Shown here: positions 1-64,000 of the stretch, piece after piece
Layout: each line of letters starts with the position of its first letter
Position numbering within the stretch: position 1 is the first letter of the stretch
Assembly: GCA_902773675.1 (NCBI GenBank)
Contig: CACYFN010000002.1
Span: forward strand, 1,453-65,452
Source of the DNA: an uncultured Erysipelotrichaceae bacterium
Lineage (GTDB): Bacteria; Bacillota_I; Bacilli_A; RF39; UBA660
Length of the DNA stretch: 64,000 bases
Direction: 5' to 3'
Translations under genes and position numbers: made by a program
The notes under the pieces: generated by a model
The model's database searches: none
Told to the model about the DNA's origin: nothing
What the model saw: the letters and a program-made list of their open reading frames with translations, nothing else

Positions 1-480
1 ATATAGTGTATCTCCACATTCTAGATAATTAAATACATCTTCTCCAATTGGAGCATCTTGTGGTAGTTCATGAATACCTTTATTATAGTTTTCTTCTGTT
101 TCTTCTTCTAATCCTAATTCAAATAAAGCACATATCATTCCATCGGAATCTATTCCTCTTTTTTTACTTTTTGATATTTTAAAATTTCCAGGAAGTATTG
201 CTCCTGGTAAGGCTACTATAACTTTTAAACCAATTCTCACATTAGGTGCTCCACAAACAATTTGTTTAATATCACTTCCTATATTTACTTTACATACATG
301 TAAATGATCTGAATCAGGATGATCTTTACATTCTACTACTTCACCTATTACAAGATTATCAATATGATTAGATATAACATGTTCAACATTAATACCAGCT
401 TTGGTTATTTTATCGGCAAGTTCTACTAAGTTTTCATCTTTTATGTCAATATAATCTTTGACCCAATTCATACTTATCAT
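1..480 (-). CDS. pheT: phenylalanyl-tRNA synthetase beta subunit, N-terminal tRNA-binding domain (3' end lies outside the window)
   Basis: Minus-strand translation starts MISMNWVKDYIDIKDENLVELADKITKAG..., which is PheT-like. The ATG at 478-480 sits directly behind the pheS stop, so the two genes are coupled. Confidence 0.8.
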   Translation of the reverse strand, partial: MISMNWVKDYIDIKDENLVELADKITKAGINVEHVISNHIDNLVIGEVVECKDHPDSDHLHVCKVNIGSDIKQIVCGAPNVRIGLKVIVALPGAILPGNFKISKSKKRGIDSDGMICALFELGLEEETEENYNKGIHELPQDAPIGEDVFNYLECGDTLY

Positions 481-481
481 A

Positions 482-1525
482 TTAGTTATCCTCCCTTCTA
501 TCAAAATTAGCACTTTCTCTTAAATCATTTTCGTGTAAAATTCTCATATCATTCATATTATATTTAAGCATAGTTAATCTTTCAGCACCAAATCCGAATG
601 CAAATCCTTGCCACTTATCTGGATCATATCCACACATTTTTAAAACATTAGGGTGAACCATACCTGCTCCACAAATAGTTATCCAACCTTTTGGTTTACA
701 CATATTACATCCACTTCCATCACAATAAATACAACTCATATCAACCTCAACAGAAGGCTCTGTAAATGGATAATAACTAGGTCTAAATCTAATTTCAACA
801 TTTGGACCAAAAATGTGTTTTACAAATGCATCTACTGTCCCTTTTAAATCACTTAATGAAATATTTTTATCAATAACTAGTCCTTCTATTTGACACAATT
901 CTTGTTCATGAGTAGGATTTATATCTTCTCTACGATATGCCTTTCCAGGACAAATCATCCTAATTGGCTTTTCCCCTTTTCCTTCTAACATAGTTCTAAT
1001 TTGAACTGGTGAAGTTTGACTTCTTAAAAGTAATGTATCATCTTTTAAATAGAATGTATCTTGAGCATCTCTAGCTGGATGTTCTTTTGGTAAATTTAAC
1101 ATCTCAAAATTATATTTATCTAATTCTATTTCTGGTCCTTCTAAGACATCATATCCCATATTAATAAAGAATTCTTCTACCATTTCTATCATTTTTTCTT
1201 CAATATTAGGCTGTCCCAATTTAATTTTCGTACTTGGTAAAGTTATATCAATTTTTTCATTTTTTAGTTTTTCTTCTAGTATTTTCTTTTCTAATTCTTG
1301 TTTCTTAGTTTCAATTAAATCATTAGCTTTTGATTTTATTTCATTTAATTTTTTACCAAATTCTTTTTTTTCACTTTCTAACATTGTACCTATTTTTTTA
1401 GTTAACTCATTAATTGAACCTTTTTTACCTAAATATTCGGCTTTTAAATTATTTAAATCATTAATATTTTTGATTGTTTTAATTTTTTCTTTTAATTTTG
1501 ATAATATTTCTTCTGCATTTTTCAT
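482..1525 (-). CDS. pheS: phenylalanyl-tRNA synthetase alpha subunit
   Basis: The track ORF carries the class II aaRS core and PheS motifs. The start is moved to the MKNAEEILS Met at 1523-1525, which has the strong SD AGGAGGAATATT. The longer track start has no RBS. Confidence 0.85.
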   Translation of the reverse strand: MKNAEEILSKLKEKIKTIKNINDLNNLKAEYLGKKGSINELTKKIGTMLESEKKEFGKKLNEIKSKANDLIETKKQELEKKILEEKLKNEKIDITLPSTKIKLGQPNIEEKMIEMVEEFFINMGYDVLEGPEIELDKYNFEMLNLPKEHPARDAQDTFYLKDDTLLLRSQTSPVQIRTMLEGKGEKPIRMICPGKAYRREDINPTHEQELCQIEGLVIDKNISLSDLKGTVDAFVKHIFGPNVEIRFRPSYYPFTEPSVEVDMSCIYCDGSGCNMCKPKGWITICGAGMVHPNVLKMCGYDPDKWQGFAFGFGAERLTMLKYNMNDMRILHENDLRESANFDRREDN

Positions 1526-1545
1526 AATATTCCTCCTAAGCAAAA

Positions 1546-1735
1546 AAAGTATTATAAAATAAGGGACGAAATATCCGTGGTACCACCCTTTTTCATAATA
1601 CTATTATGCACTTAAATTTACTATAAAGCGTAACCTGATTGTTCAAAAGACGAATTCATAAAATACTATCATTCACTTGCACCAACCGTGAACTCTCTTT
1701 GGATAGTTTAGATTACTACTACTTCTTCATCAACA
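1546..1735 (-). promoter_or_regulatory. T-box riboswitch leader, Phe specifier UUC, with terminator/antiterminator
   Basis: The minus strand reads AGAGAG, then AGUGA, then AAUUCG with a UUC specifier. It also carries AAGGGUGGUACCACGG, which matches the T-box consensus AGGGUGGUACCGCGG. A stem and U-run follow just before the pheS SD. Confidence 0.6.
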
Positions 1736-1781
1736 CAATTAAACAAGTTTATAATATCATAATTTTTTATTTTAAACAATA

Positions 1782-2760
1782 CTATTCATATATTTTTTTC
1801 TTATTTGTTAGATTTGATTCGGGATAATATCCACTTTTTTGTAATTCAAAATATTTTAAATATTGTTTAAGAAAATATAATTTATCTATATTTTTATTAA
1901 ATACTAAGTCACTAAATTCTAATGCTTGTTCTAAAAATATTTCATCATACCATTTAATATCATTATATTTATCCTTAATTAGTTCATGCCTTTTCGTTAC
2001 TATTTCAATATTAAAATTTTTGCTCTTACAATATTCAAATACTTTTACTAGTAAATTTATATAATTTTGAATTATAGGGGCTTCTAAAGATGTGTTTGCT
2101 CCTCTTGATTCAACTGTATTTTTATTTCCATATTCATTACATTTTAAATAATCTACGTGCAAAAAATTAATTGCTTTATATTTATCATATGATATTTTTC
2201 TAATTAAATCTTTCAATTTTAAATCTTTTTTCTTACTCAATTGTTCATAATCATTCCATAAATCTTCAGATATTGGATGAGCATATTCTACTATACTAGG
2301 ACGTCCTGTTAAAAAATTTCCATATAAGAATCTATATATAATATTTTCATATGTTGACCAAAATGCACAAAAGTTTAGCCATGACTCTGTGTTATCGCCT
2401 AATATATGGGCACCTATATGAACATGAAGACTTGAGTTTTTTCCAATTTCACACCAAGGATTTATTAGTTCACACATTTCTTTTATTTGATTCCATTTTA
2501 CTTTTTCATCAAATAATGGATTGGATACTATTTCTAGACCTCTATCTAATGATCCATCATATTTTAATGTCCATTCAACTGTATCTTTAGAAAATAGTCT
2601 ATTTAAATCTAATTCTTTATAATTTTTTTGAAATTCTTCAATAATTTTGTCAATATTAGCTTTTTCTACTTCTATTTCTATTCCAAATGTGTTTTCTTTT
2701 TTTAGTTCAAGTGAATCTCTTAATTTAATTGTTAGTTCATCTAGTAAAAGAACTATAATT
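1782..2760 (-). CDS. amidoligase / GS-like carboxylate-amine ligase family protein with an uncertain start
   Basis: An in-frame FGIEIEVE motif is followed by LHVHIGAH. The only ATG start (at 2477) would cut off the conserved N-terminal motif. The frame stays open up to a TAA at about 2772 with no ATG, GTG or TTG, so ATT at 2758-2760 or ATA are the candidate starts. Confidence 0.4.
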
Positions 2761-3685
2761 TTTGAAGTTCTTCTCCATTAAGAGTTGATAAATAGTTATT
2801 TTTTTGAGGATTTAAATAACTATATATAATTTCTTCTGAATTTGTATTTTCATAATTTAGGATATTTTTACTATGATATTTAGTTAATCTTTCATAATTA
2901 CTTTTTCTTATTTCAAATTTTTTTTCTAAATTATTTAAATAATTTATATCATTTTTTTCTATTTTTTCTTTTATTTCTTTATAATTTATTGGAAAAACAT
3001 CTCTGAATGAAAGAACTAATACTTCTAAAATAAATGTTATAAGTAACCATAATACTGTCTCAATAATATTTGTACTTATTTGTTGATTTATATATAATGT
3101 TTTATTATTTTCTTCACTATATATTTTTGCTTCTAAATATTGAAAATTTTCGGTAAAGCTTATATAATCTTTAATCTCTGTTTTATTAATTACTGGACTT
3201 CCAAATAAAGATTCTAAATCTTCATTTTTATTTTTTAATATTTTTTCTATTTTTTCTTTATCTATTGAACCTATATTATATATTTTAATATTTCTAGAAA
3301 ACATATGATTATCTGATTCGTGCCAATAATCATAAAACGTTATGGTATTGTCTGTATTTTCAAATGGTTCATATTGTTCTTCATATCTAATATTACCTGT
3401 ACTACTTATTTCTTCCATTATTTTTAAATTATTTTTTTCTTTGTCAATATAAAATGGTGTATGACCTATAATCATACTACCACCTAATGTAATACCTAAG
3501 GCAATAGCAAAAGGAGCTATTATTCTCCCCTTACAAATGAATATTTTTATATGTTTATTTATTTTAGACTTTATTTTTTCTAATGTTTTATGATTTAACT
3601 TATACTCAAATTTTTTTAAATCTTTCTCTAGTGAAATTAATAGTCTTTTTCTATCTTCGTCTTGTGAAGGGGTTAATGTAATCAT
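2753..3685 (-). CDS. hypothetical membrane protein
   Basis: 310-aa ORF with two predicted TM segments and no recognisable domain. Its 3' end overlaps the amidoligase-like ORF in another frame. Confidence 0.45.
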   Translation of the reverse strand: MITLTPSQDEDRKRLLISLEKDLKKFEYKLNHKTLEKIKSKINKHIKIFICKGRIIAPFAIALGITLGGSMIIGHTPFYIDKEKNNLKIMEEISSTGNIRYEEQYEPFENTDNTITFYDYWHESDNHMFSRNIKIYNIGSIDKEKIEKILKNKNEDLESLFGSPVINKTEIKDYISFTENFQYLEAKIYSEENNKTLYINQQISTNIIETVLWLLITFILEVLVLSFRDVFPINYKEIKEKIEKNDINYLNNLEKKFEIRKSNYERLTKYHSKNILNYENTNSEEIIYSYLNPQKNNYLSTLNGEELQKL

Positions 3686-3749
3686 AAATTCATCCCGTTT
3701 CTTATATATTTTGTCTATTATATCACAAGTTAATAATAATGTATCTTTT

Positions 3750-6305
3750 TTATTTTGCTTCGTACCAATTTATACCATAATTTATTTCTACATTTAGTGG
3801 TACATCTAATTTATAGATATTTTCCATAGTATTTTTTACTATCTCTTTTACTATTTCTAATTCTTCATTAGGGCAGTCAAATACAAGTTCATCATGCACT
3901 TGGACTATCATTTTACTTTTTAAGTTTTTCTTATTAAATATATCATATATTTCAATCATAGCTTTTTTTAGTATATCAGCACTTGTACCTTGAATAGGAG
4001 TATTTAATGCCATTCTTTCTGCACTACTTCTAATCATATAATTTTTATTATTTAATTCTGGTATAGTTCTTTTTCTATTAAATAAAGTAAGTACATAACC
4101 ATTGTTATGAGCATTTAGTATTGTTTTATCCATATATTCTTTTATTCCTGGATAAGTATTTAAATAATCATCTATAAAGGCTTGGGCTTGTTTTGGATTG
4201 ATACTTAAATTTTCTGATAATCCAAAACTACTTATTCCATAAATAATTCCAAAGTTAACTGCTTTTGCTACTCTACGCATTTCTTTTGTTACATCACTAA
4301 TATCTATATGATATATATCACTAGCTGTTTTAGAGTGAATATCTATATTATTTTTAAATGCATCTATAAGTGAATCAATATGAGCCATATGGGATAGTAT
4401 TCTAAGTTCTATTTGTGAGTAATCACTACTTAGTATTACTCCATTATTACTAGGTATGAAGGCTTTTCTTATGAGTCTTCCATATTCATATCTAATTGGA
4501 ATATTTTGTAAATTAGGTTCTATTGATGAAAGTCTACCTGTTCTTGTTACTGTTTGAGTATAAATGGTATGTATTTTATTATCACTACTTATGGTATTTA
4601 TTAGTCCTTCTATATATGTTGTATATAGTTTTGTAAGCATTCTATATTCTAATATATAATTTATTATTATATGTTTATCTCTTAATTTTTCCAATACATC
4701 AGCTGCAGTTGAATAGCCTGTTTTTCCTTTTTTACCATGTGGTAAATTTAATTTTTCAAATAAGATATTTCCTAATTGACTAGGAGATGATATATTAAAT
4801 TCATTACCTGCTATTTTATATATTTCACTACTAATTGACTCTATTTTATTTTTTATTTCTTTACCCATGTCATTTAAGATATTTTTATCTACTTTAATAC
4901 CGGTATATTCCATATCAGCAAGTACATAAACTAATTTCATTTCAATATTATTAAATAAATTTAACATGTTTTCTTTTTCTAACTTATTTAATAAATCTAT
5001 ATGTGTCTCATAGATAAATTTAGCTTTTTGAATGGATATCTTTGCGAGTTCATTAATTTCATCTGTTTTGGTAAATGGTATATTATAACCTTGTTCGTTA
5101 GCTAAATAAGTTATATCATCTTTAACATTATATTCTAATAAATATGCGGCTATCATGGTATCAAATGTGCATAAATCAATAAAAATATTCTGATATTTAA
5201 AGGCTACTAATACTTTTTTTAAGTCATATGTGTATTTGATATTTTTAATTAGAAATTCTGGATTTTGTTTTAATATATTAAATGGTATAAAATAACTAAC
5301 ATCTTCATTATATACACTTAAACCTATAATATTTGCATTATGATAATTAGTATTATCCATTTCTAAGTATATTGCACATTCTTTAGTTATTTTAATATCA
5401 TTTATGTTATTAATTATTTTAACATTTATGTCTTGAATAGTTTTTTGTTCATTCTTTTTTAAAAATGAATAGAATTCTAATTCTTCATACATTTTATTTA
5501 ATAGTTCATAATTAGGTTCTAAATATTTAGTATCTTCGATAGTTATTTCCATTGGTACATCTTTAACAATAGTAGCAATTGAATAACTCATATAAGCATT
5601 ATCTTTATCAGTTACTAATTTATCATGAGTACTACCTTTTATTTCATCTATATGTTCATAAATACCATCTAGTGTTTTGTATTGAGTAAGTAGTTTTAAA
5701 GCAGTTTTTTCTCCTATACCTTTTACTCCTGGTATATTATCACTACTATCACCCATTAGGGCTTTTAAGTCAATTATATTTATAGGATCTATTCCATAAT
5801 CTTTTTTAAATGTTTCTGGATTATATCTTATATAATCTTTTTGTTTTAGTAGTTTTATATCGACATGATTAGATAATAGTTGTAGTAAATCTTTATCACT
5901 ACTAATAATTGTTCCATCATAATCATCATCTTTATTACAATATTCAGCAAATGTACCAATGATATCATCTGCTTCATAATTGTCTATTTCATAATATTTT
6001 ATACCCATATAAGTTAGTAATTCTTTAGCAATAGGAAATTGTACTTTTAATTCATCTGGTGTTTCTCCTCTTCCACCTTTATAAAAATCATATTTAGCAT
6101 GTCTAAATGTTTTTCCTTTATCAAAGGCAACCATTATATACACTGGTTTTTCTTCAGTTATTATTTTATTTATCATATTTACAAATCCAAATAAGGCATT
6201 TGTTGGAAAACCTTTACTATTTTTCATAAAATTACCATTATATGCTGTTGCATAATAGCTTCTAAATAATAGGTTATTACCATCTACTAATAATATTTTT
6301 TTCAT
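3750..6305 (-). CDS. polA: DNA polymerase I
   Basis: A 5'-3' exonuclease N-terminus (KKILLVDGNNLLFRSYYA) is followed by the polymerase domain. The start is set at the internal MKKIL Met (6303-6305), which has the SD AGGTGAT. The track ORF extends upstream of it without support. Confidence 0.9.
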   Translation of the reverse strand: MKKILLVDGNNLLFRSYYATAYNGNFMKNSKGFPTNALFGFVNMINKIITEEKPVYIMVAFDKGKTFRHAKYDFYKGGRGETPDELKVQFPIAKELLTYMGIKYYEIDNYEADDIIGTFAEYCNKDDDYDGTIISSDKDLLQLLSNHVDIKLLKQKDYIRYNPETFKKDYGIDPINIIDLKALMGDSSDNIPGVKGIGEKTALKLLTQYKTLDGIYEHIDEIKGSTHDKLVTDKDNAYMSYSIATIVKDVPMEITIEDTKYLEPNYELLNKMYEELEFYSFLKKNEQKTIQDINVKIINNINDIKITKECAIYLEMDNTNYHNANIIGLSVYNEDVSYFIPFNILKQNPEFLIKNIKYTYDLKKVLVAFKYQNIFIDLCTFDTMIAAYLLEYNVKDDITYLANEQGYNIPFTKTDEINELAKISIQKAKFIYETHIDLLNKLEKENMLNLFNNIEMKLVYVLADMEYTGIKVDKNILNDMGKEIKNKIESISSEIYKIAGNEFNISSPSQLGNILFEKLNLPHGKKGKTGYSTAADVLEKLRDKHIIINYILEYRMLTKLYTTYIEGLINTISSDNKIHTIYTQTVTRTGRLSSIEPNLQNIPIRYEYGRLIRKAFIPSNNGVILSSDYSQIELRILSHMAHIDSLIDAFKNNIDIHSKTASDIYHIDISDVTKEMRRVAKAVNFGIIYGISSFGLSENLSINPKQAQAFIDDYLNTYPGIKEYMDKTILNAHNNGYVLTLFNRKRTIPELNNKNYMIRSSAERMALNTPIQGTSADILKKAMIEIYDIFNKKNLKSKMIVQVHDELVFDCPNEELEIVKEIVKNTMENIYKLDVPLNVEINYGINWYEAK

Positions 6306-6449
6306 TATATCACCTAAAATAATTATACATTTATTAAATATTTTAGTCAATGAAAAAGAAGGATAATTCCTTCTTACAGACTGTTGACAAATAAGTAAGT
6401 TAATATACCTATTTGTCAACAGTCTGAAAAAACAATGTTAATTGTTTTT

Positions 6450-7121
6450 CTAGTTATTTTCTACTTTTAATATATTATTAATATTCGCATAATTAATAAT
6501 AATTTTATAATTTTCGATATTATAATATTCAGATAAATCTATCTCCAATTTTTCAATATAGTCTTTTTTATTTACTATTATCTTTATATTTCCATCTATA
6601 TCATTACTATCATTTATAAATGTTTTATAATCTTTATTATTAATAATATATTCATATGAAATATTTCCATCTTTATATTCTGTTTTAGAATTATAATCAA
6701 AATTATTTAATAGTTTTTCTATTTCATTATAACTTAATCTACTGATTGGAAATTCTACAATTAATTCATTTGTTGTATTGGAATAAATATAATAATCTTT
6801 AATATTATAATCTTCTGAATCTAATTTAAAATTATCTTTATTATCATAATATGTTCCTGATATTTTTAATAAATTATTATCTTTATTAATTTCATATGTA
6901 TATTCATAATTACTTATTTCTTTTTTATTTTGTGAATTTTCTATATTTTCATTTGCTGTTTGAGAATTGTTATCATATTTTATAGGTGTGTTTGATGGTT
7001 GACCACTCTTTATATAAATGAAAACTATTATAAAAAATATTCCATATACAATTAGAAGATATAGTGATCTTTTTTTAGGATCTTTTTTAAATTCTTTTAT
7101 TTTTTTTATAAAATTTTTCAT
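6450..7121 (-). CDS. hypothetical membrane-anchored protein
   Basis: One N-terminal TM segment with an N/Y-rich exodomain. Its start overlaps the fmt stop as ATGA. Confidence 0.45.
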   Translation of the reverse strand: MKNFIKKIKEFKKDPKKRSLYLLIVYGIFFIIVFIYIKSGQPSNTPIKYDNNSQTANENIENSQNKKEISNYEYTYEINKDNNLLKISGTYYDNKDNFKLDSEDYNIKDYYIYSNTTNELIVEFPISRLSYNEIEKLLNNFDYNSKTEYKDGNISYEYIINNKDYKTFINDSNDIDGNIKIIVNKKDYIEKLEIDLSEYYNIENYKIIINYANINNILKVENN

Positions 7122-8058
7122 TTTAAGATTTTTCCTTTCAATGAATTTTTATCTATACCATTTAAATAATCACTAGCTAACATTCTTTTTTTACCTTCTA
7201 GTTGAATATCTGTTAAGACTATTTCTCCATCACTAACTTTTATACCTATACCATCTTTATAAATATTTGATATTTCTCCATTTTGTAAATTATTTATTTC
7301 TTTATCACTTATATAACTATTCCATATTTTAATTCTTTTATCATCTAACATGGCATAAGCACCTGGATGATTATTTAATCCTCTAATTTGGTTATAAATT
7401 TCTATTTTTGTTTTATTGAAATCTATTTTTTCTTCTTCTTTTGTGATGTTATAGGCATATGTTGCTTCAGTACTTTCTTGTTTTATTCTCTTGATCTTAT
7501 TATTTATAATATCTGGTAATGTTTTTAATAGTAATTCTTTTCCAACTATTTTAAGTTTATCATGAAGGGAAGACATAGTATCAGTATCTTCTATTACTAC
7601 TTCTTCTTTGCTTATTATATCTCCAGTATCCATAGACTCATCCATATACATTATGGTAATACCTGTTTTATCATAGCCATCAATAATGGCATGATGAATT
7701 GGAGCTCCTCCTCTTAGTTTTGGAAGGAGAGATGCATGGACATTAATACAACCATATTTTGGATATTCTAGTAGTATTTTAGGTATAATTTGGCCGTAAG
7801 CAGCGGTTATTATGATATTAGGATTTAAATCTAATATTTCTTGATAGTCTTCTCTTATTTTTGTTGGTTGTAATACTTTTATATTGTGTTTTAAAGCTAA
7901 TTCTTTGATTGGTGATATACTAATTTTACCACCACGTCCTACAGGTTTATCTGGCTGTGTTACTACACCTATAACATTATAATTTTTTATTAATCCGTCT
8001 AATATTGGTACACTAAATAAAGGAGTGCCCATAAATACTATTTTTATATCTTTATTCA
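7118..8058 (-). CDS. fmt: methionyl-tRNA formyltransferase portion with a possible independent internal start
   Basis: The Met of MNKDIKIVFMGTP (8056-8058) is preceded by the SD AAAGAGGT, which lies inside the last pflA codons. Confidence 0.6.
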
Positions 8059-8773
8059 TTTTTACCTCTTTACTAAGTAATATTTTTTCTAATTCTTTGC
8101 ATCTTTTTTTATCCATTGCTTCTACGCCATTTAATTTATATTTTATATTTAATTTTTGATATTTTGATACACCTATCAAACTATATGGAAGTAGTTGTAC
8201 TTTTTCTACATTTTTTATATTTTTTATATAATCTTTTAATTTATAAATATATTCTTCGGTATCATTAATTCCTGGTACAATTACTTGTCTTAACCATAAT
8301 TTTTTATTTAATTCTTGTACTTTTTTTAGGAAATATTCAAATTTATCCATATTTTTAGTAGTTATTTTCTTATAATTTTCATTATCTATTGCTTTTATAT
8401 CTAAAAGAATTAAATCGGTATATTTTAATATTTCATCTAGTAAATTTTTATCATAGCCATTACCGGCCGTATCTATACAAGTGTGAATACCAGCTTTTTT
8501 ACATAGTTTTAGTACTTCAAGTAAGAATTCGGATTGTAGAAGTGGTTCTCCTCCTGAAATGGTTATTCCACCACCCATTTCAATATAACTTCGATATTTT
8601 CTTACTACATCTACGATATCTTTAGCACTTGTCTCTAGGTTATTACCTGGTATCCAAGTATCAGGATTATGACAGAAGCAGCATCTTAGGGGACATCCTT
8701 GAAAAAATACTACAACACGAATACCAGGGCCATCAAGTAGGCCCATGGTTTCGATTGAGTGGATATATCCCAT
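7118..8773 (-). CDS. pflA-fmt: in-frame fusion of pyruvate formate-lyase activating enzyme (radical SAM) and methionyl-tRNA formyltransferase
   Basis: The N-terminal 245 aa are a complete PflA (CPLRCCFCHNPDTW, GGGITISGGEP). They run without a stop codon into a complete Fmt (FMGTPLFSVP, QPDKPVGRG, HASLLPKLRGGAPI). Confidence 0.7.
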   Translation of the reverse strand: MGYIHSIETMGLLDGPGIRVVVFFQGCPLRCCFCHNPDTWIPGNNLETSAKDIVDVVRKYRSYIEMGGGITISGGEPLLQSEFLLEVLKLCKKAGIHTCIDTAGNGYDKNLLDEILKYTDLILLDIKAIDNENYKKITTKNMDKFEYFLKKVQELNKKLWLRQVIVPGINDTEEYIYKLKDYIKNIKNVEKVQLLPYSLIGVSKYQKLNIKYKLNGVEAMDKKRCKELEKILLSKEVKMNKDIKIVFMGTPLFSVPILDGLIKNYNVIGVVTQPDKPVGRGGKISISPIKELALKHNIKVLQPTKIREDYQEILDLNPNIIITAAYGQIIPKILLEYPKYGCINVHASLLPKLRGGAPIHHAIIDGYDKTGITIMYMDESMDTGDIISKEEVVIEDTDTMSSLHDKLKIVGKELLLKTLPDIINNKIKRIKQESTEATYAYNITKEEEKIDFNKTKIEIYNQIRGLNNHPGAYAMLDDKRIKIWNSYISDKEINNLQNGEISNIYKDGIGIKVSDGEIVLTDIQLEGKKRMLASDYLNGIDKNSLKGKILK

Positions 8774-10992
8774 TATAATGCCTCGTGGAATGTTCTAGAT
8801 ATTACTTCTTCTTGTTGTTTACGTGTTAGATTATTAAAGTTAACTGCATATCCGGAAATTCTAATTGTTAAATTAGGATATTTATTACGATTATTCATTG
8901 CATCTACTAACATTTGACGATCTAAAACGTTAACGTTTAGGTGATGTCCTCCTTGTTTAAAATATCCATCTAAGATGTGTACTAAATTACTTATTCTATC
9001 TTCTTCTGAACCAAGTGCATCTGGTATGATTGAGAATGTATTTGATATACCATCTAAACATAATGTATATGGTATTTTAGCAACTGATGATAATGATGCA
9101 ATGGCTCCACTTTTGTCGTTTCCTTGTGTTGGATTTGCTCCTGGGGCGAATGGTACTCCTTTTGCTCTTCCATCAGGTGTAGCTCCGGTATTATTTCCAT
9201 ACATTACATTAGAAGTTATTGTTAATAATGATATAGTTGGTTCTGCATTACGATATAGTGGATATTTTTTTAGTTCTTTTGAAAATTTGGTGATTATTTC
9301 TACTGCTAATTTATCTACCCTGTCATCATTATTTCCATATTTAGGGAAATCTTTTTCAGCATCAAATAATGAAGTTATTCCACGTTCGTCTCTTTTAACA
9401 CGTACTTGACCATATTTAATTGCGGATAATGAATCAGCAACAACACTAATTCCAGCTATACCAAAGGCCATTACTCTATTTGGAATAGTATCATGAAGAG
9501 CCATTTGACTACTTTCATAAGCATATTTATCATGCATGTAGTGAATTATATTTAACGCATCAACATATGTTTTAGTTAACTTTTTTATAACTTTTTCATA
9601 GACATGCATAAATTCATCATAATCAATGTAATCTCCTTCGATTTGCTCAATTCCATCTATTACGACATCACCACTTATTTCATCTCGACCGCCATTTAAA
9701 GCATAAAGAAGTGCTTTAGCTAGATTAATACGGGCTCCAAAGAATTGCATTTGTTTACCTTCTACCATAGCTGATACGCAACAGCTAATTGCATAATCAC
9801 TACCATATATTGGACGCATTACATCATCATTCTCATATTGAATTGTATGTGTTATGATTGACATTTCACTGCAATATTTTTTGAAGCTTTCAGGTAATTT
9901 GTTACTCCATAATATTGTCATATTTGGTTCTGCTGATGTACCTATATTATTTAATGTGTTAATAATTCTAAATGATGATTTGGTAACTAATGATCTAGAA
10001 TCATCAAGCATTCCACCAATTGATTCTGTTACCCAAGTAGGATCTCCAGCAAATAATTCATTATATTCTGGTGTTCTTAGGTGTCTAACTAGTCTTAATT
10101 TTATTACATATTGATCAATTAATTCTTGAGCTTCTTCTTCAGTAATTAGACCTTTTTCTAAGTCTCTTTCAATATATATATCTATAAATGTAGTATTTCT
10201 TCCGATACTAGTTGCTGCTCCATTATTTTGTTTGATTGCTGCTAGATATCCAAAGTATAACCACTGAATTGCTTCTTTAGCGTTTGAAGCTGGTTTTGAA
10301 ATATCATATCCATAACGAGATGCCATTTTTACTGTTTCTTTTAGGGCTTTTATTTGTTCTGCTACTTCTTCACGAAGTCTAATGGTTGACATATTAAGTG
10401 GATCTATTAATTTATCTAGATCTTCTTGTTTCTTTGCTATTAGAAAGTCAACTCCATATAGGGCAATTCTTCTATAATCACCTATTAGACGTCCACGACC
10501 ATATGCATCAGGAAGTCCTGTTATTAAATGATTAGTTCTGGCTTTTCTGATATCTTTTGTATAGGCATCAAATACTCCATCGTTATGTGTTTTACGATAT
10601 TCTGTAAATTTCATTTCTATGTCTTTATTTAATACATAACCATAGGCTTCTAAGGATTTTTTTACCATTCTCATACCGCCATATGGATTTACAATTCTTT
10701 TTAGTGGCTCATCTGTTTGAAGTCCTACTATTACTTCATTTTTTCTATCAATGTATCCTGGTTCAAAATTATCAATTCCAGCTATGATATCTGTTTCTAC
10801 ATCAAGTACTCCACTGATTGCTTCTTTTTTTATTAATGATTCACATTTTTTCCATACTTTTTGAGTTTTGCTTGATACTCCTTTTAAGAATGTACTATCT
10901 CCTCTGTATTCTTTATAATTGGCAGCAATAAATCCTGCGACATCGATATTTTTTTGCCAATTTCCATTTTTAAATCCATTCCATTCGTTCAT
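8773..10992 (-). CDS. pflB: formate C-acetyltransferase (pyruvate formate-lyase)
   Basis: 739 aa with the glycyl-radical motif RISGYAV near the C-terminus. Its stop and the pflA start overlap as TAATG. Confidence 0.9.
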
Positions 10993-10995
10993 AAT

Positions 10996-12972
<1,977 letters not shown>

Positions 12973-13084
12973 TCACCTCATCTATTCCTATATACATTAT
13001 ACCATGAACTAAATTTTTTTTAAACAAAAATTGACATAATTTGAAATTTATAGTAATATATTTTTCAAAAAAGGGGGAGTTGTT

Positions 13085-14017
13085 GTGACACTTTCAAAAT
13101 TAGATATTGAAAATATTGAAAAATTAATTAATATAGAAGAATTAATTCTAAATGTTTATAATGAATTAATTAATTTGGAAATAAATGATAGAAAAATGGA
13201 AATTTATGGAAAATATGATTATTTAAAAAGTTTATATTCTATTGAAAGTAATTCTTTTAAGGAATTTGATGATATAGATAAATATCAAATGATTATTGAA
13301 TATATTGATAATAATTATGATAAAAAAAATCCTATTATTCTACAGCGTATTATTAATCAATTAAATGATATATTTTTAAATTACAAACATCATTTATTAT
13401 ATAATCAAAAAAATATATCAGCTGATGCGATAGTTGAACGTGGTAATGTTATAACTTCTCAAATTAACCAATTTATTACTGACGATATAAATAGTATATT
13501 TAGATTATATTTAATTAATAATATTAAAAATACTAATAATAGTGAAATTAAGAATTCTATGATTCAATATAAGTATTTAAATATATTTTCTAATATTAAT
13601 AATAATAATGAAATATTTAATGTTAATAGTGATAATAATCAAGTTTATCTTTCATATAAGGCCTTATTTCAAGTTTTACACAATAAAAGAAATATACCTG
13701 AATTTGTTTTAAATCAAATTTTATTTGAGAGGATTAATACTATTTTAAATTCATTAATCAATGAATTACTTGATACACCTGATAATAATTTATTTGATTC
13801 ATCACAACTAGCTCAAGCATTTATTATTTCATTTTATATTCAATCTTGTTTAAATTTTGTTAATGATGAGTCAATTCTAATATTTAAGGATGATATTAAT
13901 AAAAATGCTTCAAATTCTATATCAAAAGAGATTTTATTAAATTGTGTTGATAATGTGATTAATGAGGATGAAAATAAACCTAAAATATATAGTATTAGTT
14001 TTTATGAAAAAAAATAA
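13085..14017 (+). CDS. hypothetical protein
   Basis: GTG start with the SD GGGGGAG. N/I-rich and no recognisable domain. Confidence 0.45.
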   Translation: MTLSKLDIENIEKLINIEELILNVYNELINLEINDRKMEIYGKYDYLKSLYSIESNSFKEFDDIDKYQMIIEYIDNNYDKKNPIILQRIINQLNDIFLNYKHHLLYNQKNISADAIVERGNVITSQINQFITDDINSIFRLYLINNIKNTNNSEIKNSMIQYKYLNIFSNINNNNEIFNVNSDNNQVYLSYKALFQVLHNKRNIPEFVLNQILFERINTILNSLINELLDTPDNNLFDSSQLAQAFIISFYIQSCLNFVNDESILIFKDDINKNASNSISKEILLNCVDNVINEDENKPKIYSISFYEKK

Positions 14018-14025
14018 TCTTTTGA

Positions 14026-14649
14026 TTATTTTTTTATGGATTCAATATTAACTAATTTATTTTTTTCATTAAATACTAGTTTTAATACTTCTGGAGAATC
14101 AAAACCATTTAGAATTGTTTTTCCTTTAAATTTAATTACATATTTACTATTAATCATTTCTACACAACACCATTTGGTAAGTAAGAAAGCAATGGAAGAT
14201 GCATGACTAACTATAGCGGCTTTTTTATCTTTATTTTGTTTCATTATTTTAATTAAGCCTCTAATCATACGTTTATTTACTTCACTTCTGGATTCACCAT
14301 TTTCTAATTTATAATCTTCATCTTCTATTTGTCTAATAAAGAAGTTTTGAGGTATTTTTTTTATATTGTCAACACCAAATTTTCTTTCATTAAAATCTTC
14401 ATCAATGTATAATGGTATTTGATTATAATGAGCAATGTATTTAGCTGTTGAAAGTGCTCTTACATAATTACTGGATACTACCATACTTATATCTTTAAGT
14501 TCTTCTAATTTGGCCATTTTTTTAGCTTTTCTTTCTCCATCGACACTTAAGATATATTTTTCATTTTCTAATTGAAATGATTCATTTGTATTTATATATA
14601 ATTTTTCAAAATTACCTCTTGAATGTCTAATTAAATATATAGTTGTCAT
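14026..14649 (-). CDS. histidine phosphatase family protein (phosphoglycerate-mutase-like)
   Basis: N-terminal LIRHSRG (RHG motif) and a later VSHASSIA motif. Confidence 0.6.
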   Translation of the reverse strand: MTTIYLIRHSRGNFEKLYINTNESFQLENEKYILSVDGERKAKKMAKLEELKDISMVVSSNYVRALSTAKYIAHYNQIPLYIDEDFNERKFGVDNIKKIPQNFFIRQIEDEDYKLENGESRSEVNKRMIRGLIKIMKQNKDKKAAIVSHASSIAFLLTKWCCVEMINSKYVIKFKGKTILNGFDSPEVLKLVFNEKNKLVNIESIKK

Positions 14650-14699
14650 ATCATCACCTACTATGATAGTTATATCATAAATTAGTAATTATTTCAAGG

Positions 14700-15536
14700 T
14701 TATTTTTCTTTTAATAATTTATCTATGTTAACTATTTCATATCCTTTGCTATTAATATAATTTATAATACTATCTAATTCTTTTAGTAATTTATTATTAA
14801 TATCAAATGCTAATATTGCTCCATTTTTTAGATTATTTTTTACTTCAGATAATAGATTATTAGTTATTTCTATGGGTTTTATAGTATAATTTTTATATTT
14901 TACACAATATTCAATATTATTGATATTATCTGTATAGTAGCAATATCCTTGTTTTTGATTGGTTAAGCTTTTAATAATTGTATCCATCCAAATAAATGCT
15001 GAGTCACTATAATCTAGGTTATTACTTAAGTTACCAATAATATGTCCTGAATTGATTAATTCAATTACTAAATCGTTATTATCTTCAAACCAATTACTAT
15101 TAATAAAAAATGTTGTTTTTATATTATATTTATTAATTATTTTAAGGATACTATCTACTTTATCATTTACTTTAAAGATTAAACTAATATATCTATTTTT
15201 TTTATTACCATTTATTATATATTTATCTATATTATCATTTAAACTAATATTAGGTTTTATATAATTATATACATACATATCGGGATTATAATTACCATAT
15301 TTTTTCATTTTTTTATAGCTTTTTTTTATATTAACTACTCTACCATAAATACCAGGTATGATTGTATCATTTTCTATAATTGCATCTATTGGTTCTATAT
15401 TAAAATTAGTACTATTTTCTTTAATTTGAAGCATAATATTATCAACATTTTCAAATACTGATGTTGTTTTTTCTGTTATAAAAAAGCTAAAACAGGCTAG
15501 AGATAATAAACCTATTATTTCAAATAATCTTTTCAT
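14700..15536 (-). CDS. polysaccharide deacetylase-like (NodB homology) secreted protein, possibly degenerate
   Basis: Signal peptide, then TFFINSNWFEDNNDLVIELINSGHIIGN, which resembles NodB motifs. The canonical TFDDG motif is not conserved. Confidence 0.4.
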   Translation of the reverse strand: MKRLFEIIGLLSLACFSFFITEKTTSVFENVDNIMLQIKENSTNFNIEPIDAIIENDTIIPGIYGRVVNIKKSYKKMKKYGNYNPDMYVYNYIKPNISLNDNIDKYIINGNKKNRYISLIFKVNDKVDSILKIINKYNIKTTFFINSNWFEDNNDLVIELINSGHIIGNLSNNLDYSDSAFIWMDTIIKSLTNQKQGYCYYTDNINNIEYCVKYKNYTIKPIEITNNLLSEVKNNLKNGAILAFDINNKLLKELDSIINYINSKGYEIVNIDKLLKEK

Positions 15537-15604
15537 AAACCACCTAATAAAATATATGATATAAAAAAAGGAAAATACAATTATTTTCCTTTTAATGTTT
15601 TTTT

Positions 15605-15754
15605 CTATATGGTGCTTAAAAATCTAATGAATGTTCCTGATATTCTACCTAGAGAAAATAATGCTTTAATTATATAAGTTATAATTGGTAATAGTAATAT
15701 AGTTAATGAACTTATTACTATTATTTTGGTTATTTTATTATGAATTAGTTGCAT
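15605..15754 (-). CDS. 49-aa hydrophobic peptide, putative bacteriocin immunity protein
   Basis: MQLIHNKITKIIVISSLTILLLPIITYIIKALFSLGRISGTFIRFLSTI. Its ATG overlaps the 3' end of bacteriocin peptide 1, and the SD is weak. Confidence 0.3.
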   Translation of the reverse strand: MQLIHNKITKIIVISSLTILLLPIITYIIKALFSLGRISGTFIRFLSTI

Positions 15755-15912
15755 ATATTTCCACTAAAGATTCTTCTTACTGATGTTCCAAGGCTTCTTC
15801 CTATTTCTAGTAATACATTACCTGCTCTTACTAATGATGATATAAATGATCCTGTTAATAGGCTTGTACCACCTTTTATTTCCATTAATTCTTCTTTATT
15901 TAATTCTTCCAT
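15745..15912 (-). CDS. class II bacteriocin precursor 1 with a double-glycine leader
   Basis: MEELNKEELMEIKGG|TSLLTGSFISSLVRAGNVLLEIGRSLGTSVRRIFSGNICN. The leader fits the LSxxELxxIxGG consensus, and the SD is a perfect AAGGAGG. Confidence 0.65.
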   Translation of the reverse strand: MEELNKEELMEIKGGTSLLTGSFISSLVRAGNVLLEIGRSLGTSVRRIFSGNICN

Positions 15913-15921
15913 AGATCCTCC

Positions 15922-16062
15922 TTAATTACATTTTAATGGTCTTACTATTCCATCTATAAAACCTACCACAAATGTTACTCCTGCTATTATAAGTAAACAA
16001 GAGCCAATACTTATTCCTCCACCTTGTATTTCTTTTAGTTCTTCTTCTTTTAGTTCTTTCAT
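15922..16062 (-). CDS. class II bacteriocin precursor 2 with a double-glycine leader
   Basis: MKELKEEELKEIQGG|GISIGSCLLIIAGVTFVVGFIDGIVRPLKCN. Its ATG overlaps the stop of the upstream accessory gene as ATGA. Confidence 0.65.
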   Translation of the reverse strand: MKELKEEELKEIQGGGISIGSCLLIIAGVTFVVGFIDGIVRPLKCN

Positions 16063-16496
16063 TGAGTCATCCCTTTCTTTATCTTTTTTATTAATTCTTT
16101 TATGAGTGTGGTTTTTCCTGTTTTAAATCTAATTTTTAAGATATTATTATTTATAAGTAATTCTTTTTCTAATTTGCAATCTACTAATAATTCATAGTAC
16201 GTATCTAATTTGTTTATTTTTATTATTTTATAATCATACTTATTATCTTCTATGTATAGTTTATAATTTTTTTTAATTGGAAATAAAGATTTATCAATTA
16301 TTATTTTTAGATTATAATCTTCTTTTATTTCGACGTATCCAATGGTATTTGTATATTTATTTATTTTAAATAGTATGCTTATTAAAATAAATACAAGAGA
16401 TAAAATACATAGTATGGTAATCCAAGAGATTATTTTTGATGGTTTTTCATTTATTAGTTTCATTTTGGAATAGTTAAAGGCATTAAGATTTTCCAT
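16059..16496 (-). CDS. single-TM accessory protein of the bacteriocin exporter
   Basis: 145 aa counted from MENLNAF, which has the SD AGGAGTG. One TM segment is followed by an extracellular beta-rich region. It is coupled both to the exporter stop and to peptide 2. Confidence 0.45.
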   Translation of the reverse strand: MENLNAFNYSKMKLINEKPSKIISWITILCILSLVFILISILFKINKYTNTIGYVEIKEDYNLKIIIDKSLFPIKKNYKLYIEDNKYDYKIIKINKLDTYYELLVDCKLEKELLINNNILKIRFKTGKTTLIKELIKKIKKGMTQ

Positions 16497-18567
16497 TTTT
16501 ATATTCACTCCTAATAATGCTTCCATCATTTATTTCAATTAGATTATCAAATAGGTCAATATTATCTAGTCTATGGGTTATAAATATTATAGTTTTAGTT
16601 TTATAATATTTAATTATATTTTTTAATATTTTTCTTTCTAAATTGATATCTATTTGATTTGTACCTTCATCTATTATTAGAATATTAAATTTTCTAAGAA
16701 GGGTTCTAGCTAATATTATTCTTTGTTTTTCTCCTCCCGAGATATTATAGCCATTTTCTTCTATCATCATATTGTATCCTAAATTACTTTTATTAATAAT
16801 TTCGTCTATAAAACAATTTTTACACACTTCTAGAAAGAATAAATTATCACTATTTTCAATATTAATATTATTAAATATACTATCTGTAAAAAGGGTTTCA
16901 TTTTGACTTAAATATAAGATATTATTTAATGATTTATCTTTATAATTATTTATATCTACTCCATCTATAAATATTTTATTCATATCTACATCATAATACC
17001 TCATAAGTAGTTTAAATAGAGTTGATTTACCAGAACCACTTTTACCAATAATAACTGTTTTGGTACCACTTTTTATTTTTAAGTTTATATTTTTTAAGAC
17101 ATTATATCTATTATCAAAGGTATATGTTAAGCTTTTAAATTCAATATCTCCTTTAATATTTTTATCAAGTATTCCTTTATCTTTATTAATGCTTATTAGT
17201 TCTAAAACTCTTTTTAATGCATTTTTGGCTTCATTTATATTGTTATCTAATTCGATAATATTTTTTATCGGCTCTAAGAAAAAACTAAGTAATGCATTAA
17301 ATGTTATTAGGCTTCCTAATGATAAGGAATTATCTATTACTTTTAATGTTCCTATAAATATAATTATGACAAATCCAATATTATTTATTAATTCTTTAAT
17401 GAAATGGATTATAAAATATGTACTTTGATAATTAAATACTTCTTTTAGGAGGTGAATGTATTTTTTTTCAAAGTTATCGTTTACTTTGTTTTCGATGTGT
17501 AATCCTTTTATGGTTTCGTATGCTTGTAAGCTTTCTACCATATAGGTACTTACATTACTTTTAGCTATTTGAACTTTATTAATTATGAATTTATATTTAT
17601 TTTTAAAGATTATAATAGTTAATACATGCATGAAAATAATTATTATACTTATTATGGTTAATGTAGAACAAATTTTATACATAAATATTAGTACAAGCAA
17701 AGTGAGTGGAAAATCAATAAAAACAGCTAAAAATAGTTTACTAATGATATCTCTTATACTTGATAGGTCATTAAATCTTGATATAACTTCTCCTGTGGTA
17801 CGATTTTTGAAATAGTGATAAGGGAGTTTAATAATTTTATGATAATTATCCACTATTAAGTTTAGATCAATTTTTTGATTGATGTAAATTAGTATTTTAT
17901 TTCTAAAATAATCTGTTATTGTTTTAAGCACATATATAGAAAAGAAAAATATAAATATTAGATATGTATTATTATGAGAATGATTATTTATTTCATCAAT
18001 CATATATTGTATATAAAAGGAATTTATTATAGAAAAGATAGTAATAAATATTGATAACATTAGTAATTGTTTTAATAAGATGTGGTGGTTTTTTATTATT
18101 TCAAATATGAATGAATAAATATTTACACTATTTTCTATAGGAAGTGGTTTTATAGGAGTTAAAAATATTAATATTTTATTAAATACTAATTTGAAGTAAT
18201 CAAATGATACTTTTTTTAGTTTGTCGGCAGGATCACCAATTATTAAATATTTATTTTTATAGTTTATTTCATAAATAACTATAAAGTGCAGATAAGAATT
18301 ATCTATAGTTATATTGGCGATACAAGGGAACAATACATTCTCATTATTTATATCATCAAATTCACATTTAACTCCTCTAGCATCAAATCCTATTTGTTTG
18401 GCAGCATTTATCAGATTATAAGCATTTGTACCCTCTTTATTTGTTTTAGTTATTTGTCTTAACTGTTCGAGATTTAGAAATCCATGGTAATACTTGATAA
18501 TCATCTGTAATGATGCTGCTCCACAATCTTTTATTCCTTCTTGTTTAATGAATGGATATTTTTTCAA
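16483..18567 (-). CDS. bacteriocin-processing ABC transporter with a peptidase C39 domain, TM domain and ATPase
   Basis: The N-terminus IKQEGIKDCGAASLQMIIKYYHG carries the C39 catalytic Cys. The C-terminus has Walker A (GKSGSGKST) and the ABC signature LSGGEKQR. The start is TTG behind the SD GAGGGGG. Confidence 0.85.
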   Translation of the reverse strand: MKKYPFIKQEGIKDCGAASLQMIIKYYHGFLNLEQLRQITKTNKEGTNAYNLINAAKQIGFDARGVKCEFDDINNENVLFPCIANITIDNSYLHFIVIYEINYKNKYLIIGDPADKLKKVSFDYFKLVFNKILIFLTPIKPLPIENSVNIYSFIFEIIKNHHILLKQLLMLSIFITIFSIINSFYIQYMIDEINNHSHNNTYLIFIFFFSIYVLKTITDYFRNKILIYINQKIDLNLIVDNYHKIIKLPYHYFKNRTTGEVISRFNDLSSIRDIISKLFLAVFIDFPLTLLVLIFMYKICSTLTIISIIIIFMHVLTIIIFKNKYKFIINKVQIAKSNVSTYMVESLQAYETIKGLHIENKVNDNFEKKYIHLLKEVFNYQSTYFIIHFIKELINNIGFVIIIFIGTLKVIDNSLSLGSLITFNALLSFFLEPIKNIIELDNNINEAKNALKRVLELISINKDKGILDKNIKGDIEFKSLTYTFDNRYNVLKNINLKIKSGTKTVIIGKSGSGKSTLFKLLMRYYDVDMNKIFIDGVDINNYKDKSLNNILYLSQNETLFTDSIFNNINIENSDNLFFLEVCKNCFIDEIINKSNLGYNMMIEENGYNISGGEKQRIILARTLLRKFNILIIDEGTNQIDINLERKILKNIIKYYKTKTIIFITHRLDNIDLFDNLIEINDGSIIRSEYKNGKS

Positions 18568-18580
18568 TTATCTCACCCCC

Positions 18581-18624
18581 TCATGTATATTATTCGACAA
18601 AACTTTTCGATTTCCTTTTTTTTT
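18581..18624 (-). promoter_or_regulatory. copy 1 of a conserved promoter/leader module, located upstream of the bacteriocin exporter
   Basis: Plus-strand sequence tcatgtatattattcgacaaaacttttcgatttccttttttttt. Read on the minus strand it runs straight into the exporter SD and its TTG start. Confidence 0.45.
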
Positions 18625-18677
18625 CTTAAAAAAATTGAAAAAAAATGAAATTTCTTTATTGAATGCAAAAAAAAAGA

Positions 18678-18932
18678 CTATTTTTCAAATAATCCTTCGC
18701 ATAATTCATCCATGGTCATATCTAACATTAGAGCTATTTTATACATTGAATAGAATGATAAATTCTTTTTGCCACCTCTACTTACGATATGTCTTAGATA
18801 TTCATAGGACATTCCTATTTCTTCTGATAGATTCATTAGATTTATATTATCTTCTTTACATTTTTTTCTAATGTTAGCTCCTACTATATTTTGAACTTCG
18901 TCTACTTTTTTTATTTCTTTTAATCCATTCAT
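18678..18932 (-). CDS. XRE-family HTH transcriptional regulator
   Basis: HTH segment LSEEIGMSYEYLRHIVSRGG. The start is set at MNGLKE (18930-18932), which has the SD GGTGG. Confidence 0.6.
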   Translation of the reverse strand: MNGLKEIKKVDEVQNIVGANIRKKCKEDNINLMNLSEEIGMSYEYLRHIVSRGGKKNLSFYSMYKIALMLDMTMDELCEGLFEK

Positions 18933-19039
18933 ATTTCCACCAAGTATATTATATAATAAACAAATTTTGGTGTCTGCAAACAATTATTTTGCATTTTTTT
19001 ATGAATATATAAATAAGTATTTAATATAATATAATAGAT

Positions 19040-19570
19040 TTGGAGGCAAATATGATTAATAAAAGAAGCTTATGGTTTTTTACTTTATTTAGTTTAATTC
19101 TGGTACTTAGTATTTATTATATTACGATGCCAAGTGAAATGTTACTTAATAATAATTCTAAAAGTACTACTAAAAAAGAAAGTGTTAATAACTCTAATGA
19201 ACAAGTGACAGTAAATATTGAGGAAAGTGATTTACTAGCTGCTTTAAGAGTAGAATCTGATAGTGAGATGGAAAGTGAGATTGAAAATTTAAAGATGGTT
19301 TTAACTGATGATAAAACTAGTACTGATGATAAAAATAAGGCTTATGAAAAGATTAAAAAATTAAATAATAATCGGAGTGAGGAAGAAAATTTAGAAAAGA
19401 AAGTAAAGGATGAATTTAATTTGGATGCATTTATAAAGATTGAAGATGATCAAATTAAGGTTACTATTGATAGTGATATTCATGATAATAGTTTAGCTAA
19501 TAAGATTATGAGAAGTATACAAAGTAATTATGATACTAATAAATATATATCGGTTAAATTTCAAAAATAG
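19040..19570 (+). CDS. spoIIIAH: stage III sporulation protein AH family protein, encoded outside any spoIIIA operon
   Basis: The N-terminal TM helix KRSLWFFTLFSLILVLSIYYITMPSE and the C-terminal ...NLDAFIKIEDDQIKVTI...ISVKFQK closely match SpoIIIAH. Confidence 0.6.
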   Translation: MEANMINKRSLWFFTLFSLILVLSIYYITMPSEMLLNNNSKSTTKKESVNNSNEQVTVNIEESDLLAALRVESDSEMESEIENLKMVLTDDKTSTDDKNKAYEKIKKLNNNRSEEENLEKKVKDEFNLDAFIKIEDDQIKVTIDSDIHDNSLANKIMRSIQSNYDTNKYISVKFQK

Positions 19571-19671
19571 TTTTTATTAACTATTTTTTAGGCATTTATT
19601 ATCACTTTCTATTTAATAGTTCATACAATAATATGAGAAAATATAGCCACTGTTATAGAAAGTGAGGTAAC

Positions 19672-19875
19672 ATGAAAGGGATATTAACAAAAAGAGAAAA
19701 AGAAGTTTTTAATTTATTGATTGTTAATAAAACTACTAAGGAAATTGCTGATGAGTTAAATATTAGTGAGAAAACTGTTAGAAATCATATTTCTAATGTG
19801 ATGCAGAAACTTGGGGTTAAAGGACGTGCTAGTGCGGTTGTAGAGCTTTTAAAATTAAAGGAAATTTCTCTTTAA
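19672..19875 (+). CDS. gerE: LuxR-type sporulation transcription factor GerE
   Basis: LTKREKEVFNLLIVNKTTKEIADELNISEKTVRNHISNVMQKLGVKGRASAVVELL is close to identical to GerE. Confidence 0.8.
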   Translation: MKGILTKREKEVFNLLIVNKTTKEIADELNISEKTVRNHISNVMQKLGVKGRASAVVELLKLKEISL

Positions 19876-19925
19876 AAAGTGCATTATATTGTACTTTTTT
19901 TCATATTATTTTATAGGGTGATGTT

Positions 19926-20861
19926 GTGATAAAAAGAATATATATTAAGAAAATATTGGTATCTTCTGTAGCTTTATTTGCATTTTTTTTAATATATTTT
20001 ATTCCTAATGATAAAAAGATGGATTTAACTATTAAGCAAGAGGTTAAATATGTTAATAGTGATATTACTACACATAACATATATTTACTTGATAAGGATA
20101 ATTATGTAGCTAAAACAGAAATAGTTATTAATGATAATGAAATAGAAAATGTAGCTAAATATTTATTAACTGCTTTAATTATTGATGGAGAATATGAAGA
20201 TAAGATTCCTAATGGATTTAGAGCTTTAATACCTAGTGATACTAATATTTTAGATATTGAATATAAAGATAATTTAGTAAAAGTTAATTTTTCTGATTCT
20301 TTACTTGATACGGAAATGGAAGAGCAAGTAATTGAAGCAATTATTTATACTTTAACTAGTATTAATGGTGTTGATAAGGTAATAATACTTATTGATGGTA
20401 AAATATTAACTAAGTTACCTAAAAGTAATATTAATTTACCTAGTACTTTAGATAGAAGTTTTGGTATTAATAAAGAATATGATGTTAATAAAAATAAAAA
20501 TATTAGTAAGACTACTATTTATTATGTTAATAAGTATAATGATTTAGAATATTATGTACCTGTTACTAAGATTAATAATGATGAAAGGGATAAAATAGAA
20601 ATTATTATTGATGAACTTAGTAGTAAGAATATTTATAGAACTAATTTAATGAGTTATTTAAATAGTAATACTAAGGTATTATCGGTTAATGAAGATAATA
20701 ATTCGATGATGATTGATTTTAATGATTATATTTTTAATGATATTGAAAGTAAAGATATTTTAGAGGAAGTTATTTATACTATATGTTTATCTATTTATGA
20801 TAATTATAAGGTTAATGAGGTTGTTTTTAGGGTAAATAATGAAGAAATTTATAAAAATTAG
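19926..20861 (+). CDS. GerM-like lipoprotein with GerMN domains
   Basis: GTG start with the SD AGGGTGATG. N-terminal anchor and a two-lobed architecture that resembles GerM. Confidence 0.35.
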   Translation: MIKRIYIKKILVSSVALFAFFLIYFIPNDKKMDLTIKQEVKYVNSDITTHNIYLLDKDNYVAKTEIVINDNEIENVAKYLLTALIIDGEYEDKIPNGFRALIPSDTNILDIEYKDNLVKVNFSDSLLDTEMEEQVIEAIIYTLTSINGVDKVIILIDGKILTKLPKSNINLPSTLDRSFGINKEYDVNKNKNISKTTIYYVNKYNDLEYYVPVTKINNDERDKIEIIIDELSSKNIYRTNLMSYLNSNTKVLSVNEDNNSMMIDFNDYIFNDIESKDILEEVIYTICLSIYDNYKVNEVVFRVNNEEIYKN

Positions 20862-20911
20862 AAAAAAGTACTTGAATAATAAGTACTTTTATTGTATAAT
20901 TACTTTGTTAC

Positions 20912-20988
20912 GTCTCAGTAGCTCAGCTGGATAGAGCATCGCCCTTCTAAGGCGAGTGTCAGGGGTTCGAATCCCTTCTGGGACACCA
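20912..20988 (+). tRNA. tRNA-Arg, anticodon TCT
   Basis: Cloverleaf with acceptor stem GTCTCAG/CTGGGAC, anticodon loop CTTCTAA and encoded CCA. Confidence 0.85.
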
Positions 20989-21000
20989 TTTAGAATATTT

Positions 21001-21030
21001 TAGAGAACTTGCAAAAAGTTCTTTTTTATG
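21001..21030 (+). terminator. rho-independent terminator after tRNA-Arg
   Basis: Stem agaactt/aagttct followed by tttttat. Confidence 0.6.
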
Positions 21031-21054
21031 TTATTATGTATTTAGCAAGAGTTC

Positions 21055-21170
21055 TTGCATATAATAAAAAAGGGAACATTCAGTTTTCCGAGTTGAATGC
21101 CTACCCATATTAATTGTTGAGACATTTAATTCAGCATTGAATTAAGTGTCATTTTTTTATTACTACTATC
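21055..21170 (+). ncRNA. candidate cis-antisense RNA convergent with the small-peptide mRNA
   Basis: A TATAAT box at 21060-21065 and a terminator (ttaattca/tgaattaa plus T-run) at 21132-21165. The block aaaaaagggaacattc is shared with the antisense region of the second cassette. Confidence 0.3.
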
Positions 21171-21241
21171 ATGATAATAAGAAGGAATAAAATGATAGTA
21201 ATGTATCTTAGAACTTTGATTACAAAGTTTCTTTTTTTCAT
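21149..21241 (-). CDS. 30-aa hydrophobic peptide, type I toxin-like
   Basis: MKKRNFVIKVLRYITIILFLLIIMIVVIKK with the SD GGAGG. It is a paralog of the peptide at 30756-30857. Confidence 0.45.
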   Translation of the reverse strand: MKKRNFVIKVLRYITIILFLLIIMIVVIKK

Positions 21242-21339
21242 TATTATCAAACCTCCTCTCTATTTGAGATTTGGTAGACACTTAACTACTAAATGTTCCT
21301 ATATATATTATACTATTTATGAAAGATAAATTCGATCTT

Positions 21340-21777
21340 TTATTGTTCACTTCCATTAAAATGTTTGATAAATACGGATGTATCTCTTATGATATATCCT
21401 CTATTTTTATAGAATCTATGTGCTTCTACTCTTTTATTTCCTGATGTAAATTTCATATAGTCAATATTATAGATACTAGCATATTCTTCTAATTTTTTTA
21501 ATAGTGAATCTCCTATTCCTTGACAACGATAATCTTCATGGACACAGAAATAGTTTAGATAGAAATATTTTTCATCGGTAAATAAGTCATTGTGTATTTC
21601 TACTAAGGCATGTCCTATTACTAAATCATTATCTAGTGCTACTATATCAATAATATTTTTATTATCTAATAGATTTTTTAGACAATATTTTTTTATTTCT
21701 CTTTTAAATATACCATTTAATAAAGTATATAATCCTTCTATATCTTTTGATTCTAATTTTTTTATTTCATAATTCAT
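21340..21777 (-). CDS. GNAT family N-acetyltransferase
   Basis: Motif A CQGIGDSLLKKLEEYA. Confidence 0.7.
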   Translation of the reverse strand: MNYEIKKLESKDIEGLYTLLNGIFKREIKKYCLKNLLDNKNIIDIVALDNDLVIGHALVEIHNDLFTDEKYFYLNYFCVHEDYRCQGIGDSLLKKLEEYASIYNIDYMKFTSGNKRVEAHRFYKNRGYIIRDTSVFIKHFNGSEQ

Positions 21778-21829
21778 ATTATCACCTTTTTTCTATAATT
21801 TCATAAAATACTATGAAAGGAGTCTAATT

Positions 21830-22072
21830 ATGTATCAAAATTATAATAAGCAACAATTCTATAATCAGAAACCTAATAATAATTATCAACAATTTTATAA
21901 TCCAAATAATAATGATGATCGTTTTATTGGTGGAGGTTTTTTAGGACCATTTATTCTAGGTGGGTTAACTGGTGGTTTGGTTGCTCCATTTTTCTATGGT
22001 AATAGACCTAATTATAATTATTATTATCCATATCCTGCTACATATTATTATGGTGGAGGTTATTATCGATAA
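21830..22072 (+). CDS. Tyr/Gly/Asn-rich low-complexity small protein, possibly a spore-coat-like protein
   Basis: MYQNYNKQQFYNQKPNNNYQQFYNP...GGGYYR. Confidence 0.35.
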   Translation: MYQNYNKQQFYNQKPNNNYQQFYNPNNNDDRFIGGGFLGPFILGGLTGGLVAPFFYGNRPNYNYYYPYPATYYYGGGYYR

Positions 22073-22132
22073 CTATATTTATTATAACATAAAGTTAAGG
22101 AAATCCTTAATTTTTTTATGAAAAAAGAAGCT

Positions 22133-23686
22133 TTATTTAGCTTCTTCTACAGCTCTTGTTTCTCTAATTACGGTAACTTTTATTGTTCCAGGATATTGTA
22201 ATTTTTCTTCAATTTTATTTTTTATATCATATGCTACTTTATGAGATGTTGCATCATCTATTTCTTCTGGTTTTACTAGTACACGTAATTCTCTACCTGC
22301 TTGCATTGCGAATGATTTTTCTACACCTTCTATTTCATTAGCTATATCTTCTAGATCTCTTAATCTTTGAACATAGTTTTCAAGTGAATCATTTCTAGCA
22401 CCTGGACGGGTTGCGGACAATGTATCTGCTATAGCTACTAAACTAGATATTACACTTGTTGCTTCACAATCTCCATGATGAGATTCTATAGCATTTATAA
22501 CCACTTCATTTTCATTATATTTTTTAGCGATATTTGAACCTATTTCAACATGGCTACCTTCTATTTCATGGTCTATTGATTTTCCAATATCATGTAATAA
22601 TCCGGCTCTTTTAGCTAGCATTACATTTTCTCCAAGTTCTGATGCCATTATTCCTGTTAGGTTGGCTACTTCTATTGAATGCATTAAACCATTTTGACCA
22701 TAACTTGTTCTAAATTTTAGTTTACCAATAAGTTCTACTAATTCTGGATCAACTTTTGTTATTCCTAACTCAAATAATGCTTCTTCTCCGTATTCTAGTA
22801 TTTTTGCTCGCATTTCTTTTGCTGTTTTATCATATACTTCTTCAATTCTAGCTGGATGAATTCTTCCATCTTTAATTAAAGTTTCTACTGTTAATCTGGC
22901 TATTTCTCTTCTTAGTGGATCAAATGATGATAAAACTATTGCTTCTGGGGTATCATCTATTATTAGATCAACACCTGTTACTGCTTCTATGGTACGAATA
23001 TTTCTTCCTTCTCTACCAATAATTCTACCTTTCATATCATCATTATCTAGATTAACTACTGTTATTGTTTGTTCTTCGACAACGTCACTCGCATATTTTT
23101 GCATACTTTCAATTAACATTGATTTTGCTTTTTTATCTACGACCAATTTAGCTTCTTCTTCTTTTTCTTTTATTAATGAAGCTATTTCTTTACTCATTGT
23201 CTCTTCTATTTTTTTAAGAACAATTTCTCTTGCTTTTTCTTTAGAATATCCTGAAATTTTTTCAAGCATTTCTAACTGACTATTTTTTATCTCCTCTATT
23301 TTTGCTTTTTCATTTTGAATATCATTTTGTTTATCGATTAAATTTTGTTCTTTTTCATCTATTAGCATTTCTCTATTTTGTAAGTTTTCGTTTCTTTTAT
23401 CTAAAGTTTCTTCACGGAAAATTAATCTTTTTTCCATTTCTTTGGCTTCAGATTTTTTTTCTTTTAATTCTTCTTCTACTTTTTCTTTTATTTCATTTGC
23501 TTCTTTTTTTGCTTCGCTAATAGTATCTTTTTTTATTTTTTCTGCTTCTGTTTTAGCTTTAGAAATAATATTTTCTGCGCTATCTGTTGCTTTATTTTTA
23601 CGAATATTGTTAATTATAAACATTACGATTATTCCGACTATAAGTCCAATAAAAATTAGCAAAATGGAGAATACTGTATCATTCAT
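22133..23686 (-). CDS. rny: ribonuclease Y
   Basis: N-terminal TM segment, a KH domain and an HD domain (LLHDIGK). Confidence 0.9.
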
Positions 23687-23809
23687 TTTATTCCTCCATT
23701 TCCAAGAGTGAATTTCTCCACTCTATTATTATTTTAATGGTTAAATGATAATATGTCAAGTATTATAAAAAATGATTAATAATTTATGTGTAAATAAAAA
23801 ATCCAATTA

Positions 23810-24277
23810 TTATTTTATAACTGGATTTTCCTTATTTATTTTTGTACAATTAAATGTCATATTATCTTTATTAGTCATTACTATTTTTTTCTCTTCACTA
23901 TTAATAGCTAAATCATATGATTTATTATATTCTTTATTTTTATCTTTATTATTTTCAATAAATTTTTCACTATTTAAAGTTAATTTATAATATAAAACAT
24001 ATTTATTACTATCTTTTTTATCTAATTTTTCTAATTTATAATTACCTATTATATAATTATTATCATCTTTACTCCATGTAAATTTATTATCTTTATTTAT
24101 TTCTAATTTTATGACAAATTTATCATTATTATAATAACTACAATTCCATGTACCTATAAATTCTTTATTTATTCTATCTTTAAAAAATATAAAATATATT
24201 AATAATATAGCTATAATAATAATTACTATAATTGATGATATTAATAAAAATTTTTTAGTTAAATTATTTTTTTTCAT
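23810..24277 (-). CDS. hypothetical membrane-anchored protein
   Basis: Starts at MKKNNLTKKFLLISSIIVIII and sits immediately after the stop of the TPM-domain gene. Confidence 0.4.
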   Translation of the reverse strand: MKKNNLTKKFLLISSIIVIIIIAILLIYFIFFKDRINKEFIGTWNCSYYNNDKFVIKLEINKDNKFTWSKDDNNYIIGNYKLEKLDKKDSNKYVLYYKLTLNSEKFIENNKDKNKEYNKSYDLAINSEEKKIVMTNKDNMTFNCTKINKENPVIK

Positions 24278-24278
24278 A

Positions 24279-25013
24279 TTACCTACTTCTACCGCCACCA
24301 CCATGGCTAATTCCACTACTTCCGGTATGAGTTGATGATCCTCCACTACCTGATGATGTATTAATTCTAACTGAAGTTGTATGGGTAGTTACAAATTGAT
24401 CATTTCTTTCAGTAATTTTTGCAGAATCTTTATCCATATAAGTATTTGCTTCAGTAGCTATTTTAACCATTTTATTTTTAGCTACTAAAATACCTAATAC
24501 AATTGAAGCTACTAAAGCTGATACTGCGAATGCTATAAAAAATGGAAAATGTCTTTCTGCATATTTACTTGCATCTTTGATAAATAAATTAAATAATTCA
24601 TAATAATCGTATTCTGTATAAACATCATCTAAAATACTATCTATTTTAGTATCAGTATATACTTTTATAGCTTTTCCTGTTGTTTCCATTTGAATATTTT
24701 CTTTTTCAAAATTATTATCTATTACAAGAATAACTCCATCATGAGAACTACCTATTCCAAAGCCATTATAGTCATAAAAATCATCGGCATATGCTTGGGT
24801 ACTAGTTTTATCATGTTCATTAACTGTCACTAATACCATATCCATATTATATTTTTTTATATATTCATCTACTTTTTCTTTTAACATTTTTTCTTCACTA
24901 TCTGTTAAAAGGTCTGCATAATCATATATTTTTTGGGATGTATCAAATGCATTTACATTAGTAATTAATAATATATTCATTAATAAGATTAAGATAAATA
25001 ATATTTTTTTCAT
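24279..25013 (-). CDS. TPM-domain protein (TLP18.3/Psb32/MOLO-1 family) with a G/S-rich tail
   Basis: FDTSQKIYDYADLL...DGVILVI is a TPM signature. The start at 25011-25013 has the SD AGGGGTGAT. It overlaps the stop of the upstream gene as ATGA. Confidence 0.6.
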   Translation of the reverse strand: MKKILFILILLMNILLITNVNAFDTSQKIYDYADLLTDSEEKMLKEKVDEYIKKYNMDMVLVTVNEHDKTSTQAYADDFYDYNGFGIGSSHDGVILVIDNNFEKENIQMETTGKAIKVYTDTKIDSILDDVYTEYDYYELFNLFIKDASKYAERHFPFFIAFAVSALVASIVLGILVAKNKMVKIATEANTYMDKDSAKITERNDQFVTTHTTSVRINTSSGSGGSSTHTGSSGISHGGGGRSR

Positions 25014-26083
25014 CCAATCACCCCTACAAAATAAAGAATTACAAATAAAGCCATTACTGAAGCAAAGACTGCTACCCACCATATTATTGCTTTTATTGGA
25101 TCTACTGGAATATTACCTATCATTTTACCAGTTTGACCATTCATAGCAAATGTTCTTAATTTACCTTTATAATTTACATTTAATAACCATACAGGTAATA
25201 ATGCATAATCATCATTTATTTTTTCACATTTGATATCTTTTTTTACCACATTTACAACATTAAATCCTTTTATATCAGCTTTTAAAGTTTTTACTGTAGA
25301 TTCTTCTGAACGATTTTGTGCTACTTTAACAGCTTCTTCATTTGGTAAATCATATTTTTCAGCTAAAAATCCTGATAAGTATGAATGTGTAAATTTTTTT
25401 AAATCATTATAATCAAATGGTTCTATAGAATTCATAATATCATCTGCAAAATGCTTAGATCCATCTACTGGAATACGTTTATATTCCATATTACCAGCTC
25501 TAGTTGATAAATAAACATCAGTTTTGGTATGACTATAATTTCCTGTTACCCAAGTTGTAATTCTTTTACTATCTGCTTGAATTGATCCAGATGTATTTAT
25601 ATCATATAGCCAAAATGGGATATATATTCCTTTTGTTTCTTCAATATTTTTTGGATCATTAAAAATCTTAGGCATTAATGGTTTACCTTTACCAATTGTT
25701 CTAAACTTTTCTATAGCATCTTCTTTAGTAAATTTAAATGGAATTACATAATCTGGATTAAATTCATCTACTAATTTATTTTTTAAAATAGCTGTATTTT
25801 TACAATAAACACAGAATGTAGCTGAAGTGTTTTCATCAGCTACTATTTGGGCTCCACAATTGTTACAGATATAAATATCCATACCATTTGCATCTTTATC
25901 CATTTTTGTTGTATGTTCTTCACTTAATTCTTTTTTTCCTACTTTTTTATCATGTTTTTGTAAATCTTCTAAGGTATATTCACTTTTACAAAATTCACAT
26001 TTCCAATTTTGTCCATGAGGGTCAAATTTTAGTATTGCATCACACGATGGACATTTATAATCTAATGTTCCACTCTTGCTCAT
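25010..26083 (-). CDS. double zinc-ribbon protein with a C-terminal TM helix
   Basis: CPSC...CEFC and CNNC...CVYC. The start is at MSKSGTLDY, which has the SD AAGGAAGGTG. Confidence 0.5.
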   Translation of the reverse strand: MSKSGTLDYKCPSCDAILKFDPHGQNWKCEFCKSEYTLEDLQKHDKKVGKKELSEEHTTKMDKDANGMDIYICNNCGAQIVADENTSATFCVYCKNTAILKNKLVDEFNPDYVIPFKFTKEDAIEKFRTIGKGKPLMPKIFNDPKNIEETKGIYIPFWLYDINTSGSIQADSKRITTWVTGNYSHTKTDVYLSTRAGNMEYKRIPVDGSKHFADDIMNSIEPFDYNDLKKFTHSYLSGFLAEKYDLPNEEAVKVAQNRSEESTVKTLKADIKGFNVVNVVKKDIKCEKINDDYALLPVWLLNVNYKGKLRTFAMNGQTGKMIGNIPVDPIKAIIWWVAVFASVMALFVILYFVGVIG

Positions 26084-26159
26084 TTTAACACCTTCCTTAT
26101 AGAATGAGTATACCATATTTATAGTTAAAATACAATCAAAAAGGACATAATTTCATGTC

Positions 26160-27908
26160 CTATTTTTTATCTTTTATTAAGTTTTTTATGAATTCTACAA
26201 ATTCATTACTATCTAAAGTTTCAGTTTTTTCACTACCATATTTTCGATATGAAATAGTACTATTATCTCTTTCTTTATCTCCTAATATTAAAGTAAATGG
26301 TATTTTACGTGTTACTGATTCACGTATTTTATAATTCATTTTTTCATCTCTATCATCTAGTTCTACTCTTATATCATTTTCAAGTAATAAGTCTTTTATT
26401 TTTTTAGAATAATCTAGATGATATTCTTTGTTTACTGGAATGATATTTACTTGAACTGGTGATAAGAATGTTGGAAGTACTCCTTTTGTTTCTTCTAGAT
26501 AATATGCAATAAATCTATCTATTGAACCAAATACTGCTCTATGAAGTACTACTGGTGTTTTTTTAGATCCATCTTTGTCTACATAAGTTAAATTAAATTT
26601 CATTGGTAAGCAGAAATCTATTTGACAAGTTGAAATTGTTATTTCATTACCTACAGCTGGTTTAACTTGTACATCTAGTTTTGGGCCATAGAAAGCAGCT
26701 TCTCCTGTTTTTTCTACATAGTCTATGCCAATATTATCCATTACTTTACGAAGCATATCTTCAGCTTTATTCCACATTTCATCATCTTGATAATATTTTA
26801 CTTTATCTTCTGGATCTCTTAATGATAATTCAAAACGGTAATTAGTTATATTTAATTCTTTGTAGCATTCTAATATTAAGTCAACTACTGTTTTAAATTC
26901 ACTTTCTACTTGTTCTAATGTACAAAATAAATGGGCATCATTTTGACAGAATGTTCTTACTCTTTCTACTCCTTTTAATGATCCACTTGCCTCATATCTA
27001 CAATCTCTAGCTATTTCTCCTATTCTAATAGGTAAATCTTTATATGAATGAATTCCATTAGAATAAATAACCATATGATGTGGACAATTCATTGGACGAA
27101 GTACAAATTCTTCTCCATCTACTTCCATTATTGGGAACATTGAATCTCTATAATGATCTAAGTGTCCACTTGTTTTATATAATTCTACATTACCAAGTGG
27201 TGGAGTCATTACATGTTTATATCCTAATTTCTTTTCTTTTGTTTTTATGTATTTTTCTAACTCTTCCCATAAAATATATCCATTTGGTAAATACATTGGA
27301 AGTCCTTTACCTACTAAATCAGATAGCATAAATAAGTTTTGTTCTTTACCAATTTTTCTGTGATCTCTTAGTTTTGCTTCTTCTAATTCTTTTAAGTAGT
27401 CATTTAAATCTTCTTCTGTTTCAAAGCATACTCCATATATTCTTTGAAGCATTTTATTTTTAGAATCCCCTTTAAAATATGCTCCTGATACTCTTATTAA
27501 TTTAAAATATTTCATTGATTTAGTTGTTGGCATATGAGGTCCACGACATAGATCAACAAAGTCATCTTGTTTATATGCAGTAATTACTTCATCATCACTT
27601 AAATTATTTATGATATCTAATTTATAAGGATTATCCTTAAACATATCTAAAGCTTCTTTTTTAGAAAGTTCCAATCTAGTTATCCTTTTATCACTTTTAG
27701 ATATTTTTTTCATTTCCTTTTCTATTTTTTGTAAATCATCTATAGTAATAGATTCATCTAGGTCTATATCATAATAAAATCCCTCTTCTATAGCTGGTCC
27801 TACCCAAAATAAAGCTTTAGGAAATAAATGTTTTATAGCATGAGCTAGAAGGTGTGCACAACTATGGTTTAACATATTTAATTTTTCATTTTCTTTTATA
27901 TTTATCAT
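26160..27908 (-). CDS. thrS: threonyl-tRNA synthetase lacking the N-terminal TGS domain
   Basis: HSCAHLLAHA (HxxxH of the editing domain), a class II catalytic core and an anticodon-binding domain. Total length is 582 aa. Confidence 0.85.
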   Translation of the reverse strand: MINIKENEKLNMLNHSCAHLLAHAIKHLFPKALFWVGPAIEEGFYYDIDLDESITIDDLQKIEKEMKKISKSDKRITRLELSKKEALDMFKDNPYKLDIINNLSDDEVITAYKQDDFVDLCRGPHMPTTKSMKYFKLIRVSGAYFKGDSKNKMLQRIYGVCFETEEDLNDYLKELEEAKLRDHRKIGKEQNLFMLSDLVGKGLPMYLPNGYILWEELEKYIKTKEKKLGYKHVMTPPLGNVELYKTSGHLDHYRDSMFPIMEVDGEEFVLRPMNCPHHMVIYSNGIHSYKDLPIRIGEIARDCRYEASGSLKGVERVRTFCQNDAHLFCTLEQVESEFKTVVDLILECYKELNITNYRFELSLRDPEDKVKYYQDDEMWNKAEDMLRKVMDNIGIDYVEKTGEAAFYGPKLDVQVKPAVGNEITISTCQIDFCLPMKFNLTYVDKDGSKKTPVVLHRAVFGSIDRFIAYYLEETKGVLPTFLSPVQVNIIPVNKEYHLDYSKKIKDLLLENDIRVELDDRDEKMNYKIRESVTRKIPFTLILGDKERDNSTISYRKYGSEKTETLDSNEFVEFIKNLIKDKK

Positions 27909-28828
27909 TATTCTTCCTCCATTTTTCTAATTTTTACTTTTTCTTTTTCTTTTCGATATTTTCTATTTTCTCTTTTTTTCTCTATACGTCTTTTGTGTAA
28001 TTCTAATTTTACTTTAAAATACATTTTACCATTTTTTTCTTGACGATATTTTCTTTCTAATTGTTCTAATTCATAATCCATTAAAAAATCTAAATCAGTA
28101 TTTGTAAGTTCATAGTTAATACTATCTTCTTTATCTTGTCTTGGACAATATGATTTAAGCAAGAAATTTCTAATATCTATAAGATTATATTTCTCACTAG
28201 TATTTCCATTAAATGTTATATATACTCTTCCTTGATTTGTTATATTAATAGCTATTATATCTTTTTCTTGGGTTAAAAGATTTGCTTTTTCTTTATTCTG
28301 ATTAATACTTGTAAGATTTAAATATTGAATCATTAATCTTTCAAATGTATATATATCATCTAAATTTTTTATTAATATACCACCATCTTGATTAAGTTTT
28401 ACAAATTCTTCATCAATAATATCTATCTCTCTACTAGTACTACCTATAATATCATTAGAGATACTATCATTATTTTCTAGTATTATTAAACCATTCTTAT
28501 AATTATGCATAATTTTATCAATAGCTGATACTAGTTGCACTATTAAATTTTCTCTTTCATCTAATCCATTATTTTCAAGTTCATATCCAGTTATATATGG
28601 AATACACTTATTATTAGAGTCTCTTACTAAGACCACTTTACCAGTATACACTAATTCTGGATTTTTAACAATATCTTCAAATGATCCTCTCTGAATATCT
28701 GGAAATAAACTTTTAACGTTTTCATGAACTAATTTTTTATTTCTAAAGTCAGTCCTTCCATAATATTTTTCTAATAAATCATTAATAGATAATGCATTCT
28801 TATAATAATAATCTAAATTTTTAATCAT
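27908..28828 (-). CDS. hypothetical protein with a K/R-rich C-terminus, co-transcribed with thrS
   Basis: 306-aa ORF with the SD AGGAGG. Its stop overlaps the thrS start as TAATG. Confidence 0.45.
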   Translation of the reverse strand: MIKNLDYYYKNALSINDLLEKYYGRTDFRNKKLVHENVKSLFPDIQRGSFEDIVKNPELVYTGKVVLVRDSNNKCIPYITGYELENNGLDERENLIVQLVSAIDKIMHNYKNGLIILENNDSISNDIIGSTSREIDIIDEEFVKLNQDGGILIKNLDDIYTFERLMIQYLNLTSINQNKEKANLLTQEKDIIAINITNQGRVYITFNGNTSEKYNLIDIRNFLLKSYCPRQDKEDSINYELTNTDLDFLMDYELEQLERKYRQEKNGKMYFKVKLELHKRRIEKKRENRKYRKEKEKVKIRKMEEE

Positions 28829-28838
28829 ATTTCCTCCT

Positions 28839-29100
28839 AAAAAAACAAAAAGAAGATAATACCATAAGGAGTCTATATAGACGGTACCATCCTCTTTTTT
28901 TACTTAATTATGATAATGGCTATTAACCAGGTTATAAAACCGACTTATAAGGAGTAACTATTAAATCTATTTATTATCTTCCACCTAATGATAACTCTCT
29001 ATAAAACACAATTTAATAATATTGTCTTATAATATGTCTTTCTTGATGAATATTTTACTACTTTTTTTTTATTTTGTGAAGTATTTTTATGTAATTTAAA
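28839..29100 (-). promoter_or_regulatory. probable T-box leader upstream of the unknown ORF and thrS
   Basis: Minus-strand AGAGAG is followed by AAGAGGAUGGUACCGUC, which is T-box-core-like. A 14-bp terminator helix AAGAGGAUGGUACC/GGUAUUAUCUUCUU is followed by UUUUGUUUUUUU and then the SD. Confidence 0.35.
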
Positions 29101-29273
29101 GAAAAATCTAGTAAAAACTAGATTAATCATTTTAATTTAATAAAACTATATTTATTATAAAATAAGTTAGATAAGTTAAATTATATTAAACCAGCTTTCA
29201 ATATATTATTGATTGTTATTACACTATTTTGTTTATTTTTGTATCTTATTTTTTTAAATTTACTTAAAAAGTT

Positions 29274-30371
29274 CTAACAACCACTTCCATAATATATACC
29301 ATTTCCATACGAGAAGCACTGAGTATTTTCACTGCTATAAATATATATATCACCATTTTGATTTAAACTAACATTAATTTCTGATTCGTCAGTACAATCA
29401 ATACTATATTCTTCGTCTCCAGTACACTGATTATCCCAATCAAAAAAATGTTTTACAATATCAATATTTTTAGAAATCAATAAATTATCAGAATCTCCTT
29501 CTAAACAAAAATATCTATTGTTCATAGCACCACACAAAAAAACTCTTGTAACTATATTATTATCTGTTATAACTCCAGCAAAAGCATCACCCAAAGAAGA
29601 ATAATCATTTGTATAATCATTAGATTCGTCTAATTCTTCATTTAATAATTGAAAACCAGTAAAAAAAATACAATTTGGACACATACTTTCCATTGAATAT
29701 GGATCTACTGGTTTTACTTCTGCTATTTCTACATTAGTATTCCATGCTGTTGCATACTTATTATATTGTACTGTTTCTATTGTTAGTGTTAATGTATATG
29801 TAGCATTATCATAATCATCGCCACTAGAGTTACATGTTGTAGTTGTTACTCCATTGTTAGTTGTTGTTGTACATGTATCATCTAATTTAGTTTTTGGATT
29901 AAATGTTACTGATTCTAATAATGAACTAGTTGATTCTGTTGGTGCTAATTTATAATTATAATAGTAATAATTACCTACTTTAGTCCAATCTGATGTATTA
30001 GCTAAATTAAGTATTGCTACCCTTTCATCTGTTTCTAACTCACTTTGTGTAGTATGAGTTGATTTAGTACCATCTGCATGAATCCATCCATTTAATGTAC
30101 CATTATTATTTGTAGTCCAAGATTCAGTAACTAGTACTCTTACAGCTTGGTCTACTTCCCCTGTATTAGTGGCTACTAATGTTTTTTCTGTTGTATCTCC
30201 TGGTAGCCAATTATCAGGTGATACAAAGGTTTCTTCGTATGTAGTACCATATTCTTTAGTTGTAAATGTATTATCTAAACTGGTTGAGTTTGCAAAATAA
30301 GCTATTGTTAGACCTACTATACCTATTATAGCTATTAATAAAAGTGCAATTATACTTTTCTTATTATTCAT
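29274..30371 (-). CDS. TasA/CalY (camelysin, peptidase M73)-like secreted protein with a Cys-rich C-terminal domain
   Basis: The signal peptide ends ...GLTIAYFANSTSLDNTFTT, which resembles the SipW-cognate signal of TasA (GGTWAAFND...ATFASGTLDL). The C-terminal 150 aa carry about 12 Cys. Confidence 0.5.
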   Translation of the reverse strand: MNNKKSIIALLLIAIIGIVGLTIAYFANSTSLDNTFTTKEYGTTYEETFVSPDNWLPGDTTEKTLVATNTGEVDQAVRVLVTESWTTNNNGTLNGWIHADGTKSTHTTQSELETDERVAILNLANTSDWTKVGNYYYYNYKLAPTESTSSLLESVTFNPKTKLDDTCTTTTNNGVTTTTCNSSGDDYDNATYTLTLTIETVQYNKYATAWNTNVEIAEVKPVDPYSMESMCPNCIFFTGFQLLNEELDESNDYTNDYSSLGDAFAGVITDNNIVTRVFLCGAMNNRYFCLEGDSDNLLISKNIDIVKHFFDWDNQCTGDEEYSIDCTDESEINVSLNQNGDIYIYSSENTQCFSYGNGIYYGSGC

Positions 30372-30654
30372 TATATTCCTTCTTTCTATTATATAAATTA
30401 TATCATATTTAATACAAAAATTATGTCATGTATCACCTTATTCTTTTACCCTTATAACATAATTTTAAGGCAAAAAAAAAATTGTCAACTATTTGAAAGA
30501 TAGTTTTTTTAAATTTATTTAAAATGTACGTTTTTTAATTTTGGTTGTTAATTTTTTTAATTATGGTTTAAAAGAGGTATTTAATTTTATAAAAATTGTA
30601 TGATTTTCAAAAAAAATGGTAATTAAATTTTTACCATTTTTAAAATTATAGCAT

Positions 30655-30683
30655 TTGACATTATTTTTTAGTAATAATATAAT
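30655..30683 (+). promoter_or_regulatory. consensus sigma-A promoter
   Basis: TTGACA, a 17-nt spacer, then TATAAT. Confidence 0.6.
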
Positions 30684-30755
30684 GCTTTTTGAAACATTTT
30701 AATGTGAGTGTCTTACCTTTTTATTATATTAAATTATATAGAAAGGACTGATATT

Positions 30756-30857
30756 ATGAGTAAAAGATATTTTATAATAAAATTACTACATTCTATCATT
30801 ATCATTTTATTGCTACTTATTCTACTTATTATAGTAATAAAAAAAGACACTCTGTAA
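30756..30857 (+). CDS. 33-aa hydrophobic peptide, type I toxin-like
   Basis: MSKRYFIIKLLHSIIIILLLLILLIIVIKKDTL with the SD AAAGGA. It is a paralog of the 21149-21241 peptide. Confidence 0.45.
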   Translation: MSKRYFIIKLLHSIIIILLLLILLIIVIKKDTL

Positions 30858-30945
30858 TTTGAGTGTCACCACCTAAATTATAAAGGTAAGACATTCTATT
30901 ACGCATTAGAATGTTTCCTTTTTTGTGCAAGAATGAACTTGCTAA
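30838..30945 (-). ncRNA. candidate cis-antisense RNA overlapping the 3' end of the small-peptide mRNA
   Basis: Minus-strand consensus promoter TTGACA-17-TATTAT (plus coordinates 30974-30946). A minus-strand terminator gacactcaaattacagagtgtc plus U-run lies at 30867-30838. Confidence 0.4.
30891..30926 (+). terminator. rho-independent terminator of the small-peptide mRNA
   Basis: Stem acattcta/tagaatgt followed by ttccttttttg. Confidence 0.55.
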
Positions 30946-30984
30946 AATAATAATATCACTACTATTTGTATATGTCAATAGTTT

Positions 30985-32190
30985 TTATCTTTTAAATTTT
31001 CCTTTTGCACCTTTTACGCCATTATAATTTGATAATATATTGGTATCAAAGGAATATGTTTTCTTTTGTTTATTTTTATATTCTTTGATAGCTATATTAA
31101 TCATATCATCTAGTAATTGTTCATAACTTTTACCAATTGGTTCCCATAGATAGAAAGCTAAACTTCCTGGAATTGTGTTTGGTTCGTTTACATATACTTT
31201 GTTTTTCTTTTTATCTATTAGATAATCTATTCTACAAAGTCCACTTAGATTTAGTGCTTTAAATACTTGTTTACTTAAGTCTTTTATTTCGTTTTCAGTT
31301 TTTTCACTAATTCTAGCTGGTATTACTCTGCTTGCACTTGCCATACCTTTAGATCCTAATGATTTAATTCCGCCTTTTGTTTTACCTTTTGAGTTACCAA
31401 TATATTTATCTTGGTATGTAAGAAGATTATGTTCACTTGTTACTTCTTCTAAGGCACTTGTTTCTTGATGCATGTAATTACCTAGAACACTACAGTTCAC
31501 TTCTGTTAGATCTTCTACTGCTTTTTCTACAACTATTTTTTTATCATATTTTATTGCTTCTTCAATAGCATTTGTAATGTTTAGTTCATCTTTTACAAAT
31601 GTTATTCCTACACTACTTCCAAGGGTAGCTGGTTTTACTACTACTGGATATCCTAATTTTTTTATTTTATTTAATATTGTATCTCTACTTTCATTATATT
31701 CTATATCATAAAACCAAGTATATTCTACTACAGGTATATTCATGCTTTCAAATACTTGTTTCATTACTACTTTATCTTGACCTAGTGCACTACCAAGTAC
31801 TTTACTTCCTACATATGGTATACCTATTGAATCTAAATATCCTTGTAATGATCCATCTTCGACATTGTTTCCATGTACTATTGGAAGAACTATATCAATA
31901 TCTGTTATATCGCTTCTAAATAGTCCAGTTACTTTTTGAAGATAAAATTTGTCTTTCTTTTTTACAAGTGTTACTTTTTTGGCATATTTTTTTAAATCAT
32001 CAAAATTTCTGAATACATCTATATCCATTAATAATTTTCCAGCATACCATGTTCTATCTTTACTAATATAGATAGGCATTATATCATATTTTTCTTGATT
32101 TATGTGTTCCATTGCTTGGAGAGCACTTATGATACTTACTTCGTGTTCGACACTCTCTCCTCCAAATATTACTCCTAATTTTATTTTCAT
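30985..32190 (-). CDS. ddl: D-alanine--D-alanine ligase with an extended loop and C-terminal tail
   Basis: MKIKLGVIFGGESVEHEVSIISA and an ATP-grasp fold. Confidence 0.85.
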   Translation of the reverse strand: MKIKLGVIFGGESVEHEVSIISALQAMEHINQEKYDIMPIYISKDRTWYAGKLLMDIDVFRNFDDLKKYAKKVTLVKKKDKFYLQKVTGLFRSDITDIDIVLPIVHGNNVEDGSLQGYLDSIGIPYVGSKVLGSALGQDKVVMKQVFESMNIPVVEYTWFYDIEYNESRDTILNKIKKLGYPVVVKPATLGSSVGITFVKDELNITNAIEEAIKYDKKIVVEKAVEDLTEVNCSVLGNYMHQETSALEEVTSEHNLLTYQDKYIGNSKGKTKGGIKSLGSKGMASASRVIPARISEKTENEIKDLSKQVFKALNLSGLCRIDYLIDKKKNKVYVNEPNTIPGSLAFYLWEPIGKSYEQLLDDMINIAIKEYKNKQKKTYSFDTNILSNYNGVKGAKGKFKR

Positions 32191-32196
32191 TATATC

Positions 32197-33774
32197 CTAC
32201 CTTTCATTGAATAAATCTGGCAAATCATTTTCAAGTAATGCATATGTATTAGTACTAGCTAATTTATTCATTATTGGAAATGCTTCTTTGACATCATTTA
32301 TTACAAATATATTTTTTTTATTATATTTTTTTTCTATTAAGCCATCATAGATTGGTTTTGTTTGTGCTTCTCCTACTAGGATTACATAATCGGCTACTTC
32401 GCTTATATATTCACCAAATTTTTTGTTTAATTCATATTGTTTATCTCCTAATTCAATCATACCGGGAGTTACTACTATTTTTTCTCCATCCATTAGATTA
32501 AGAACATCTAATGCCATTTTTGATCCTACTGGATTAGAGTTATAGGCATCATCTATTATATTAATATTTCCATATTTTTTTAGTTCTAGTCTATGTTCTA
32601 TTACTTTTATACTTGATACTCCTCTTTGTAGTTCTTCAATAGTCATACCTAAGCATTTTCCTAACATTATACCGGCTAATATATTATAAACATTATGTTT
32701 TCCTAATAATTTAGTTGTAAATGTGTATTTTTCTTTGTCTCCTTTAAATATTACATCAAAGGTTGTACCATTACTTGATAATTTTATGTTGGTTGCTTTT
32801 AGATCTAAATCATCAGAATCTATTCCTACATAATATACTTTACAATTATTTTTTAATTTATAGTTTCTTTGATATTCATCATCACCATTAAGTATTCCAA
32901 TTCCATCACTAGGTAATGATTCTATTAGTTCAAATTTTCCTTTTTGGATATTTTCTCTTGAACCAAAACTTTCAAAATGGGCTTCTCCAATTATTGTTAA
33001 TACTCCGTATTTAGGATGCATTAAATCACATGTTTTTTTGATTTCTCCTATTTTGAATGCTCCCATTTCAGCTATAAATATATCATTAAATTTATCTAGA
33101 TAATTATTAATTGAATTTATTAATCCATATGGGGTATTAAAGTTTTTAGGAGTAGCAAAGGCATTAAATTTTATATTTAAGATATCATTTAATATATTTT
33201 TACTACTAGTTTTTCCATAACTACCAGTAATTCCTATAACTGGTAAGTTCATACTTTTTAATTTTTTTAAAGCTTGATGTTTATATTTAAGATATACACA
33301 TTTTTCTACTGGTATATTTATTTTATTAACAATTAATATTATAAAATAATTTAAATATGTTAATAACGATAAACCTAGGTAATAATATGGTATATAGTTT
33401 TTATTAAATGTAAGCATTATTAAAACTATTATAATTGTATATATAAGTGTTAGTGTTGTAAATAATCTTTTAATTCTAGCAGTAATTACTAATGGCTTTT
33501 TTACTTGTTCTTTATGAGTTGAATATAAAGCCATTATTAGAAAAGAAAATCCAGCAAAAAAGATATATGATACATTTTCTTTAAATAGAATACATATTAC
33601 TGATAGTGGTAATAATATATCTATTGTTAAGAATACTTTTTTTAAATTTTTTATTATCCAAAAGAAATATCTTTTAGATTCATCATAGTAGTTTTGCTGC
33701 AACATATGCATTGATTTTTTACTCTTTAATATTGTTAGTATAAATAATGGCATTAATGATAATATAAAATACAT
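32197..33774 (-). CDS. murF: UDP-MurNAc-tripeptide--D-Ala-D-Ala ligase MurF with an N-terminal polytopic membrane extension
   Basis: Mur ligase motifs GITGSYGKTSS and DDAYNSNP. The first 175 aa form four or five predicted TM helices. The start at 33774 has a perfect SD AGGAGGT. Confidence 0.75.
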   Translation of the reverse strand: MYFILSLMPLFILTILKSKKSMHMLQQNYYDESKRYFFWIIKNLKKVFLTIDILLPLSVICILFKENVSYIFFAGFSFLIMALYSTHKEQVKKPLVITARIKRLFTTLTLIYTIIIVLIMLTFNKNYIPYYYLGLSLLTYLNYFIILIVNKINIPVEKCVYLKYKHQALKKLKSMNLPVIGITGSYGKTSSKNILNDILNIKFNAFATPKNFNTPYGLINSINNYLDKFNDIFIAEMGAFKIGEIKKTCDLMHPKYGVLTIIGEAHFESFGSRENIQKGKFELIESLPSDGIGILNGDDEYQRNYKLKNNCKVYYVGIDSDDLDLKATNIKLSSNGTTFDVIFKGDKEKYTFTTKLLGKHNVYNILAGIMLGKCLGMTIEELQRGVSSIKVIEHRLELKKYGNINIIDDAYNSNPVGSKMALDVLNLMDGEKIVVTPGMIELGDKQYELNKKFGEYISEVADYVILVGEAQTKPIYDGLIEKKYNKKNIFVINDVKEAFPIMNKLASTNTYALLENDLPDLFNER

Positions 33775-33783
33775 AATTACCTC

Positions 33784-34509
33784 CTATTTTATAAATACTT
33801 TAAGAACGTTTGTTACTTCGTTTATTCTTTCTAAATATGCATAATGAGTACATCCTTCATAAATTACTACTCCTGCATCGGGAATTAGTTTTTCAAGTTC
33901 ATATGCATCAGCTACTGGTACTGCTTCATCTAATGTTCCCCATATTATAAGGGTTGGACATTTTATTTTTTTGACATCTTCTGTTATATCTAAATTAACT
34001 GTACTAACTAGTATTTTTCTCATCATTTCACTAGCATTTTTATAATCAGTAGATCCTATATGTTTTTTGGCAAATCCTTCTAATTTATTTAAACCAGGTA
34101 TTTTTTTTGCTTTTTTTAATAGTTTTGTTTTTAAGGATAATTTCTTTTTTTCTGGACGATAAGGACTACCAAATAATACTAGTTTTTCTACATCATATTT
34201 ACTAGCATATACTAGGCTAATTTTTCCTCCAAATGAATGTCCCATAAGAATAGGTTTTTTAACATTTAAACTATCTAGTAGTTCTTTTATACATTCTACA
34301 TAATCATATATTGTCCAAACATAATTTGGTTCTTGACTTAATCCATATCCAGGTAAATCCACTATTATAATTTTATTACCTTCTAATCTATCTCCAAGTG
34401 GTTTCATCATTTCAATATTTTGTCCCCATCCATGAAGAAGGACTACTGTATTTTTTCCACTTCCATATTCTATATAGTTTACATCTATATTTTTTATATG
34501 TTTAATCAT
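33784..34509 (-). CDS. alpha/beta hydrolase
   Basis: HGWGQN and the nucleophile elbow GHSFGG. The start at MIKHIKN has the SD GGAGG. Confidence 0.65.
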   Translation of the reverse strand: MIKHIKNIDVNYIEYGSGKNTVVLLHGWGQNIEMMKPLGDRLEGNKIIIVDLPGYGLSQEPNYVWTIYDYVECIKELLDSLNVKKPILMGHSFGGKISLVYASKYDVEKLVLFGSPYRPEKKKLSLKTKLLKKAKKIPGLNKLEGFAKKHIGSTDYKNASEMMRKILVSTVNLDITEDVKKIKCPTLIIWGTLDEAVPVADAYELEKLIPDAGVVIYEGCTHYAYLERINEVTNVLKVFIK

Positions 34510-34592
34510 ACAAAAACCTCCATTATTAGTATACCACATTTTTTTATATAAAAAAAAGAAATTATAGCAATTTCTTAATTTTTTACATATGT

Positions 34593-35597
34593 TTACTGAT
34601 ATAATCTAATATTATCTGTTCTACCTAGTCCAACTTTTTCTTTTACTTCATAATATTTCTTTTTAGCTATTTCATTTGTCTTTTTATATCCTTCATCTAA
34701 TATTTCATCAATTAGGTTTGAATTAATTATTTCATTATATTTATTTTGTAAGTTAGTTATTTTTTCTACTACTATATCAGCTACTGCTTTTTTAAATGTT
34801 CCATAGTTACTATCTTTAAATAAATTTACTGACTCTTCTATACTTATATCTTTTAATACTGAATAGATTGTTAATAAATTAGATATTCCAGGTTTATTTT
34901 CTTCATCAAAATATATTTTATTATCACTATCTGTTACAGCGCTCATTATTTTTTTTCTAATTACTTCTGGTTCATCTAAAAGTCTAATTATAGCTTTTTC
35001 ATTTGTTGATGATTTACTCATTTTTTTAGTTGGTTCTTGTAAATCTTTAATACGTGCTCCTATTTCTGGTATTAATGGTTCTGGTATATTAAATGTCTCA
35101 CCATATTTAGAATTGAAACGTTCTGCTAAATTTCTAGCTAATTCCACATGTTGTTTTTGGTCTGCTCCAGTTGGTACTAAGTCAGCATCATATAAAAGTA
35201 TATCTGCTGCCATTAGTATTGGATATGTAAATAGTCCACAGCTTACATTCTTTTTACTAGCACTTTTTTCTTTGAACTGGGTCATTCTTGACATTTCTCC
35301 CATATATGAATGACATTCAAGGATCCAAGAAAGATTTGCATGATATAAATTTTCTGATTGTATATATAATGTACATTTTTTAGGATTTAATCCACTAGCT
35401 ATATAAAGAGCTATATTTTTTCTAATACGTTCTTTTAAAAGGGATGGATCTTGTTCTACAGTTATTGAATGTAGATCTGGTACAAAAACAAATAATTCAT
35501 AATCATCTTGATACTTAATTAGTTGTCTTATTCCACCAATGTAATTACCTAGTGTTAATTCTCCACTTGGTTGAAGCCCTGTTAATACTCTTTTCAT
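34593..35597 (-). CDS. trpS: tryptophanyl-tRNA synthetase
   Basis: Class I aaRS with a KMSKS motif and a TrpS-type N-terminus. Confidence 0.9.
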   Translation of the reverse strand: MKRVLTGLQPSGELTLGNYIGGIRQLIKYQDDYELFVFVPDLHSITVEQDPSLLKERIRKNIALYIASGLNPKKCTLYIQSENLYHANLSWILECHSYMGEMSRMTQFKEKSASKKNVSCGLFTYPILMAADILLYDADLVPTGADQKQHVELARNLAERFNSKYGETFNIPEPLIPEIGARIKDLQEPTKKMSKSSTNEKAIIRLLDEPEVIRKKIMSAVTDSDNKIYFDEENKPGISNLLTIYSVLKDISIEESVNLFKDSNYGTFKKAVADIVVEKITNLQNKYNEIINSNLIDEILDEGYKKTNEIAKKKYYEVKEKVGLGRTDNIRLYQ

Positions 35598-35598
35598 A

Positions 35599-36267
35599 TT
35601 ATACCTCTATTCCATCTATACAATTATTATAAAGCCAAATTTTTAATTCGTTATTATCTCCTGTTTCGTAATACTTAATTAGTTTATAAACATATTCACC
35701 AATTAATTCAACAGGTACAGCGATTATTCCTTGACCATTTTTAATCATTTCTTTATTGGCAACTAAATTTGCTACCCTTTTATTACCATCTAAGAACATT
35801 TGACATCTCTGTATCCAACAAAATAAATCTAAACACCTATCTAATTTATTTGGATTTTTTAATATTTCTTGTAACTCACTATTATAATCACATTCAGCAG
35901 GTAATTTTGGTCTCCATGTTGTTCCTGTAATTCCTACTCCTTTTTCTCTAAATTCACCCAGAGGAGTTATGTTTTGTCCTTTGCAAACTTCAAAATGAAT
36001 TTTTTTAATAAAATCTATATTTAAATCTTTATCTATATTATCAAAAACATATTTCCAAGCATCTTTTAATCCTTTTAATTTTAACATATCATCTATTGAA
36101 ATATTGCCAGTATTTACATTATTCATAAAAGAATATGTATCAGCAAATGTAATAGCAATTCCTTCAAGATTAGCACTTTTATATATATTATCGACTAATT
36201 TTCTTTTAGCAAAAAATATATTATCTTCTTTAGACATATTATATTTACTTTCCATATACCAATACAC
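35599..36267 (-). CDS. Fic/DOC family protein
   Basis: FLDGNKRVANLVAN resembles the Fic motif HxFx(D/E)GNGRxxR. Confidence 0.4.
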   Translation of the reverse strand: MYWYMESKYNMSKEDNIFFAKRKLVDNIYKSANLEGIAITFADTYSFMNNVNTGNISIDDMLKLKGLKDAWKYVFDNIDKDLNIDFIKKIHFEVCKGQNITPLGEFREKGVGITGTTWRPKLPAECDYNSELQEILKNPNKLDRCLDLFCWIQRCQMFLDGNKRVANLVANKEMIKNGQGIIAVPVELIGEYVYKLIKYYETGDNNELKIWLYNNCIDGIEV

Positions 36268-36333
36268 CTCATAATAATTTTAACATTTATAATTTTATTT
36301 ATCAATAAAAATAAACACATTTATTTAATATGT

Positions 36334-38287
<1,954 letters not shown>

Positions 38288-38335
38288 TTATACTAAAAAA
38301 TATTTAATAAGTAAAATTAAGAAAAAATATGGAAT

Positions 38336-38854
38336 TTAGTAATTAAATCCATATTTAAATGTTTTATTTTCTCTTTTATATTCTAATTCTTTACACAAAT
38401 CTAAAAATGATGTATTTGAATATTTAAGCATTAAATCTCTAGCATTTTCAAATACGTGTGGTTTTACACATATTACTGTATTTGTATCATTTAATAATGT
38501 TTCTCTTTTTACTGATATTTTTAAGTCATTTAATATATATATAATTGGTGCCCCGACTTTAATTTTTCTTTTTATTTTTTCATCATTTAGTAATTTTTCT
38601 AGTCCTAAACATTCTAACGACTTTTCTTGGTTTGCATAAGTAGCACTACTTCCATCTGAATATATATTTTGAATAATTTCTCTTACATCAATTACACTTT
38701 CTTTTGATTTTGATGTGACTCTAGTAAAAAGATAATGTTTTTTACTTATTGTAAGTAAATCAATATATTCTCCTTCATATAATATCTTTTCTTTTATTAC
38801 ATCTTTTAATTCATCATAATTATTGTATCCAAAATTTATTATTTTTTTCCCCAT
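38336..38854 (-). CDS. hypothetical protein
   Basis: 172-aa ORF with no recognisable domain. Confidence 0.4.
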   Translation of the reverse strand: MGKKIINFGYNNYDELKDVIKEKILYEGEYIDLLTISKKHYLFTRVTSKSKESVIDVREIIQNIYSDGSSATYANQEKSLECLGLEKLLNDEKIKRKIKVGAPIIYILNDLKISVKRETLLNDTNTVICVKPHVFENARDLMLKYSNTSFLDLCKELEYKRENKTFKYGFNY

Positions 38855-38955
38855 TTTTTCTCACCAGTTGATTATTATACATTAATTTTTAAAAATTGCA
38901 AGTTCTTATTTTATATATATAACATATAATTAAATGTAGAAAGGATGAAATATTT

Positions 38956-39216
38956 ATGGAAACACTTAAAGTAGGGACTAAATCAAATCCCAATTCAGTT
39001 GCAGGTGCTTTAGCTAATGTAATGCGTGATAAAGGAAGTGTAGAAATTCAAGCTATAGGAGCTGGTGCTTTAAATCAAGCTATTAAGGCTATTGCTATTG
39101 CACGTGGTTTTGTTGCTCCATCTGGTAAAAATTTAGTTTGTATTCCAGCTTTTACTGATATTAATATTGATGGTGAGGAGCGAACGGCGATTAAATTAAT
39201 TGTTGAGACTAAATAG
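38956..39216 (+). CDS. spoVS: stage V sporulation protein S
   Basis: 86 aa, near-identical to SpoVS (SNPNSVAGALA...EIQAIGAGALNQAIKAIAIARGFVAPSG...CIPAFTDI). Confidence 0.9.
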   Translation: METLKVGTKSNPNSVAGALANVMRDKGSVEIQAIGAGALNQAIKAIAIARGFVAPSGKNLVCIPAFTDINIDGEERTAIKLIVETK

Positions 39217-39283
39217 TCTTTTTTTCTTGACAAATAGTAAAAACTGATATTATAATTATTATGGTAAAGTAAGGGAGGTAATT

Positions 39284-39514
39284 ATGGAGTTAAAAATTAA
39301 AGGAATTTATAAACATTTTAAAGGAGATTTATATTTAGTTGAAGATGTTGGAATTCATAGTGAGACTTTAGAAAAGTTTATTATCTATAGGGCTTTATAT
39401 GGTGATACTAAATTATGGATTAGACCTTATGATGAATTTTTTGAGGAAGTTAATAAAAATAATCAAAAGTATCGTTTTGAACTTCAAAATATTGAAAGTA
39501 AAAAAGAGCATTAG
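39284..39514 (+). CDS. DUF1653-like small protein
   Basis: GIYKHFKGDLYLV...RPYDEFF. Confidence 0.4.
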   Translation: MELKIKGIYKHFKGDLYLVEDVGIHSETLEKFIIYRALYGDTKLWIRPYDEFFEEVNKNNQKYRFELQNIESKKEH

Positions 39515-39522
39515 CTCTTTTT

Positions 39523-39675
39523 TTATTCCATATCCCCTAGTTTTTCATTTGCTTTCTCTAAAGCATCATCCATTATTTCATGCATTTTTTTCATTACTGG
39601 TTTACTATATTTTTGGTAGGCTAGTACTACTCCAGCACCTGCTGCCATTAAACCAACTATTTTTGCAATCTTCAT
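39523..39675 (-). CDS. 50-aa small membrane protein, not in the ORF track
   Basis: MKIAKIVGLMAAGAGVVLAYQKYSKPVMKKMHEIMDDALEKANEKLGDME with the SD GAGGTGAT. A shared bidirectional terminator (agagc/gctct) separates it from the DUF1653 gene. Confidence 0.45.
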   Translation of the reverse strand: MKIAKIVGLMAAGAGVVLAYQKYSKPVMKKMHEIMDDALEKANEKLGDME

Positions 39676-39744
39676 AATATCACCTCACACTAGTAATATG
39701 ATTTTGTATATTTTTCAATATACATTTTTATTATGATATTATTT

Positions 39745-41943
39745 TTAATTATTATTCATTTTATTTAATAAATCTGTTTTTCTTGAAATTTCAGATGTAT
39801 TTTCTACTCCATATTTAAAGGCATTTGGTTCTCCAATTATTATTAATTTTTTTCTAGCTCGGGTTATTCCTGTATATATTAATTTTCTATATAGCATTCT
39901 TCTATAACTTGAAGACATTGGCATTACTACTAATTCGAATTCACTTCCTTGAGCTTTATGAATACTTATTATAAATCCATGTTTTATGTTGATAAAATCT
40001 TTGGACTCGTAAATAACTATATTTCCATCAAAGTCTATTTCTATTTCATTTTTACCACTTTTACTTATATTTGATGGTATTATACGGGTAATAATACCTA
40101 TATCTCCATTGAAAACATTATCATCTGGAATATTTACTAATTGTAATACTTTATCATTTTCTCGATATATGATATCTCCATATTTTATTTCTTTTTTTGA
40201 TTTAGTTGGTGGATTAAATATTTCTTGAAGATGTTTATTTAGATTATCTATTCCGACAATTCCTGCATACATAGGTGCCATTACTTGAAATCTTTTATAG
40301 TCATATCCTTTATTTTTAAGTTTTGTGCATAAATTTATTATTGATGATACTATTCCTTGATTTGTACAAGGTAGAAACTGATAATCAGTTGTTTTTTTTA
40401 CAAAGTCATCACTTAATTTATTTGAATTTATTTCACTAGCAAGTACTGGTATATAACTATTTTCATCTTGACGATATAGTGTATCTAATTTTATTATGTC
40501 TATTTTTTTACTTTCTATTAAGTCTTTTAGAATCATTCCAGGTCCAACACTTGGTAATTGATTGATATCTCCAACTAGAATTAATTTGATATTTTTTGTT
40601 AATCCTCGAAGAAGATTATCCATTAAGTTATTATCAATCATACTTACTTCATCAATAATTATTAAATGACTATAATCTGGATTAAATTCATTTACCCCAA
40701 ATTCATTACTTTCTTTATTCCATTTTAAAAATCTATGAATGGTGGTTGCTGGATATGTGGTTGATTCACTCATTCTTTTACTGGCTCTACCTGTTGGAGC
40801 AAGAAGAGCTAATTTTTCTAGTAATTCATCATTATTATATTTATTTATTTTTTTATAAAGTGTTACTATAGCTTTAATAATTGTTGTTTTACCTGTTCCT
40901 GGTCCTCCAGTAATAATTAAAATATTATTTTCTAAGGCTTTTTTGATAGCTAATTTTTGTTTTTCATTATATTTTATTCCACTATCTATTTCAAGGGCAT
41001 TGATATTTTTTTCAATATTGGAAATTTTATTTATTTTTTTATTAGCTAAATAATTTATTTTAGTTGCGATAAAATTTTCTTGATCATATACTTCTTTGAT
41101 AAAATATTTTAGATCATCAACTATAATATTTAAATTAGCTTCTAATTCATCTAGACAATTATTAATTATTTCTTCATCTATATTATTAACATATTTATTA
41201 ATTTCATTATATATTTCATCATAATATAAATATGTATCACCTTGTTCAAATGTTTTGGTTTTTATTACATGAATAATTAGGGCGGTAATTCTTCTTTCAT
41301 CTAGTGAATCATAATCCATATTTAGGGCTACATTATCTACTTTATTAAAACTAATAGTTGTATCTTCGATTATTTTATAGATATTATTATTTATTATGGA
41401 TATGGTATTATTTTTATATTCATTATATATTTCCATGGCTTCTCTCATAGTGAATCCCATTTCGGTTAATGATACTATTGTGGCATGGCTTTCTTCATAT
41501 TTTGCAAGGGTATTATATATACTATCTATCTTTTTTTTGGATATTTTTGGTACTTGATATAAGCAGGTTTTGTCTTCTAATATTTGTTCTAAGGCATTAA
41601 GGCCTAATCTATTTACTATTGATGTAGCTAAATTTATTCCTACTCCTTTAAATAAATCACTTGATAAAAATGCAATTATTCCATCTTTGTCTTCAGGTTT
41701 AATTCTTTCATAGTGATTAACATTATATTGAAATCCATATTTTGGATGATTATATGTTTCTCCATGTAATATATAATTATCATTGGTATTTATATGATCA
41801 AAATAACCTGTTATAGTTATAGTTCTTCCTATATAATCAGATAATTCATTTGATGTATCTGTTACTTTTAGTAGACCAATATTGTATCCATTATCACCTG
41901 TAAATATTGATTGCTTATATATGCCTTTTATATAGTTATCCAT
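39745..41943 (-). CDS. recD2: RecD2-like ATP-dependent DNA helicase
   Basis: Walker A ITGGPGTGKTT and helicase motifs. The start at MDNYIKG has the SD GGTGAT. Confidence 0.85.
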   Translation of the reverse strand: MDNYIKGIYKQSIFTGDNGYNIGLLKVTDTSNELSDYIGRTITITGYFDHINTNDNYILHGETYNHPKYGFQYNVNHYERIKPEDKDGIIAFLSSDLFKGVGINLATSIVNRLGLNALEQILEDKTCLYQVPKISKKKIDSIYNTLAKYEESHATIVSLTEMGFTMREAMEIYNEYKNNTISIINNNIYKIIEDTTISFNKVDNVALNMDYDSLDERRITALIIHVIKTKTFEQGDTYLYYDEIYNEINKYVNNIDEEIINNCLDELEANLNIIVDDLKYFIKEVYDQENFIATKINYLANKKINKISNIEKNINALEIDSGIKYNEKQKLAIKKALENNILIITGGPGTGKTTIIKAIVTLYKKINKYNNDELLEKLALLAPTGRASKRMSESTTYPATTIHRFLKWNKESNEFGVNEFNPDYSHLIIIDEVSMIDNNLMDNLLRGLTKNIKLILVGDINQLPSVGPGMILKDLIESKKIDIIKLDTLYRQDENSYIPVLASEINSNKLSDDFVKKTTDYQFLPCTNQGIVSSIINLCTKLKNKGYDYKRFQVMAPMYAGIVGIDNLNKHLQEIFNPPTKSKKEIKYGDIIYRENDKVLQLVNIPDDNVFNGDIGIITRIIPSNISKSGKNEIEIDFDGNIVIYESKDFINIKHGFIISIHKAQGSEFELVVMPMSSSYRRMLYRKLIYTGITRARKKLIIIGEPNAFKYGVENTSEISRKTDLLNKMNNN

Positions 41944-41997
41944 GTTTATCACCAACAGAAGTATTATATCATAAAGAAAAATAACTATCAATGATAG

Positions 41998-42738
41998 TTA
42001 TTTATTTTCATTTTTTCTTTTTTTAATAAAGATTATTAATATGCATGCTACTGTACATACTCCAATTGAAGCAATTACTACTGGTACATAGTTATAATCA
42101 AGTCCAGTAATTGGAGCTGGAATTATTTCGATTACTTCTTTTTCTGGTGTTGGCTCTGGAGTTGGAACAGGTTCTGGTGTTGGCTCTGGTTCAGGTTCTG
42201 GTTCAGGCTCTGGCTCTGGTGGAACTTGTTTATCAAATTCAGCTATAAATGCCCAATTTAGATATGAATAATCATTAAATTCTTTATTACTATATTGTTC
42301 TGATAGTTTTAATTCAACTGTTATTTTGGCTTGTTCATTATTAGCCATTTCTTTAAGTAATACGGAATTTTGTAAGTTGATACCGTCTAAATTATAATCA
42401 AGTCCTTTTACTTTACCATTATAAATCATTGAGTCATTTAGATATACTTTCATGTATATATTATCTAATAATTCTTCTGCTTGAGTATTTTGATCTGTCT
42501 CTTTTACTTTTAGATAAATAGTTAATGGGAAACCTGCTGCATTTTCTATTATTAATTCATCTGTATATGTTCCTCCTGGTACCATATCGGTATGATACAT
42601 AAATTTAGTACTATCAAATAAAGATGTATCATAGTAAATTTTATTATCACTTTCAGTTAAATATAATTTATTATCGAGTGCAAATACGGGAATTGCAAAT
42701 GCAAATAATAGAATTAATCCAAATATAATTTTTTTCAT
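41998..42738 (-). CDS. secreted protein with a (PE)n/(TPEP) linker and a C-terminal sorting-signal-like anchor
   Basis: Signal peptide, PEPEPEPEPEPEPTPEPVPTPEPTPE, then IPAPITG, a hydrophobic helix and KKRKNENK. Confidence 0.5.
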   Translation of the reverse strand: MKKIIFGLILLFAFAIPVFALDNKLYLTESDNKIYYDTSLFDSTKFMYHTDMVPGGTYTDELIIENAAGFPLTIYLKVKETDQNTQAEELLDNIYMKVYLNDSMIYNGKVKGLDYNLDGINLQNSVLLKEMANNEQAKITVELKLSEQYSNKEFNDYSYLNWAFIAEFDKQVPPEPEPEPEPEPEPTPEPVPTPEPTPEKEVIEIIPAPITGLDYNYVPVVIASIGVCTVACILIIFIKKRKNENK

Positions 42739-42808
42739 TGTTACCTCCACTACTATATTTTTATTTTAATATATTTTACAATTTTATTCAATAGTTTTGA
42801 TATTTTTT

Positions 42809-43852
42809 TTATATTTTGTGTAAAGATTTATTTATGGAACTACTTATTAAATATGATAGTTTTTTGATTACGAAATCTATTTCTTTAGGTGTTACCATTA
42901 AATTGTATCCAATTGGAGTTAATACTTCATAGATTAATTCTTTTATTTCTTCATCATTTAGGGTACCTATTAATCCTAATAAATTGGTTTTATCTGTTTT
43001 TGTAATTTTTATATTTTTATTTAAATAATCAATGTTATTAAATGTTAGTTTGCTTTGTGGTTTTTTACTATATTCTTTATTGAATACATAGTGTTTATAC
43101 ATATAATTTATTGTATCTGATACTATTACTGATGCATCTACAACGGTTGGAATACCTATTGCAAGTACTGGTATTCCAATGGTGTCTTTACTTATTTCTT
43201 TTCTTTTGTTACCTATTCCACTTCCAGGATGAATACCTGTATCGGTCATTTGAATGGTTTTATTTACTCTTTCTATTGATTGACTGGCTAAAGAGTCAAT
43301 GGTAATTATAAAGTCTGGTTTTACTTTGTTTACTATGCTTAATATTATGTCACTTGTTTCTATTCCTGTTTGGCCTGTTACTCCTGGTGTGAATGATGAT
43401 ACTCTTCTAAAGTTATCATCTAAACTATTTAACATATATAAGTGATTAGTTACTATTATATCTTTTATTACTAGTGGGCCTAATGAGTCTGGTGTGGATA
43501 ACTGATTACCTAAACCTATTATTAGACAACTATCTTTTTCTTTAATGTGCATAATCTTTAAGATATTTTTTATTTCTTTTATTAATACTTCTTCTACTTG
43601 ATTTTTATTATCGGTATCTGTTATATCTCTAAATTCTATTGTTATATAATTACCTTCTTTTTTTTCTAATGTATTAAATTTATCTAGTTTTACATTAGTT
43701 ACTTTTATATTATTTATTTCATAATATGATTTACTTACTCCTAATGGATTACTTTTATTTTCTAATTCTTCAATGGCTAAATCAGTTCTAATTTGATAGT
43801 TTTTTAAATCTATTTCATGTTTCAATTTTATCACCATTAATATTTTTACCAA
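42809..43852 (-). CDS. gpr: germination protease
   Basis: The N-terminus ...YQIRTDLAIEE... is GPR-like. It is divergent from rpsT, as in Bacillus. Confidence 0.7.
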   Translation of the reverse strand: MVKILMVIKLKHEIDLKNYQIRTDLAIEELENKSNPLGVSKSYYEINNIKVTNVKLDKFNTLEKKEGNYITIEFRDITDTDNKNQVEEVLIKEIKNILKIMHIKEKDSCLIIGLGNQLSTPDSLGPLVIKDIIVTNHLYMLNSLDDNFRRVSSFTPGVTGQTGIETSDIILSIVNKVKPDFIITIDSLASQSIERVNKTIQMTDTGIHPGSGIGNKRKEISKDTIGIPVLAIGIPTVVDASVIVSDTINYMYKHYVFNKEYSKKPQSKLTFNNIDYLNKNIKITKTDKTNLLGLIGTLNDEEIKELIYEVLTPIGYNLMVTPKEIDFVIKKLSYLISSSINKSLHKI

Positions 43853-43927
43853 ATTTTGTTTATTTTATTTGATTTTTTAATAAAAGTTTGCTAAAATATA
43901 TTCGTATGTGATTCGGAGGTGAATTTT

Positions 43928-44191
43928 ATGCCAAATATGAAAAATGCTGAAAAGAAAATTTTAGTTGATGAAAAACGTGAAGATACTAATAACATGTATG
44001 TTGCAACTATGAAAAATTCTATTAAAAAAGTAGATAAAGCTGTTGCTGCTAAAGATAAGGAAAAAGCTAATGAGGCTTTAAAATGTGCTATTAAAGCTAT
44101 TGATAAGGCTCAAAAGAATGGTACTGTTAAAAAGAATACCTGTTCAAGAAATAAATCAAGATTAACAAAGAAAGTTAATGCAATGGAGTAA
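43928..44191 (+). CDS. rpsT: 30S ribosomal protein S20
   Basis: MPNMKNAEKK... is S20-like. The start is the fourth codon of the track ORF. Confidence 0.8.
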   Translation: MPNMKNAEKKILVDEKREDTNNMYVATMKNSIKKVDKAVAAKDKEKANEALKCAIKAIDKAQKNGTVKKNTCSRNKSRLTKKVNAME

Positions 44192-44245
44192 TTTTACTTC
44201 ATTTTTTTTTATATTTATGATATTATTAATAATAGGTGATGATAA

Positions 44246-45151
44246 TTGAAATATATAAGATATTTTATTTTATTAGGTTTAATTGTTACTACTATATATT
44301 TTAGAAATGATATAGCTAATTATATTTTAAGAAAAACTAATCCTACTAAAAAAAGTTTAGTACTTGTTAATAATAGTTATTATAGTAATAATGAAATTAA
44401 ATATGTTAGTATTACTGATGATTTTGATGTTGATAGTAAGCAAGATATTTTAAATGTTTTCTATACTATTTTAAATAGTGGTATGACATCTTTTGAATTT
44501 ACTTGTAATAGTGGTTATAAAGATTGTTTAGCAGACGTTGAAGATATAATTAGAGATAATATTACTTTAGCTAGTATTAATAATATGGTACATCCTTATA
44601 ATTCTTATGAAAATATTTCTGTTAATATCAGTAATTATGGTAAAGTTGATGTTGATATTGAAAAAGTATATAATGATGAGCAAATAGAATATGTTAATAA
44701 CTTTATAATTGATTTTATTAATAATAATGTTACTGATGATATGAGTGATACTGATAAGATTAAGATTTTTCATGATTATATAATTAAGACTACTGATTTT
44801 GATGTTGAGGAATCACATAGTAGCACTAGAGATGGTTCTGTGTCACATACTGCTTATGGGCTTATTCTTAATCATAAGGCTATATGTGGAGGATATAGTG
44901 ATACTATGTCAATATATTTGTATTTATTAAATATTCCTAATTATCGTATATCTACTAATGATCACGTATGGAATTTAGTATTTGTTGATAATGAATGGAA
45001 ACATTTAGATCTAACTTGGGATGATCCTGTTACTAGTGATGGATCTAGACAGTTATTATATCAATATTTTTTAATCGATGAAAAAACATTACATGAATTA
45101 GATAGTTCTCAACACAATTATAATGAAGACGTTTACTTAGAAGCACAATAA
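44246..45151 (+). CDS. transglutaminase-like domain membrane-anchored protein
   Basis: Cys-His-Asp core: AICGGYSD...HVWNLV...HLDLTWDD. Confidence 0.55.
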   Translation: MKYIRYFILLGLIVTTIYFRNDIANYILRKTNPTKKSLVLVNNSYYSNNEIKYVSITDDFDVDSKQDILNVFYTILNSGMTSFEFTCNSGYKDCLADVEDIIRDNITLASINNMVHPYNSYENISVNISNYGKVDVDIEKVYNDEQIEYVNNFIIDFINNNVTDDMSDTDKIKIFHDYIIKTTDFDVEESHSSTRDGSVSHTAYGLILNHKAICGGYSDTMSIYLYLLNIPNYRISTNDHVWNLVFVDNEWKHLDLTWDDPVTSDGSRQLLYQYFLIDEKTLHELDSSQHNYNEDVYLEAQ

Positions 45152-45158
45152 AAGACTC

Positions 45159-46421
45159 TTATGAGTCTTTTTTGTTTCTTTTTGAATAATAAAAGGTATA
45201 TCCTATTATTAATCCACCTAATATAATAATTATTATACTTACTATTATTATTGTCCAAGATAGATAGTTTAATGTATTTGCTACTGTAACATTTTCTTCT
45301 TTAGTATCTGTTTTATCTGCATCTTCATTATTAATTATTTCTTCTTCATTATCAATTATTTCATCACTATTTTCTTTACCAGGAAATAATGAATAACTAT
45401 TATCTACAGTTCCATCACCATAATATATATTTACATTAGATTTTAAATATACTACTGGTCGAATAATAAATGTATTTGTTACTTTTCCATTATTAAAGAA
45501 TCCTGTTCCATCAATAGCTACAGCATGATTTGCATGTCTTGCAAATGGAGAAATTAGCCATGTATTATGTGTTTCAGAACCAGTTTCTGCTATTATACTA
45601 TTATAAATCCAACTTGTTGTTACATCTTCATTTTCAATTCTACATCCATTTGGATTATTATAACAAGATTCGTTAACTCCTTTTCCATATACCAAATATC
45701 CATCACTAGGATACATTAATCCAACATTTCCAGTAGATGATGTTGAAAAATTATTTGAATGATAATTAGTTGTACCACGTTCCCAATTATATAAATCTTC
45801 AGCATTTTGATTAGCTAAATTATCGTTTGCACTTCCTCCTAGATAGAATACTACATTATCTATCATATTTCTAGCTGATTCTTTTAATCCATAGTTTATA
45901 GCATCTCCTGTTTGATTATAATAATCTCCATTTAAGAATGTATTTAAACTTGAATTTTCCCAATCATTTTTACTATTACTATCTTCACTATTATTCCAAG
46001 CCATTTTACTTTCTAAGCCATTGTCTTTAACTATTTTTATTCTTTCTTCAATATTTCCAGTTCCATCATCAATACTGAATATACCTAGTATTCTCCAAGT
46101 TTCACAGTTAGTTCCATCGCTATCACAATTAAATTTAATGTAATTATTTGGATTACTACCTATATATCTATAGTCAGTTTGAGCAGGTGTTTGGATTGTT
46201 GCGTCATGATTAAATGTGTACATTTCTCCTTTATTACCTGTTTCATATGTTGTTATACTTTCATCATTCATTTTTGATTTTATTAATTCTATGGCATTTT
46301 GTGCTTCATTGCCATTATTATATAATTTATTTTTTAGACTGATTCTTGTTGGTGCTTCTTTTGATATTAATGTTATTACTAAAATTAAAATGGAACATAT
46401 TATTAATACTTTTTTCTTCAT
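45159..46421 (-). CDS. surface protein with an N-terminal signal/anchor and a C-terminal TM anchor
   Basis: Ends in a ...FIIRPVVYLKSNV module that is shared with the proteins at 52343 and 54263. Confidence 0.5.
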   Translation of the reverse strand: MKKKVLIICSILILVITLISKEAPTRISLKNKLYNNGNEAQNAIELIKSKMNDESITTYETGNKGEMYTFNHDATIQTPAQTDYRYIGSNPNNYIKFNCDSDGTNCETWRILGIFSIDDGTGNIEERIKIVKDNGLESKMAWNNSEDSNSKNDWENSSLNTFLNGDYYNQTGDAINYGLKESARNMIDNVVFYLGGSANDNLANQNAEDLYNWERGTTNYHSNNFSTSSTGNVGLMYPSDGYLVYGKGVNESCYNNPNGCRIENEDVTTSWIYNSIIAETGSETHNTWLISPFARHANHAVAIDGTGFFNNGKVTNTFIIRPVVYLKSNVNIYYGDGTVDNSYSLFPGKENSDEIIDNEEEIINNEDADKTDTKEENVTVANTLNYLSWTIIIVSIIIIILGGLIIGYTFYYSKRNKKDS

Positions 46422-46488
46422 AATAAACCTCTCCTATCTTTATTATAATTATATCAAAAAAAGGTATAAAGTACAATAAAAAAAGAAA

Positions 46489-46839
46489 TTATTCTTCAAT
46501 TTCTTTTTCGTGAATTTCTTTTATTTTATCTTCAATTAATTTTCCATAAGCTATTGATTCATCGTAAATAAATTCTAATTCTGGCATATGTCTTATATCT
46601 ATTCTTTCACATAGCTTACTTCTTATAAATCCACTTGCTTGTTTTAGTGCTTTTAATGTTTCTATTTTTTTTGTATCATCTAATACTGTAAAATATACTT
46701 TAGCAAAGCTTAGATCATTTGTTACTTTTACATCGGTTATTGTTACAAATTTAATATGTTGATCTTTTACTTCAGTTTCTAATATATAACTTATTTCTCT
46801 AATCATACTATGATTAATTCTATCTATTTTAATACTCAT
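46489..46839 (-). CDS. rbfA: ribosome-binding factor A
   Basis: RbfA-like 116 aa. It is not part of a nusA-infB operon here. Confidence 0.75.
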   Translation of the reverse strand: MSIKIDRINHSMIREISYILETEVKDQHIKFVTITDVKVTNDLSFAKVYFTVLDDTKKIETLKALKQASGFIRSKLCERIDIRHMPELEFIYDESIAYGKLIEDKIKEIHEKEIEE

Positions 46840-46894
46840 ATAATGCCTTCTTTCTAAATATTATTATACATAAATTTTATTAATTAGTAAATAC

Positions 46895-47578
46895 TCACAT
46901 ATTCCCATTTTCGAGAAAACTATAATAATTATTTTTTCCTATTATGACATGATCTATTACTTTTATTCCTAATAAGTTACCTGCTTCAATTAGTTTTTTG
47001 GTTAATTCAAGGTCTGGTTTGCTTGGTAATGTATTACCTGTTGGATGATTATGTATACAAATGATACTGGATGCACTTAAAAGGTAAGCATTTTTAAATA
47101 CTTCTCGAGGATGGACTACACTATAGTTTAGAGTTCCTATAAAGAGTAATTTATCTTTTATTACTCTTTTTTTGTTATCTAGATATACACAATAAAAATA
47201 TTCTTGTTGTTTATCTCCTAGTATATCTTTATAATACTCATATACTTTGCTTGTTTTATTTAAAATTATATTATTTATACTGGTTATTTCTCTATTTATT
47301 CTTTTTCCTAGTTCTATACTAGCAAGTAATTCACATGCTTTAGCTGGTCCTATTCCTTTGATGCTTTTTAATTTTTCATAGTTAATATTATTTAAATGTT
47401 TGATACCATCTAATTCTTTTATTAAGATATTAGCAAGTTCTTTGGCAGAGTTATCTTTATTTCCTGTTTTTAATAATATGGCAATTAATTCTTCATTACT
47501 TAATGATTCTACTCCATTATTTATAAGTCTTTCTCTTGGTCGATCTTGAGTTTCTATATCTTTAATTCTTACTTTCAT
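46895..47578 (-). CDS. radC: RadC-like JAB domain protein
   Basis: HNHPTGNTLPSKPD, a JAMM motif. Confidence 0.8.
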   Translation of the reverse strand: MKVRIKDIETQDRPRERLINNGVESLSNEELIAILLKTGNKDNSAKELANILIKELDGIKHLNNINYEKLKSIKGIGPAKACELLASIELGKRINREITSINNIILNKTSKVYEYYKDILGDKQQEYFYCVYLDNKKRVIKDKLLFIGTLNYSVVHPREVFKNAYLLSASSIICIHNHPTGNTLPSKPDLELTKKLIEAGNLLGIKVIDHVIIGKNNYYSFLENGNM

Positions 47579-48026
47579 TTATCACCACTTCCTCATATGA
47601 TGTTAGACCTTCACTAACTACTTCGCCTATTACAACATTATCATTTGTTTGTAATAAAACTGTATCATTATTCTCAATGGCATTTATAAATTTATCATTT
47701 GTTATATTGAATTCTTTTATATTGGTATTATATCCTAAATTTTTAAAGTAATTGTTTATTTTATCTAATACTTCTTTATTTTTGGTTATTCCTATGTATA
47801 CATGATATTTATTATGGTTTATTTCATAAATATAGTTTTCTAGGTTAATGGTATTATCTTCCATTTCTTTATAGTCATTAAATACTCCATATTCAATAAA
47901 ATATAATGATGTACCTTCTTTGTATACAGTAATACCTTTATAATCATCATATTGTTTTAATAAAAAATTAGATAATAAAAAACCAATTAATAAGGATATA
48001 AATATTATTAATAAATACTTTTTCAT
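47562..48026 (-). CDS. hypothetical membrane-anchored protein
   Basis: One N-terminal TM segment and no recognisable domain. Confidence 0.4.
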   Translation of the reverse strand: MKKYLLIIFISLLIGFLLSNFLLKQYDDYKGITVYKEGTSLYFIEYGVFNDYKEMEDNTINLENYIYEINHNKYHVYIGITKNKEVLDKINNYFKNLGYNTNIKEFNITNDKFINAIENNDTVLLQTNDNVVIGEVVSEGLTSYEEVVINESKN

Positions 48027-48074
48027 ATTATCACCAATTTGATTATATCTTATTAGTTAGTTTTTTTTTGTCGA

Positions 48075-50315
48075 TTAATCTTCTTTATTTAGTTTTACAA
48101 GTACTTCTCTTGGCTTTGAACCATTGGATGGTCCTACAATTCCTCTTTCTTCAAGTAAATCTATGGCACGGGCTGCTCTATTATATCCAAGACGGAATCT
48201 TCTTTGTAGAAGGGATGCACTGGCTTTTCCTTGAGTTACTACAAATTCTACTATTTCATTATATAATGGTTCTTCATAGTCATCTTCTTTTTCAACCATA
48301 GTTGTTGCGTGTTCTTCTTCTTCATCCATGGTAAGTGAATTATCATAATGAGCTTTTTGTTGATTACATACATATTCGACAATGGCTTTTGTTTCATCTT
48401 CGGATATAAATGTTCCTTGAATTCTTATTGGAACGTTTTCTCCTTGTGGAAGATATAACATATCACCTTTTCCAAGAAGTTTTTCAGCACCAACCATATC
48501 AAGAATAGTACGTGAATCAATTCCACTTGATACGGCAAATGATATACGTGATGGAATATTGGCTTTTACAACACCAGTAATAACATCTGTTGATGGTCTT
48601 TGGGTTGCTACTATCAAATGGATTCCAGCTGCTCTAGCCATTTGGGTAATACGCATGATTGAATCTTCTACTTCTTTAGCTGCTACTAGCATTAAGTCTG
48701 CAAGTTCATCTATTATTACTACTATATATGGCATTTTTTTCATTTTTTCTGAATCTTGAAGTTTTTCATTTTGTTTTTCAATATAATTATTATAACTTAT
48801 TATATTTTTAGTTTTACTTTCTTCAAAGACATCATATCTTCTTTCCATTTCGGATACTATTTTTTTAAGAACAATATTGGCTTTTTTAGGATCTGTTACT
48901 ACTGGAACCATTAAGTGTGGTACTCCATTATATATGGATAATTCTACTTTTTTAGGGTCTACTAGCACTAGTTTTACTTCATCTGGTTTAGCACGCATCA
49001 ATATTGAAGCTAAAATACTATTTACGCATACTGATTTACCTGAACCAGTTGATCCGGCTACTAATAGATGGGGAGTTTTATTTATTTCCATCCATCTTGG
49101 TTCACCCATTATATCTCTACCTAGTACTGATAATAATTTACTATCTCTTAGTGTTTGTGGTACGCTAGTTAATACTTCTCTAACGTTTACCATTGATATT
49201 GATTTATTAGGTAGTTCTATTCCAATTGTATTTTTTCCGGGAATAGGTGCTTGTATACGAACATCTTTGGCTGCTAGAGCTAGAGCTATTTCTCTATTTA
49301 AACTTAGTATTTTATTTACTTTGGTACCGGCTTTTATTTCAAGTTCATATTGAGTTACTGCTGGTCCGACATGGGCAGCTACTACTTTACCTTCGATACC
49401 AAAATCTCTTAGTACTTGAGTTAATATTGGTACATTATATTTAATAGCTTCTTGATTATCTTTACCACTTGTTTTTGATGGTTTATTTAATAATGTTATT
49501 GGTGGATAAGTATAATTAACATTTTCTTTGGTATCATTATCGTTAGAAATACTTTGAGTATTTTCTACTTTTTCTTCTACTACTTCATGATGTTCATTAT
49601 TTTTAAGTTCATTAATATTAGAAATAACGATATGATTATCATTTTCATCATTTACATCTGTTGTAACTATTTCATCTTCTATGCTTTTATCTTTATGATG
49701 ATGTAGTTTTGTTCCAACTTTTTTAACTCCACTACCTGCTTTTTTAAGAATATCATAGATAGATATACCGGTAAACATAATAAATCCACATATGATAAGA
49801 GTAATAGCTACTACTACCATTCCATCTAGGGTTAGAAGTCCAACAAAAAGGGATGAAAAAACTGCTCCGATTATTCCTCCACCTTGTATTGGAGCACTTT
49901 TGGTAGCAAAGGCAAGTACATTATTTACTGTTTCTACTACAACTGTTTGTCCATTTTCAATTATTTTAAAGTTATTAACATCTAATGTATCACTAGATAA
50001 GTTTTTTATATATCCTGAATGTGATAACATTAAAACTGCAATGATTATTATATATAATCCTATTAGTTTAACTGTAAAGAAATTAGGAAATTTTCTTCTT
50101 ATTATCATAAATATTCCGGCAAGTCCAACTAGAACTAATAATACTGCCCACCAAGTTCCTACTAGAAAGGCAGCAAATCCTTTAATAACATCTGATACTG
50201 GTTTAAATGGACAACATCCGATGATTGCAATTAACAATAATAATATTCCTTTTATTTCAACTAAATAATCTTTATTTTTAGTAACTGTTTCTTTTCTTTT
50301 TTTCTTCTTTGCCAT
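48075..50315 (-). CDS. ftsK: DNA translocase FtsK/SpoIIIE
   Basis: N-terminal TM segments, Walker A GSTGSGKS and a C-terminal winged-helix gamma domain. The SD is AAGGAGG. Confidence 0.9.
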
Positions 50316-50800
50316 GAATTAACCTCCTTATTACAACTAATAACATTATATCACAGATTAACACTTTTTAGCATATTTTTTATTGTTATTAATAATAATT
50401 ACAATTATAAATTCATAATGGTTTTAGTGTATAATTCTATTACTTTTTTTATTGAATCAGTTAGAATATTTTCTTTTTTACATTATGTATCATATATATT
50501 AGATAATTACTTTGATATCTTCTAAAATATAAACTATATCATCACTTTTTATTAACACATCTAATGTTCTAATTCTTAAAAATACTCTATCAGCTACTAA
50601 TTCTCTATTTCTAACATTTAAATTATTAATATTATAATTTAAATTTAGAGACTTGAATGTTCTATTTATTAACCATTTAAGTAATTTGTCATCTTTAAAG
50701 AAGATACTTTAAAATACTATATTATTAGCTAATGTTTTAATCTTATTATCTTTCATTTATTTCACCCTCATTCTAAGAAAGTAGCTTGTCCTACACTACC

Positions 50801-50848
50801 CTCTATATATATTATTCGACAAAACTTTTTAATTTCCTTTTTTTTTCG
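50801..50848 (-). promoter_or_regulatory. copy 2 (orphan) of the conserved promoter/leader module
   Basis: ctctatatatattattcgacaaaactttttaatttcctttttttttcg. On the minus strand it is followed by the SD GAGGGTG and a 15-codon mini-ORF at 50709-50756. Confidence 0.4.
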
Positions 50849-50937
50849 TTAAAAAATATAAAAATTTACAAAAAGGACAAATTATTTGTTGTAAATAATA
50901 TTTATTTTAATTGAATTTTATATTATAATATTAATAG

Positions 50938-52305
50938 GTGGTAGAAATGAGTAATAAAAGAAAAAAAATGATAATGATTGTAATAATACTTTCGGTATTT
51001 TGTTTTATGTATATTTTAAATAGTAAAACAATGATAGTATCAGATGATTTTCCATATCATTTTGTTTTTTCCAGAGAGCCTAATGCAAATACTAAGTTTA
51101 TTACTAATCCAATTGAAATATTTGGATCTATGGGTACACATTGGATTACTTGGGGTGGACGAGTTTCGGTACATTTTTTACTGCAATTGTCTTTTATGTT
51201 AGGTATTAATTTTTTTAATATTGTTAATTCTATTATGTTTGTACTTTTAGGTATACTTATTTATAAACATATAAATAACACAAAGGAAATTAAATTATCA
51301 TGGTTAGTTACTATTTATGCGGTTATATTTTTATTTGTTCCACAACCAGCTTCTACTATTATGTGGAAAAGTGGTAGTGCGAATTATTTATGGTCTTCTG
51401 TTTTAATTTTATGTATGACTTTAATATTTAAAAAACATTTTGATAATAAGAAATGTATTAAAGATAATTATTTAAATATGTTTTTATTATTTCCTTTTGG
51501 ATTAATAATTGGATGTTCTAATGAAAATACTGGTTGTGCATTAATTTTAGCTGAAATATTATTTATTATTGCTTATAAGGTTAATTATAAAAAGATTCCT
51601 AAGTGGGCAATTAGTGCATTAATTGGTACTATTTTTGGATATATTTTCTTGGTATCTTCTCCTGGTAATTATAAGAGAACTGATATAATGTATCCTAATG
51701 TTCAATATGGAATATCTAATATATTTGATTATATTTTAAAAATTACAAGACTTACTTATAGTTATTTAAAGGAAATTATTATTAGTGTTATTGTTACGAG
51801 TATTATTATTTATAAGGAGAAATATGATTTAAAAAAAGCTATTAGTAATCATACTATTCAGATAATATTTTTAATTCTTGCTTTAGCTAGTATATATTCA
51901 TTAATTATTTCTCCTGCTTACCCTGAGAGATGTTGGATGTTTTCATTTGTTTACTTTACTATTGTAATTGGTATTAATATTAGTAAGATGAAATTTAAAT
52001 CCGATACTATTAGTAGAATTATGATGACTTTAATGATAATATTATCTATTAAGGCTATAAGTGAATATTCAAGTGCATATTATTTTATAAGTGAGACTTA
52101 TGATGAAGTAAATGCTCAAATAGTTGAAATTAATAGACAAAAAGATAAAGGTATTAAAGATATTAAGATACATAGTATTTCGCAACCTGAAGGTAAATAT
52201 AATGCATTTAAGGATAATGGATATATAAATTCAGATCCAGAAAATTGGATTAATGTTTGGGCTGCAGAGTATTATGGTGTTGATACGATTGAAGCTATTG
52301 ATTAA
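50938..52305 (+). CDS. polytopic membrane protein, possibly a GT-C-type glycosyltransferase
   Basis: About 12 predicted TM helices with an early extracytoplasmic SDDFPYHF (D-D/E-like) loop. Confidence 0.4.
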   Translation: MVEMSNKRKKMIMIVIILSVFCFMYILNSKTMIVSDDFPYHFVFSREPNANTKFITNPIEIFGSMGTHWITWGGRVSVHFLLQLSFMLGINFFNIVNSIMFVLLGILIYKHINNTKEIKLSWLVTIYAVIFLFVPQPASTIMWKSGSANYLWSSVLILCMTLIFKKHFDNKKCIKDNYLNMFLLFPFGLIIGCSNENTGCALILAEILFIIAYKVNYKKIPKWAISALIGTIFGYIFLVSSPGNYKRTDIMYPNVQYGISNIFDYILKITRLTYSYLKEIIISVIVTSIIIYKEKYDLKKAISNHTIQIIFLILALASIYSLIISPAYPERCWMFSFVYFTIVIGINISKMKFKSDTISRIMMTLMIILSIKAISEYSSAYYFISETYDEVNAQIVEINRQKDKGIKDIKIHSISQPEGKYNAFKDNGYINSDPENWINVWAAEYYGVDTIEAID

Positions 52306-52342
52306 TAATTATCAATAGTTTTTTTATGCAAAAAAAGAAGAA

Positions 52343-54241
52343 TTATTTCTTCTTCATTTTCTTAAATATTATTGCAGATAATATTACTTGAGCAAATATA
52401 AATAAATTTATTAATATTAATCCTATTAAAATATATTTAATTAATCCATCATCTAATCCATCTTCTCCATAGTCATTATAATAATTATTGATATTTCCAT
52501 TATTATCTATACTATTATTTTCTTTTTCTTCTTCAATTTCGTCTTTTGTTGTTTCTGGATTATTTGATTGCTCATTTGTAAGAGTCTTTTGTTTTTCATT
52601 GGATTCTTTTATTATATTATTGGTTGATTCTTCATCTAATTTTTCTACATTATCTAATTTTAATGTAATTACTGGTCTTATGCCAGCTGTAAATGATAAT
52701 TCTCCTACTCCATTATATCCTGATAGGAAAAAATTATTTCCATTATTTTGACCTGGTGCGATATAAAGAGATACCCAGTTCTTTTCTATTTCAGCATTAT
52801 CGAGATTATAGAACATTATTCCTACATTGAAATATCCATTACCATTATATGGTGATGATGTATCTTCTACAGATTTTTTATTAAATTGCCTTTTGGAATT
52901 AATCCAATATTTAGCATTTACTTTATCATTTATTTTATTTAGATTAGCTAAATCAGAATATACAACTGCTCTAGCATTTATTACTTTATCTCCATTTTTA
53001 TAATTATCTACTTCTTTTTGAAGAATATCTTCATAATTTTCATAATCATCTTTTCCTCTAAGGTAAAGATTTTTTACTATTCCACCACTAATTATATCTA
53101 CTGTATTATTTGCTTTATCTATTGATAATACACGCCAATTTTTATATTCTTGTGCACTATAATTTACATAGTCTCCTACACTTAAATCAGTATTTGCTTC
53201 TTTTTTGTTAGTTTCTTGTGGTGTTAGTTTAAGGGTAACTACTGGCCTAAATCCTTTTGTTACTGGTTGGTATTGACTATATGTTTCAGAATAGCAACAC
53301 TCTAAATAGTTTCTTTCTACTACATACTTTTCAATTTCATAGTATCTTGATTTATATCCTTCTCCAGAACTATCTCCAAACCATCCTCTTAATATTTTAT
53401 ATGGGTTACTTTTGGATGCATAATAATTTTTTATTTTAGTAATATAATTTATTCTATCATTTCCATATCTTTGAAGAACATGTCCAGTTTCCCAAACATT
53501 ACTGTCTGACTGACGATAATCATTAAAAATTGCATCAATATATCCATATGGATCATTTAACATTTGCTCATTACCTAATACATCTATTGCAATTGGGTCT
53601 TTAGGCATTAACCATAAAGAATCTCCCCATACTTCTATTATAAACCATTCACTAATACCACCAATATCTTTGGTATATATATCTCCTTGTTCATAACCAG
53701 ATGTGTTATCTAAATGATATTGTATATATGGTAAAAAATATAGATCATTTGAAAAATCAGATGGATCTACATATTCAATTTTTCCTGCTGAATATGCAAT
53801 ACTCTTATCATATTTGTCTGCTGTCCAAAATTCTTTACCAAATGCAAAATTCTCCAAATCAGAACGATTTACGCTTCTTGCTTTAATAGCATATTTCCCA
53901 TCAACATATTTATCTGCTTCAGTTTGAAATATATCTAATGCATTATCAAAATCATCTTTATCTGATATAGTTATTTCGGATACATTATCTTTACTTACAA
54001 CGTCTATTGTTCCATTTACTTTATCTATATAGATAACTTTCCAATCTGAATATCCATTTATTTCATATTTTATTGAATCACCAATTTTAATTTTTTTTAT
54101 ATTTGTATTTAAATCATTTATGTTGTAGACACTACCCATTAATCTATTAGGATTTACTGATATTCCAACTAATACAATTATTAATATAACCATAAAAATA
54201 CTTGTAATTAGTACTTTTATTGCATTACTTTTTTTATTCAT
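52343..54241 (-). CDS. large two-anchor surface protein with two tandem ~200-aa repeats
   Basis: Each repeat runs from ...GDSIKYEINGYSDWKVIYIDKVNGTIDVVSK... to ...GFRPVVTLKL. It is a paralog of the 54263 and 45159 proteins. Confidence 0.5.
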   Translation of the reverse strand: MNKKSNAIKVLITSIFMVILIIVLVGISVNPNRLMGSVYNINDLNTNIKKIKIGDSIKYEINGYSDWKVIYIDKVNGTIDVVSKDNVSEITISDKDDFDNALDIFQTEADKYVDGKYAIKARSVNRSDLENFAFGKEFWTADKYDKSIAYSAGKIEYVDPSDFSNDLYFLPYIQYHLDNTSGYEQGDIYTKDIGGISEWFIIEVWGDSLWLMPKDPIAIDVLGNEQMLNDPYGYIDAIFNDYRQSDSNVWETGHVLQRYGNDRINYITKIKNYYASKSNPYKILRGWFGDSSGEGYKSRYYEIEKYVVERNYLECCYSETYSQYQPVTKGFRPVVTLKLTPQETNKKEANTDLSVGDYVNYSAQEYKNWRVLSIDKANNTVDIISGGIVKNLYLRGKDDYENYEDILQKEVDNYKNGDKVINARAVVYSDLANLNKINDKVNAKYWINSKRQFNKKSVEDTSSPYNGNGYFNVGIMFYNLDNAEIEKNWVSLYIAPGQNNGNNFFLSGYNGVGELSFTAGIRPVITLKLDNVEKLDEESTNNIIKESNEKQKTLTNEQSNNPETTKDEIEEEKENNSIDNNGNINNYYNDYGEDGLDDGLIKYILIGLILINLFIFAQVILSAIIFKKMKKK

Positions 54242-54262
54242 TCTTAAACCTCCTTCTAATAA

Positions 54263-56263
54263 TTACTTTTTCTTTTTATTTTTTATATTTTTAATAATAA
54301 GTACAGAAAATATTGTTTGAATTAGTAACGCTATATTTAATATTACTATAGTAATTATTATATATTTTACTATTTTATTATTATTATTTTTCTTTTTATG
54401 GTTATTATAATAATTATTTACTTCATTATTATCTTTAGTATCTATTTTATTATCTTCTGTATTTTTATCATCTTTAGTTATATCATTTTTTGTATTATTT
54501 TTTTCATTATTCTTTTTAGTATCATCTGTTATATATTTAGTACTATTATTCTTTTGTTCTTTTGTAATATTATTATTATTTTTATTTGATGATTCAATAG
54601 CATTTTGTGTTTCTTCTTCATTTAATTTTTTAACATTATCTAGTTTTAATGATATTACTGGTCTAATTCCAGCTGTAAATGATAAATCTCCAAATCCATT
54701 GTAACCTGTTAACATAGAACTTGATCCACTTGTTAGGCTTGTTGAAACATATAATGAAACCCATTTTCTTTCTACTGAATTTGTGTCATAGTCAAAATAT
54801 AAAATTGCGGCATCATAGAATCCATTAGTAGCATAAGGAGATGATGTTTCATCTACTGCTTTTTTGTTATATTGTTTTTTTTCTAATGACCAATATTTTA
54901 CATTTACATCATCATTAATTTTATTTAATTTTTTAATATCACTATATTCAGTTATTCTGGCACTTATAGCATTATCACCATTTTTATATTCATCTACTTC
55001 TTTTTGTAAAATATCTTCATAGTTTTCAAAATCATCTAATCCATAAAGGCTTATATTTTTAACTATTCCACCACTAATTATATCGACTGTTTCATTTTCT
55101 TCATCTATTGATAATACTTTCCAGTTATAATATTCTTTAGCACTATAGTTTACATTATCTCCAACTTGTAAATCTGTTCCAATACTTTTACCATCTGCAA
55201 TTTTTGAACTATATTTTAGAGTAACAATTGGTCTAAAGCCTTTGGTAATTGGTTTTTCTGTTATATATGATTCATTTTCACAACATTCATCACTATTTTG
55301 GTCAAGGTGAATTGTTGCAACAGATCCTGTTATTTCGTCATAAGTATAATTTTGATGTAATTCAAAGTATCCTGTAAAAGTTTTTAGATCATTTCCTTCT
55401 TGAATAAAGTAATTATTTATATTTTGATTGTCTCTTATAACCCAGAATCCATATTTATCTTGAAGGTTACCTACTTCTACTACTTTATTATTGGAATTTT
55501 GTAATCTTTCTAGATATTCTGCAATATATTTTGTTGGATTATTTCTAAATTGTTCATTTTTTTCAAATGACAATTTAATTGGTTCTTTTGATATTAGTGC
55601 TAATTTATCATATGAAGGAGCATTGATAACAAACCAATCTGTAACTCCATCAATATCTATTGTATAGTCTGATCCATAAGCATACGAATAGGCATTTTCT
55701 ATATCATTTATGATGACATATGGGATGTAATAGTATTCATGGGGTTTATTTTCAAATTCTGTATATTTAACTGCTCCGGTTGTAAATGCTACTGCTCCAT
55801 CATAAATATCAGCATTCCAGAATTCTTCATCAAATGCAAAGTTATCTAAATCAGCTCTTGATACACTACGTGCTTTTATTGCATATTTTTCATCTACATA
55901 TTTATTGGCTGTTTCTTGAAATTTATTTAGGGCATTGTCATAATCATCTTTAGTTAGTAAGGTTATATCTTCAACATTGGTTTTACTAACAACATCAATT
56001 GTATTACTATTTCTATCAATGTATACTACTTGCCAATCAGAATATCCATTTATTTCATAATTAATAGTATCTCCTACTTTTAATATATTATTATTACTTT
56101 CTAATTCTGTTGCTTTATAAGTACTACCTAAAAGTTTATCTGGTTTAAGCTTTGTTCCTAGCAATATAACAAATACAAAGATTAAACTTAATCCTATTAT
56201 TAAAACATATTTTTTAGGTGTTTTTATATTATTAGATTTTTTAACATTTTTTTTATTATTCAT
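54263..56263 (-). CDS. large two-anchor surface protein, paralog of the 52343 protein
   Basis: Same repeat architecture: ...GDTINYEINGYSDWQVVYIDRNSNTIDVVSK... ending in GFRPIVTLKY and AGIRPVISLKLD. Confidence 0.5.
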   Translation of the reverse strand: MNNKKNVKKSNNIKTPKKYVLIIGLSLIFVFVILLGTKLKPDKLLGSTYKATELESNNNILKVGDTINYEINGYSDWQVVYIDRNSNTIDVVSKTNVEDITLLTKDDYDNALNKFQETANKYVDEKYAIKARSVSRADLDNFAFDEEFWNADIYDGAVAFTTGAVKYTEFENKPHEYYYIPYVIINDIENAYSYAYGSDYTIDIDGVTDWFVINAPSYDKLALISKEPIKLSFEKNEQFRNNPTKYIAEYLERLQNSNNKVVEVGNLQDKYGFWVIRDNQNINNYFIQEGNDLKTFTGYFELHQNYTYDEITGSVATIHLDQNSDECCENESYITEKPITKGFRPIVTLKYSSKIADGKSIGTDLQVGDNVNYSAKEYYNWKVLSIDEENETVDIISGGIVKNISLYGLDDFENYEDILQKEVDEYKNGDNAISARITEYSDIKKLNKINDDVNVKYWSLEKKQYNKKAVDETSSPYATNGFYDAAILYFDYDTNSVERKWVSLYVSTSLTSGSSSMLTGYNGFGDLSFTAGIRPVISLKLDNVKKLNEEETQNAIESSNKNNNNITKEQKNNSTKYITDDTKKNNEKNNTKNDITKDDKNTEDNKIDTKDNNEVNNYYNNHKKKNNNNKIVKYIIITIVILNIALLIQTIFSVLIIKNIKNKKKK

Positions 56264-56416
56264 TTCATCCCACTCCTATTTTAATAATTTTATATTTTAT
56301 TATAACATTATAATGAGTATTTATCAATGATTAATATTCTTTTGTTTTTATTTTTCGTTTATTTAAATAGATTTTTTATTCACTTATTAATAATATAATT
56401 CCCCAAAAAAAGAAGA

Positions 56417-57649
56417 TTATTTATCTTCTAGTTTTTTTTTCATGATGATTGCTATTGCTACTAAAACAACAACGCATCCACCAAGAATAGCAAATATTTT
56501 TACAATATCATCTAGTGTTTTTGGTGCTTCTGCTTCTTTTTTTTCTTCTTTTACTTCTTCTAATGTTTCTTCTTTTGCTTCTTCAATAGTTTTTTCTTTT
56601 AAACTTGCTCTTGCTGCTTTTAACTTTGTAACCATTTCATCTACATTTTCTTGAGTAGCATTAGTATTATTTTTTAATTCATTAGCTTCATCTAATAAAT
56701 CTTCAACATTTTTAAATGATTCATCAGTATATTTATCTTTTTCTAATGCATTAATTTCTTCTAATTGTTTTAATAATTCAGTTTTATCTGCTTGATTTTT
56801 TAAATTATTTTTTGCTGTATTAATACTATCTATTCCGTTTTTTATATCATCTATTGTGATTGTTGTACCTTCCAAAACTGTTTTTTGTGCTTCTATTACT
56901 TCTTTCAAACTATCTATTGAATCTTTTGTATAATTATTCGCATAATCCTCATATTTTCCTTCTTCTTCAGTAATTAAATTTGATAATAATGCAGTATTTA
57001 CTTCTAACGCATCAACAATGTCATCAGCTTCTCCAAATGTATAATCTACTTGAATATAGAATTTACCTGGAGTTGTTGTATCTTCATTAAGAGTAATTTC
57101 TGATGAAATAGCTGTTTCAATATTTTCAATTAATTCATCTAAATTGCTAAAAGAAGTTGATGTGTAATATTCTTTATTATTTTGATACTCTTTTAAAGTA
57201 CTTAGACGTGTTTGTAATTCAGTCTTGTCATAAAGATACCAATTTCCTATTCTCTTTGATCCACTATATCCTGTTATTTTGTATGCATAGTTTTTTTCAA
57301 TATATCCTAAATTAATTGTTTTATTAGAGTCTCCTCCATTTTCATTATGAAAAATTATCATATTATAATGATATTCATCAAAACTATCTGGGGCTGTAAA
57401 CATGTATATATTGTCTTCGCCAGGAACCTTAACTAATTCATCATTACTATCCCAGGCTTTATATGTTGCTCCATTTTTTTCCCAAATATGAATATAGATA
57501 TGATTCCAGTCTAATCCAGTTGCATCAAAATAGATAACATCTCCTTTTTTTATTGCTGAATGTTCTTTATCTGGCGTATATGTAGCTTTTACATTTGATA
57601 TACAAAGCATTGTAAGTATTATTGCTATAAACGCAAATATTTTTTTCAT
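56417..57649 (-). CDS. surface protein with an N-terminal beta-domain, a coiled-coil region and a C-terminal sorting-like anchor
   Basis: Signal peptide. The C-terminus reads EAPKTLDD, a hydrophobic helix, then KKKLEDK. Confidence 0.5.
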   Translation of the reverse strand: MKKIFAFIAIILTMLCISNVKATYTPDKEHSAIKKGDVIYFDATGLDWNHIYIHIWEKNGATYKAWDSNDELVKVPGEDNIYMFTAPDSFDEYHYNMIIFHNENGGDSNKTINLGYIEKNYAYKITGYSGSKRIGNWYLYDKTELQTRLSTLKEYQNNKEYYTSTSFSNLDELIENIETAISSEITLNEDTTTPGKFYIQVDYTFGEADDIVDALEVNTALLSNLITEEEGKYEDYANNYTKDSIDSLKEVIEAQKTVLEGTTITIDDIKNGIDSINTAKNNLKNQADKTELLKQLEEINALEKDKYTDESFKNVEDLLDEANELKNNTNATQENVDEMVTKLKAARASLKEKTIEEAKEETLEEVKEEKKEAEAPKTLDDIVKIFAILGGCVVVLVAIAIIMKKKLEDK

Positions 57650-57762
57650 TTTCTTCCTCCTATTATTATATGTAAATTATATAATAAATATTTTCTTTTG
57701 TCAATATTAGCATGAAATAAATTTCTTTTTTATATACTAAAAAATAGTACTAATTGCACTAT

Positions 57763-58287
57763 TTAATATTCTTCATCATTTATTATCTTTGCTTCTATAA
57801 TTATTTGTATATCATCTTTAATTTTATGGCATGTTATAAGTGTAATAGTATTATTATGATTTTCTATTTTAAAGGAATTCTTTTTTAATTCTTTTATGTT
57901 ATATATTTGATATGTATACTTGACATTATCTTTATATAAATAAATAATATCTTCATTCTTTAATTCATCTAATCTGTTAAAATAACATATACTGCAGTTA
58001 CCGGAATGACTTGCTAAAATTATATCATTATTTAGAAATCTTTGATAATCTATGATAGTAATATCTTCATCTACATTAGAATCTTTTTTTAACCCTCTTT
58101 TTAAATTTATTTTAGGTATTTCTAATATTGCTACAAAATCATTATTATCTTTATGTTCTAAATAGTTAGCTATAGAATTAATTTCTTGTTTTTGAATTTT
58201 ATAATTTTGATAATAATTATTACACTTTAAAGTTATGCCAATTATGATAAATAAACTACTTATTAAAATTATACTTTTTAGTTTCAT
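57763..58287 (-). CDS. small sortase-family transpeptidase
   Basis: ILASHSG (His) and TLITC (TLxTC Cys). No canonical Arg is obvious after the Cys. Confidence 0.55.
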   Translation of the reverse strand: MKLKSIILISSLFIIIGITLKCNNYYQNYKIQKQEINSIANYLEHKDNNDFVAILEIPKINLKRGLKKDSNVDEDITIIDYQRFLNNDIILASHSGNCSICYFNRLDELKNEDIIYLYKDNVKYTYQIYNIKELKKNSFKIENHNNTITLITCHKIKDDIQIIIEAKIINDEEY

Positions 58288-60031
58288 ATATACCTATAAA
58301 ACCTATTATAATAAAAATATTAGATAGTATTTTATTATAATTAATTTCATTTTTTAATGTATTTGGTATTTCATATTGTTCATTTATTACTTCAATATTA
58401 TTAAAATCATTATCTATATTTATATCAATATTATCTGTATTTAATAAATATCCATTAACTCCTTCTACTTCTTCTAAATAATATTCTCCATAATAAAGAT
58501 CAGATATATAGCCATAACCATTATTAATTGTTATTTCATCTATTAATTCATCAGCTTTATAATAGATATCTCCTGTAAGTGATACTATATCTTTTTTAGC
58601 AAATAATTTAAATTTTGCTCCATTTAATAGTAAATTATCACTACCTATTTTTTTGATTTCTAAATTACCTTTTTTTATTATTTCTTTATCTTTTAACTCA
58701 ATTATAGTTTCTTCTTTAATGTTTGAGGCATCTATTTCTATTGGACTACTTATTTCAAAGTTATCTTTTCCACTTATTTGTTTTAGAATATATTTACCAA
58801 ATGGTAAAAGTAATTCTATGGTACCTGATTCATCTGTTATATATGTATCTATTAAATTATTATATTCATCATAAAGTTCAAATGAGGCATCACTTTCTAA
58901 ATAGTAATTATCAGTTATTTCATTACCATATTTTTTTATGATTTTATATTTATTTTTGATTATATCTTCATATACTATTAGTTTTTGATGATTATTAGTT
59001 GAGGTTAGATTTACTTCATATTTGGTATCATCTAACATATATCCTTTACTGGGTTGTATTTCTTTTATGTAATAATTTCTTAATGGTAAATCAGAAATTA
59101 CTCCATATCCATTATTATCAAGTGATATTTCTTGAATTAATTTATTATCTTCATCATATAATCCATATACCGCTCCTTCTAGGGTAGCTGGCGCTTGACT
59201 AGTAATATTTTCTCTATCTTGTTTATTAATTTCTATTGTTCCATCTTTAAATGTTATAGTTATTGACTTTGTTACATCATCATACTTACCTGGATAAAAC
59301 ATGTTTTGTCTTACATTGTTATTATATAATATATAATCTCTAGTTTCAGAAGATTTTTTTATAAAACGAATTGTATATGTACCTGGATTATCACTGGATA
59401 TTGTTAATGTATTACCAACTTTATTTATGTTAATATTACCATTATAATCAATATCATATAAGTCAAGTACATTGTTATTATCTACTAATGTATATTGTTC
59501 TTTAATACTATAATTGTTTTCTATGTTAAAATTTGGAGTAATGTAATGATTATTTACAAGACTATTTAATTCATTTAATTCTTCTTTATATTGAATAATT
59601 TTATTTCCATATAATGTATCGGTATAATAGATATCATCTAGTCCTAAAGTTTCCCAAATAAGATATTGAGTTATTCCATACCATTTTATATCGGTATGAT
59701 TATTATAACCATATCCATAATGAGCAAGTAAATTCATTCTATTTATTTGTTCTTTTGATAAACCGAATAATTCATTATATCCAATATATCCTTCATAATT
59801 TCCATTTATTTCATTAGTAAATGGATCTATGCAATATACATAATTATTATCACTTCTTAGTAGCATCCATGTTGATGTATTTCTTAAATTACCATTTTTT
59901 ATTTTTGTTACATAGGCATTTGGTACCATACTACCAAAGTGAAATGATTCTATTAAATCATAAGCTGATACTTTAGATATACTTATAATAAGTATAAAAA
60001 TAATAAATAAAATTTTTTTCATTTTTTTCAT
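58256..60031 (-). CDS. thioester-domain (TQXA) adhesin with CnaB/SpaA-type isopeptide domains
   Basis: YVYCIDPF followed by GITQYLIWE, with Cys...TQxxIW spacing typical of a thioester domain. It has three CnaB-like repeats, and its C-terminus reads IPNTL, a hydrophobic helix, then KKYNFNK. Confidence 0.6.
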   Translation of the reverse strand: MKKMKKILFIIFILIISISKVSAYDLIESFHFGSMVPNAYVTKIKNGNLRNTSTWMLLRSDNNYVYCIDPFTNEINGNYEGYIGYNELFGLSKEQINRMNLLAHYGYGYNNHTDIKWYGITQYLIWETLGLDDIYYTDTLYGNKIIQYKEELNELNSLVNNHYITPNFNIENNYSIKEQYTLVDNNNVLDLYDIDYNGNININKVGNTLTISSDNPGTYTIRFIKKSSETRDYILYNNNVRQNMFYPGKYDDVTKSITITFKDGTIEINKQDRENITSQAPATLEGAVYGLYDEDNKLIQEISLDNNGYGVISDLPLRNYYIKEIQPSKGYMLDDTKYEVNLTSTNNHQKLIVYEDIIKNKYKIIKKYGNEITDNYYLESDASFELYDEYNNLIDTYITDESGTIELLLPFGKYILKQISGKDNFEISSPIEIDASNIKEETIIELKDKEIIKKGNLEIKKIGSDNLLLNGAKFKLFAKKDIVSLTGDIYYKADELIDEITINNGYGYISDLYYGEYYLEEVEGVNGYLLNTDNIDINIDNDFNNIEVINEQYEIPNTLKNEINYNKILSNIFIIIGFIGIYETKKYNFNK

Positions 60032-60045
60032 TTTTTTCCTCCTTA

Positions 60046-61074
60046 TTAACTTGGTATTTGGATAAAAGATAAATAATCATTTTTCATCCATATGTTGTAT
60101 TCTGTATTAATCCAATTATTATAGTCATACCAAATTCCGTCATAAAAATACCTAGATAGTTGATGGGTATTTTTATTTATTTTATATGTTAAATCTTGTT
60201 GATTTGGTATTCTAATATCATTGGTAATAATTTTATTACTGATAAGTTTAAACATATTATATTTTTGAGTATCTATTATATATTCATAACCATAACCACT
60301 TATTTTTTTATTTATATAAATTGGGTTATTCCAATTTAGGTCAGTAGAATCGGAATTATTAATTCTTTTCCATAGGTAAATAGATGGATTTTGATCTATA
60401 AATATATAGATTCTTTTTTTATTAAATTGAGAAAATACTAGAGGTGCGAATACTTTTCCTAAATTATTAGTTGAGAATGATAAATCAATGGTTTGTTTTT
60501 TAGCACTAATCTCTGAATTATTGGTATCGGTAAAGATAATATTTTTATATTTATTTATATTTTCTGGTTCTATATTATAAGCATATATTTTTTTTTGATA
60601 ATCTATTAGGGTTGCAGGTTTACCCGGCCATGGTGCATTATATATTTTTTCTTGATCATTATATAAATAAACATTTACATTAGTTGAATTCCAATCAGGA
60701 GGTATTTGAAAATAGATATAATTATTTTTCCATTTAGCAAATAGTTCTATAGTATCATTATCAACAGAAGTTAGATTTATGATAGATTCTCCATCTTGAT
60801 AATTTTTTCCTGTTCCATTTTGTTCGGTATTCCATCCATCAAAAGTATATCCTTCTTTTGTAAAAGTATTTAAATTTAGATTATAACTTGTATCATATAT
60901 TAAATTCATATCTGGCATTGATCCGATACCAGAGTTTGAATTAAATTTTACTATATAATTTGGTTTACGATTATTAATAGTTATTGTACTTTTAAAAGAA
61001 GTATGATATTTACTATAAGATACTGGAATTATCATTGATAATACTATTAATAAAATAATTAATACTTTTTTCAT
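60046..61074 (-). CDS. secreted Listeria-Bacteroides repeat protein
   Basis: The signal peptide ends VSYSKYHTSF. GYTFDGWNTEQNGTGKNYQDGESI is a List_Bact repeat. Confidence 0.5.
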   Translation of the reverse strand: MKKVLIILLIVLSMIIPVSYSKYHTSFKSTITINNRKPNYIVKFNSNSGIGSMPDMNLIYDTSYNLNLNTFTKEGYTFDGWNTEQNGTGKNYQDGESIINLTSVDNDTIELFAKWKNNYIYFQIPPDWNSTNVNVYLYNDQEKIYNAPWPGKPATLIDYQKKIYAYNIEPENINKYKNIIFTDTNNSEISAKKQTIDLSFSTNNLGKVFAPLVFSQFNKKRIYIFIDQNPSIYLWKRINNSDSTDLNWNNPIYINKKISGYGYEYIIDTQKYNMFKLISNKIITNDIRIPNQQDLTYKINKNTHQLSRYFYDGIWYDYNNWINTEYNIWMKNDYLSFIQIPS

Positions 61075-61085
61075 GAGTCACCTCT

Positions 61086-61547
61086 TTATAAGTTTACTTG
61101 ATTAAATATTACTTCTATTTGAATAGGATGGTTTAAAAGATTTGGGGTTGCTAATGTGGATTTAAAATGGAGAGTATCTTGAATATTTAGTATTTCTTTT
61201 GATGAATTTATGGTTCTGACATCAATAATTATTTGATTATTATTGGAACTTATATATGAATTATTATTGAGTGATACTTCTATTTCATCTGGAACATTAG
61301 TGAGTTTTATTATATAATTGGAAGCTACTTCAGATTTATAGGAAATATTAATTATATAATCCTCGATATTACTACCTGATACTAAATCTAGTGTTTCATT
61401 TGGTAGACTTGCTTCTATATTCCATTTAGCTATAGCAATACTTTTATTAATTAATAAATTATTATTGTATTTTGAGTATGTGTTTACTATTATATTAAAT
61501 GAAAATATAACAAAATAAATTAATAAGAAATGGATATATTTTTTCAT
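61086..61547 (-). CDS. secreted protein with a TasA-like N-terminal motif
   Basis: ...NTYSKYNNNLLINKSIAIAKWNIE..., paralogous to the N-terminus of the protein at 62199. Confidence 0.5.
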   Translation of the reverse strand: MKKYIHFLLIYFVIFSFNIIVNTYSKYNNNLLINKSIAIAKWNIEASLPNETLDLVSGSNIEDYIINISYKSEVASNYIIKLTNVPDEIEVSLNNNSYISSNNNQIIIDVRTINSSKEILNIQDTLHFKSTLATPNLLNHPIQIEVIFNQVNL

Positions 61548-62122
61548 AGATTATCATTCTCTTCTATACTAAAAGATAGTTTTACTATATATTTATTAAT
61601 ATTACTTTTTCCAATATAATTATCTAATTTATCATTATCAAACCATTTCCAATCTAGAGAATAATTATCTATGTTTCCTTTTGATAAATTTAGATAGGTA
61701 GTTTTTAATTCTTCGGATGTTACCCATAATTTATCATTTCCAAGTATATATTCATCATTTCTTTTTAATCGATATTTTATATTAACACTGTAATTGGATA
61801 GTTTAGTTAATTCTATTAAATATTTAATAGTTATGTTATTGTTATTTTTTACTTTAAAATAATATGTATTAGATACTCCTGGGGCAATAGTTTTTGTGTT
61901 ATTAAATAAATTTATTTCTGTTTGATATTGATAATCTCCATTATAATCTTCAATAATGATATTACCATTATCTAATTTACAATTATCTTTTTTACTATTA
62001 AATTTAATATTATAAATATCTGCATTTTTCTTTAATATTTTTGTTTTAGTACATTTTACAAAAAGAAGAAGAATTATTATTAATACTAATATTATATTTA
62101 TTATTTTCCACTTATTATTCAT
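61544..62122 (-). CDS. hypothetical membrane-anchored protein
   Basis: N-terminal TM segment with an N/K-rich beta-rich ectodomain. It is coupled to the downstream gene. Confidence 0.45.
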   Translation of the reverse strand: MNNKWKIINIILVLIIILLLFVKCTKTKILKKNADIYNIKFNSKKDNCKLDNGNIIIEDYNGDYQYQTEINLFNNTKTIAPGVSNTYYFKVKNNNNITIKYLIELTKLSNYSVNIKYRLKRNDEYILGNDKLWVTSEELKTTYLNLSKGNIDNYSLDWKWFDNDKLDNYIGKSNINKYIVKLSFSIEENDNL

Positions 62123-62198
62123 TTAATACCTCCTATTTAGTTTCCATAGACAAAATAATTATTACTTTGCCTATGGAAGTTAAATAACTTCCAATTTA

Positions 62199-62825
62199 TT
62201 AGTTTATGTGAATAGTTATTGGATTAGTTCCTGGTCTTACTTGTGTTCCTGTAATAGTTACTGGTATTTCTAGTATTTCTCCTAAAACACCATATTCATT
62301 ATCAAGTGCATCTCCGCTATATATTCCATTTGTTATGGATCCTGTTTCAAATATCCACTTCCAATATATGGTTACTGTTAATCCTTCTTCGTCATTAGCA
62401 GATAATTGTCCATTTATTTTAGTGATTCCTGGTATTATTTCTGTTTGATAGTTTGAATCTTTATAAAATTTAATATTTGTAGGAAAATGTTCAACACTAT
62501 CTAATGAAATGCTGAAATTAGCACCAACATCACTAGTATTTACTAAGTCTATGGAAAATGATCCTTCTGTACCTGGGGCAATTATTTTATAATCTTTTCC
62601 ATCAACTGTTCTTGAACTTATAAGTGTTGATTCATCATAATTATCTTTTAGGTTAATATTAATTGTTTCAGAATTATTATCAGTTTCAAAATTCCATCTA
62701 GCTATAGCTACGGAACTTCTTTTGGAAATAGAGGCTGTGTATTTAGCATATGTACCTGCAATAAAAACACCAGATATACCAATTACTAATAGTAATAATA
62801 ATACTTTAATTTTTTTCTTTTTCAT
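62199..62825 (-). CDS. secreted protein with a TasA-like N-terminal motif, first gene of the island operon
   Basis: ...AGTYAKYTASISKRSSVAIARWNFE... with the SD AAAGGAAGTG. The promoter module lies 60 nt upstream. Confidence 0.5.
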   Translation of the reverse strand: MKKKKIKVLLLLLVIGISGVFIAGTYAKYTASISKRSSVAIARWNFETDNNSETININLKDNYDESTLISSRTVDGKDYKIIAPGTEGSFSIDLVNTSDVGANFSISLDSVEHFPTNIKFYKDSNYQTEIIPGITKINGQLSANDEEGLTVTIYWKWIFETGSITNGIYSGDALDNEYGVLGEILEIPVTITGTQVRPGTNPITIHIN

Positions 62826-62891
62826 ATTTCACTTCCTTTCTTTTTTTCTATAGCTTGTCCATTATTTATTTACAACATATTTATCACCTCC

Positions 62892-62937
62892 TCATGTATA
62901 TTATTCGACAAAACTTTCTAATTTCCTTTTTTTTTTG
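62892..62937 (-). promoter_or_regulatory. copy 3 of the conserved promoter/leader module, located upstream of the surface island operon
   Basis: ctcatgtatattattcgacaaaactttctaatttcctttttttttt. On the minus strand it is followed by the SD GAGGAGGTGA and the mini-ORF ATG TTG TAA. Confidence 0.45.
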
Positions 62938-62958
62938 GAAAAAAAATGAAGAAAAGTG

Positions 62959-63324
62959 TTAATTTTCTTCATTTTCTTTATTATTTATCCATAATCCGTG
63001 TTTATTACAGTAAGAATATATTTTGGAATTTGGTTTATATTCAAATTCAACTTGTGGTTCTTCTCCTGGTTTTAATCTTTTTATAACTATATCATTTGGC
63101 GTTTCTTGAGCTATCCATTCGATGTAATGATCTTCATCCATTACATGGTTTACTGTAACTATTATTTTATTATTTACTACTTCAATATTTGGTACATGTT
63201 TTTCAAATGATGCATCAATACTATTAGATATTAATTCTTTCATTTCTTCATTACAGCAAATAGTACTATTACTTCCTTTTAATACATAAATAACCTTACC
63301 ACATTTCATACATTTTCTAAACAT
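62959..63324 (-). CDS. dfx: desulfoferrodoxin (superoxide reductase)
   Basis: N-terminal CMKCGKV...CC desulforedoxin site and a C-terminal HVMDEDHYIEWI...YCNKHGLW neelaredoxin site. A terminator gaagaaaa/ttttcttc follows. Confidence 0.75.
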   Translation of the reverse strand: MFRKCMKCGKVIYVLKGSNSTICCNEEMKELISNSIDASFEKHVPNIEVVNNKIIVTVNHVMDEDHYIEWIAQETPNDIVIKRLKPGEEPQVEFEYKPNSKIYSYCNKHGLWINNKENEEN

Positions 63325-63325
63325 T

Positions 63326-63631
63326 TCAATCATTCCTTTCATTAGATTTCCAATTATTTAACAATTCTACTTGTTCCGATTTAGGTACAAGATATAAATA
63401 ATTAATAAGTGCAATTAAATCCTTACATTCTTCAGATATATTTTGTTCATTTAATGATTTATCTTCTAATACATAATATTCTTTATCAGAATCTGCAGCT
63501 ATATCATTTAATTTTTGAAATAACTCATCAGGTATTTTCTTTAATAATTCCTCTTCAAAATATGACGCAAGCATTAAAAATTCTTTAGCAACATCCTTAT
63601 TTAGTTCTTCCATACTGATCACTTCTTTCAA
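63326..63631 (-). CDS. hypothetical protein
   Basis: 101-aa acidic ORF. Confidence 0.35.
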   Translation of the reverse strand: MKEVISMEELNKDVAKEFLMLASYFEEELLKKIPDELFQKLNDIAADSDKEYYVLEDKSLNEQNISEECKDLIALINYLYLVPKSEQVELLNNWKSNERND

Positions 63632-64000
63632 ATAAAGTTCTTATTTTTTGAGTTATTTCTTTAATATTTTTTATTAATCTTGTATTTGATAATTCTTTTA
63701 AGTCTTTACTATTAAATTTTTTGCTTTGCTTAGTATTTTTATAATTAATAAACATTTCTTCACTATAATATATAATATTTGATTCATCTGTATACCAAAA
63801 TTTATCTTCAAGTTTATACATTGGCATAATCAAAATACTATCATTCTCTGCAATTTTCTTAACAAAGCTTACTTTATCTGATGGTACTAATATCATTCTA
63901 ATAGATTCTTTAGGAAAACTATCTTTTATTCCAACTTCAGGTACATCAGAAGGTACCCATACCCTATTAGAAACTAAAATATCTTCTTCTGTCGTTCCAA
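63597..64000 (-). CDS. hypothetical protein (5' end outside the window)
   Basis: The reading frame stays open upstream of the track Met all the way to the window edge. Confidence 0.35.
   Translation of the reverse strand, partial: GTTEEDILVSNRVWVPSDVPEVGIKDSFPKESIRMILVPSDKVSFVKKIAENDSILIMPMYKLEDKFWYTDESNIIYYSEEMFINYKNTKQSKKFNSKDLKELSNTRLIKNIKEITQKIRTLFERSDQYGRTK

What the first reader, a model, noticed from the sequence alone, without database searches (positions are those of the whole stretch)
7118..8773. pflA runs in-frame, without a stop codon, into a complete fmt gene
The 551-aa ORF is a full radical-SAM PFL activase joined to a full methionyl-tRNA formyltransferase, in the order pflB, pflA-fmt, hypothetical, polA. 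fmt is normally found with def. The junction ...LSKEVK-MNKDIKIVFMGTP has no stop, and the last pflA codons AAAGAGGTAAAA form an SD for the fmt Met, so both a fusion protein and free Fmt may be made. The formate made by PFL feeds formyl-THF, which is the Fmt substrate, so the linkage has a metabolic logic. It may instead simply reflect a lost stop codon.
Basis: seen in the sequence. Interest (0 to 1): 0.6.

Follow-up and report, generated by a model that had tools for sequence, protein, structure and literature searches.

The report
Real, evolutionarily labile PflA–Fmt gene fusion
In this very AT-rich gut bacterium the enzyme that switches on pyruvate formate-lyase and the enzyme that formylates the initiator tRNA are really encoded as one 551-residue protein, but close relatives flip between fused and separate genes, so it looks like a tolerated by-product of two overlapping genes and not a new metabolic machine.

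Summary
Window 7118-8773 (-) is one 551-aa ORF made of a complete PflA (TIGR02493, residues 3-232) and a complete Fmt (TIGR00460, residues 244-542), with no stop between them.

It is not an assembly error. The identical protein lies on 6 contigs from separate assemblies. Ten 90%-identity clusters (78-100% identity, 549-552 aa) carry the same fusion.

The closest unfused relatives have the same order, ligA-pflB-pflA-fmt-hyp. There, pflA ends 4 nt (GTGA) or 8 nt (ATGAATAA) into fmt, in one of the other two frames. The fusion is therefore the third frame of a variable pflA tail that overlaps the fmt ribosome-binding site.

Fused lineages are not monophyletic (0 of 500 bootstraps). They make up about one third of the clusters, which is roughly what neutral drift among three frames would give.

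In every fused lineage a GAGGT or GGTGA Shine-Dalgarno (SD) sequence and an ATG or GTG start are kept. All four Val codons at that site are the rare GTG, so free Fmt is probably still made. Both halves are under strong purifying selection (dN/dS 0.06-0.13), so the fusion protein must supply PflA activity.

No evidence supports a metabolic reason for the fusion. Interest is modest.

The parts
7118..8773 (-). Single 551-aa ORF (62.5 kDa) encoding the PflA-Fmt fusion
8075..8773 (-). PflA domain (residues 1-233): radical-SAM glycyl-radical activase with CX3CX2C at C27/C31/C34. The last predicted helix spans residues 222-233.
   Evidence: TIGR02493 at 293.5 bits. PDB 3c8f and 8fo0 at about 1e-58. 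AF2 secondary structure. dN/dS 0.06-0.08 in fused-fused pairs.
8045..8074 (-). Variable linker (residues 234-243, LSKEVKMNKD). It corresponds to the former pflA tail plus the fmt translation-initiation region and the first Fmt residues. AF2 pLDDT is below 50 at residues 236-239.
8064..8068 (-). Shine-Dalgarno GAGGT, 4 nt upstream of the internal ATG. It is conserved as GAGGT or GGTGA at the same spacing in fused and unfused relatives.
8057..8059 (-). Internal in-frame ATG (Met239), the ancestral fmt start codon. The equivalent codon in all relatives is ATG or GTG.
7118..8059 (-). Fmt part (residues 239-551, 35.2 kDa, stop codon included): N-terminal formyltransferase domain and C-terminal tRNA-binding domain.
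   Evidence: TIGR00460 at 326.9 bits. PDB 4iqf at 5.6e-93 and 1fmt/2fmt at 4.9e-64.
8083..8088 (-). A6 homopolymer in the pflA tail (GAAAAAATA). It lies just upstream of the stretch where spacer length differs between relatives (22, 20 and 18 nt).
8773..10992 (-). pflB, pyruvate formate-lyase (739 aa). It has the glycyl-radical motif RISGY at 711 and CCVS at 404. Its stop overlaps the pflA start (TAATG).
   Evidence: Pfam PFL-like and Gly_radical on the orthologues.
6450..7121 (-). Conserved hypothetical gene (223 aa). Its start overlaps the fmt stop by 4 nt (ATGA). It follows fmt in distant relatives as well.
10996..12969 (-). ligA (657 aa), the first gene of the tightly packed co-directional string. 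A 3-nt gap separates it from pflB.

Best explanation
This is a genuine, heritable in-frame fusion of pflA and fmt. It arose because the two genes overlap in this clade.

In one genus-level group of uncultured, very AT-rich Bacilli from gut metagenomes, a pflB-pflA pair lies directly upstream of fmt. The last roughly 5-10 codons of pflA are unconstrained and lie on top of the fmt SD and start codon. Small indels in this tail move pflA among three frames relative to fmt. In two of them pflA stops 4 nt (GTGA) or 8 nt (ATGAATAA) inside fmt. In the third frame there is no stop, so ribosomes read on through fmt.

The window carries this third state. Shown here:
- The fusion is real and recurs in several lineages.
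- Both domains stay under strong purifying selection.
- The fmt SD and start codon are conserved inside the fused ORF.

Inferred:
- Ribosomes coming from pflB (TAATG coupling) make a 62.5-kDa PflA-Fmt protein. This is the cell's only source of PflA activity, and Fmt rides on it as an independently folded C-terminal domain on a flexible linker.
- Initiation at the internal GAGGT-N4-ATG additionally gives free 35-kDa Fmt.
- The fusion is tolerated and close to neutral. It is not an adaptation that couples formate metabolism to tRNA formylation.
For: Reality of the fusion:
- The exact protein lies on 6 contigs from independent assemblies, and three of them show an identical junction.
- Ten clusters of 549-552 aa at 78-100% identity all carry the four Pfam domains.

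Origin by frame change:
- Unfused relatives L081-L086 and L129-L131 have the same gene order, with pflA ending +4 or +8 nt into fmt.
- The spacer measures 22, 20 and 18 nt, so all three frames are represented.
- Stand-alone PflA tails are very variable: EVIK, KEVKHE, EEVTNE, RGE[VALK], LNS and LKDY.

Lability:
- Fused and unfused lineages intermix in the trees. Fused monophyly was recovered in 0 of 500 bootstraps on 1267 aa of PflB+PflA+Fmt.
- At least 3 frame switches are needed by parsimony (my own count on the tree).
- The window is 87% identical to unfused L081 but only 79-83% identical to fused loci other than its sister L122 (89%).
- The rough census is 10 fused clusters against 22 stand-alone PflA clusters at 78% identity or above, about one third.

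Internal initiation:
- GAGGT or GGTGA sits 3-4 nt before an ATG or GTG in all loci. This assumes the GTG start in L127; the script's call there was ATG at 1 nt.
- All 4 Val codons at the start position of fused ORFs are GTG. GTG makes up only 2.5-10.6% of Val codons in these genomes.

Function of both halves:
- In fused-fused sister pairs dN/dS is 0.06-0.08 for pflA and 0.10-0.13 for fmt at dS 0.65-0.96. These values match the unfused pairs.
- pflB is intact and carries the RISGY and CCVS motifs.
- No stand-alone PflA above 93% identity to the window's appears in the 5.8-billion-sequence search. No second pflA or fmt lies in the window.

Domain independence:
- AF2 gives mean pLDDT 91.6 and pTM 0.59. 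The only segment below 50 is residues 236-239.

No wider conservation:
- No other PflA+Fmt protein is among the top 150 hits in 1.84 billion representatives.
- More distant relatives (50-65% Fmt identity) do not have pflA next to fmt. The one exception is L007, with a weak 36%-identity radical-SAM match about 0.9 kb upstream of fmt.
Against: - No protein-level data exist. The ratio of fusion protein to free Fmt, and even whether the internal start is used, is inferred from conservation alone.
- The fused state persisted over dS 0.65-0.96 in two sister pairs, and linker lengths differ in frame (549-552 aa). Both observations would also fit weak positive selection for the fusion.
- The backbone of the trees is weakly supported (28-74%), so the number and direction of switches is uncertain. 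Recombination could also mimic polyphyly.
- The 'one third fused' census counts clusters, not independent events.
- A second pflA or fmt elsewhere in the genome could not be excluded, because only 64 kb is available.
Confidence: 0.72

Rival explanations
1. Adaptive bifunctional enzyme. On this view the fusion is selected because it couples PFL activation (anaerobic formate production) to formylation of the initiator tRNA. It could do so by fixing the stoichiometry of the two activities, by co-localising them, or by co-regulating them.
For: - The fusion is kept across dS 0.65-0.96 in two sister pairs, with both halves under purifying selection.
- It is present in at least four distinct lineages, with in-frame differences in linker length.
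- Formate can feed 10-formyl-THF through formate-THF ligase. This is established biochemistry and was not tested here.
Against: - PflA is only the activase of PflB. It neither makes nor handles formate or folate, so fusing it to Fmt gives no substrate channelling.
- Species at 83-87% identity manage with separate genes, and fused lineages are not monophyletic (0 of 500 bootstraps).
- The fused fraction of about one third equals the neutral expectation for three frames.
- The independent fmt SD and start are retained. This would be unnecessary if the fused form were the selected product.
- AF2 shows no confident inter-domain arrangement (pTM 0.59, linker pLDDT below 50).
- The architecture is absent outside this clade.
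Confidence: 0.15
2. Sequencing or assembly artefact. On this view a homopolymer indel in the A6 run, or a lost stop codon, falsely joins two separate genes.
For: An A6 run lies 24 nt upstream of the ATG, and both other frames end in stops just before or at the fmt start. A single-base error would therefore create or destroy the fusion.
Against: - The identical junction appears in three independently assembled contigs from different samples, and the exact protein occurs on 6 contigs.
- The 90% cluster holds 6 distinct 551-aa variants on 12 contigs.
- Nine more clusters, down to 78% identity, come from ENA and Logan assemblies and have different junction sequences that are all in frame.
Confidence: 0.02
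3. Only free proteins matter. On this view the fusion polypeptide is cleaved in the linker after translation, or the PflA part is dispensable or decaying, so the ORF behaves in practice as fmt with a long leader.
For: - The linker is predicted to be flexible and exposed.
- The internal start for Fmt is conserved.
Against: - dN/dS of the PflA part is 0.06-0.08 in fused-fused pairs, as low as in unfused pairs.
- The catalytic cysteines are intact.
- An intact, conserved pflB sits directly upstream.
- No protease site or intein-like element is evident, and no free PflA can be translated.
Confidence: 0.08

Closest known systems
Pyruvate formate-lyase activating enzyme PflA (E. coli; PDB 3c8f/3cb8, 8fo0; TIGR02493)
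   Same: Residues 2-231 align over nearly the whole 245-aa chain (E about 1e-58). The CX3CX2C radical-SAM motif is present. The gene sits directly downstream of pflB and is translationally coupled to it.
   Different: There is no stop codon. The protein carries a 313-aa Fmt at its C-terminus. The C-terminal tail beyond about residue 233 is replaced by sequence dictated by the fmt ribosome-binding site.
Methionyl-tRNA formyltransferase Fmt (PDB 4iqf, 1fmt/2fmt; TIGR00460)
   Same: Residues 240-540 align end to end (E 5.6e-93 and 4.9e-64). Both domains are present. The NVH and DTGD catalytic motifs and the TQPDKPVGRG loop are invariant in the clade.
   Different: The gene is not linked to def. 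It is encoded in frame behind pflA, so part of the Fmt pool would carry a 238-aa N-terminal PflA.
Overlapping, translationally coupled gene pairs (ATGA / GTGA 4-nt and 8-nt overlaps) and fusion or fission of neighbouring genes by frame change
   Same: Unfused relatives show exactly these overlaps at the pflA/fmt junction. The window's fusion is the in-frame alternative of the same junction. Such read-through fusions of neighbouring genes are a well-known source of multidomain proteins (general knowledge).
   Different: Here all three frame states are seen side by side among species 77-90% identical. This gives an unusually clear snapshot of repeated switching.
In-frame internal initiation giving two products from one ORF (for example E. 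coli infB IF2-alpha/beta, clpB, cheA long/short; from general knowledge)
   Same: A conserved SD plus ATG or GTG lies inside a longer ORF, in frame. This predicts a long product and a short product that share a C-terminus.
   Different: In those cases the two products are isoforms of one protein. Here the short product would be a complete, unrelated enzyme, and two products have not been demonstrated.
Other fusions of the formyltransferase module: ArnA, 10-formyl-THF dehydrogenase, and Def-Fmt (P0255) and DUF2779-Fmt (P0347) found here
   Same: They show that the Fmt-type module tolerates covalent partners. P0255 (Pep_deformylase + Fmt, 461 aa) looks like the same kind of read-through fusion with the usual upstream neighbour, def.
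   Different: ArnA and FDH carry the partner at the C-terminus and act in a single pathway. In Def-Fmt both enzymes concern N-formyl-methionine (general knowledge). PflA and Fmt have no known shared substrate or pathway step.

Membership tests
PflA (glycyl-radical enzyme activase, TIGR02493) | Full-length match to the equivalog model above its curated cut-off | tested here: met
   293.5 bits against a cut-off of 231.75, covering model positions 1-232 of 235
PflA (glycyl-radical enzyme activase, TIGR02493) | Radical-SAM CX3CX2C cluster-binding motif | tested here: met
   C27/C31/C34 in CPLRCCFC. The motif is kept in all fused relatives.
PflA (glycyl-radical enzyme activase, TIGR02493) | A cognate glycyl-radical enzyme (PflB) encoded alongside | tested here: met
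   A 739-aa PflB with RISGY and CCVS motifs lies directly upstream, joined by a TAATG overlap. The orthologues carry PFL-like and Gly_radical domains.
PflA (glycyl-radical enzyme activase, TIGR02493) | Enzymatic activation of PflB by the fused protein | not testable with these tools
   Only indirect evidence: dN/dS 0.06-0.08 in fused-fused pairs
Fmt (methionyl-tRNA formyltransferase, TIGR00460) | Full-length match above the curated cut-off, with both N- and C-terminal domains | tested here: met
   326.9 bits against a cut-off of 201.5. PF00551 and PF02911 are both found.
Fmt (methionyl-tRNA formyltransferase, TIGR00460) | Catalytic Asn/His/Asp residues and the tRNA-recognition loop | tested here: met
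   N344, H346, the DTGD motif at 382-385 and the TQPDKPVGRG loop are invariant in 13 aligned sequences. Equivalence to the E. coli residues is from memory.
Fmt (methionyl-tRNA formyltransferase, TIGR00460) | Usual def-fmt linkage | tested here: not met
   No def lies in the 64-kb window or within 6 kb of fmt in the RF39-like relatives. The def-fmt pair was seen only in the Fictibacillus loci. This is a contextual feature and is not required for membership.
Selected bifunctional ('Rosetta-stone') fusion enzyme | Fusion conserved as a monophyletic, long-lived architecture | tested here: not met
   Fused lineages intermix with unfused ones, with monophyly in 0 of 500 bootstraps. The fusion is absent from the top 150 of 1.84 billion representatives.
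Selected bifunctional ('Rosetta-stone') fusion enzyme | Defined inter-domain interface or shared pathway step | tested here: inconclusive
   AF2 gives pTM 0.59 with both domains above 90 pLDDT and the linker below 50. No PAE or interface output was available. No shared substrate is known.
Selected bifunctional ('Rosetta-stone') fusion enzyme | Loss of the downstream gene's own translation start after fusion | tested here: not met
   The SD and an ATG or GTG are retained in all 7 fused lineages, with GTG in 4 of 4 Val cases
Nested in-frame gene with internal initiation | Conserved internal SD and start codon at proper spacing | tested here: met
   GAGGT or GGTGA lies 3-4 nt before an ATG or GTG in all loci, taking the GTG start in L127
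Nested in-frame gene with internal initiation | Two protein products demonstrated | not testable with these tools
   Needs a western blot, N-terminal proteomics or ribosome profiling

The most novel reading that the evidence does not exclude
The PflA-Fmt polypeptide is a functional module that ties translation initiation to anaerobic formate metabolism. For example, Fmt activity or stability could depend on the redox or Fe-S state of the attached radical-SAM domain, or the fusion could be recruited to PflB. On this reading its repeated appearance reflects recurrent positive selection in these reduced-genome gut bacteria.
Probability: 0.07. Interest if true: 0.6.

Novelty: new variant of a known kind. 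Interest (0 to 1): 0.3.

Why it matters
Both halves are textbook enzymes, and the mechanism that joins them (a frame change at an overlapping gene junction) is well known. The result therefore does not change how either enzyme is understood.

Its value is as a clean natural example. Within one genus-level clade the same gene junction occurs in all three reading frames: two give overlapping separate genes and one gives a fusion. The downstream ribosome-binding site and start codon are preserved throughout.

This shows how easily compact, AT-rich genomes create and undo multidomain proteins. It also shows that PflA tolerates a 35-kDa C-terminal passenger.

For annotation, it warns against two opposite errors: 'correcting' the ORF as a frameshift, and over-reading it as a functional link in Rosetta-stone inference.

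Tried and rejected
1. Assembly or homopolymer error was rejected. Independent contigs and nine divergent fused clusters show the same architecture.

2. A simple stop-codon point mutation was rejected in favour of a frame change. The spacer is 22, 20 or 18 nt, and the unfused tails lie in the other two frames.

3. The search for the same architecture elsewhere found nothing.
- The GTDB species representatives (80 loci) gave only Fmt at 50-65% identity without pflA upstream. The one exception was a weak radical-SAM hit in L007, which was not followed.
- The JGI metagenome scan gave one close locus, L086, which turned out to be unfused.
- The search of 1.84 billion representatives listed no PflA+Fmt protein. 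It did not list the window's own cluster as a fused representative either.

4. Three literature searches brought nothing on this fusion. Two searched for the PflA-Fmt / radical-SAM-Fmt combination and returned no paper. One on RF39 and PFL found 3 papers holding all terms, of which one was listed, and it was irrelevant.

5. The first phylogeny script timed out. It was rerun with faster code. The backbone remains weakly supported, so the direction of change (fusion ancestral or derived) could not be settled.

6. The second protein search, with the PflA half alone, did not list the fused proteins. The census of fused against unfused therefore combines two searches and is only rough.

7. A search for def or a second pflA/fmt in the window found nothing. 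The rest of the genome is not available.
Full report
**1. The observation**

The ORF listing gives a single 551-aa ORF at 7118-8773 on the minus strand. Read on that strand, the junction is ...GAA TTA GAA AAA ATA TTA CTT AGT AAA GAG GTA AAA ATG AAT AAA GAT..., which translates to ELEKILLSKEVK|MNKD.
- The fmt ATG is at 8059-8057.
- The GAGGT Shine-Dalgarno (SD) core is at 8068-8064, 4 nt upstream of the ATG.
- There is no in-frame stop. Both other frames contain stops just upstream (TAG and TAA at 8075-8070, TAA at 8064-8062). The in-frame reading is therefore the only one of the three that runs on.

Domain content confirms two complete enzymes.
- Pfam finds Fer4_12 and Radical_SAM at residues 13-177, and Formyl_trans_N and Formyl_trans_C at 244-539.
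- NCBIfam equivalog models match end to end and above their cut-offs: PFLA at 293.5 bits (model 1-232 of 235) and fmt at 326.9 bits (model 2-306 of 315).
- The catalytic motifs are intact: CX3CX2C at C27/C31/C34, plus NVH344 and DTGD382.
- Each half aligns over nearly the full length of solved structures: Fmt with 4iqf and 1fmt/2fmt, PflA with 3c8f and 8fo0.

The window has 24.7% G+C.

**2. The fusion is not an artefact**

- The exact 551-aa protein is on 6 contigs. Three of them, from different ENA assemblies, were read here and have the identical junction.
- Its 90%-identity cluster holds six distinct 551-aa variants on 12 contigs.
- Nine further clusters, 78-89% identical and 549-552 aa long, come from ENA and Logan assemblies and have the same four-domain architecture.
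- Their junction DNA differs from the window's but is always in frame.

**3. What the relatives show**

More distant relatives are gut and rumen MAGs labelled uncultured Bacilli, Tenericutes, CAG:302/451/1193 or Candidatus Coprovivens. I take them to be RF39-like on the basis of these names only.
- Their Fmt is 50-65% identical to the window's.
- fmt is followed by the same hypothetical gene and often by polA.
- It is not preceded by pflA, apart from a weak 36%-identity radical-SAM match about 0.9 kb upstream of fmt in L007. It is not next to def.
- One of them, L027, has ligA, two small genes, fmt and the hypothetical gene.

The pflB-pflA pair upstream of fmt is therefore specific to the window's genus-level clade.

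Inside that clade, the closest unfused relatives (78-84% Fmt identity) have exactly the window's order, ligA-pflB-pflA-fmt-hyp. Their pflA and fmt overlap in different frames.
- In L083, L086, L129 and L130, pflA runs ...GAGGTGAnnAATGAATAA and stops 8 nt into fmt.
- In L081, pflA runs ...GGAGGTGATAAAGTGA and stops 4 nt into a GTG-initiated fmt.
- Measured from the conserved GAAAAAAT to the start codon, the spacer is 22 nt in the window (fused), 20 nt in L083 and 18 nt in L081. All three frames are thus represented.

Stand-alone PflA proteins of the clade end in very different short tails: EVIK, KEVKHE, EEVTNE, RGEV/A/L/K, LNS and LKDY. The KEVKHE* tail belongs to PflAs 90-91% identical to the window's. 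Its sequence suggests (no DNA was read) that the window junction differs from it by one nucleotide just before the ATG.

The fusion is therefore the in-frame member of a set of frame variants of an unconstrained pflA tail that lies over the fmt translation-initiation region. It is not a point loss of a stop codon.

**4. Evolutionary pattern**

- An NJ tree of PflA+Fmt (12 loci) mixes fused and unfused loci.
- An NJ tree of PflB+PflA+Fmt (8 loci, 1267 columns) does the same. The four fused loci formed one split in 0 of 500 bootstrap replicates.
- The window groups with fused L122 (94-100% support) and then with unfused L081 (74%).
- The window is 87% identical to L081 but only 79-83% identical to fused loci other than L122 (89%).
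- By parsimony (my own count on the tree), at least three frame switches are needed whichever state was ancestral. The backbone is weakly supported (28-74%), so the direction is open.
- A rough census gives 10 fused clusters against 22 stand-alone PflA clusters at 78% identity or above. That is about one third, which is what random drift among three viable frames would give. Clusters are not independent events, so this is only indicative.

**5. Is the fused protein functional?**

In the two sister pairs where both members are fused (window/L122 and L123/L128), dS is 0.65-0.96. dN/dS is 0.06-0.08 for the PflA part and 0.10-0.13 for the Fmt part. These values cannot be told apart from those of unfused pairs.

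pflB is intact (dN/dS 0.04) and carries the glycyl-radical and Cys-Cys motifs. No stop exists, so free PflA cannot be translated. No stand-alone PflA above 93% identity to the window's turned up among 5.8 billion clusters, and no second copy lies in the window. The PflA activity of these organisms therefore has to come from the fusion protein. This step is an inference.

AlphaFold2 gives a confident model of two domains (mean pLDDT 91.6) with a low pTM of 0.59. The only stretch below pLDDT 50 is residues 236-239. It lies between the last PflA helix (222-233) and the first Fmt strand (244-249). The picture is two independently folded domains on a short flexible tether.

**6. Is free Fmt still made?**

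In every locus, fused or not, a GAGGT or GGTGA core sits 3-4 nt before an ATG or GTG at the Fmt start position. This assumes the GTG start in L127, where the script itself called the ATG 1 nt after the core.

In the four fused loci where that codon encodes an internal Val (L123, L126, L127, L128), it is GTG every time. GTG is only 2.5% of Val codons in the window and 3-10.6% in those loci. A synonymous change to GTA or GTT would cost the fusion protein nothing, so the codon seems to be kept as a start codon. The linker residues (E-V, G-D, G-E) are simply the translation of the SD.

No protein data exist to confirm it.

**7. Metabolic logic**

I find no support for a metabolic rationale.
- PflA is an activase that installs the glycyl radical on PflB. 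It does not handle formate or folate, so fusing it to Fmt cannot channel a substrate (established biochemistry).
- The adjacency is confined to one small clade, and the fusion flips on and off within it.
- The independent start of fmt is retained.
- No inter-domain arrangement is predicted.
- No other PflA+Fmt protein appears among the 150 best hits in 1.84 billion representatives.

That search did show Fmt fused to other upstream partners: Pep_deformylase+Fmt (P0255) and DUF2779+Fmt (P0347). These fit the idea that Fmt tolerates N-terminal read-through fusions with whatever gene lies upstream.

Two literature searches for this fusion returned nothing.

**8. Verdict**

The feature is real. It is a domain architecture not seen elsewhere in the searches made here, built from two ordinary enzymes. 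The best explanation is a tolerated, near-neutral read-through fusion at an overlapping gene junction, with the internal start for Fmt retained (confidence about 0.7). An adaptive coupling cannot be excluded (about 0.15). An artefact is essentially excluded. Interest is modest: it is a neat case of fusion and fission dynamics and a caution for annotation and Rosetta-stone inference, but it is not a new system.

Noticed in passing
window 8773-12969; L027 2603-6954: The pflB-pflA pair occupies the interval between ligA and fmt only in the window's genus-level clade. A more distant relative has ligA, a 196-aa ORF, a 190-aa thioredoxin-like ORF and then fmt. The fmt-hyp(-polA) backbone is conserved much more widely.
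   Followed up: partly
window 6450-12969: The genes ligA, pflB, pflA::fmt and the hypothetical gene are packed with a 3-nt gap, a 1-nt TAATG overlap and a 4-nt ATGA overlap. This suggests one translationally coupled operon.
   Followed up: partly
window 1-64000; L001-L080: No def gene lies in the window or within 6 kb of fmt in the RF39-like relatives. The classical def-fmt pair was seen only in the Fictibacillus loci L062, L065, L066 and L072.
   Followed up: partly
L081 6001-6981 (P0013; also P0017-P0020): The 326-aa 'Fmt' proteins are gene-caller artefacts. The call starts at an upstream GTG in the fmt frame inside the pflA tail. The real start is most likely the GTG of the GTGA overlap, behind GGAGGTGAT.
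   Followed up: yes
downstream of the hypothetical gene: L083 7895-10077, L122 5365-7467, L126 5390-7571, L123 3126-3785, L125 2533-4841; window 6306-6449: The slot between the hypothetical gene and polA varies among close relatives. It holds unannotated 84-, 570- or 700-aa ORFs, FeoA/FeoB, RNase III or an SNF2-family helicase. In the window polA follows directly.
   Followed up: no
L085 10166-12721: In one relative polA is called as two ORFs (210 aa and 580 aa) where the others have a single 851-aa ORF. This could be a frameshift, a pseudogene or an assembly error.
   Followed up: no
window 3750-6419: The mechanical polA ORF starts at a TTG at 6419 (889 aa). Relatives have an 851-aa PolA, and the window sequence matches from the ATG at 6305 (MKKILLVDGNN...), so the real start is probably at 6305.
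   Followed up: partly
P0255, P0347 (representative library, not in the window): Other N-terminal fusions of Fmt exist: Pep_deformylase+Fmt (461 aa) and DUF2779+Fmt (956 aa). Whether these are real or calling artefacts was not checked.
   Followed up: partly
L007 6001-8052: In one GTDB relative (a rabbit gut MAG), a weak radical-SAM match (36% identity to PflA residues 12-92) lies about 0.9 kb upstream of fmt. It is not an orthologous pflA and was not examined further.
   Followed up: no

Follow-up and report, generated by a model that had tools for sequence, protein, structure and literature searches.

A putative two-peptide bacteriocin operon in uncultured gut Bacilli, with a candidate immunity peptide related to one of its own toxin peptides

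We describe here a compact locus that probably forms a self-contained class IIb-like bacteriocin operon, the putative toxin being made of two unmodified peptides; this reading is drawn from sequence comparisons. Export operons of the class IIb kind are already familiar. Undescribed so far are the families of the two peptides, pepA and pepB, the very small protein that would help in their export, and a putative self-protection peptide that appears to derive from a toxin peptide. The host belongs to an uncultured, spore-forming gut lineage of Bacilli, and its DNA is very AT-rich (about 24% GC). We analyzed a stretch of 64 kb (64,000 nucleotides), referred to below as the window, in which six tightly packed genes, all on the minus strand, occupy positions 15605-18932. 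All six had been placed at these coordinates by an earlier, sequence-only reading. In the direction of transcription, the features are:

18948..18976, minus strand: promoter-like site ahead of the XRE gene, CAGACA and TATAAT separated by 17 nt, a consensus match only, 10/12
18678..18932, minus strand: XRE/Cro-C1-type helix-turn-helix protein, 84 aa, first gene of the same-strand array
16483..18567, minus strand: peptidase-containing ABC transporter (PCAT), 694 aa, with C39 peptidase, ABC membrane domain and ATPase
16059..16496, minus strand: single-TM accessory protein, 145 aa, encoded between the exporter and pepA genes
15922..16062, minus strand: pepA precursor, 46 aa, MKELKEEELKEIQGG, then GISIG...LKCN after GG
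15745..15912, minus strand: pepB precursor, 55 aa, MEELNKEELMEIKGG, then TSLL...NICN after GG
15605..15754, minus strand: ORF3, 49 aa, overlapping the end of pepB, a candidate immunity peptide with no GG leader
15563..15590, minus strand: intrinsic-terminator-like hairpin and U-run, AGGAAAAUA-AUUG-UAUUUUCCU, 15 nt past the ORF3 stop codon

When the window was searched in six frames with a regular expression for the GG-leader pattern, only the pepA and pepB ORFs matched; as these two adjoin the window's only C39-ABC gene, the pattern match is more than chance. Both leaders are canonical, 15 residues long, with hydrophobic residues at -4, -7, -12 and -15 that fit the consensus of TIGR01847, so that the earlier claim of two double-glycine-leader precursors holds. 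The public gene calls for metagenomes list the 46-aa gene and the 55-aa one; the 49-aa gene is called in two contigs. All four small genes have a dN/dS below 1, indicative of selection (0.15-0.44 for pepA, 0.12-0.33 for pepB). The junctions had been described as ATGA or TAATG overlaps throughout, which is correct for the accessory/pepA junction, the only ATGA overlap of the cassette; the others are a 14-nt overlap between the ABC and accessory genes, a 9-nt spacer between pepA and pepB (TAAGGAGGATCTATG) with a GGAGG ribosome-binding site 4 nt before the pepB ATG, and a 10-nt overlap between pepB and ORF3. The first overlap would grow to 47 nt, and the accessory protein to 156 aa, if an upstream ATG at 16529 were used; relatives and most metagenome gene calls favour the 145-aa form.

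At the downstream end, the terminator-like hairpin has a folding energy of -11.2 kcal/mol (RNA fold; z = -2.8 against 200 shuffles) and was missed by a consensus scan because its stem contains only two G-C pairs. At the upstream end, the promoter-like site is weak evidence, since such sites are not in excess region-wide (40, against 38.9 expected from shuffled sequence). The XRE gene, whose ATG is preceded by GGTGGAAAT and whose mechanical ORF runs on to a TTG at 18983, encodes a protein that matches Pfam HTH_26 with 22.4 bits (cutoff 22; E 1.5e-4). A near-identical 83-aa gene occupies the same place in locus L027; no XRE gene was found upstream of the ABC gene in L007-L013, and it is absent from the seven full sister-clade cassettes. 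The regulator reported upstream of the operon is therefore there, as an 84-aa helix-turn-helix gene, but it is confined to the window's own lineage and is no defining part of the cassette. From its position, it may control the operon in that lineage.

The peptidase-C39 ABC transporter named in the sequence-only reading is genuine. It starts with TTG, preceded by GAGGGGGTGAG, and has the full PCAT architecture: an N-terminal C39 cysteine peptidase (Peptidase_C39, 2.4e-29), then a six-helix ABC membrane domain (ABC_membrane, 7.3e-38) and an ATPase (ABC_tran, 3.1e-26). Its closest solved chains are PCAT1 (4ry2, E 5.8e-112) and then ComA (8hf7, E 3.7e-103), and its catalytic Cys (KDCGAAS) and His (LHFIVIY) are retained and align with those of PCAT1. 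Against NCBIfam TIGR01193 it scores 441 bits, under the trusted cutoff of 524. By analogy with PCAT1 and ComA, the C39 domain would bind the 15-residue double-glycine leaders of the pepA and pepB precursors and cut after GG, and the transporter would export the two mature peptides.

Mature pepA would be a hydrophobic peptide of 31 residues (GISIGSCLLIIAGVTFVVGFIDGIVRPLKCN) with a net charge of +1, in which residues 1-5 and 19-23 form GxxxG motifs, and mature pepB a cationic, amphipathic peptide of 40 residues (TSLLTGSFISSLVRAGNVLLEIGRSLGTSVRRIFSGNICN) with a net charge of +3 and one such motif, GRSLG. The precursor of pepA matches nearly the whole of TIGR03949, the class IIb model for lactobin A/cerein 7B, with 29.9 bits (cutoff 21.5), about half of this score being derived from the leader (the pepB leader alone gives 16.7 bits); its relatives score 17 to 31 bits, five of the ten tested exceeding the cutoff. 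The family comprises 116 representatives at 50% identity with a common motif, G.IDG..RP..C[NR], which is not known to us from either lactobin A or cerein 7B. In pepB, it is only the leader that curated models recognise (TIGR01847, 15.8 bits, cutoff 15.7; PF10439, 16.7 bits, cutoff 27.1), and beyond the leader we found no curated bacteriocin family for it in Pfam or NCBIfam; its own family has 248 proteins, some of them named 'bacteriocin' by NCBI. Neither peptide reaches the cutoffs of the Bacteriocin_IIc and lactococcin G families. Among the affiliations suggested at the outset (class IIb, lactococcin G-like, Bacteriocin_IIc), the class IIb model TIGR03949 is thus the one whose cutoff is exceeded, by pepA. 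We found no characterised relative of either peptide, nor their motif strings in the literature.

The order ABC-accessory-pepA-pepB recurs in metagenome genomes of gut Bacilli at differing chromosomal sites, and pepA lies next to pepB, in the same order, in 15/15 distinct loci read, which belong to several lineages. In the sister clade, one flank of the cassette is a gene for a membrane protein of 259-265 aa and the other is made up of rpsU/yqeY-like genes (L008-L011, L013); in L007, the cassette stands upstream of rpsU. Locus L012 is without both ORF3 and the accessory gene. Nearly all members of both peptide families have GxxxG motifs and one near-terminal cysteine: a single Cys stands 1-2 residues from the C-terminus in 91 of the 108 pepA representatives with a recognisable leader end, and 120/120 pepB proteins among those listed have exactly one, followed by two residues in 111. 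Class IIb bacteriocins are defined by GxxxG motifs and by an adjacent pair of precursor genes, in one operon with a transporter and an accessory gene (PMC2850506). The earlier suggestion of a two-peptide bacteriocin, or of partners in a C-terminal disulfide, fits the invariable co-occurrence of the peptides and their conserved C-terminal cysteines. Outside the cell, the two may act jointly on the target membrane, pairing through their GxxxG motifs. A disulfide between the two cysteines is conceivable; against it counts that in gut anaerobes extracellular disulfide formation is not assured.

It could be argued that each peptide is a one-peptide (class IId) bacteriocin of its own, the two sharing an exporter but no synergy. 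Loci with several bacteriocins and one common PCAT, such as blp and pln, are frequent, and pepA and pepB resemble each other in the leader only. Nevertheless, their adjacency and order are constant across divergent lineages, one conserved cysteine at the same distance from each C-terminus is hard to explain for independent peptides, and the two complement each other in physicochemical character, pepA being hydrophobic and pepB cationic and amphipathic; we consider such independence unlikely.

We regard as similarly improbable that the peptides are secreted pheromones rather than toxins, sensed by the XRE protein or by an unlinked sensor, as for ComC/ComAB and BlpC in streptococci. PCATs do export signalling GG peptides, ComA being the second-best solved match of the exporter; in the window, the operon adjoins a regulator gene, several cassettes have no immunity candidate, and pepA weakly matches the ComC, BlpC and EntF induction-factor models. 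These matches, however, involve the leader only and lie far under the cutoffs, the XRE protein is a bare 84-aa, lineage-specific HTH, and no histidine kinase, response regulator or Rgg/PlcR-type receptor was found in or beside any cassette read. Moreover, mature peptides of 31 and 40 residues with one TM-length hydrophobic helix, GxxxG motifs in both and constant pairing are as expected for class IIb toxins and atypical of known pheromones.

The bacteriocin reading also includes a role for ORF3. From its Lys-rich N-terminus, this peptide continues through a single TM helix into an amphipathic C-terminal segment (LGRISGTFIRFLSTI). We think it highly improbable that it is no gene at all, merely a frame open by chance over the 3' end of pepB in very AT-rich DNA. 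It is short, it overlaps pepB, most metagenome callers skip it (26 database proteins against 248 for pepB), and its dN/dS outside the overlap (0.22-0.67) exceeds that of pepA and pepB. Yet this ratio is below 1 in seven of seven comparisons, and the frame starts in a context (GTGGAAATATATG) similar to that of the XRE gene. Altogether 10 distinct loci preserve both the open frame and a motif, AGRIxGTxIR, even where the ABC protein is only 53-55% identical; 5 positions are invariant and another 6 nearly so. In addition, alignment of the pepB and ORF3 profiles with hhalign revealed a significant, colinear homology (probability 91%, E 9.1e-7, score 33.4) that none of 100 column shuffles matched (mean 9.0, maximum 16.3). 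It covers the C-terminal half of mature pepB, including the GxxxG segment, and larger profiles gave a probability of 86% and E 5.4e-6, with the C-terminal Cys included; no similarity to pepA was detected. The sequence-only reading was right about a 49-aa TM peptide overlapping the last bacteriocin gene, which is a real, conserved gene whose size and predicted topology match proven class IIb immunity proteins. It had missed that ORF3 is, judging by these profiles, a leaderless, membrane-anchored paralogue of mature pepB.

As a diverged copy of pepB in which the leader has given way to a positive-inside N-terminus followed by a TM helix, ORF3 would stay in the producer's membrane with its pepB-like segment outside. 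It might protect the producer, most simply by filling the pepB-binding site on pepA or on a receptor. The picture of a complete locus with immunity is not general, since ORF3 is absent from five loci of other lineages (L012, L020, L021, L023, L025); these genomes would either encode immunity at another site or make peptides that are harmless to their producer.

Another reading has the peptides act for their producer, for example as membrane-active factors in sporulation, cannibalism or cell-envelope physiology. ORF3 would then be a membrane subunit retained in the same complex, and the GxxxG segment and Cys that it has in common with pepB might allow it to join pepA in the membrane of the producer. 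Some cassettes have no immunity gene, the cassette neighbours sporulation genes in the window (SpoIIIAH, GerE, GerM, polysaccharide deacetylase), in L020/L021 the opposite strand carries a Peptidase_S55 (SpoIVB-type) gene close by, and the gene downstream in L012 may, judging by its N-terminus, encode the germination protease Gpr. However, sporulation genes are numerous in spore-formers anyway, and the link to them is inconsistent because the chromosomal site varies by lineage, the sister clade having rpsU/yqeY-like genes there. We found no precedent for such a system and hold this explanation to be quite unlikely.

In the bacteriocin operon that we favour, the accessory protein would be a minimal adaptor of the transporter, as its fold and gene position suggest: its gene is translationally coupled to both neighbours. 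In the model, a short helix at the N-terminus is followed by the single TM helix and then by a beta-barrel, and the chain closes with another helix at the C-terminus, the TM-plus-barrel prediction being confident. Its best structural matches are membrane-fusion proteins, with only moderate scores, and there is no match to the Pfam HlyD domain. On this model, the protein resembles a minimal membrane-fusion-protein adaptor, a point absent from the sequence-only reading, and it would correspond to the HlyD-type accessory proteins, of roughly 450 aa, that serve other class II systems.

Compared with known systems, the exporter aligns full length (residues 2-687) with PCAT1 of Clostridium thermocellum (4ry2) and ComA of Streptococcus (8hf7), and keeps the catalytic Cys/His, Walker A, signature motif and Walker B. 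Its coupling to an adaptor-like protein of 145 aa sets it apart from both: PCAT1 has, to our knowledge, no accessory protein, and the partner of ComA is ComB, of roughly 450 aa. Relative to the HlyD family (LcnD, ComB, MacA, EmrA), the accessory protein is one third the size and its model is without coiled-coil hairpin and lipoyl domain. Two Mycoplasma families are also related. Seven of eight accessory proteins match NF045999 (MAG1140 family) end to end (best E 1.7e-6), and the exporter matches NF045998 (Mbov_0121 family peptidase-domain ABC transporter) full length; with scores of 21 (curated cutoff 35) and 294 bits (cutoff 500), respectively, they are distant relatives, not members. Some pepA relatives weakly match the Mycoplasma MPN313 family. 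These matches suggest that Mollicutes may share the same two-gene module of exporter and accessory protein; we found no function for the two families in the literature, where two papers mention Mbov_0121, in lists only.

The lactococcin G operon (lagA/lagB-lagC-lagD-lagE; PMC2850506) likewise combines two adjacent precursor genes, whose leaders are of the double-glycine type and 15 residues long, with genes for a C39-ABC transporter, an accessory protein and a small membrane protein; GxxxG occurs in both peptides, one of which is cationic and amphipathic. It differs in that the locus in the window has the transporter first, an accessory protein of 145 aa instead of about 450 aa, and one conserved C-terminal Cys in each predicted peptide; with 15 bits against a cutoff of 37, pepA and pepB are not members of the lactococcin G alpha/beta families. 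The host, from uncultured spore-forming gut Bacilli of about 24% GC, also sets the locus apart from the class IIb systems of lactic acid bacteria.

We know of no reported homology of immunity proteins of the CbnZ, BrcI, EnkIaz and AbpIM type to their own bacteriocin peptides. These class IIb immunity proteins are small and single-TM: CbnZ 42 aa (N-in/C-out), BrcI 53 aa, EnkIaz 52 aa and AbpIM 55 aa (PMC6957408). ORF3 is likewise small (49-57 aa), with one TM helix and an N-in/C-out orientation predicted from its Lys-rich N-terminus, and its gene directly follows the second bacteriocin gene. ORF3, a putative immunity peptide, does show such homology, to mature pepB of its own operon.

The array at window positions 15563 to 18976 is a genuine operon for the export of double-glycine (GG) leader peptides and, judged from its sequence, most likely encodes a class IIb-like two-peptide bacteriocin system. 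Its genes all lie on the minus strand and are listed here in the direction of transcription.

Features of the locus (window coordinates)
15563-18976 (-): tightly packed six-ORF array, including flanking signals
18678-18932 (-): XRE-type HTH protein, 84 aa
16483-18567 (-): ABC transporter, 694 aa
16059-16496 (-): accessory protein, 145 aa, with one hydrophobic helix
15922-16062 (-): pepA, GG-leader precursor, 46 aa
15745-15912 (-): pepB, GG-leader precursor, 55 aa
15605-15754 (-): ORF3, 49 aa

The sequence-only reading had the genes coupled throughout by ATGA or TAATG overlaps. The tight coupling is real, but an ATGA is found at the accessory/pepA junction only: the ABC and accessory genes overlap by 14 nt, pepA and pepB are 9 nt apart (TAAGGAGGATCTATG), and ORF3, the transmembrane (TM) peptide said to overlap the last bacteriocin gene, indeed does so, by 10 nt. 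RNA folding places a hairpin followed by a U-run (-11.2 kcal/mol, z -2.8) 15 nt past the ORF3 stop codon; it came from folding and not from the consensus terminator scan, which returned 0 terminators in this AT-rich DNA. Consensus scanning for promoters was equally uninformative in such DNA (40 promoter-like sites against 38.9 expected) and gave no convincing internal promoter in the operon. Base composition shows no sign of recent transfer (GC about 21-22% for the locus versus about 24% for the window), and the neighbors are ordinary chromosomal genes: SpoIIIAH, GerE, GerM, polysaccharide deacetylase, histidine phosphatase and DNA ligase.

Four other features of the window were recorded in passing. 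A tRNA gene (20912-20985, +) directly follows the GerM-like gene, and a T-box leader (113 bits; 1559-1742, -) lies upstream of a 353-aa ORF at 482-1543. A 310-aa Asn/Ile-rich ORF without Pfam family (13085-14017, +) is conserved beside the gene for DNA ligase in every contig of the same species. Finally, an 80-aa ORF (21830-22072, +) consists almost entirely of Asn, Tyr, Gly, Gln and Pro (MYQNYNKQQFYNQKPNNNYQQFYNPNNNDD...GGGYYR) around a Gly-rich hydrophobic center; it has no Pfam match, but gene calls on several metagenome contigs include it, and it may encode a low-complexity membrane protein or one resembling spore-coat proteins.

The transporter bears out the proposed C39-ABC exporter. Its Pfam domains follow the expected order, with PF03412 Peptidase_C39 at residues 3-138 (2.4e-29), PF00664 ABC_membrane at 169-433 (7.3e-38) and PF00005 ABC_tran at 491-637 (3.1e-26). 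The peptidase domain is not of the degenerate C39-like kind, since the catalytic Cys is kept (KDCGAAS, aligned with TDCGAAC of PCAT1), as is the catalytic His (LHFIVIY, aligned with AHFVVIY). The nearest solved structures are PCAT1 (4ry2, E 5.8e-112) and ComA (8hf7, E 3.7e-103); both alignments span residues 2-687. TIGR01193, the model for peptide cleavage/export ABC transporters, is still the top-scoring one; its 441.1 bits fall short of the 523.85-bit cutoff, which suggests a divergent subfamily of the peptidase-containing ABC transporters (PCATs), the exporters of bacteriocins and competence peptides. By its sequence, then, the protein is a divergent but intact PCAT.

Both precursors carry leaders of the kind that such a peptidase would process, as had been claimed: each has 15 residues, ends in GG and is hydrophobic at -4, -7, -12 and -15. 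On the leader model TIGR01847 they score 16.5 (pepA) and 15.8 bits (pepB), above the 15.7-bit cutoff. In length both fall within the 15-30 residues given for class IIb double-glycine leaders (PMC2850506). They are also the sole matches to a GG-leader regular expression in the six frames of the 64-kb window. The mature peptides are chemically distinct. Mature pepA (GISIGSCLLIIAGVTFVVGFIDGIVRPLKCN) is hydrophobic (GRAVY 1.49, net charge +1) and holds two GxxxG motifs, GISIG and GFIDG; mature pepB (TSLLTGSFISSLVRAGNVLLEIGRSLGTSVRRIFSGNICN) is amphipathic, with a net charge of +3, and has one GxxxG helix-helix motif (GRSLG) in addition to SxxxS-type motifs. A GxxxG-type motif is present in 107 of 108 pepA and 120 of 120 pepB family members. 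Paralogy of the two peptides beyond the leader was considered and rejected, as hhalign pairs columns 1-20 only.

Comparison with named families, which the sequence-only reading had proposed, succeeded in part. pepA, at 29.9 bits along model positions 2-44 of 45, passes the 21.5-bit cutoff of TIGR03949, the lactobin A/cerein 7B family of class IIb; membership is borderline because its relatives straddle the cutoff, five of ten lying above it and five below. pepB reaches 16.7 bits on the same model, through its leader only, and its match to curated models is in general confined to the leader. Both peptides fall short of PF10439 Bacteriocin_IIc (pepA 18.8 and pepB 16.7 bits; cutoff 27.1) and of the lactococcin G-alpha/enterocin 1071A and G-beta/1071B families (NF038035 and NF038034; cutoff 37), on which pepA scores 15.3 and 15.5 bits, its best relative 24.1 bits, and pepB has no match.

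Related loci exist elsewhere. Fifteen contigs from gut metagenomes encode an identical ABC protein in an unchanged gene order. Scanning species-representative genomes yielded eight loci from uncultured Bacilli or Erysipelotrichaceae of rabbit, goat and rumen; seven are full-length and encode an ABC protein of 53-55% identity, while the eighth (L015) ends at a contig edge. The order ABC-accessory-pepA-pepB-ORF3 is found in seven of these eight loci, at a chromosomal site unlike that of the window: five cassettes (L008-L011 and L013) have the gene of a 259-265-aa membrane protein on one side and rpsU/yqeY-like genes on the other, and two (L007 and L015) are upstream of rpsU. Three loci of more divergent lineages, reached through pepA representatives (L020-L022), have ABC-accessory-pepA-pepB, and on four short contigs (L019, L023-L025) at least the pepA-pepB pair is visible. 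Altogether, pepA is followed immediately by pepB in 15 of 15 distinct loci read. On one of the short contigs (L019, 112-420), a public gene call of 102 aa, P0321, merges the two genes through an intervening TAG, where table 11 gives two precursors; folded alone, P0321 shows two helices without reliable packing (pLDDT 57).

The pepA family, of at least 116 clusters at 50% identity, has the common motif G.IDG..RP..C[NR], and a few of the 248 proteins of the pepB family are labeled 'bacteriocin' by NCBI. Exactly one Cys, 1-2 residues from the C-terminus, is found in 91 of 108 pepA representatives, and exactly one in all 120 pepB proteins listed, followed in 111 by two residues. More than one Cys is present in only 10 of the 108 pepA representatives; the window's pepA (15922-16062, -) has a second at mature residue 7 (GSCLL), shared with its close relative L027 and not with L026 or the sister clade. 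Between close loci, dN/dS (NG86) ranges over 0.15-0.44 for pepA, 0.12-0.33 for pepB, 0.36-0.48 for the accessory gene and 0.22-0.67 for ORF3. The invariant pairing, the complementary chemistry and the matching single cysteines argue that pepA and pepB function jointly, and together also make an inter-chain disulfide between them plausible. Full-text searches found no paper with motif strings of these families (RPLKCN and others) and nothing relevant on two-peptide bacteriocins with an intermolecular disulfide; a tblastn search of 72,556 plasmids with the accessory protein and pepA gave no match.

ORF3 is mostly missed by gene callers (26 database proteins), but 10 distinct loci keep it as an open frame, among them relatives with an ABC protein only 53-55% identical, and its core motif AGRIxGTxIR is kept across loci. 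Profile-profile comparison shows homology between it and the last 27-32 residues of mature pepB: with small profiles the probability is 91%, E 9.1e-7 and the score 33.4, against a mean of 9.0 (sd 2.1, maximum 16.3) in 100 column-shuffled controls, and with larger profiles the probability is 86% and E 5.4e-6. The alignment is colinear. In ORF3 forms of 55-58 aa it also covers the Cys two residues short of the end; that tail is gone from the 49-aa form in the window. Kinship with pepA was rejected for want of similarity (E 0.43). Because the GG leader of pepB is replaced in ORF3 by a Lys-rich N-terminus followed by a TM helix (hydropathy 2.61 over 19 residues), the most fitting reading of ORF3 is a pepB duplicate that has ceased to be exported. 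It would sit in the membrane N-in/C-out, with a pepB-like amphipathic GxxxG segment displayed on the outer face.

In position, size and predicted topology ORF3 fits a class IIb immunity protein, although it is absent from five loci in other lineages (L012, L020, L021, L023 and L025). Proven class IIb immunity proteins can be equally small and of the same topology: CbnZ has 42 aa, BrcI 53, EnkIaz 52 and AbpIM 55 (PMC6957408). An immunity role is a reasonable proposal, of which a decoy is the simplest version: the membrane-tethered peptide, with its GxxxG segment and, in most lineages, its Cys, would capture pepA or block the receptor.

The accessory protein belongs to a family of 407 with no precomputed Pfam domain in any member, and all members that carry a source name are 'hypothetical'. 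It matches no Pfam family itself, and 50 family members gave no match to HlyD, Biotin_lipoyl or related Pfam families at E<=1. In an AF2 model built with 50 homologues (pLDDT 80.5), a first helix at the N-terminus is followed by a TM helix (residues 20-42), a beta-barrel and, at the C-terminus, another helix. With moderate confidence we take the protein to be related or analogous, in minimal form, to the accessory proteins of HlyD type that serve class II bacteriocin exporters. Seven of eight relatives match the Mycoplasma MAG1140 family (NF045999) end-to-end at sub-threshold scores (best E 1.7e-6), and the window protein, at 21.5 bits, stays below the 35-bit cutoff, which indicates a distant relationship only. 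In a rumen Erysipelotrichaceae locus (L012, 5983-8450) only ABC-pepA-pepB is found, the accessory gene and ORF3 both being missing, a joint absence that hints that these two may act together. In L027 (5042-5480) the accessory gene lies in two fragments of 78 aa and 47 aa that do not share a frame, through either an assembly error or a frameshift that made it a pseudogene; its neighbors, the ABC gene, pepA, pepB and ORF3, are all intact.

Independent weak links to Mycoplasma-specific NCBIfam families number three: the ABC protein to Mbov_0121 (294 bits, under the cutoff of 500), the accessory protein to MAG1140 (the two genes spanning window 16059-18567), and three relatives of pepA (P0295, P0321 and P0343) to MPN313. 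Together these links point to an uncharacterised module for peptide export in Mollicutes that is homologous to this one; a literature search on MAG1140 and Mbov_0121 found nothing relevant.

The XRE-type gene, proposed as an upstream regulator, is present in the window's own lineage. Its HTH domain is marginally above the Pfam cutoff for PF13443 HTH_26 (22.4 bits versus 22) and below that for PF01381 HTH_3 (15.6 bits; cutoff 23). The gene and its flanking genes are conserved in L027, and it is absent from sister-clade cassettes. In the window's lineage it may regulate the operon. A repeat search for operator-like sequences near it returned A/T-run matches only.

These elements can be combined into one scheme, which as a whole we consider rather unlikely. 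The near-invariant single C-terminal cysteines would join pepA to pepB as a covalent heterodimer, producer immunity would come from ORF3 as a tethered pepB decoy, and the transporter would be served by a stripped-down, membrane-fusion-like 145-aa adaptor with distant kin in Mycoplasma (Mbov_0121/MAG1140). Were it true, a PCAT module would be common to wall-less and walled low-GC Bacilli. Class IIb bacteriocins are described as non-covalent pairs, and we know of no covalent peptide-peptide link among them. If the bacteriocin reading alone is true, the operon represents an uncharacterised and fairly large family (at least 116 pepA clusters at 50% identity, 248 pepB and 407 accessory proteins). 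Its hosts, in the loci read and the organism-named records, are all uncultured, very AT-rich gut or rumen Bacilli, and almost nothing is known of competition among such bacteria.

Measured against the class IIb scheme of a published review (PMC2850506), the locus has adjacent precursor genes, GG leaders, GxxxG motifs in both peptides, and a transporter and accessory gene in the same operon, but its accessory protein is atypically small. If our reading is right, it adds three twists to that scheme, which set it apart: paired C-terminal cysteines, a candidate immunity peptide that derives from a duplicated toxin and has a membrane anchor for a leader, and a minimal adaptor distantly related to Mycoplasma proteins. 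The overall view of how GG-leader peptides are exported does not change; the locus is a useful new example, not a new principle.

Follow-up and report, generated by a model that had tools for sequence, protein, structure and literature searches.

Sigma-H (Spo0H/SigH) is the transition-state sigma factor, which endospore-forming Firmicutes activate on leaving exponential growth and entering stationary phase. The sigA operon of B. subtilis has a sigma-H promoter, and spoVS counts among the classic targets of sigma-H in B. subtilis, B. thuringiensis and C. difficile. The streptococcal ComX/sigma-X system uses a cin-box, TACGAATA, which is likewise centred on CGAAT(A) and lies in promoters without the AGGA -35. 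For sigma-H itself, the B. subtilis consensus quoted in PMC8510167 is RNAGGAWWW at the -35 and RNNGAATWW at the -10. In C. difficile, spo0A and a sigA gene are established SigH targets, and a T-run before the -10 is frequent in SigH promoters (PMC7438776); a passage of PMC12090719 describes the Ps promoter of B. subtilis spo0A as sigma-H dependent. The sigma-H boxes of Listeria read AAAGGAWTT or GAAGGAAAT, followed by N11 and GGCGAAT or GTCGAAT (PMC4754846).

The three copies of a probable promoter described here lie in one window (the whole stretch of DNA analysed, 64 kb in length) and resemble the B. subtilis sigma-H promoters spo0A Ps and those of the sigA operon, spoIIA, spoVG and spoVS in their -35, their -10, the 11-nt spacing and the A-rich sequence 5' of AGGA. 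They differ from them in the genes downstream (an exporter, a sortase/pilin operon and an Rpn-like gene), which are not classic targets, in an extremely short leader, and in that sigma-H dependence is here predicted. With the C. difficile SigH promoters of spo0A, lplA and ssuA, whose -10 reads TGTCGAA(T/G), they share a near-top score, a T-rich spacer and an embedded 0A-box core; one spacer sequence is common to the three copies, however, whereas the C. difficile spacers vary. The CGAAT(A) -10, the AAAGGAWTT -35 and the N11 of the competence sigma-H promoters of Listeria monocytogenes (comGA, comEA and coiA) also have their counterparts here, but, unlike in the Listeria and streptococcal systems, no competence genes follow the copies, and sporulation genes are present.

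A probable promoter module repeated three times

On the minus strand, AAAAAAAAAGGAAAT-nnn-AAAGTTTTGTCGAATAATATA occurs at 18586-18624 (copy 1), 50808-50846 (copy 2) and 62897-62935 (copy 3). The 39-nt pattern TATATTATTCGACAAAACTTTNNNATTTCCTTTTTTTTT has three exact matches, with 0 mismatches, in the 64-kb window and is absent from 100 dinucleotide-preserving shuffles of it (chance expectation 0). A repeat search of the window extended the module family to 75 nt at 76-87% identity, and no further copies were found in the window even when 3 mismatches were allowed in the 21-nt core. The three-copy repeat is real and non-random; an earlier note on this DNA had reported the module at these three loci and had its coordinates right. 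Read along the minus strand, the module consists of a T-run, an A-run, GGAAAT, nnn, AAAGTTTTGTCGAATAATATA and a Shine-Dalgarno (SD) sequence. All three copies are intergenic and point at a downstream gene on the minus strand, and the module is kept at orthologous positions. The earlier note had also described the conserved unit as a promoter together with its 5' untranslated region; the promoter and the A/T tracts make up most of the conserved stretch, as described, but the transcribed portion barely exceeds the SD.

The -35 AAAGGAAAT and the -10 GTCGAATAA are found in all three copies and fit RNAGGAWWW and RNNGAATWW, respectively, with a spacer of 11 nt in every copy (the norm of the class is 11-12). 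The strict pattern RNAGGAWWW-N11-RNNGAATWW has five matches in the window against 0.88 expected, three of which are the copies and two of which are intragenic. A two-block weight matrix was derived from 38 C. difficile SigH promoters for which Table 3 of PMC7438776 gives mapped starts and expression ratios in the sigH mutant. Among all window positions on both strands, this matrix ranks the copies 1-3, at 20.2 bits each, compared with a training median of 16.5, a training maximum of 21.5 and 19.3 for the best of 30 shuffles. The distance from AGGA to GAAT is 21 in the copies; among the 38 training promoters, 35 have a distance of 21-22. A relaxed search with the -35 and -10 only, allowing two mismatches, returned nine matches in the window against 9.9 expected, which is the level of chance; the specific signal thus does not extend beyond the three copies. 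No sigma-70-type promoter (TTGACA-N16-18-TATAAT or an extended -10) was called on the minus strand at any of them.

Judged by its sequence, each copy very probably functions as a near-perfect promoter for the sigma-H form of RNA polymerase. The three sites would then join the known class of sigma-H promoters as additional members, from an uncultured Bacilli spore-former of low GC, and would unite an operon for bacteriocin export, one for surface fibres/pili and a decayed nuclease-like gene within a single known regulon. A promoter and a common regulon for three minus-strand transcription units had been proposed in the earlier note, and the proposal stands in the form of its second option, an alternative sigma factor. 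The factor would not be a dedicated or novel one: AAAGGAAAT and GTCGAATAA fit the published sigma-H consensus exactly. The string AATATACAT, which the earlier note had pointed out as a sporulation-sigma-like element, is not the recognition element; its place is downstream of the -10, and neither copy 2 (ATATATATAG) nor the orthologous exporter locus L008 (ATATAAGTG; L numbers denote loci from other genomes and metagenomes) retains it.

Spore-former genes are present in the window (spoVS, gpr, a SpoIIIAH-like and a GerM-like gene). A gene for SigH or any other sigma factor was not found within the 64 kb, and the source organism presumably carries sigH, which we assume from general knowledge of endospore-formers. 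Upstream of spoVS (38956-39216, plus strand), which served as an internal positive control, there was no recognisable sigma-H promoter.

In the mechanism that we propose, sigma-H would recognise the -35 through its region 4 and the -10, 11 nt further downstream, through its region 2, and the A-run beside the -35 would, with the T-run beyond, probably form an UP element. We infer the start sites from the distances in the mapped C. difficile SigH promoters, where transcription starts mostly 8-11 nt past the T of GAAT, with a mode of 9-10 (n=38). Transcription of the copies would accordingly begin 8-10 nt past GAAT, 0-2 nt before a very strong SD.

Transcription units downstream of the copies

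All coordinates in this section are on the minus strand unless stated otherwise. In copy 1, the -35 lies at 18610..18618, as placed by consensus fit and matrix, and the -10 lies 11 nt past it, at 18590..18598. A perfect Spo0A-box core, TGTCGAA (core from PMC3485338), occupies 18593-18599. Immediately 5' of the -35, an A-tract followed by T-tracts (18619..18651) is UP-element-like and may function as such; the same layout of T-run and A-run is repeated in L008, L031, L005, L012 and L039. The predicted start, 8-10 nt past the T of GAAT, falls at 18582..18584, which would place the SD GAGGGGGTGA (18573..18582) at the extreme 5' end of the mRNA, at the beginning of a predicted leader of only ~15-17 nt. 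This SD would serve as the ribosome-binding site of a C39-peptidase ABC exporter (16483..18567; Pfam Peptidase_C39, ABC_membrane and ABC_tran), the first gene of copy 1, which starts with the TTG codon at 18567-18565. A strong SD followed by an initiation codon had been claimed for each copy; the description suits copy 1, with GAGGGGGTGA and TTG at 18567, but not copies 2 and 3.

The rest of the exporter operon (15605..16529) encodes a 156-aa membrane protein (16059-16529), two double-glycine leader peptides of 46 aa (15922-16062, leader ending in ...EIQGG) and 55 aa (15745-15912, leader ending in ...EIKGG), and a 49-aa hydrophobic immunity-like ORF (15605-15754). From this gene content, the operon is probably one for a class II, two-peptide bacteriocin with its immunity protein, and the two leader peptides downstream agree with the earlier identification of the copy 1 gene as a bacteriocin-type exporter. 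An XRE-type HTH gene (18678-18983) and a 67-aa GerE/LuxR-type HTH ORF (19672-19875, plus strand) adjoin copy 1.

Copy 2 has its -35 at 50832..50840, its -10 at 50812..50820 (0A-box core at 50815-50821) and its predicted start at 50804-50806, and its SD is degenerate (AGAGGGTAGTG). The 15-codon 'mini-ORF' that the earlier note had seen after copy 2 is the beginning of an 85-codon frame (50499..50756) broken by a single in-frame stop, TAA at codon 16. This frame is a pseudogene remnant of the Rpn family (PDDEXK_2), which copy 2 would drive: it matches the N-terminus of an Rpn-like protein encoded upstream of ftsK in L039 (BLASTP E=5e-9), and an Rpn-like gene is found at the same place upstream of ftsK in the relatives L037 and L039. 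The remnant itself had no hmmscan match in Pfam or NCBIfam; the Rpn-like protein of L039 and a fragment in L037 match TIGR01784, below its cut-off. That this region might be a degenerate paralogue of the first gene of the surface operon, which encodes 208 aa, was also considered and rejected, as tblastn with 81 family members came back empty and the region proved Rpn-like instead.

The ftsK gene has an extended -10 of its own, TGATATAAT, at 50345..50353, outside the module. A similar TGnTATAAT is found at the same position in L037-L039, with a related sequence in a fourth relative. Copy 2 was accordingly discarded as the ftsK promoter, since the ftsK genes of the relatives have their own extended -10 and only variable sigma-H-like sites upstream (17.7 bits in L038, GTAT variants in L039 and L040). 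Read-through from copy 2 into ftsK is possible, because no terminator was detected, but is not required. In L039, whose FtsK is 78% identical, a variant of the module with the -10 GTTGTATAT replacing GTCGAATAA occurs twice, at 8930-8995 and 9895-9950, one before the Rpn-like gene and the other before ftsK.

Copy 3 has its -35 at 62921..62929, its -10 at 62901..62909 (0A-box core at 62904-62910) and its predicted start at 62893-62895. Its A-tract adjoins the T-run of the terminator of the upstream desulfoferrodoxin gene (62938..62972, hairpin ATGAAGAAAA/TTTTCTTCAT with a T8 run), a hairpin of fewer than three G-C pairs that a simple terminator scan had missed for that reason. The 5'-terminal SD GAGGAGGTGA (62884-62893) had been taken to stand directly before the gene, but it is followed by a two-codon ORF, ATG TTG TAA (62870-62878), and both are conserved in L031. 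The real first gene begins at 62825, 45 nt beyond the two-codon ORF. Copy 3 does precede the first gene of the surface operon, as the earlier note had it, via a leader of ~70 nt. The operon that it would drive is predicted to extend over 52343..62825 and encodes secreted proteins of 208 and 192 aa and a protein of 153 aa, the equivalents of which at homologous loci resemble S26-type signal peptidases. It further encodes Flg_new/CBM26 proteins, a SpaA/thioester pilin, a sortase and large surface proteins.

The leaders of copies 2 and 3 contain a further element, GGACAAGCT (50783-50791 and 62852..62860, respectively), which is invariant in these and in the leaders of L031 (3644-3652), L032 (3830-3838) and L033 (5945-5953). 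It has stayed unchanged although the surrounding leaders diverged with indels, and 0.12 occurrences would be expected per window; across the five leaders, RNA pairing is not conserved and no ORF is consistently present at the element. In L033 and copy 2, start-stop pairs (ATG TAG and GTG TAG) just before GGACAAGCT replace the two-codon ORF. A 5'-proximal ribosome-binding stabiliser of mRNA is described as STAB-SD in a passage of PMC3997798 that cites Agaisse & Lereclus 1996, and a passage of PMC5737220 provides the hbs mRNA as a precedent. Purely by analogy with these, we infer that the 5'-terminal SD of copies 2 and 3 may plausibly act as a ribosome-loading 5' stabiliser before a longer leader. 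As in STAB-SD and hbs, the SD stands a few nt from the predicted 5' end without a real gene of its own (copies 2 and 3 and L031-L033); unlike in them, a two-codon ORF lies behind the SD in copy 3.

The sigma-H reading amounts to a concrete and testable regulatory assignment for an uncultured, very low-GC gut Bacilli spore-former. If the timing of expression is that of the class, two-peptide bacteriocin export and a surface operon of sortase/pilin plus TasA/SipW-like type would switch on upon entry into stationary phase and sporulation. These operons would thereby parallel B. subtilis, in which antimicrobials and matrix protein are made at the transition state. A link between bacteriocin export and surface structure is plausible, via a large general regulon and not via a dedicated circuit. 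The explanation is clear and conventional, and involves no new regulatory principle.

Occurrence in other genomes

A scan with the pattern GGAAAT-N6-GTTTTGTCGAATAAT of one genome per species (185,579 species) retrieved 16 loci. Seven of these belong to Lachnospiraceae and lie directly upstream of a dnaG-type gene; DnaG was confirmed by Pfam in L006 and L010, and the gene for the primary sigma factor (sigA) follows dnaG in L014. Another three, from Clostridia, are upstream of a dGTPase-like gene (dgt), with dnaG and then the primary sigma factor gene following in L009. Single loci were found upstream of spo0A in Clostridiaceae, of an orthologue of the C39-ABC exporter in an uncultured member of the Bacilli (L008), of a gene with a weak, below-cut-off match to the Rpn family (L005), and of an oxaloacetate-decarboxylase gamma gene. 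The remaining two, from a Verrucomicrobiales MAG and from Paenibacillus, look like chance matches or resist interpretation.

The cross-genome scans fixed 21 bases of the module, so that the generality of the spacer cannot be read from them; the unconstrained N6 positions are strongly A-rich across the loci. Together with the T-runs of the C. difficile promoters, this suggests that the shared spacer is part of an optimal sigma-H promoter and not a peculiarity of this genome. The grammar of sigma-H promoters, spacer composition included, would then be sufficiently conserved between Bacilli and Clostridia for regulons to be predicted in metagenome-assembled genomes.

Conservation was also followed at the orthologous positions. 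The exporter of L008 is 52% identical in protein, and its promoter is identical over ~44 nt, whereas the DNA further upstream is unalignable. A closer exporter orthologue, L026, which came from a metagenome scan with the 21-nt core, has AGGATTT at the -35, still within AGGAWWW. For the surface operon, L031 (first gene 79% identical) has retained the whole module, the two-codon ORF and GGACAAGCT, and L033 (57% identical) has retained GCAGGAAAT-N11-GTGGAATAT, which is the sigma-H consensus. In L032 (71% identical), the GG of the -35 is changed to AA and the -10 is kept. In the more remote homologues (L034-L036, at most 48% identity), no sigma-H match above 12 bits was present on the coding strand anywhere upstream of the surface operon.

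At L032 (3740-3950), a frameshift in a poly-A homopolymer affects the first gene, and an IS66 transposase is nearby. The loss of the -35 and the frameshift at this locus reflect either decay of the locus or an error of sequencing or assembly. A viral contig from IMG/VR with a GC content of 25%, L041, contains the module once (1231-1257), with GGGAAAT at the -35, placed between a terminator and an ORF of ~21 aa that is itself followed by a terminator. In the metagenome loci L017 (~380-460) and L018 (~2050-2135), a sigma-H-type promoter has its -10 block GTTTTGTCGAATAAT repeated in inverted orientation ~21 nt downstream, so that the predicted start is flanked by two Spo0A-box cores in inverted arrangement, before the gene of an 83-aa membrane protein.

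Alternative readings and further features of the window

The heptamer TGTCGAA within TTTTGTCGAATAAT raises the question of whether the core is primarily a Spo0A site, in a Spo0A~P-controlled promoter that is read by sigma-A or another factor and not by sigma-H. It is perfect in all three copies, and the heptamer occurs seven times in the window, where 1.56 would be expected. Perfect 0A boxes upstream of C. difficile spo0A, lplA and ssuA bind the DNA-binding domain of Spo0A in gel shifts (PMC3485338), the SigH promoters of the same three genes have TGTCGAA in their -10 (PMC7438776), and the inverted copy of the -10 block in L017 and L018 is perfect as well. Such a reading, however, leaves the invariant AGGAAAT at the correct 11-nt spacing unexplained, and there is no sigma-A promoter at the copies for Spo0A to act on; moreover, a 0A box that overlaps the -10 would repress and not drive transcription. 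Whereas the usual Spo0A box lies upstream of the promoter, the box here is inside the -10. Once the copies are set aside, four heptamers remain, all of them intragenic, which is no clear excess over 1.56. The core is perfect not only in the three copies but also in L008, L026 and L031; the orthologous promoter of L033, in contrast, reads TGTGGAA, in which the Spo0A-critical C4 is changed. Since L033 breaks the box and yet keeps the sigma-H consensus, sigma-H appears to be the primary constraint. We therefore regard a primary Spo0A site as improbable, while the binding of Spo0A as an extra layer on the sigma-H promoter is, from the sequence, possible.

Two further explanations of the repeat were considered. 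The copies could be recent duplicates of one promoter-leader cassette, or remnants of a dispersed repeat, and so reflect shared descent and not shared regulation. Copies 2 and 3 can indeed be aligned all the way from the A/T tracts to the ribosome-binding site, GGACAAGCT included, with a single 22-nt indel, copy 2 now stands before a pseudogene, the variant module of L039 (-10 GTTGTATAT) occurs twice within 1 kb, and Rpn-like genes, which are typically multicopy, are preceded by the module in L039 and possibly also in L005, where the family match is weak and below the cut-off. However, the promoter has been kept before orthologues of 52-79% protein identity while the flanking intergenic DNA diverged, the module stands before unrelated genes (spo0A and dnaG) in other classes, and an inverted-repeat search found no terminal inverted repeats or target duplications at the module beyond the A/T tracts. 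Descent as the whole explanation is thus highly improbable. A duplication of ~130 nt probably connects copies 2 and 3, and all three copies may have arisen in this way, in which case their similarity to one another cannot count as separate evidence of selection; duplication may account for how the copies arose, but not for why they were kept. The other explanation takes the module for a transcribed cis-regulatory leader (a riboswitch, attenuator or sRNA target) or for the operator of a quorum or peptide regulator such as XRE or GerE, and the earlier note had leaned towards quorum or peptide control. Conservation does reach into the SD, an XRE-type gene and a GerE-type ORF do adjoin copy 1, and the exporter operon encodes secreted peptides; but these neighbours are found at copy 1 only, the conserved block lies mostly upstream of the predicted start, and the motif stands before housekeeping sigma-H targets in other taxa. 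Nor did RNA analysis favour a leader: Rfam returned nothing relevant, either at gathering thresholds over the whole window or at E<=1 around each copy, where there was noise only; folding energies were no better than those of shuffles (z = 0.93, -0.79 and -1.32); and alifold gave no consensus pairs for five aligned leaders. Peptide control and a role for XRE or GerE are unsupported, and the reading as a whole is largely refuted, with hardly any probability left to it.

The sigma-H reading itself admits of an extension, in which the module is a compact and portable 'transition-phase pulse' cassette that combines a consensus sigma-H promoter, a high-affinity Spo0A box in the -10 and a stabilising 5' SD/mini-ORF. 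Sigma-H would switch the promoter on and rising Spo0A~P would switch it off, the invariant leader element GGACAAGCT would contribute extra control, and the cassette would have been copied before unrelated genes for bacteriocin export, surface fibres/pili and Rpn-like nucleases. We offer this extension tentatively and consider it doubtful.

Other features of the window are recorded for completeness. A T-box leader (1559-1742, minus strand) lies upstream of pheS (482-1543), and this leader and one tRNA gene (20912-20985, plus strand) are the sole matches at Rfam gathering level in the window. A 551-aa ORF (7118-8773, minus strand), directly downstream of a pyruvate formate-lyase-like gene (8773-10992), is an unusual fusion of a radical-SAM/4Fe-4S activase-like N-terminal half with a formyltransferase C-terminal half (Formyl_trans_N/C).

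What the first reader, a model, noticed from the sequence alone, without database searches (positions are those of the whole stretch)
21031..21300. Type I toxin-antitoxin-like cassette 1, with a 30-aa hydrophobic peptide and a convergent antisense RNA next to tRNA-Arg
An unannotated minus-strand ORF with the SD GGAGG encodes MKKRNFVIKVLRYITIILFLLIIMIVVIKK, which is Fst/TxpA/BsrG-like: a single TM segment with charged ends. Its 5'UTR (taagtgtctacc) is complementary to its own 3' end (gacacttaa). A plus-strand TATAAT box at 21060 and a terminator at 21132-21165 would give a roughly 100-nt RNA antisense to the mRNA 3' end. The cassette lies immediately 3' of tRNA-Arg.
Basis: partly seen in the sequence, partly recalled or inferred. 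Interest (0 to 1): 0.65.

Follow-up and report, generated by a model that had tools for sequence, protein, structure and literature searches.

The report
Candidate type I toxin-antitoxin cassette
A real, conserved 340-bp module next to tRNA-Arg encodes a 30-residue membrane peptide and a convergent antisense RNA; it looks like a new family of type I toxin-antitoxin systems in uncultured gut bacteria, built like Bacillus bsrG/SR4, but toxicity and transcripts are untested.

Summary
The minus-strand ORF (ATG 21241, stop 21151-21149, SD GGAGG 21256-21252) is real. The same peptide occurs in 28 cassettes from 24 contigs of uncultured low-GC Bacilli. Cassette 1 versus L001 shows 7 synonymous and 0 non-synonymous changes, and the stop position is kept with TGA, TAA or TAG.

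A convergent antisense gene is conserved in all copies. Its promoter is TTGCAA(21009)-17-TGtTATTAT(21029-21037), not the TATAAT at 21060. The RNA spans about 21044-21158. Its terminator is 21121-21150, and the U-tract is templated by the peptide's last Lys codons.

The toxin mRNA (about 21300 to 21065) closes on itself through a 26-bp helix between its 5'UTR and its terminator region. This helix appears in 25 of 25 cassettes and co-varies in diverged copies. It is the architecture probed experimentally for B. subtilis bsrG/SR4.

There is no Pfam, NCBIfam or Rfam match, and no hit in phage, plasmid or viral collections. A second, predicted-orthogonal copy lies at 30656-30978.

Best reading: a new sequence family of the known type I TA kind, working like bsrG/SR4. 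Toxicity, transcripts and antitoxin action are inferred. Interest is moderate.

The parts
20912..20988 (+). tRNA-Arg (anticodon TCT), the upstream neighbour. It is co-oriented with the antisense RNA gene.
   Evidence: ARAGORN; Rfam tRNA, 66.8 bits.
21003..21027 (+). Hairpin (AGAACT / AGTTCT stem, loop TGCAAAAA) followed by a T-run. It is the likely tRNA terminator or insulator. Its loop carries the -35 of the antisense promoter.
   Evidence: Read from the sequence. The same hairpin (GAACTTGCAAAAAGTTC + T6) occurs in cassettes next to other tRNAs: L018, L007b and L012.
21009..21037 (+). Antisense (antitoxin) promoter: -35 TTGCAA 21009-21014, 17-nt spacer, extended -10 TG(21029-30)tTATTAT(21032-37).
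   Evidence: Promoter scan. The same element was found in each of the 25 cassettes with both promoters that were scored; 24 of 25 have the extended -10 TG.
21044..21158 (+). Predicted antisense RNA, about 115 nt. It has SL1 21045-21058, an A-rich linker, SL2 21072-21106, a single-stranded variable linker 21107-21120, and SL3/terminator 21121-21150 with U-tract 21152-21158.
   Evidence: Fold gives -29.4 kcal/mol, z -3.9. The consensus structure has G.U pairs that would be A-C mismatches on the other strand. Covariance model R1 scores 121.7 bits on this strand and 30.6 on the opposite strand.
21060..21065 (+). It lies inside the predicted antisense RNA and is not conserved.
   Evidence: Cassette 2 has CACAAAAAAGG at this position. 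Most other copies have TAAAAT with no -35.
21149..21241 (-). Toxin-candidate ORF of 30 aa plus the TGA stop. The last codons, ATA AAA AAA, template the U-tract of the antisense terminator.
   Evidence: ORF list. Cassette 1 versus L001 shows 7 synonymous and 0 non-synonymous differences; overall pN/pS is 0.39. Profile search finds 46 clusters with E <= 1e-3 among 1.84 billion representatives. GRAVY of the core is 3.7 and net charge is +7.
21252..21256 (-). Shine-Dalgarno GGAGG, 10 nt upstream of the ATG.
   Evidence: Read from the sequence. AGGAGG is conserved in the cassette alignment. Predicted paired probability is 0.5-0.9 in all modelled states.
21273..21299 (-). The 5'UTR arm of the long-distance helix (mRNA nt 2-28, GGAACAUUUAGUAGUUAAGUGUCUACC). 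It has the same sense as SL2 of the antisense RNA and resembles it.
   Evidence: MFE; consensus fold. The helix is present in 25 of 25 cassettes. Swap test.
21307..21335 (-). Toxin promoter: -10 TATAAT 21312-21307, weak -35 TCGAAT 21335-21330. The TSS is inferred at about 21300.
   Evidence: Read from the sequence. The promoter is conserved across cassettes, mostly as TTGTTT-17-TATACT. Mean match is 8.5/12 against 9.5/12 for the antisense promoter.
21065..21106 (-). Toxin mRNA 3' end. It can form a local terminator hairpin (GGGUAGGCAUUCA...UGAAUGUUCCC) with U-tract 21071-21066. Both arms (21105-21073) alternatively pair with the 5'UTR.
   Evidence: Read from the sequence; folds; conserved in the alignment.
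30656..30978 (+). Cassette 2, a diverged paralogue. Its toxin promoter is TTGACA-17-TATAAT. The ORF 30756-30857 encodes 33 aa, MSKRYFIIKLLHSIIIILLLLILLIIVIKKDTL. The antisense promoter is TTGACA(30978-30973)-17-TATTAT on the minus strand, and the antisense RNA runs about 30938 to 30838.
   Evidence: tblastn, 63% identity. Sequence and alignment. Model R1, 56.7 bits. Cofold gain is -77 with the cognate partner and about -3 with non-cognate partners.

Best explanation
Cassette 1 is an autonomous module of about 340 bp of the type I toxin-antitoxin kind.

Components:
- A weak sigma-A-type promoter drives a minus-strand mRNA of about 236 nt (about 21300 to 21065). It encodes a 30-residue, strongly basic (+7), single-TM peptide.
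- A stronger convergent promoter with an extended -10 drives a plus-strand RNA of about 115 nt (about 21044-21158). This RNA is perfectly complementary to the last three codons and the whole 3'UTR of the mRNA, about 94 nt.

Proposed mechanism, by analogy with B. subtilis bsrG/SR4:
1. The free mRNA is closed by a 26-bp helix between its 5'UTR and its terminator region. The ribosome-binding site is partly buried, so translation is poor.
2. The antisense RNA first contacts the mRNA through the complementary single-stranded linkers (21107-21120) and/or the hairpin loops.
3. It then invades the 3'UTR. This creates a long duplex for RNase III-type decay. It also frees the 5' end, which refolds into a longer anti-SD/SD helix (CAAAUCUC/GAGGUUUG in cassette 1).
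4. If antisense supply drops, the peptide is made, inserts in the membrane and arrests or kills the cell.

Shown here (computationally): the ORF is coding and under purifying selection. Both promoters and both terminators are conserved. The antisense-strand structure is selected. The 5'-3' helix is conserved and co-varies. The module is multi-copy and autonomous, and the two window copies are predicted to be orthogonal.

Inferred: both transcripts exist, the peptide is toxic, the antisense RNA neutralises it, and the mode of neutralisation.
For: ORF and peptide:
- ORF with SD.
- 22 related loci in different species-level MAGs, with the peptide 57-100% identical. Further copies bring the total to 28 cassettes.
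- Cassette 1 versus L001 shows 7 synonymous and 0 non-synonymous differences.
- The stop codon keeps its position as TGA, TAA or TAG. The host uses genetic code 11.

Antisense gene:
- The promoter was found in each of the 25 cassettes scored that have both promoters. The extended -10 TG is present in 24 of 25 antisense promoters and 7 of 25 toxin promoters.
- The antisense fold has z -3.9. G.U pairs are specific to that strand. The model scores about 120 bits on that strand and about 30 on the other.

Toxin mRNA:
- Fold z is -7.5 with a 26-bp 5'-3' helix. The helix is recovered by RNAalifold and appears in the MFE of 25 of 25 cassettes.
- In the swap test, the native pairs of cassette 2 and L007b score -36.9 and -33.5. 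Foreign partners score -18 to -26.
- With the 3'UTR blocked, cassette 1 forms an 8-bp SD helix.

Specificity and decay pattern:
- Cognate cofold gains are -94 and -77 kcal/mol. Non-cognate gains are about -3.
- Decayed copies have lost the toxin promoter, 5'UTR and SD but keep the antisense half (L005, L012). One has a weakened SD and no antisense half (L003).
- Flanking genes are unrelated between loci.
- The cassette is invariant in six strain-level assemblies.

Published analogue: the probed bsrG mRNA has 5' nt 1-35 paired with 3' nt 232-262. SR4 binding frees the 5' end and extends the SD helix from 4 to 8 bp, and decay is RNase III dependent (PMC3834814).

General criteria for type I toxins are a length under 60 aa, a TM domain and charged ends (PMC6563280).
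Against: - No expression, toxicity or RNA-RNA interaction data exist for any member. All hosts are uncultured.
- There is no sequence similarity to any described toxin or antitoxin family.
- Thermodynamic modelling does not show a clean on/off switch. The SD and AUG are 0.5-0.9 paired in every modelled state and in most cassettes.
- Covariation rests on a few diverged copies, because most copies are nearly identical.
- Near-identical nucleotide sequences in different species could reflect recent spread rather than selection.
- The 5'-3' helix occupies most of the antisense target, so efficient antisense access is assumed, not shown.
Confidence: 0.72

Rival explanations
1. The cassette is a genuine small membrane protein gene with a cis-antisense regulator, but it is not a toxin-antitoxin pair. 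The peptide would have a benign physiological role, for example modulating a membrane protein. The antisense RNA and the 5'-3' helix would simply tune its level.
For: Everything shown here (coding ORF, antisense gene, mRNA structure) is equally compatible with this reading. Toxicity is untested. Cassette 1 sits among sporulation genes, namely GerM, a GerE-like gene and SpoIIIAH.
Against: - The module is multi-copy: two copies in this window and tandem copies in L007, L009, L013, L017 and L023.
- It sits in unrelated gene neighbourhoods.
- It shows toxin-side decay with the antisense half retained (L005, L012).
- In one copy the ORF is replaced by another hydrophobic peptide within the same RNA scaffold (L009b).
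- It combines a tightly closed mRNA with a stronger antisense promoter.

These are features of selfish or toxic modules rather than of a housekeeping small protein.
Confidence: 0.18
2. The cassette is a non-coding repeated element, or just the 3' trailer and terminator region of tRNA genes. The ORF would be a chance product of AT-rich sequence, and the 'antisense RNA' would only be tRNA read-through.
For: - Short ORFs abound in this 24.7% GC window: 18 ORFs of at least 20 aa within 1.5 kb.
- The ORF nucleotide sequence is unusually conserved.
- Several copies abut tRNA genes.
- Gene callers do not call the ORF in six assemblies.
Against: - Cassette 1 versus L001 shows 7 synonymous and 0 non-synonymous differences. 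SD, ATG and stop positions are conserved, with three different stop codons.
- The peptide profile retrieves 46 clusters from 1.84 billion proteins.
- Most cassettes are not next to a tRNA, yet all keep their own antisense promoter.
Confidence: 0.04
3. The peptide is a secreted or membrane-active weapon or signal, such as a leaderless bacteriocin, a PSM-like peptide or a holin-like lysis peptide. The antisense RNA would be its expression control, not an addiction or stress module.
For: The peptide is small, cationic (+7) and very hydrophobic. No homology constrains its function.
Against: - No immunity, export or processing genes are consistently nearby.
- There is no phage context and no hit in viral, phage or plasmid collections.
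- The hydrophobic core is uniform rather than amphipathic.
- The architecture matches type I TA modules.
Confidence: 0.05

Closest known systems
bsrG/SR4 of Bacillus subtilis (type I TA; Jahn and Brantl 2013, PMC3834814)
   Same: - Convergent genes, with the antisense RNA complementary to the 3' part of the toxin mRNA.
- The toxin mRNA is closed by a long helix between its first 30-35 nt or so and a 3' segment that is also the antisense target.
- The SD lies in a short helix. In cassette 1 this helix is predicted to lengthen to 8 bp when the 3' segment is occupied.
- The antisense promoter is predicted to be stronger than the toxin promoter.
- The toxin is a small single-TM peptide ending in lysines.
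   Different: - There is no detectable sequence similarity in either peptide or RNA.
- The peptide is 30 aa rather than 38, with a strongly basic N-terminus.
- The antisense RNA is about 115 nt rather than about 180, and overlaps only about 10 nt of the ORF.
- The 3' arm of the long helix is the terminator hairpin itself, not a segment upstream of it.
- The location is not a prophage, and is often next to tRNA genes.
- Nothing has been tested experimentally.
TxpA/RatA, BsrE/SR5, YonT/SR6 and the C. difficile CD2517.1/RCd8-type modules (Gram-positive type I TAs with 3' overlap)
   Same: The gene organisation is the same: the asRNA is on the 3' side, partly overlaps the mRNA and is convergently transcribed (T1TAdb paper; Clostridia review). 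The peptide also has a hydrophobic TM segment plus a lysine-rich end.
   Different: There is no RatA or other Rfam match and no toxin family match. The known members are mostly in prophages or next to CRISPR arrays. This family is chromosomal, in varied contexts, and absent from the phage and plasmid collections searched.
Fst/RNAII (par of pAD1) and SprA1/SprA1as
   Same: A toxin of about 30 aa, convergent transcription towards shared terminator sequences, and structured 5' elements that limit translation.
   Different: In par, the antitoxin pairs with the toxin 5' region through direct repeats lying outside the overlap. Here the antisense RNA shows no significant complementarity to the 5' region. 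The 5'UTR resembles the antisense RNA instead of complementing it. There is also no Pfam match to the Fst toxin family.
hok/Sok and AapA1/IsoA1 (Gram-negative type I TAs with a 5'-3' long-distance interaction)
   Same: The full-length toxin mRNA is locked by pairing of its two ends. The SD is sequestered by an anti-SD element.
   Different: In those systems the antisense RNA targets the 5' part or the ORF, and acts on a 3'-processed, activated mRNA. Here the antisense RNA targets the very 3' segment that pairs with the 5' end. The host phylum differs and there is no homology.

Membership tests
Type I toxin-antitoxin systems (generic definition) | Small (<60 aa) hydrophobic protein with a predicted TM segment and charged residues at the end(s) | tested here: met
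   30 aa, core GRAVY 3.7, net charge +7, ends in KK. The ORF is under purifying selection. Criteria are as stated in PMC6563280.
Type I toxin-antitoxin systems (generic definition) | A cis- or trans-encoded antisense RNA gene with its own promoter and terminator, complementary to the toxin mRNA | tested here: met
   Met at the sequence level only. The promoter was found in each of the 25 cassettes scored. There is a strand-specific terminator and structure. The overlap is about 94 nt and the cofold gain is -94 kcal/mol. Transcription itself was not observed.
Type I toxin-antitoxin systems (generic definition) | Overexpressing the peptide is toxic, and the antisense RNA prevents toxin synthesis | not testable with these tools
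   This needs expression experiments. No data exist for any member.
bsrG/SR4 family | Sequence homology of the toxin to BsrG/TxpA-type peptides, or of the RNA to SR4 | tested here: not met
   No Pfam or NCBIfam hit at E <= 1-10. No Rfam hit at E <= 10 apart from chance snoRNA-type matches. No direct pairwise comparison with the BsrG peptide or the SR4 RNA was run.
bsrG/SR4 family | A 5'-3' closing helix (P1) whose 3' strand lies in the antisense target, with an SD helix that lengthens on antisense binding | tested here: met
   Prediction only. The helix is 26 bp, is present in 25 of 25 cassettes and co-varies. In cassette 1 the SD helix goes from 4 bp to 8 bp (CAAAUCUC/GAGGUUUG) when the 3'UTR is blocked. 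The SD effect is not consistent across all cassettes.
Fst/RNAII (par) | Match to the Fst toxin family | tested here: not met
   No Pfam or NCBIfam hit.
Fst/RNAII (par) | Antitoxin pairs with the toxin 5' region or translation initiation region through repeats outside the overlap | tested here: not met
   Antisense RNA against the toxin 5' 70 nt gives dG -25.8, compared with -20.7 +/- 3.6 for shuffles.
TxpA/RatA | RatA-type antisense RNA or TxpA-type toxin | tested here: not met
   The Rfam gathering and E-value scans found no RatA match. There is no toxin family hit.
hok/Sok-like | Antisense RNA acts at the 5' leader; there is a leader ORF (mok); activation needs 3' processing | tested here: not met
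   The antisense gene lies on the 3' side. No overlapping leader ORF is seen in the alignment. Processing cannot be tested.

The most novel reading that the evidence does not exclude
The cassettes would be a self-spreading, tRNA-associated selfish RNA module. About a third of the copies lie 0-450 nt from tRNA genes of eight different identities, nearly always with the antitoxin gene just downstream of and co-oriented with the tRNA. The antitoxin's -35 sits in the loop of the preceding terminator hairpin. Antitoxin supply could therefore be coupled to tRNA (growth-rate or stringent-controlled) transcription. That would make the module a sensor that releases a membrane toxin when stable-RNA synthesis collapses. 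The cassette could also home to tRNA-distal sites without any integrase.
Probability: 0.1. Interest if true: 0.7.

Novelty: new member of a known kind. Interest (0 to 1): 0.45.

Why it matters
- It would add a type I TA family in a poorly studied, uncultured branch of low-GC gut and rumen Bacilli, MAGs variously labelled Bacilli, Tenericutes or Erysipelotrichaceae. Type I systems are hard to find by homology, so such families are missed.
- The family gives about 28 natural variants of a bsrG-like RNA switch: a 5'-3' closing helix whose 3' strand is the antisense target. These include diverged, predicted-orthogonal pairs within one genome. They are useful for testing how that mechanism evolves and for building RNA devices.
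- It exposes an annotation problem. The ORF is either not called at all, or it is read through under code 4 into 87-158-aa artefact proteins.
- The link to tRNA genes and the near-identity across species raise an open question about how such a small module spreads.

Tried and rejected
- The search for homologous proteins refuses queries under 40 aa.
- Exact look-up of the three peptide versions found none in the 15-billion-protein collection. The ORF is simply not called.
- A broad 26-peptide alignment was too variable for the search for related loci.
Deeper covariation sampling was therefore not possible.
- Pfam, NCBIfam and Rfam gave nothing meaningful.
- Viral contigs, phage genomes and plasmids gave no match.
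- A literature search for peptide fragments and for type I TA in Erysipelotrichaceae, Mollicutes or Tenericutes found nothing relevant.
- A thermodynamic test for an SD accessibility switch was inconclusive. The SD is largely paired in all states (the first script failed).
- I considered that TGA might encode Trp, which would give a 44-aa peptide. I rejected this. The window has TGG at 7.3 per 1000 codons and long code-11 ORFs. The sequence after the stop is not conserved as protein. Other copies use TAA or TAG at the same position.
- The TATAAT at 21060 was rejected as the promoter because it is not conserved.

Full report
**What is in the sequence**

On the minus strand an ORF runs from ATG 21241 to stop TGA 21151-21149. 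It encodes MKKRNFVIKVLRYITIILFLLIIMIVVIKK. A GGAGG lies at 21256-21252, 10 nt upstream of the ATG. tRNA-Arg(TCT) lies at 20912-20988 on the plus strand.

The plus strand carries a 13-bp hairpin at 21121-21150 followed by a T-run. The 1.3-kb region has 2 terminator-like sites, against 0.1 expected from shuffles. The window has 24.7% GC and is full of short ORFs, so the ORF alone proves nothing.

**A second copy and a family**

tblastn of the peptide against the window found a paralogue at 30756-30845 on the plus strand, 63% identical. Reading the sequence gives a 33-aa ORF, MSKRYFIIKLLHSIIIILLLLILLIIVIKKDTL. The two cassettes align over about 340 bp, including both flanks of the ORF.

A scan of one genome per species returned 22 loci in MAGs labelled uncultured Bacilli, Tenericutes, Erysipelotrichaceae or Clostridia. 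The peptide is 57-100% identical, and fully identical in six species. A nucleotide HMM and a covariance model found further copies on the same contigs. The total is 28 cassettes, with exactly two in the window.

A profile search of 1.84 billion representative proteins gave 46 clusters at E <= 1e-3. Many are 87-158-aa artefacts in which a code-4 gene call reads through the TGA (…VIKKWHLI…), sometimes into antisense tRNA sequence. The exact peptides are absent from the 15-billion-protein collection. The ORF is also not called in six assemblies of this very locus.

**The ORF is coding**

- Cassette 1 versus L001 (same peptide) shows 7 synonymous and 0 non-synonymous differences. Overall pN/pS is 0.39.
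- SD, ATG and stop positions are conserved. The stop is TGA in most copies, TAA in L003 and cassette 2, and TAG in L007b.
- The host uses code 11. TGG occurs at 7.3 per 1000 codons, long code-11 ORFs cover 81% of the window, and TGA-terminated ORFs would extend by only 4-7 codons if TGA were sense.
- The peptide has a uniformly hydrophobic core (GRAVY 3.7) and net charge +7.

**The antisense gene**

All cassettes keep, on the strand opposite the ORF, a TTGACA/TTGCAA box, 17 (±1) nt of spacer and an extended -10, TGnTATTAT. The extended -10 TG is present in 24 of 25 scored antisense promoters, against 7 of 25 toxin promoters. Mean consensus match is 9.5/12 for the antisense promoter and 8.5/12 for the toxin promoter.

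In cassette 1 this promoter is TTGCAA 21009-21014 and TATTAT 21032-21037, with TG at 21029-21030.

From about 21044 to 21158 the RNA folds into three stem-loops (-29.4 kcal/mol, z -3.9). The consensus fold has G.U pairs in SL2 and SL3 that would be A-C mismatches on the toxin strand, plus a few compensatory changes in the terminator stem. Model R1 scores about 120 bits on this strand and about 30 on the other. The U-tract of the antisense terminator is templated by the peptide's final ATA AAA AAA codons.

The overlap with the toxin mRNA is about 94 nt. It covers the last codons and the whole 3'UTR.

**The toxin mRNA**

I placed the TSS about 7 nt after the -10 (TATAAT 21312-21307), where cross-species conservation begins, and the 3' end after the U-tract 21071-21066. 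The resulting 236-nt RNA folds at -65.0 kcal/mol (z -7.5). Nt 2-28 pair with 21105-21073, which are both arms of its own terminator hairpin.

RNAalifold recovers this helix. It is in the MFE of 25 of 25 cassettes. In the diverged copies the two ends have changed together:
- Cassette 2 native pairing scores -36.9, against -18 to -25 with foreign partners.
- L007b native pairing scores -33.5, against -20 to -26 with foreign partners.
- Shuffled 5'UTRs give about -10 ± 3.

Reading the sequences by eye shows G-C to A-U and A-U to U-A exchanges and a paired U/A insertion (UCUACC/GGUAGA to UCUUACC/GGUAAGA).

It belongs to the runner-up fold (-51.5), which applies while the terminator hairpin is intact.

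The 5'UTR is thus a loop-less, same-sense look-alike of antisense SL2. It competes with the antisense RNA for the same 3' segment. The antisense RNA is not significantly complementary to the toxin 5' region.

**Mechanistic reading**

This is the architecture established by structure probing for B. subtilis bsrG/SR4. There, 5' nt 1-35 pair with 3' nt 232-262. SR4 binds the 3' part, the 5' end is released, and the SD helix grows from 4 to 8 bp. Decay depends on RNase III, and the antitoxin promoter is the stronger one (PMC3834814).

In cassette 1, blocking the 3'UTR in silico replaces a 4-bp SD pairing by an 8-bp CAAAUCUC/GAGGUUUG helix. Across cassettes, however, the SD is 0.5-0.9 paired in all states, so the switch is not demonstrated.

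Complementary single-stranded linkers (21107-21120) are predicted to be open in both RNAs. They are also the most variable part of the family. Cognate cofold gains are -94 and -77 kcal/mol and non-cognate gains are about -3. The two window copies should therefore not cross-talk.

**Selfish-module features**

- Flanking genes differ between loci: MprF-like, HTH regulator, response regulator, VanZ, HD-domain, ABC1 kinase, and one transposase.
- Similarity ends at the two -35 boxes.
- Tandem or nearby second copies occur in L007, L009, L013, L017 and L023.
- L005 and L012 have lost the toxin promoter, 5'UTR and SD but keep the antisense half. L003 has a weakened SD and no antisense half.
- L009b keeps the RNA scaffold with a different 27-aa hydrophobic ORF.
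- Cassette 1 is identical in six strain-level assemblies, while the region upstream of tRNA-Arg varies in one of them.
- No copy was found in viral contigs, phage genomes or plasmids.

**Comparison with known families**

No Pfam, NCBIfam or Rfam family matches. The gene organisation is the Gram-positive '3'-overlap' type, as in TxpA/RatA, BsrG/SR4, BsrE, YonT and the C. difficile modules. The Fst/par hallmark of 5' complementarity is not met.

I therefore file it as working like bsrG/SR4 but not as a member of that or any named family. It is a new sequence family of the known type I TA kind. I found no literature mention.

**Verdict**

The ORF, SD, tRNA adjacency, terminator and self-complementarity hold. 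The promoter and some coordinates are corrected.
A type I TA-like cassette is supported; Fst/TxpA/BsrG kinship is not.
- Confidence is 0.72 for a type I TA that works like bsrG/SR4. The main rival is a non-toxic small membrane protein under antisense control (0.18).
- Interest is 0.45. This is a solid, well-supported new family with a neat RNA design and an unexplained association with tRNA genes, but it is of a known kind and entirely untested experimentally.

Noticed in passing
window 30656-30978 (+): A second, diverged cassette of the same family. It has a 33-aa peptide, a perfect TTGACA-17-TATAAT toxin promoter and its own antisense gene. It lies between a 365-aa ORF with only a sub-threshold camelysin-like (Peptidase_M73) Pfam match and D-Ala-D-Ala ligase. 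It is predicted not to cross-react with cassette 1.
   Followed up: yes
L009:3243-3587: The same RNA scaffold (5'UTR, 3' hairpins, antisense promoter), but the ORF is a different 27-aa hydrophobic peptide, MGKKDFLIFILLIIIILLISLLFIILK. The toxin has apparently been swapped or has diverged rapidly within a conserved regulatory frame.
   Followed up: partly
window 20912-21037; L015, L018, L007 (second copy), L001, L008, L022, L009: About a third of the cassettes lie 0-450 nt from tRNA genes of different identities (Arg, Lys, Leu x2, Ala, Glu, Thr, His). The antisense gene is usually just downstream of and co-oriented with the tRNA. No integrase or boundary repeats were seen. The reason is unknown.
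   Followed up: partly
window 21003-21027; L018, L007b, L012, L005, L015: The -35 box of the antisense promoter sits in the loop of a hairpin-plus-T-run, so a terminator and a promoter are nested. Cassettes next to different tRNAs share the same hairpin sequence, GAACTTGCAAAAAGTTC.
   Followed up: partly
proteins P0001-P0004, P0009, P0012, P0015, P0017: Public gene calls made with genetic code 4 read through the toxin's TGA stop. They create 87-158-aa artefact proteins, some translating antisense tRNA sequence. With code 11 the ORF is usually not called at all.
   Followed up: yes
window 21830-22072 (+): An 80-aa ORF rich in N, Q, Y and G (MYQNYNKQQFYNQKPNNNYQQFYNPNNND…GGGYYR) with no Pfam hit. 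It is called as a gene in all six strain contigs. It may be a low-complexity spore or envelope protein.
   Followed up: no
L001, L002, L006 ORFs versus their flanks: The ORF nucleotide sequences are identical in different species-level MAGs whose flanking genes are unrelated. This suggests recent horizontal spread or extreme constraint. No phage or plasmid carrier was found.
   Followed up: partly
window 1559-1742 (-): A T-box leader (Rfam RF00230, 113 bits) lies upstream of the 353-aa ORF 482-1543.
   Followed up: no
window 19040-23686; L024-L029: The gene context of cassette 1 is RNase Y, a GNAT acetyltransferase, the cassette, tRNA-Arg, GerM, a GerE-like regulator and SpoIIIAH. The host is therefore a spore-forming, code-11, 25% GC Firmicute, despite the 'Tenericutes' or 'Mycoplasma' labels on some related MAGs.
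   Followed up: partly
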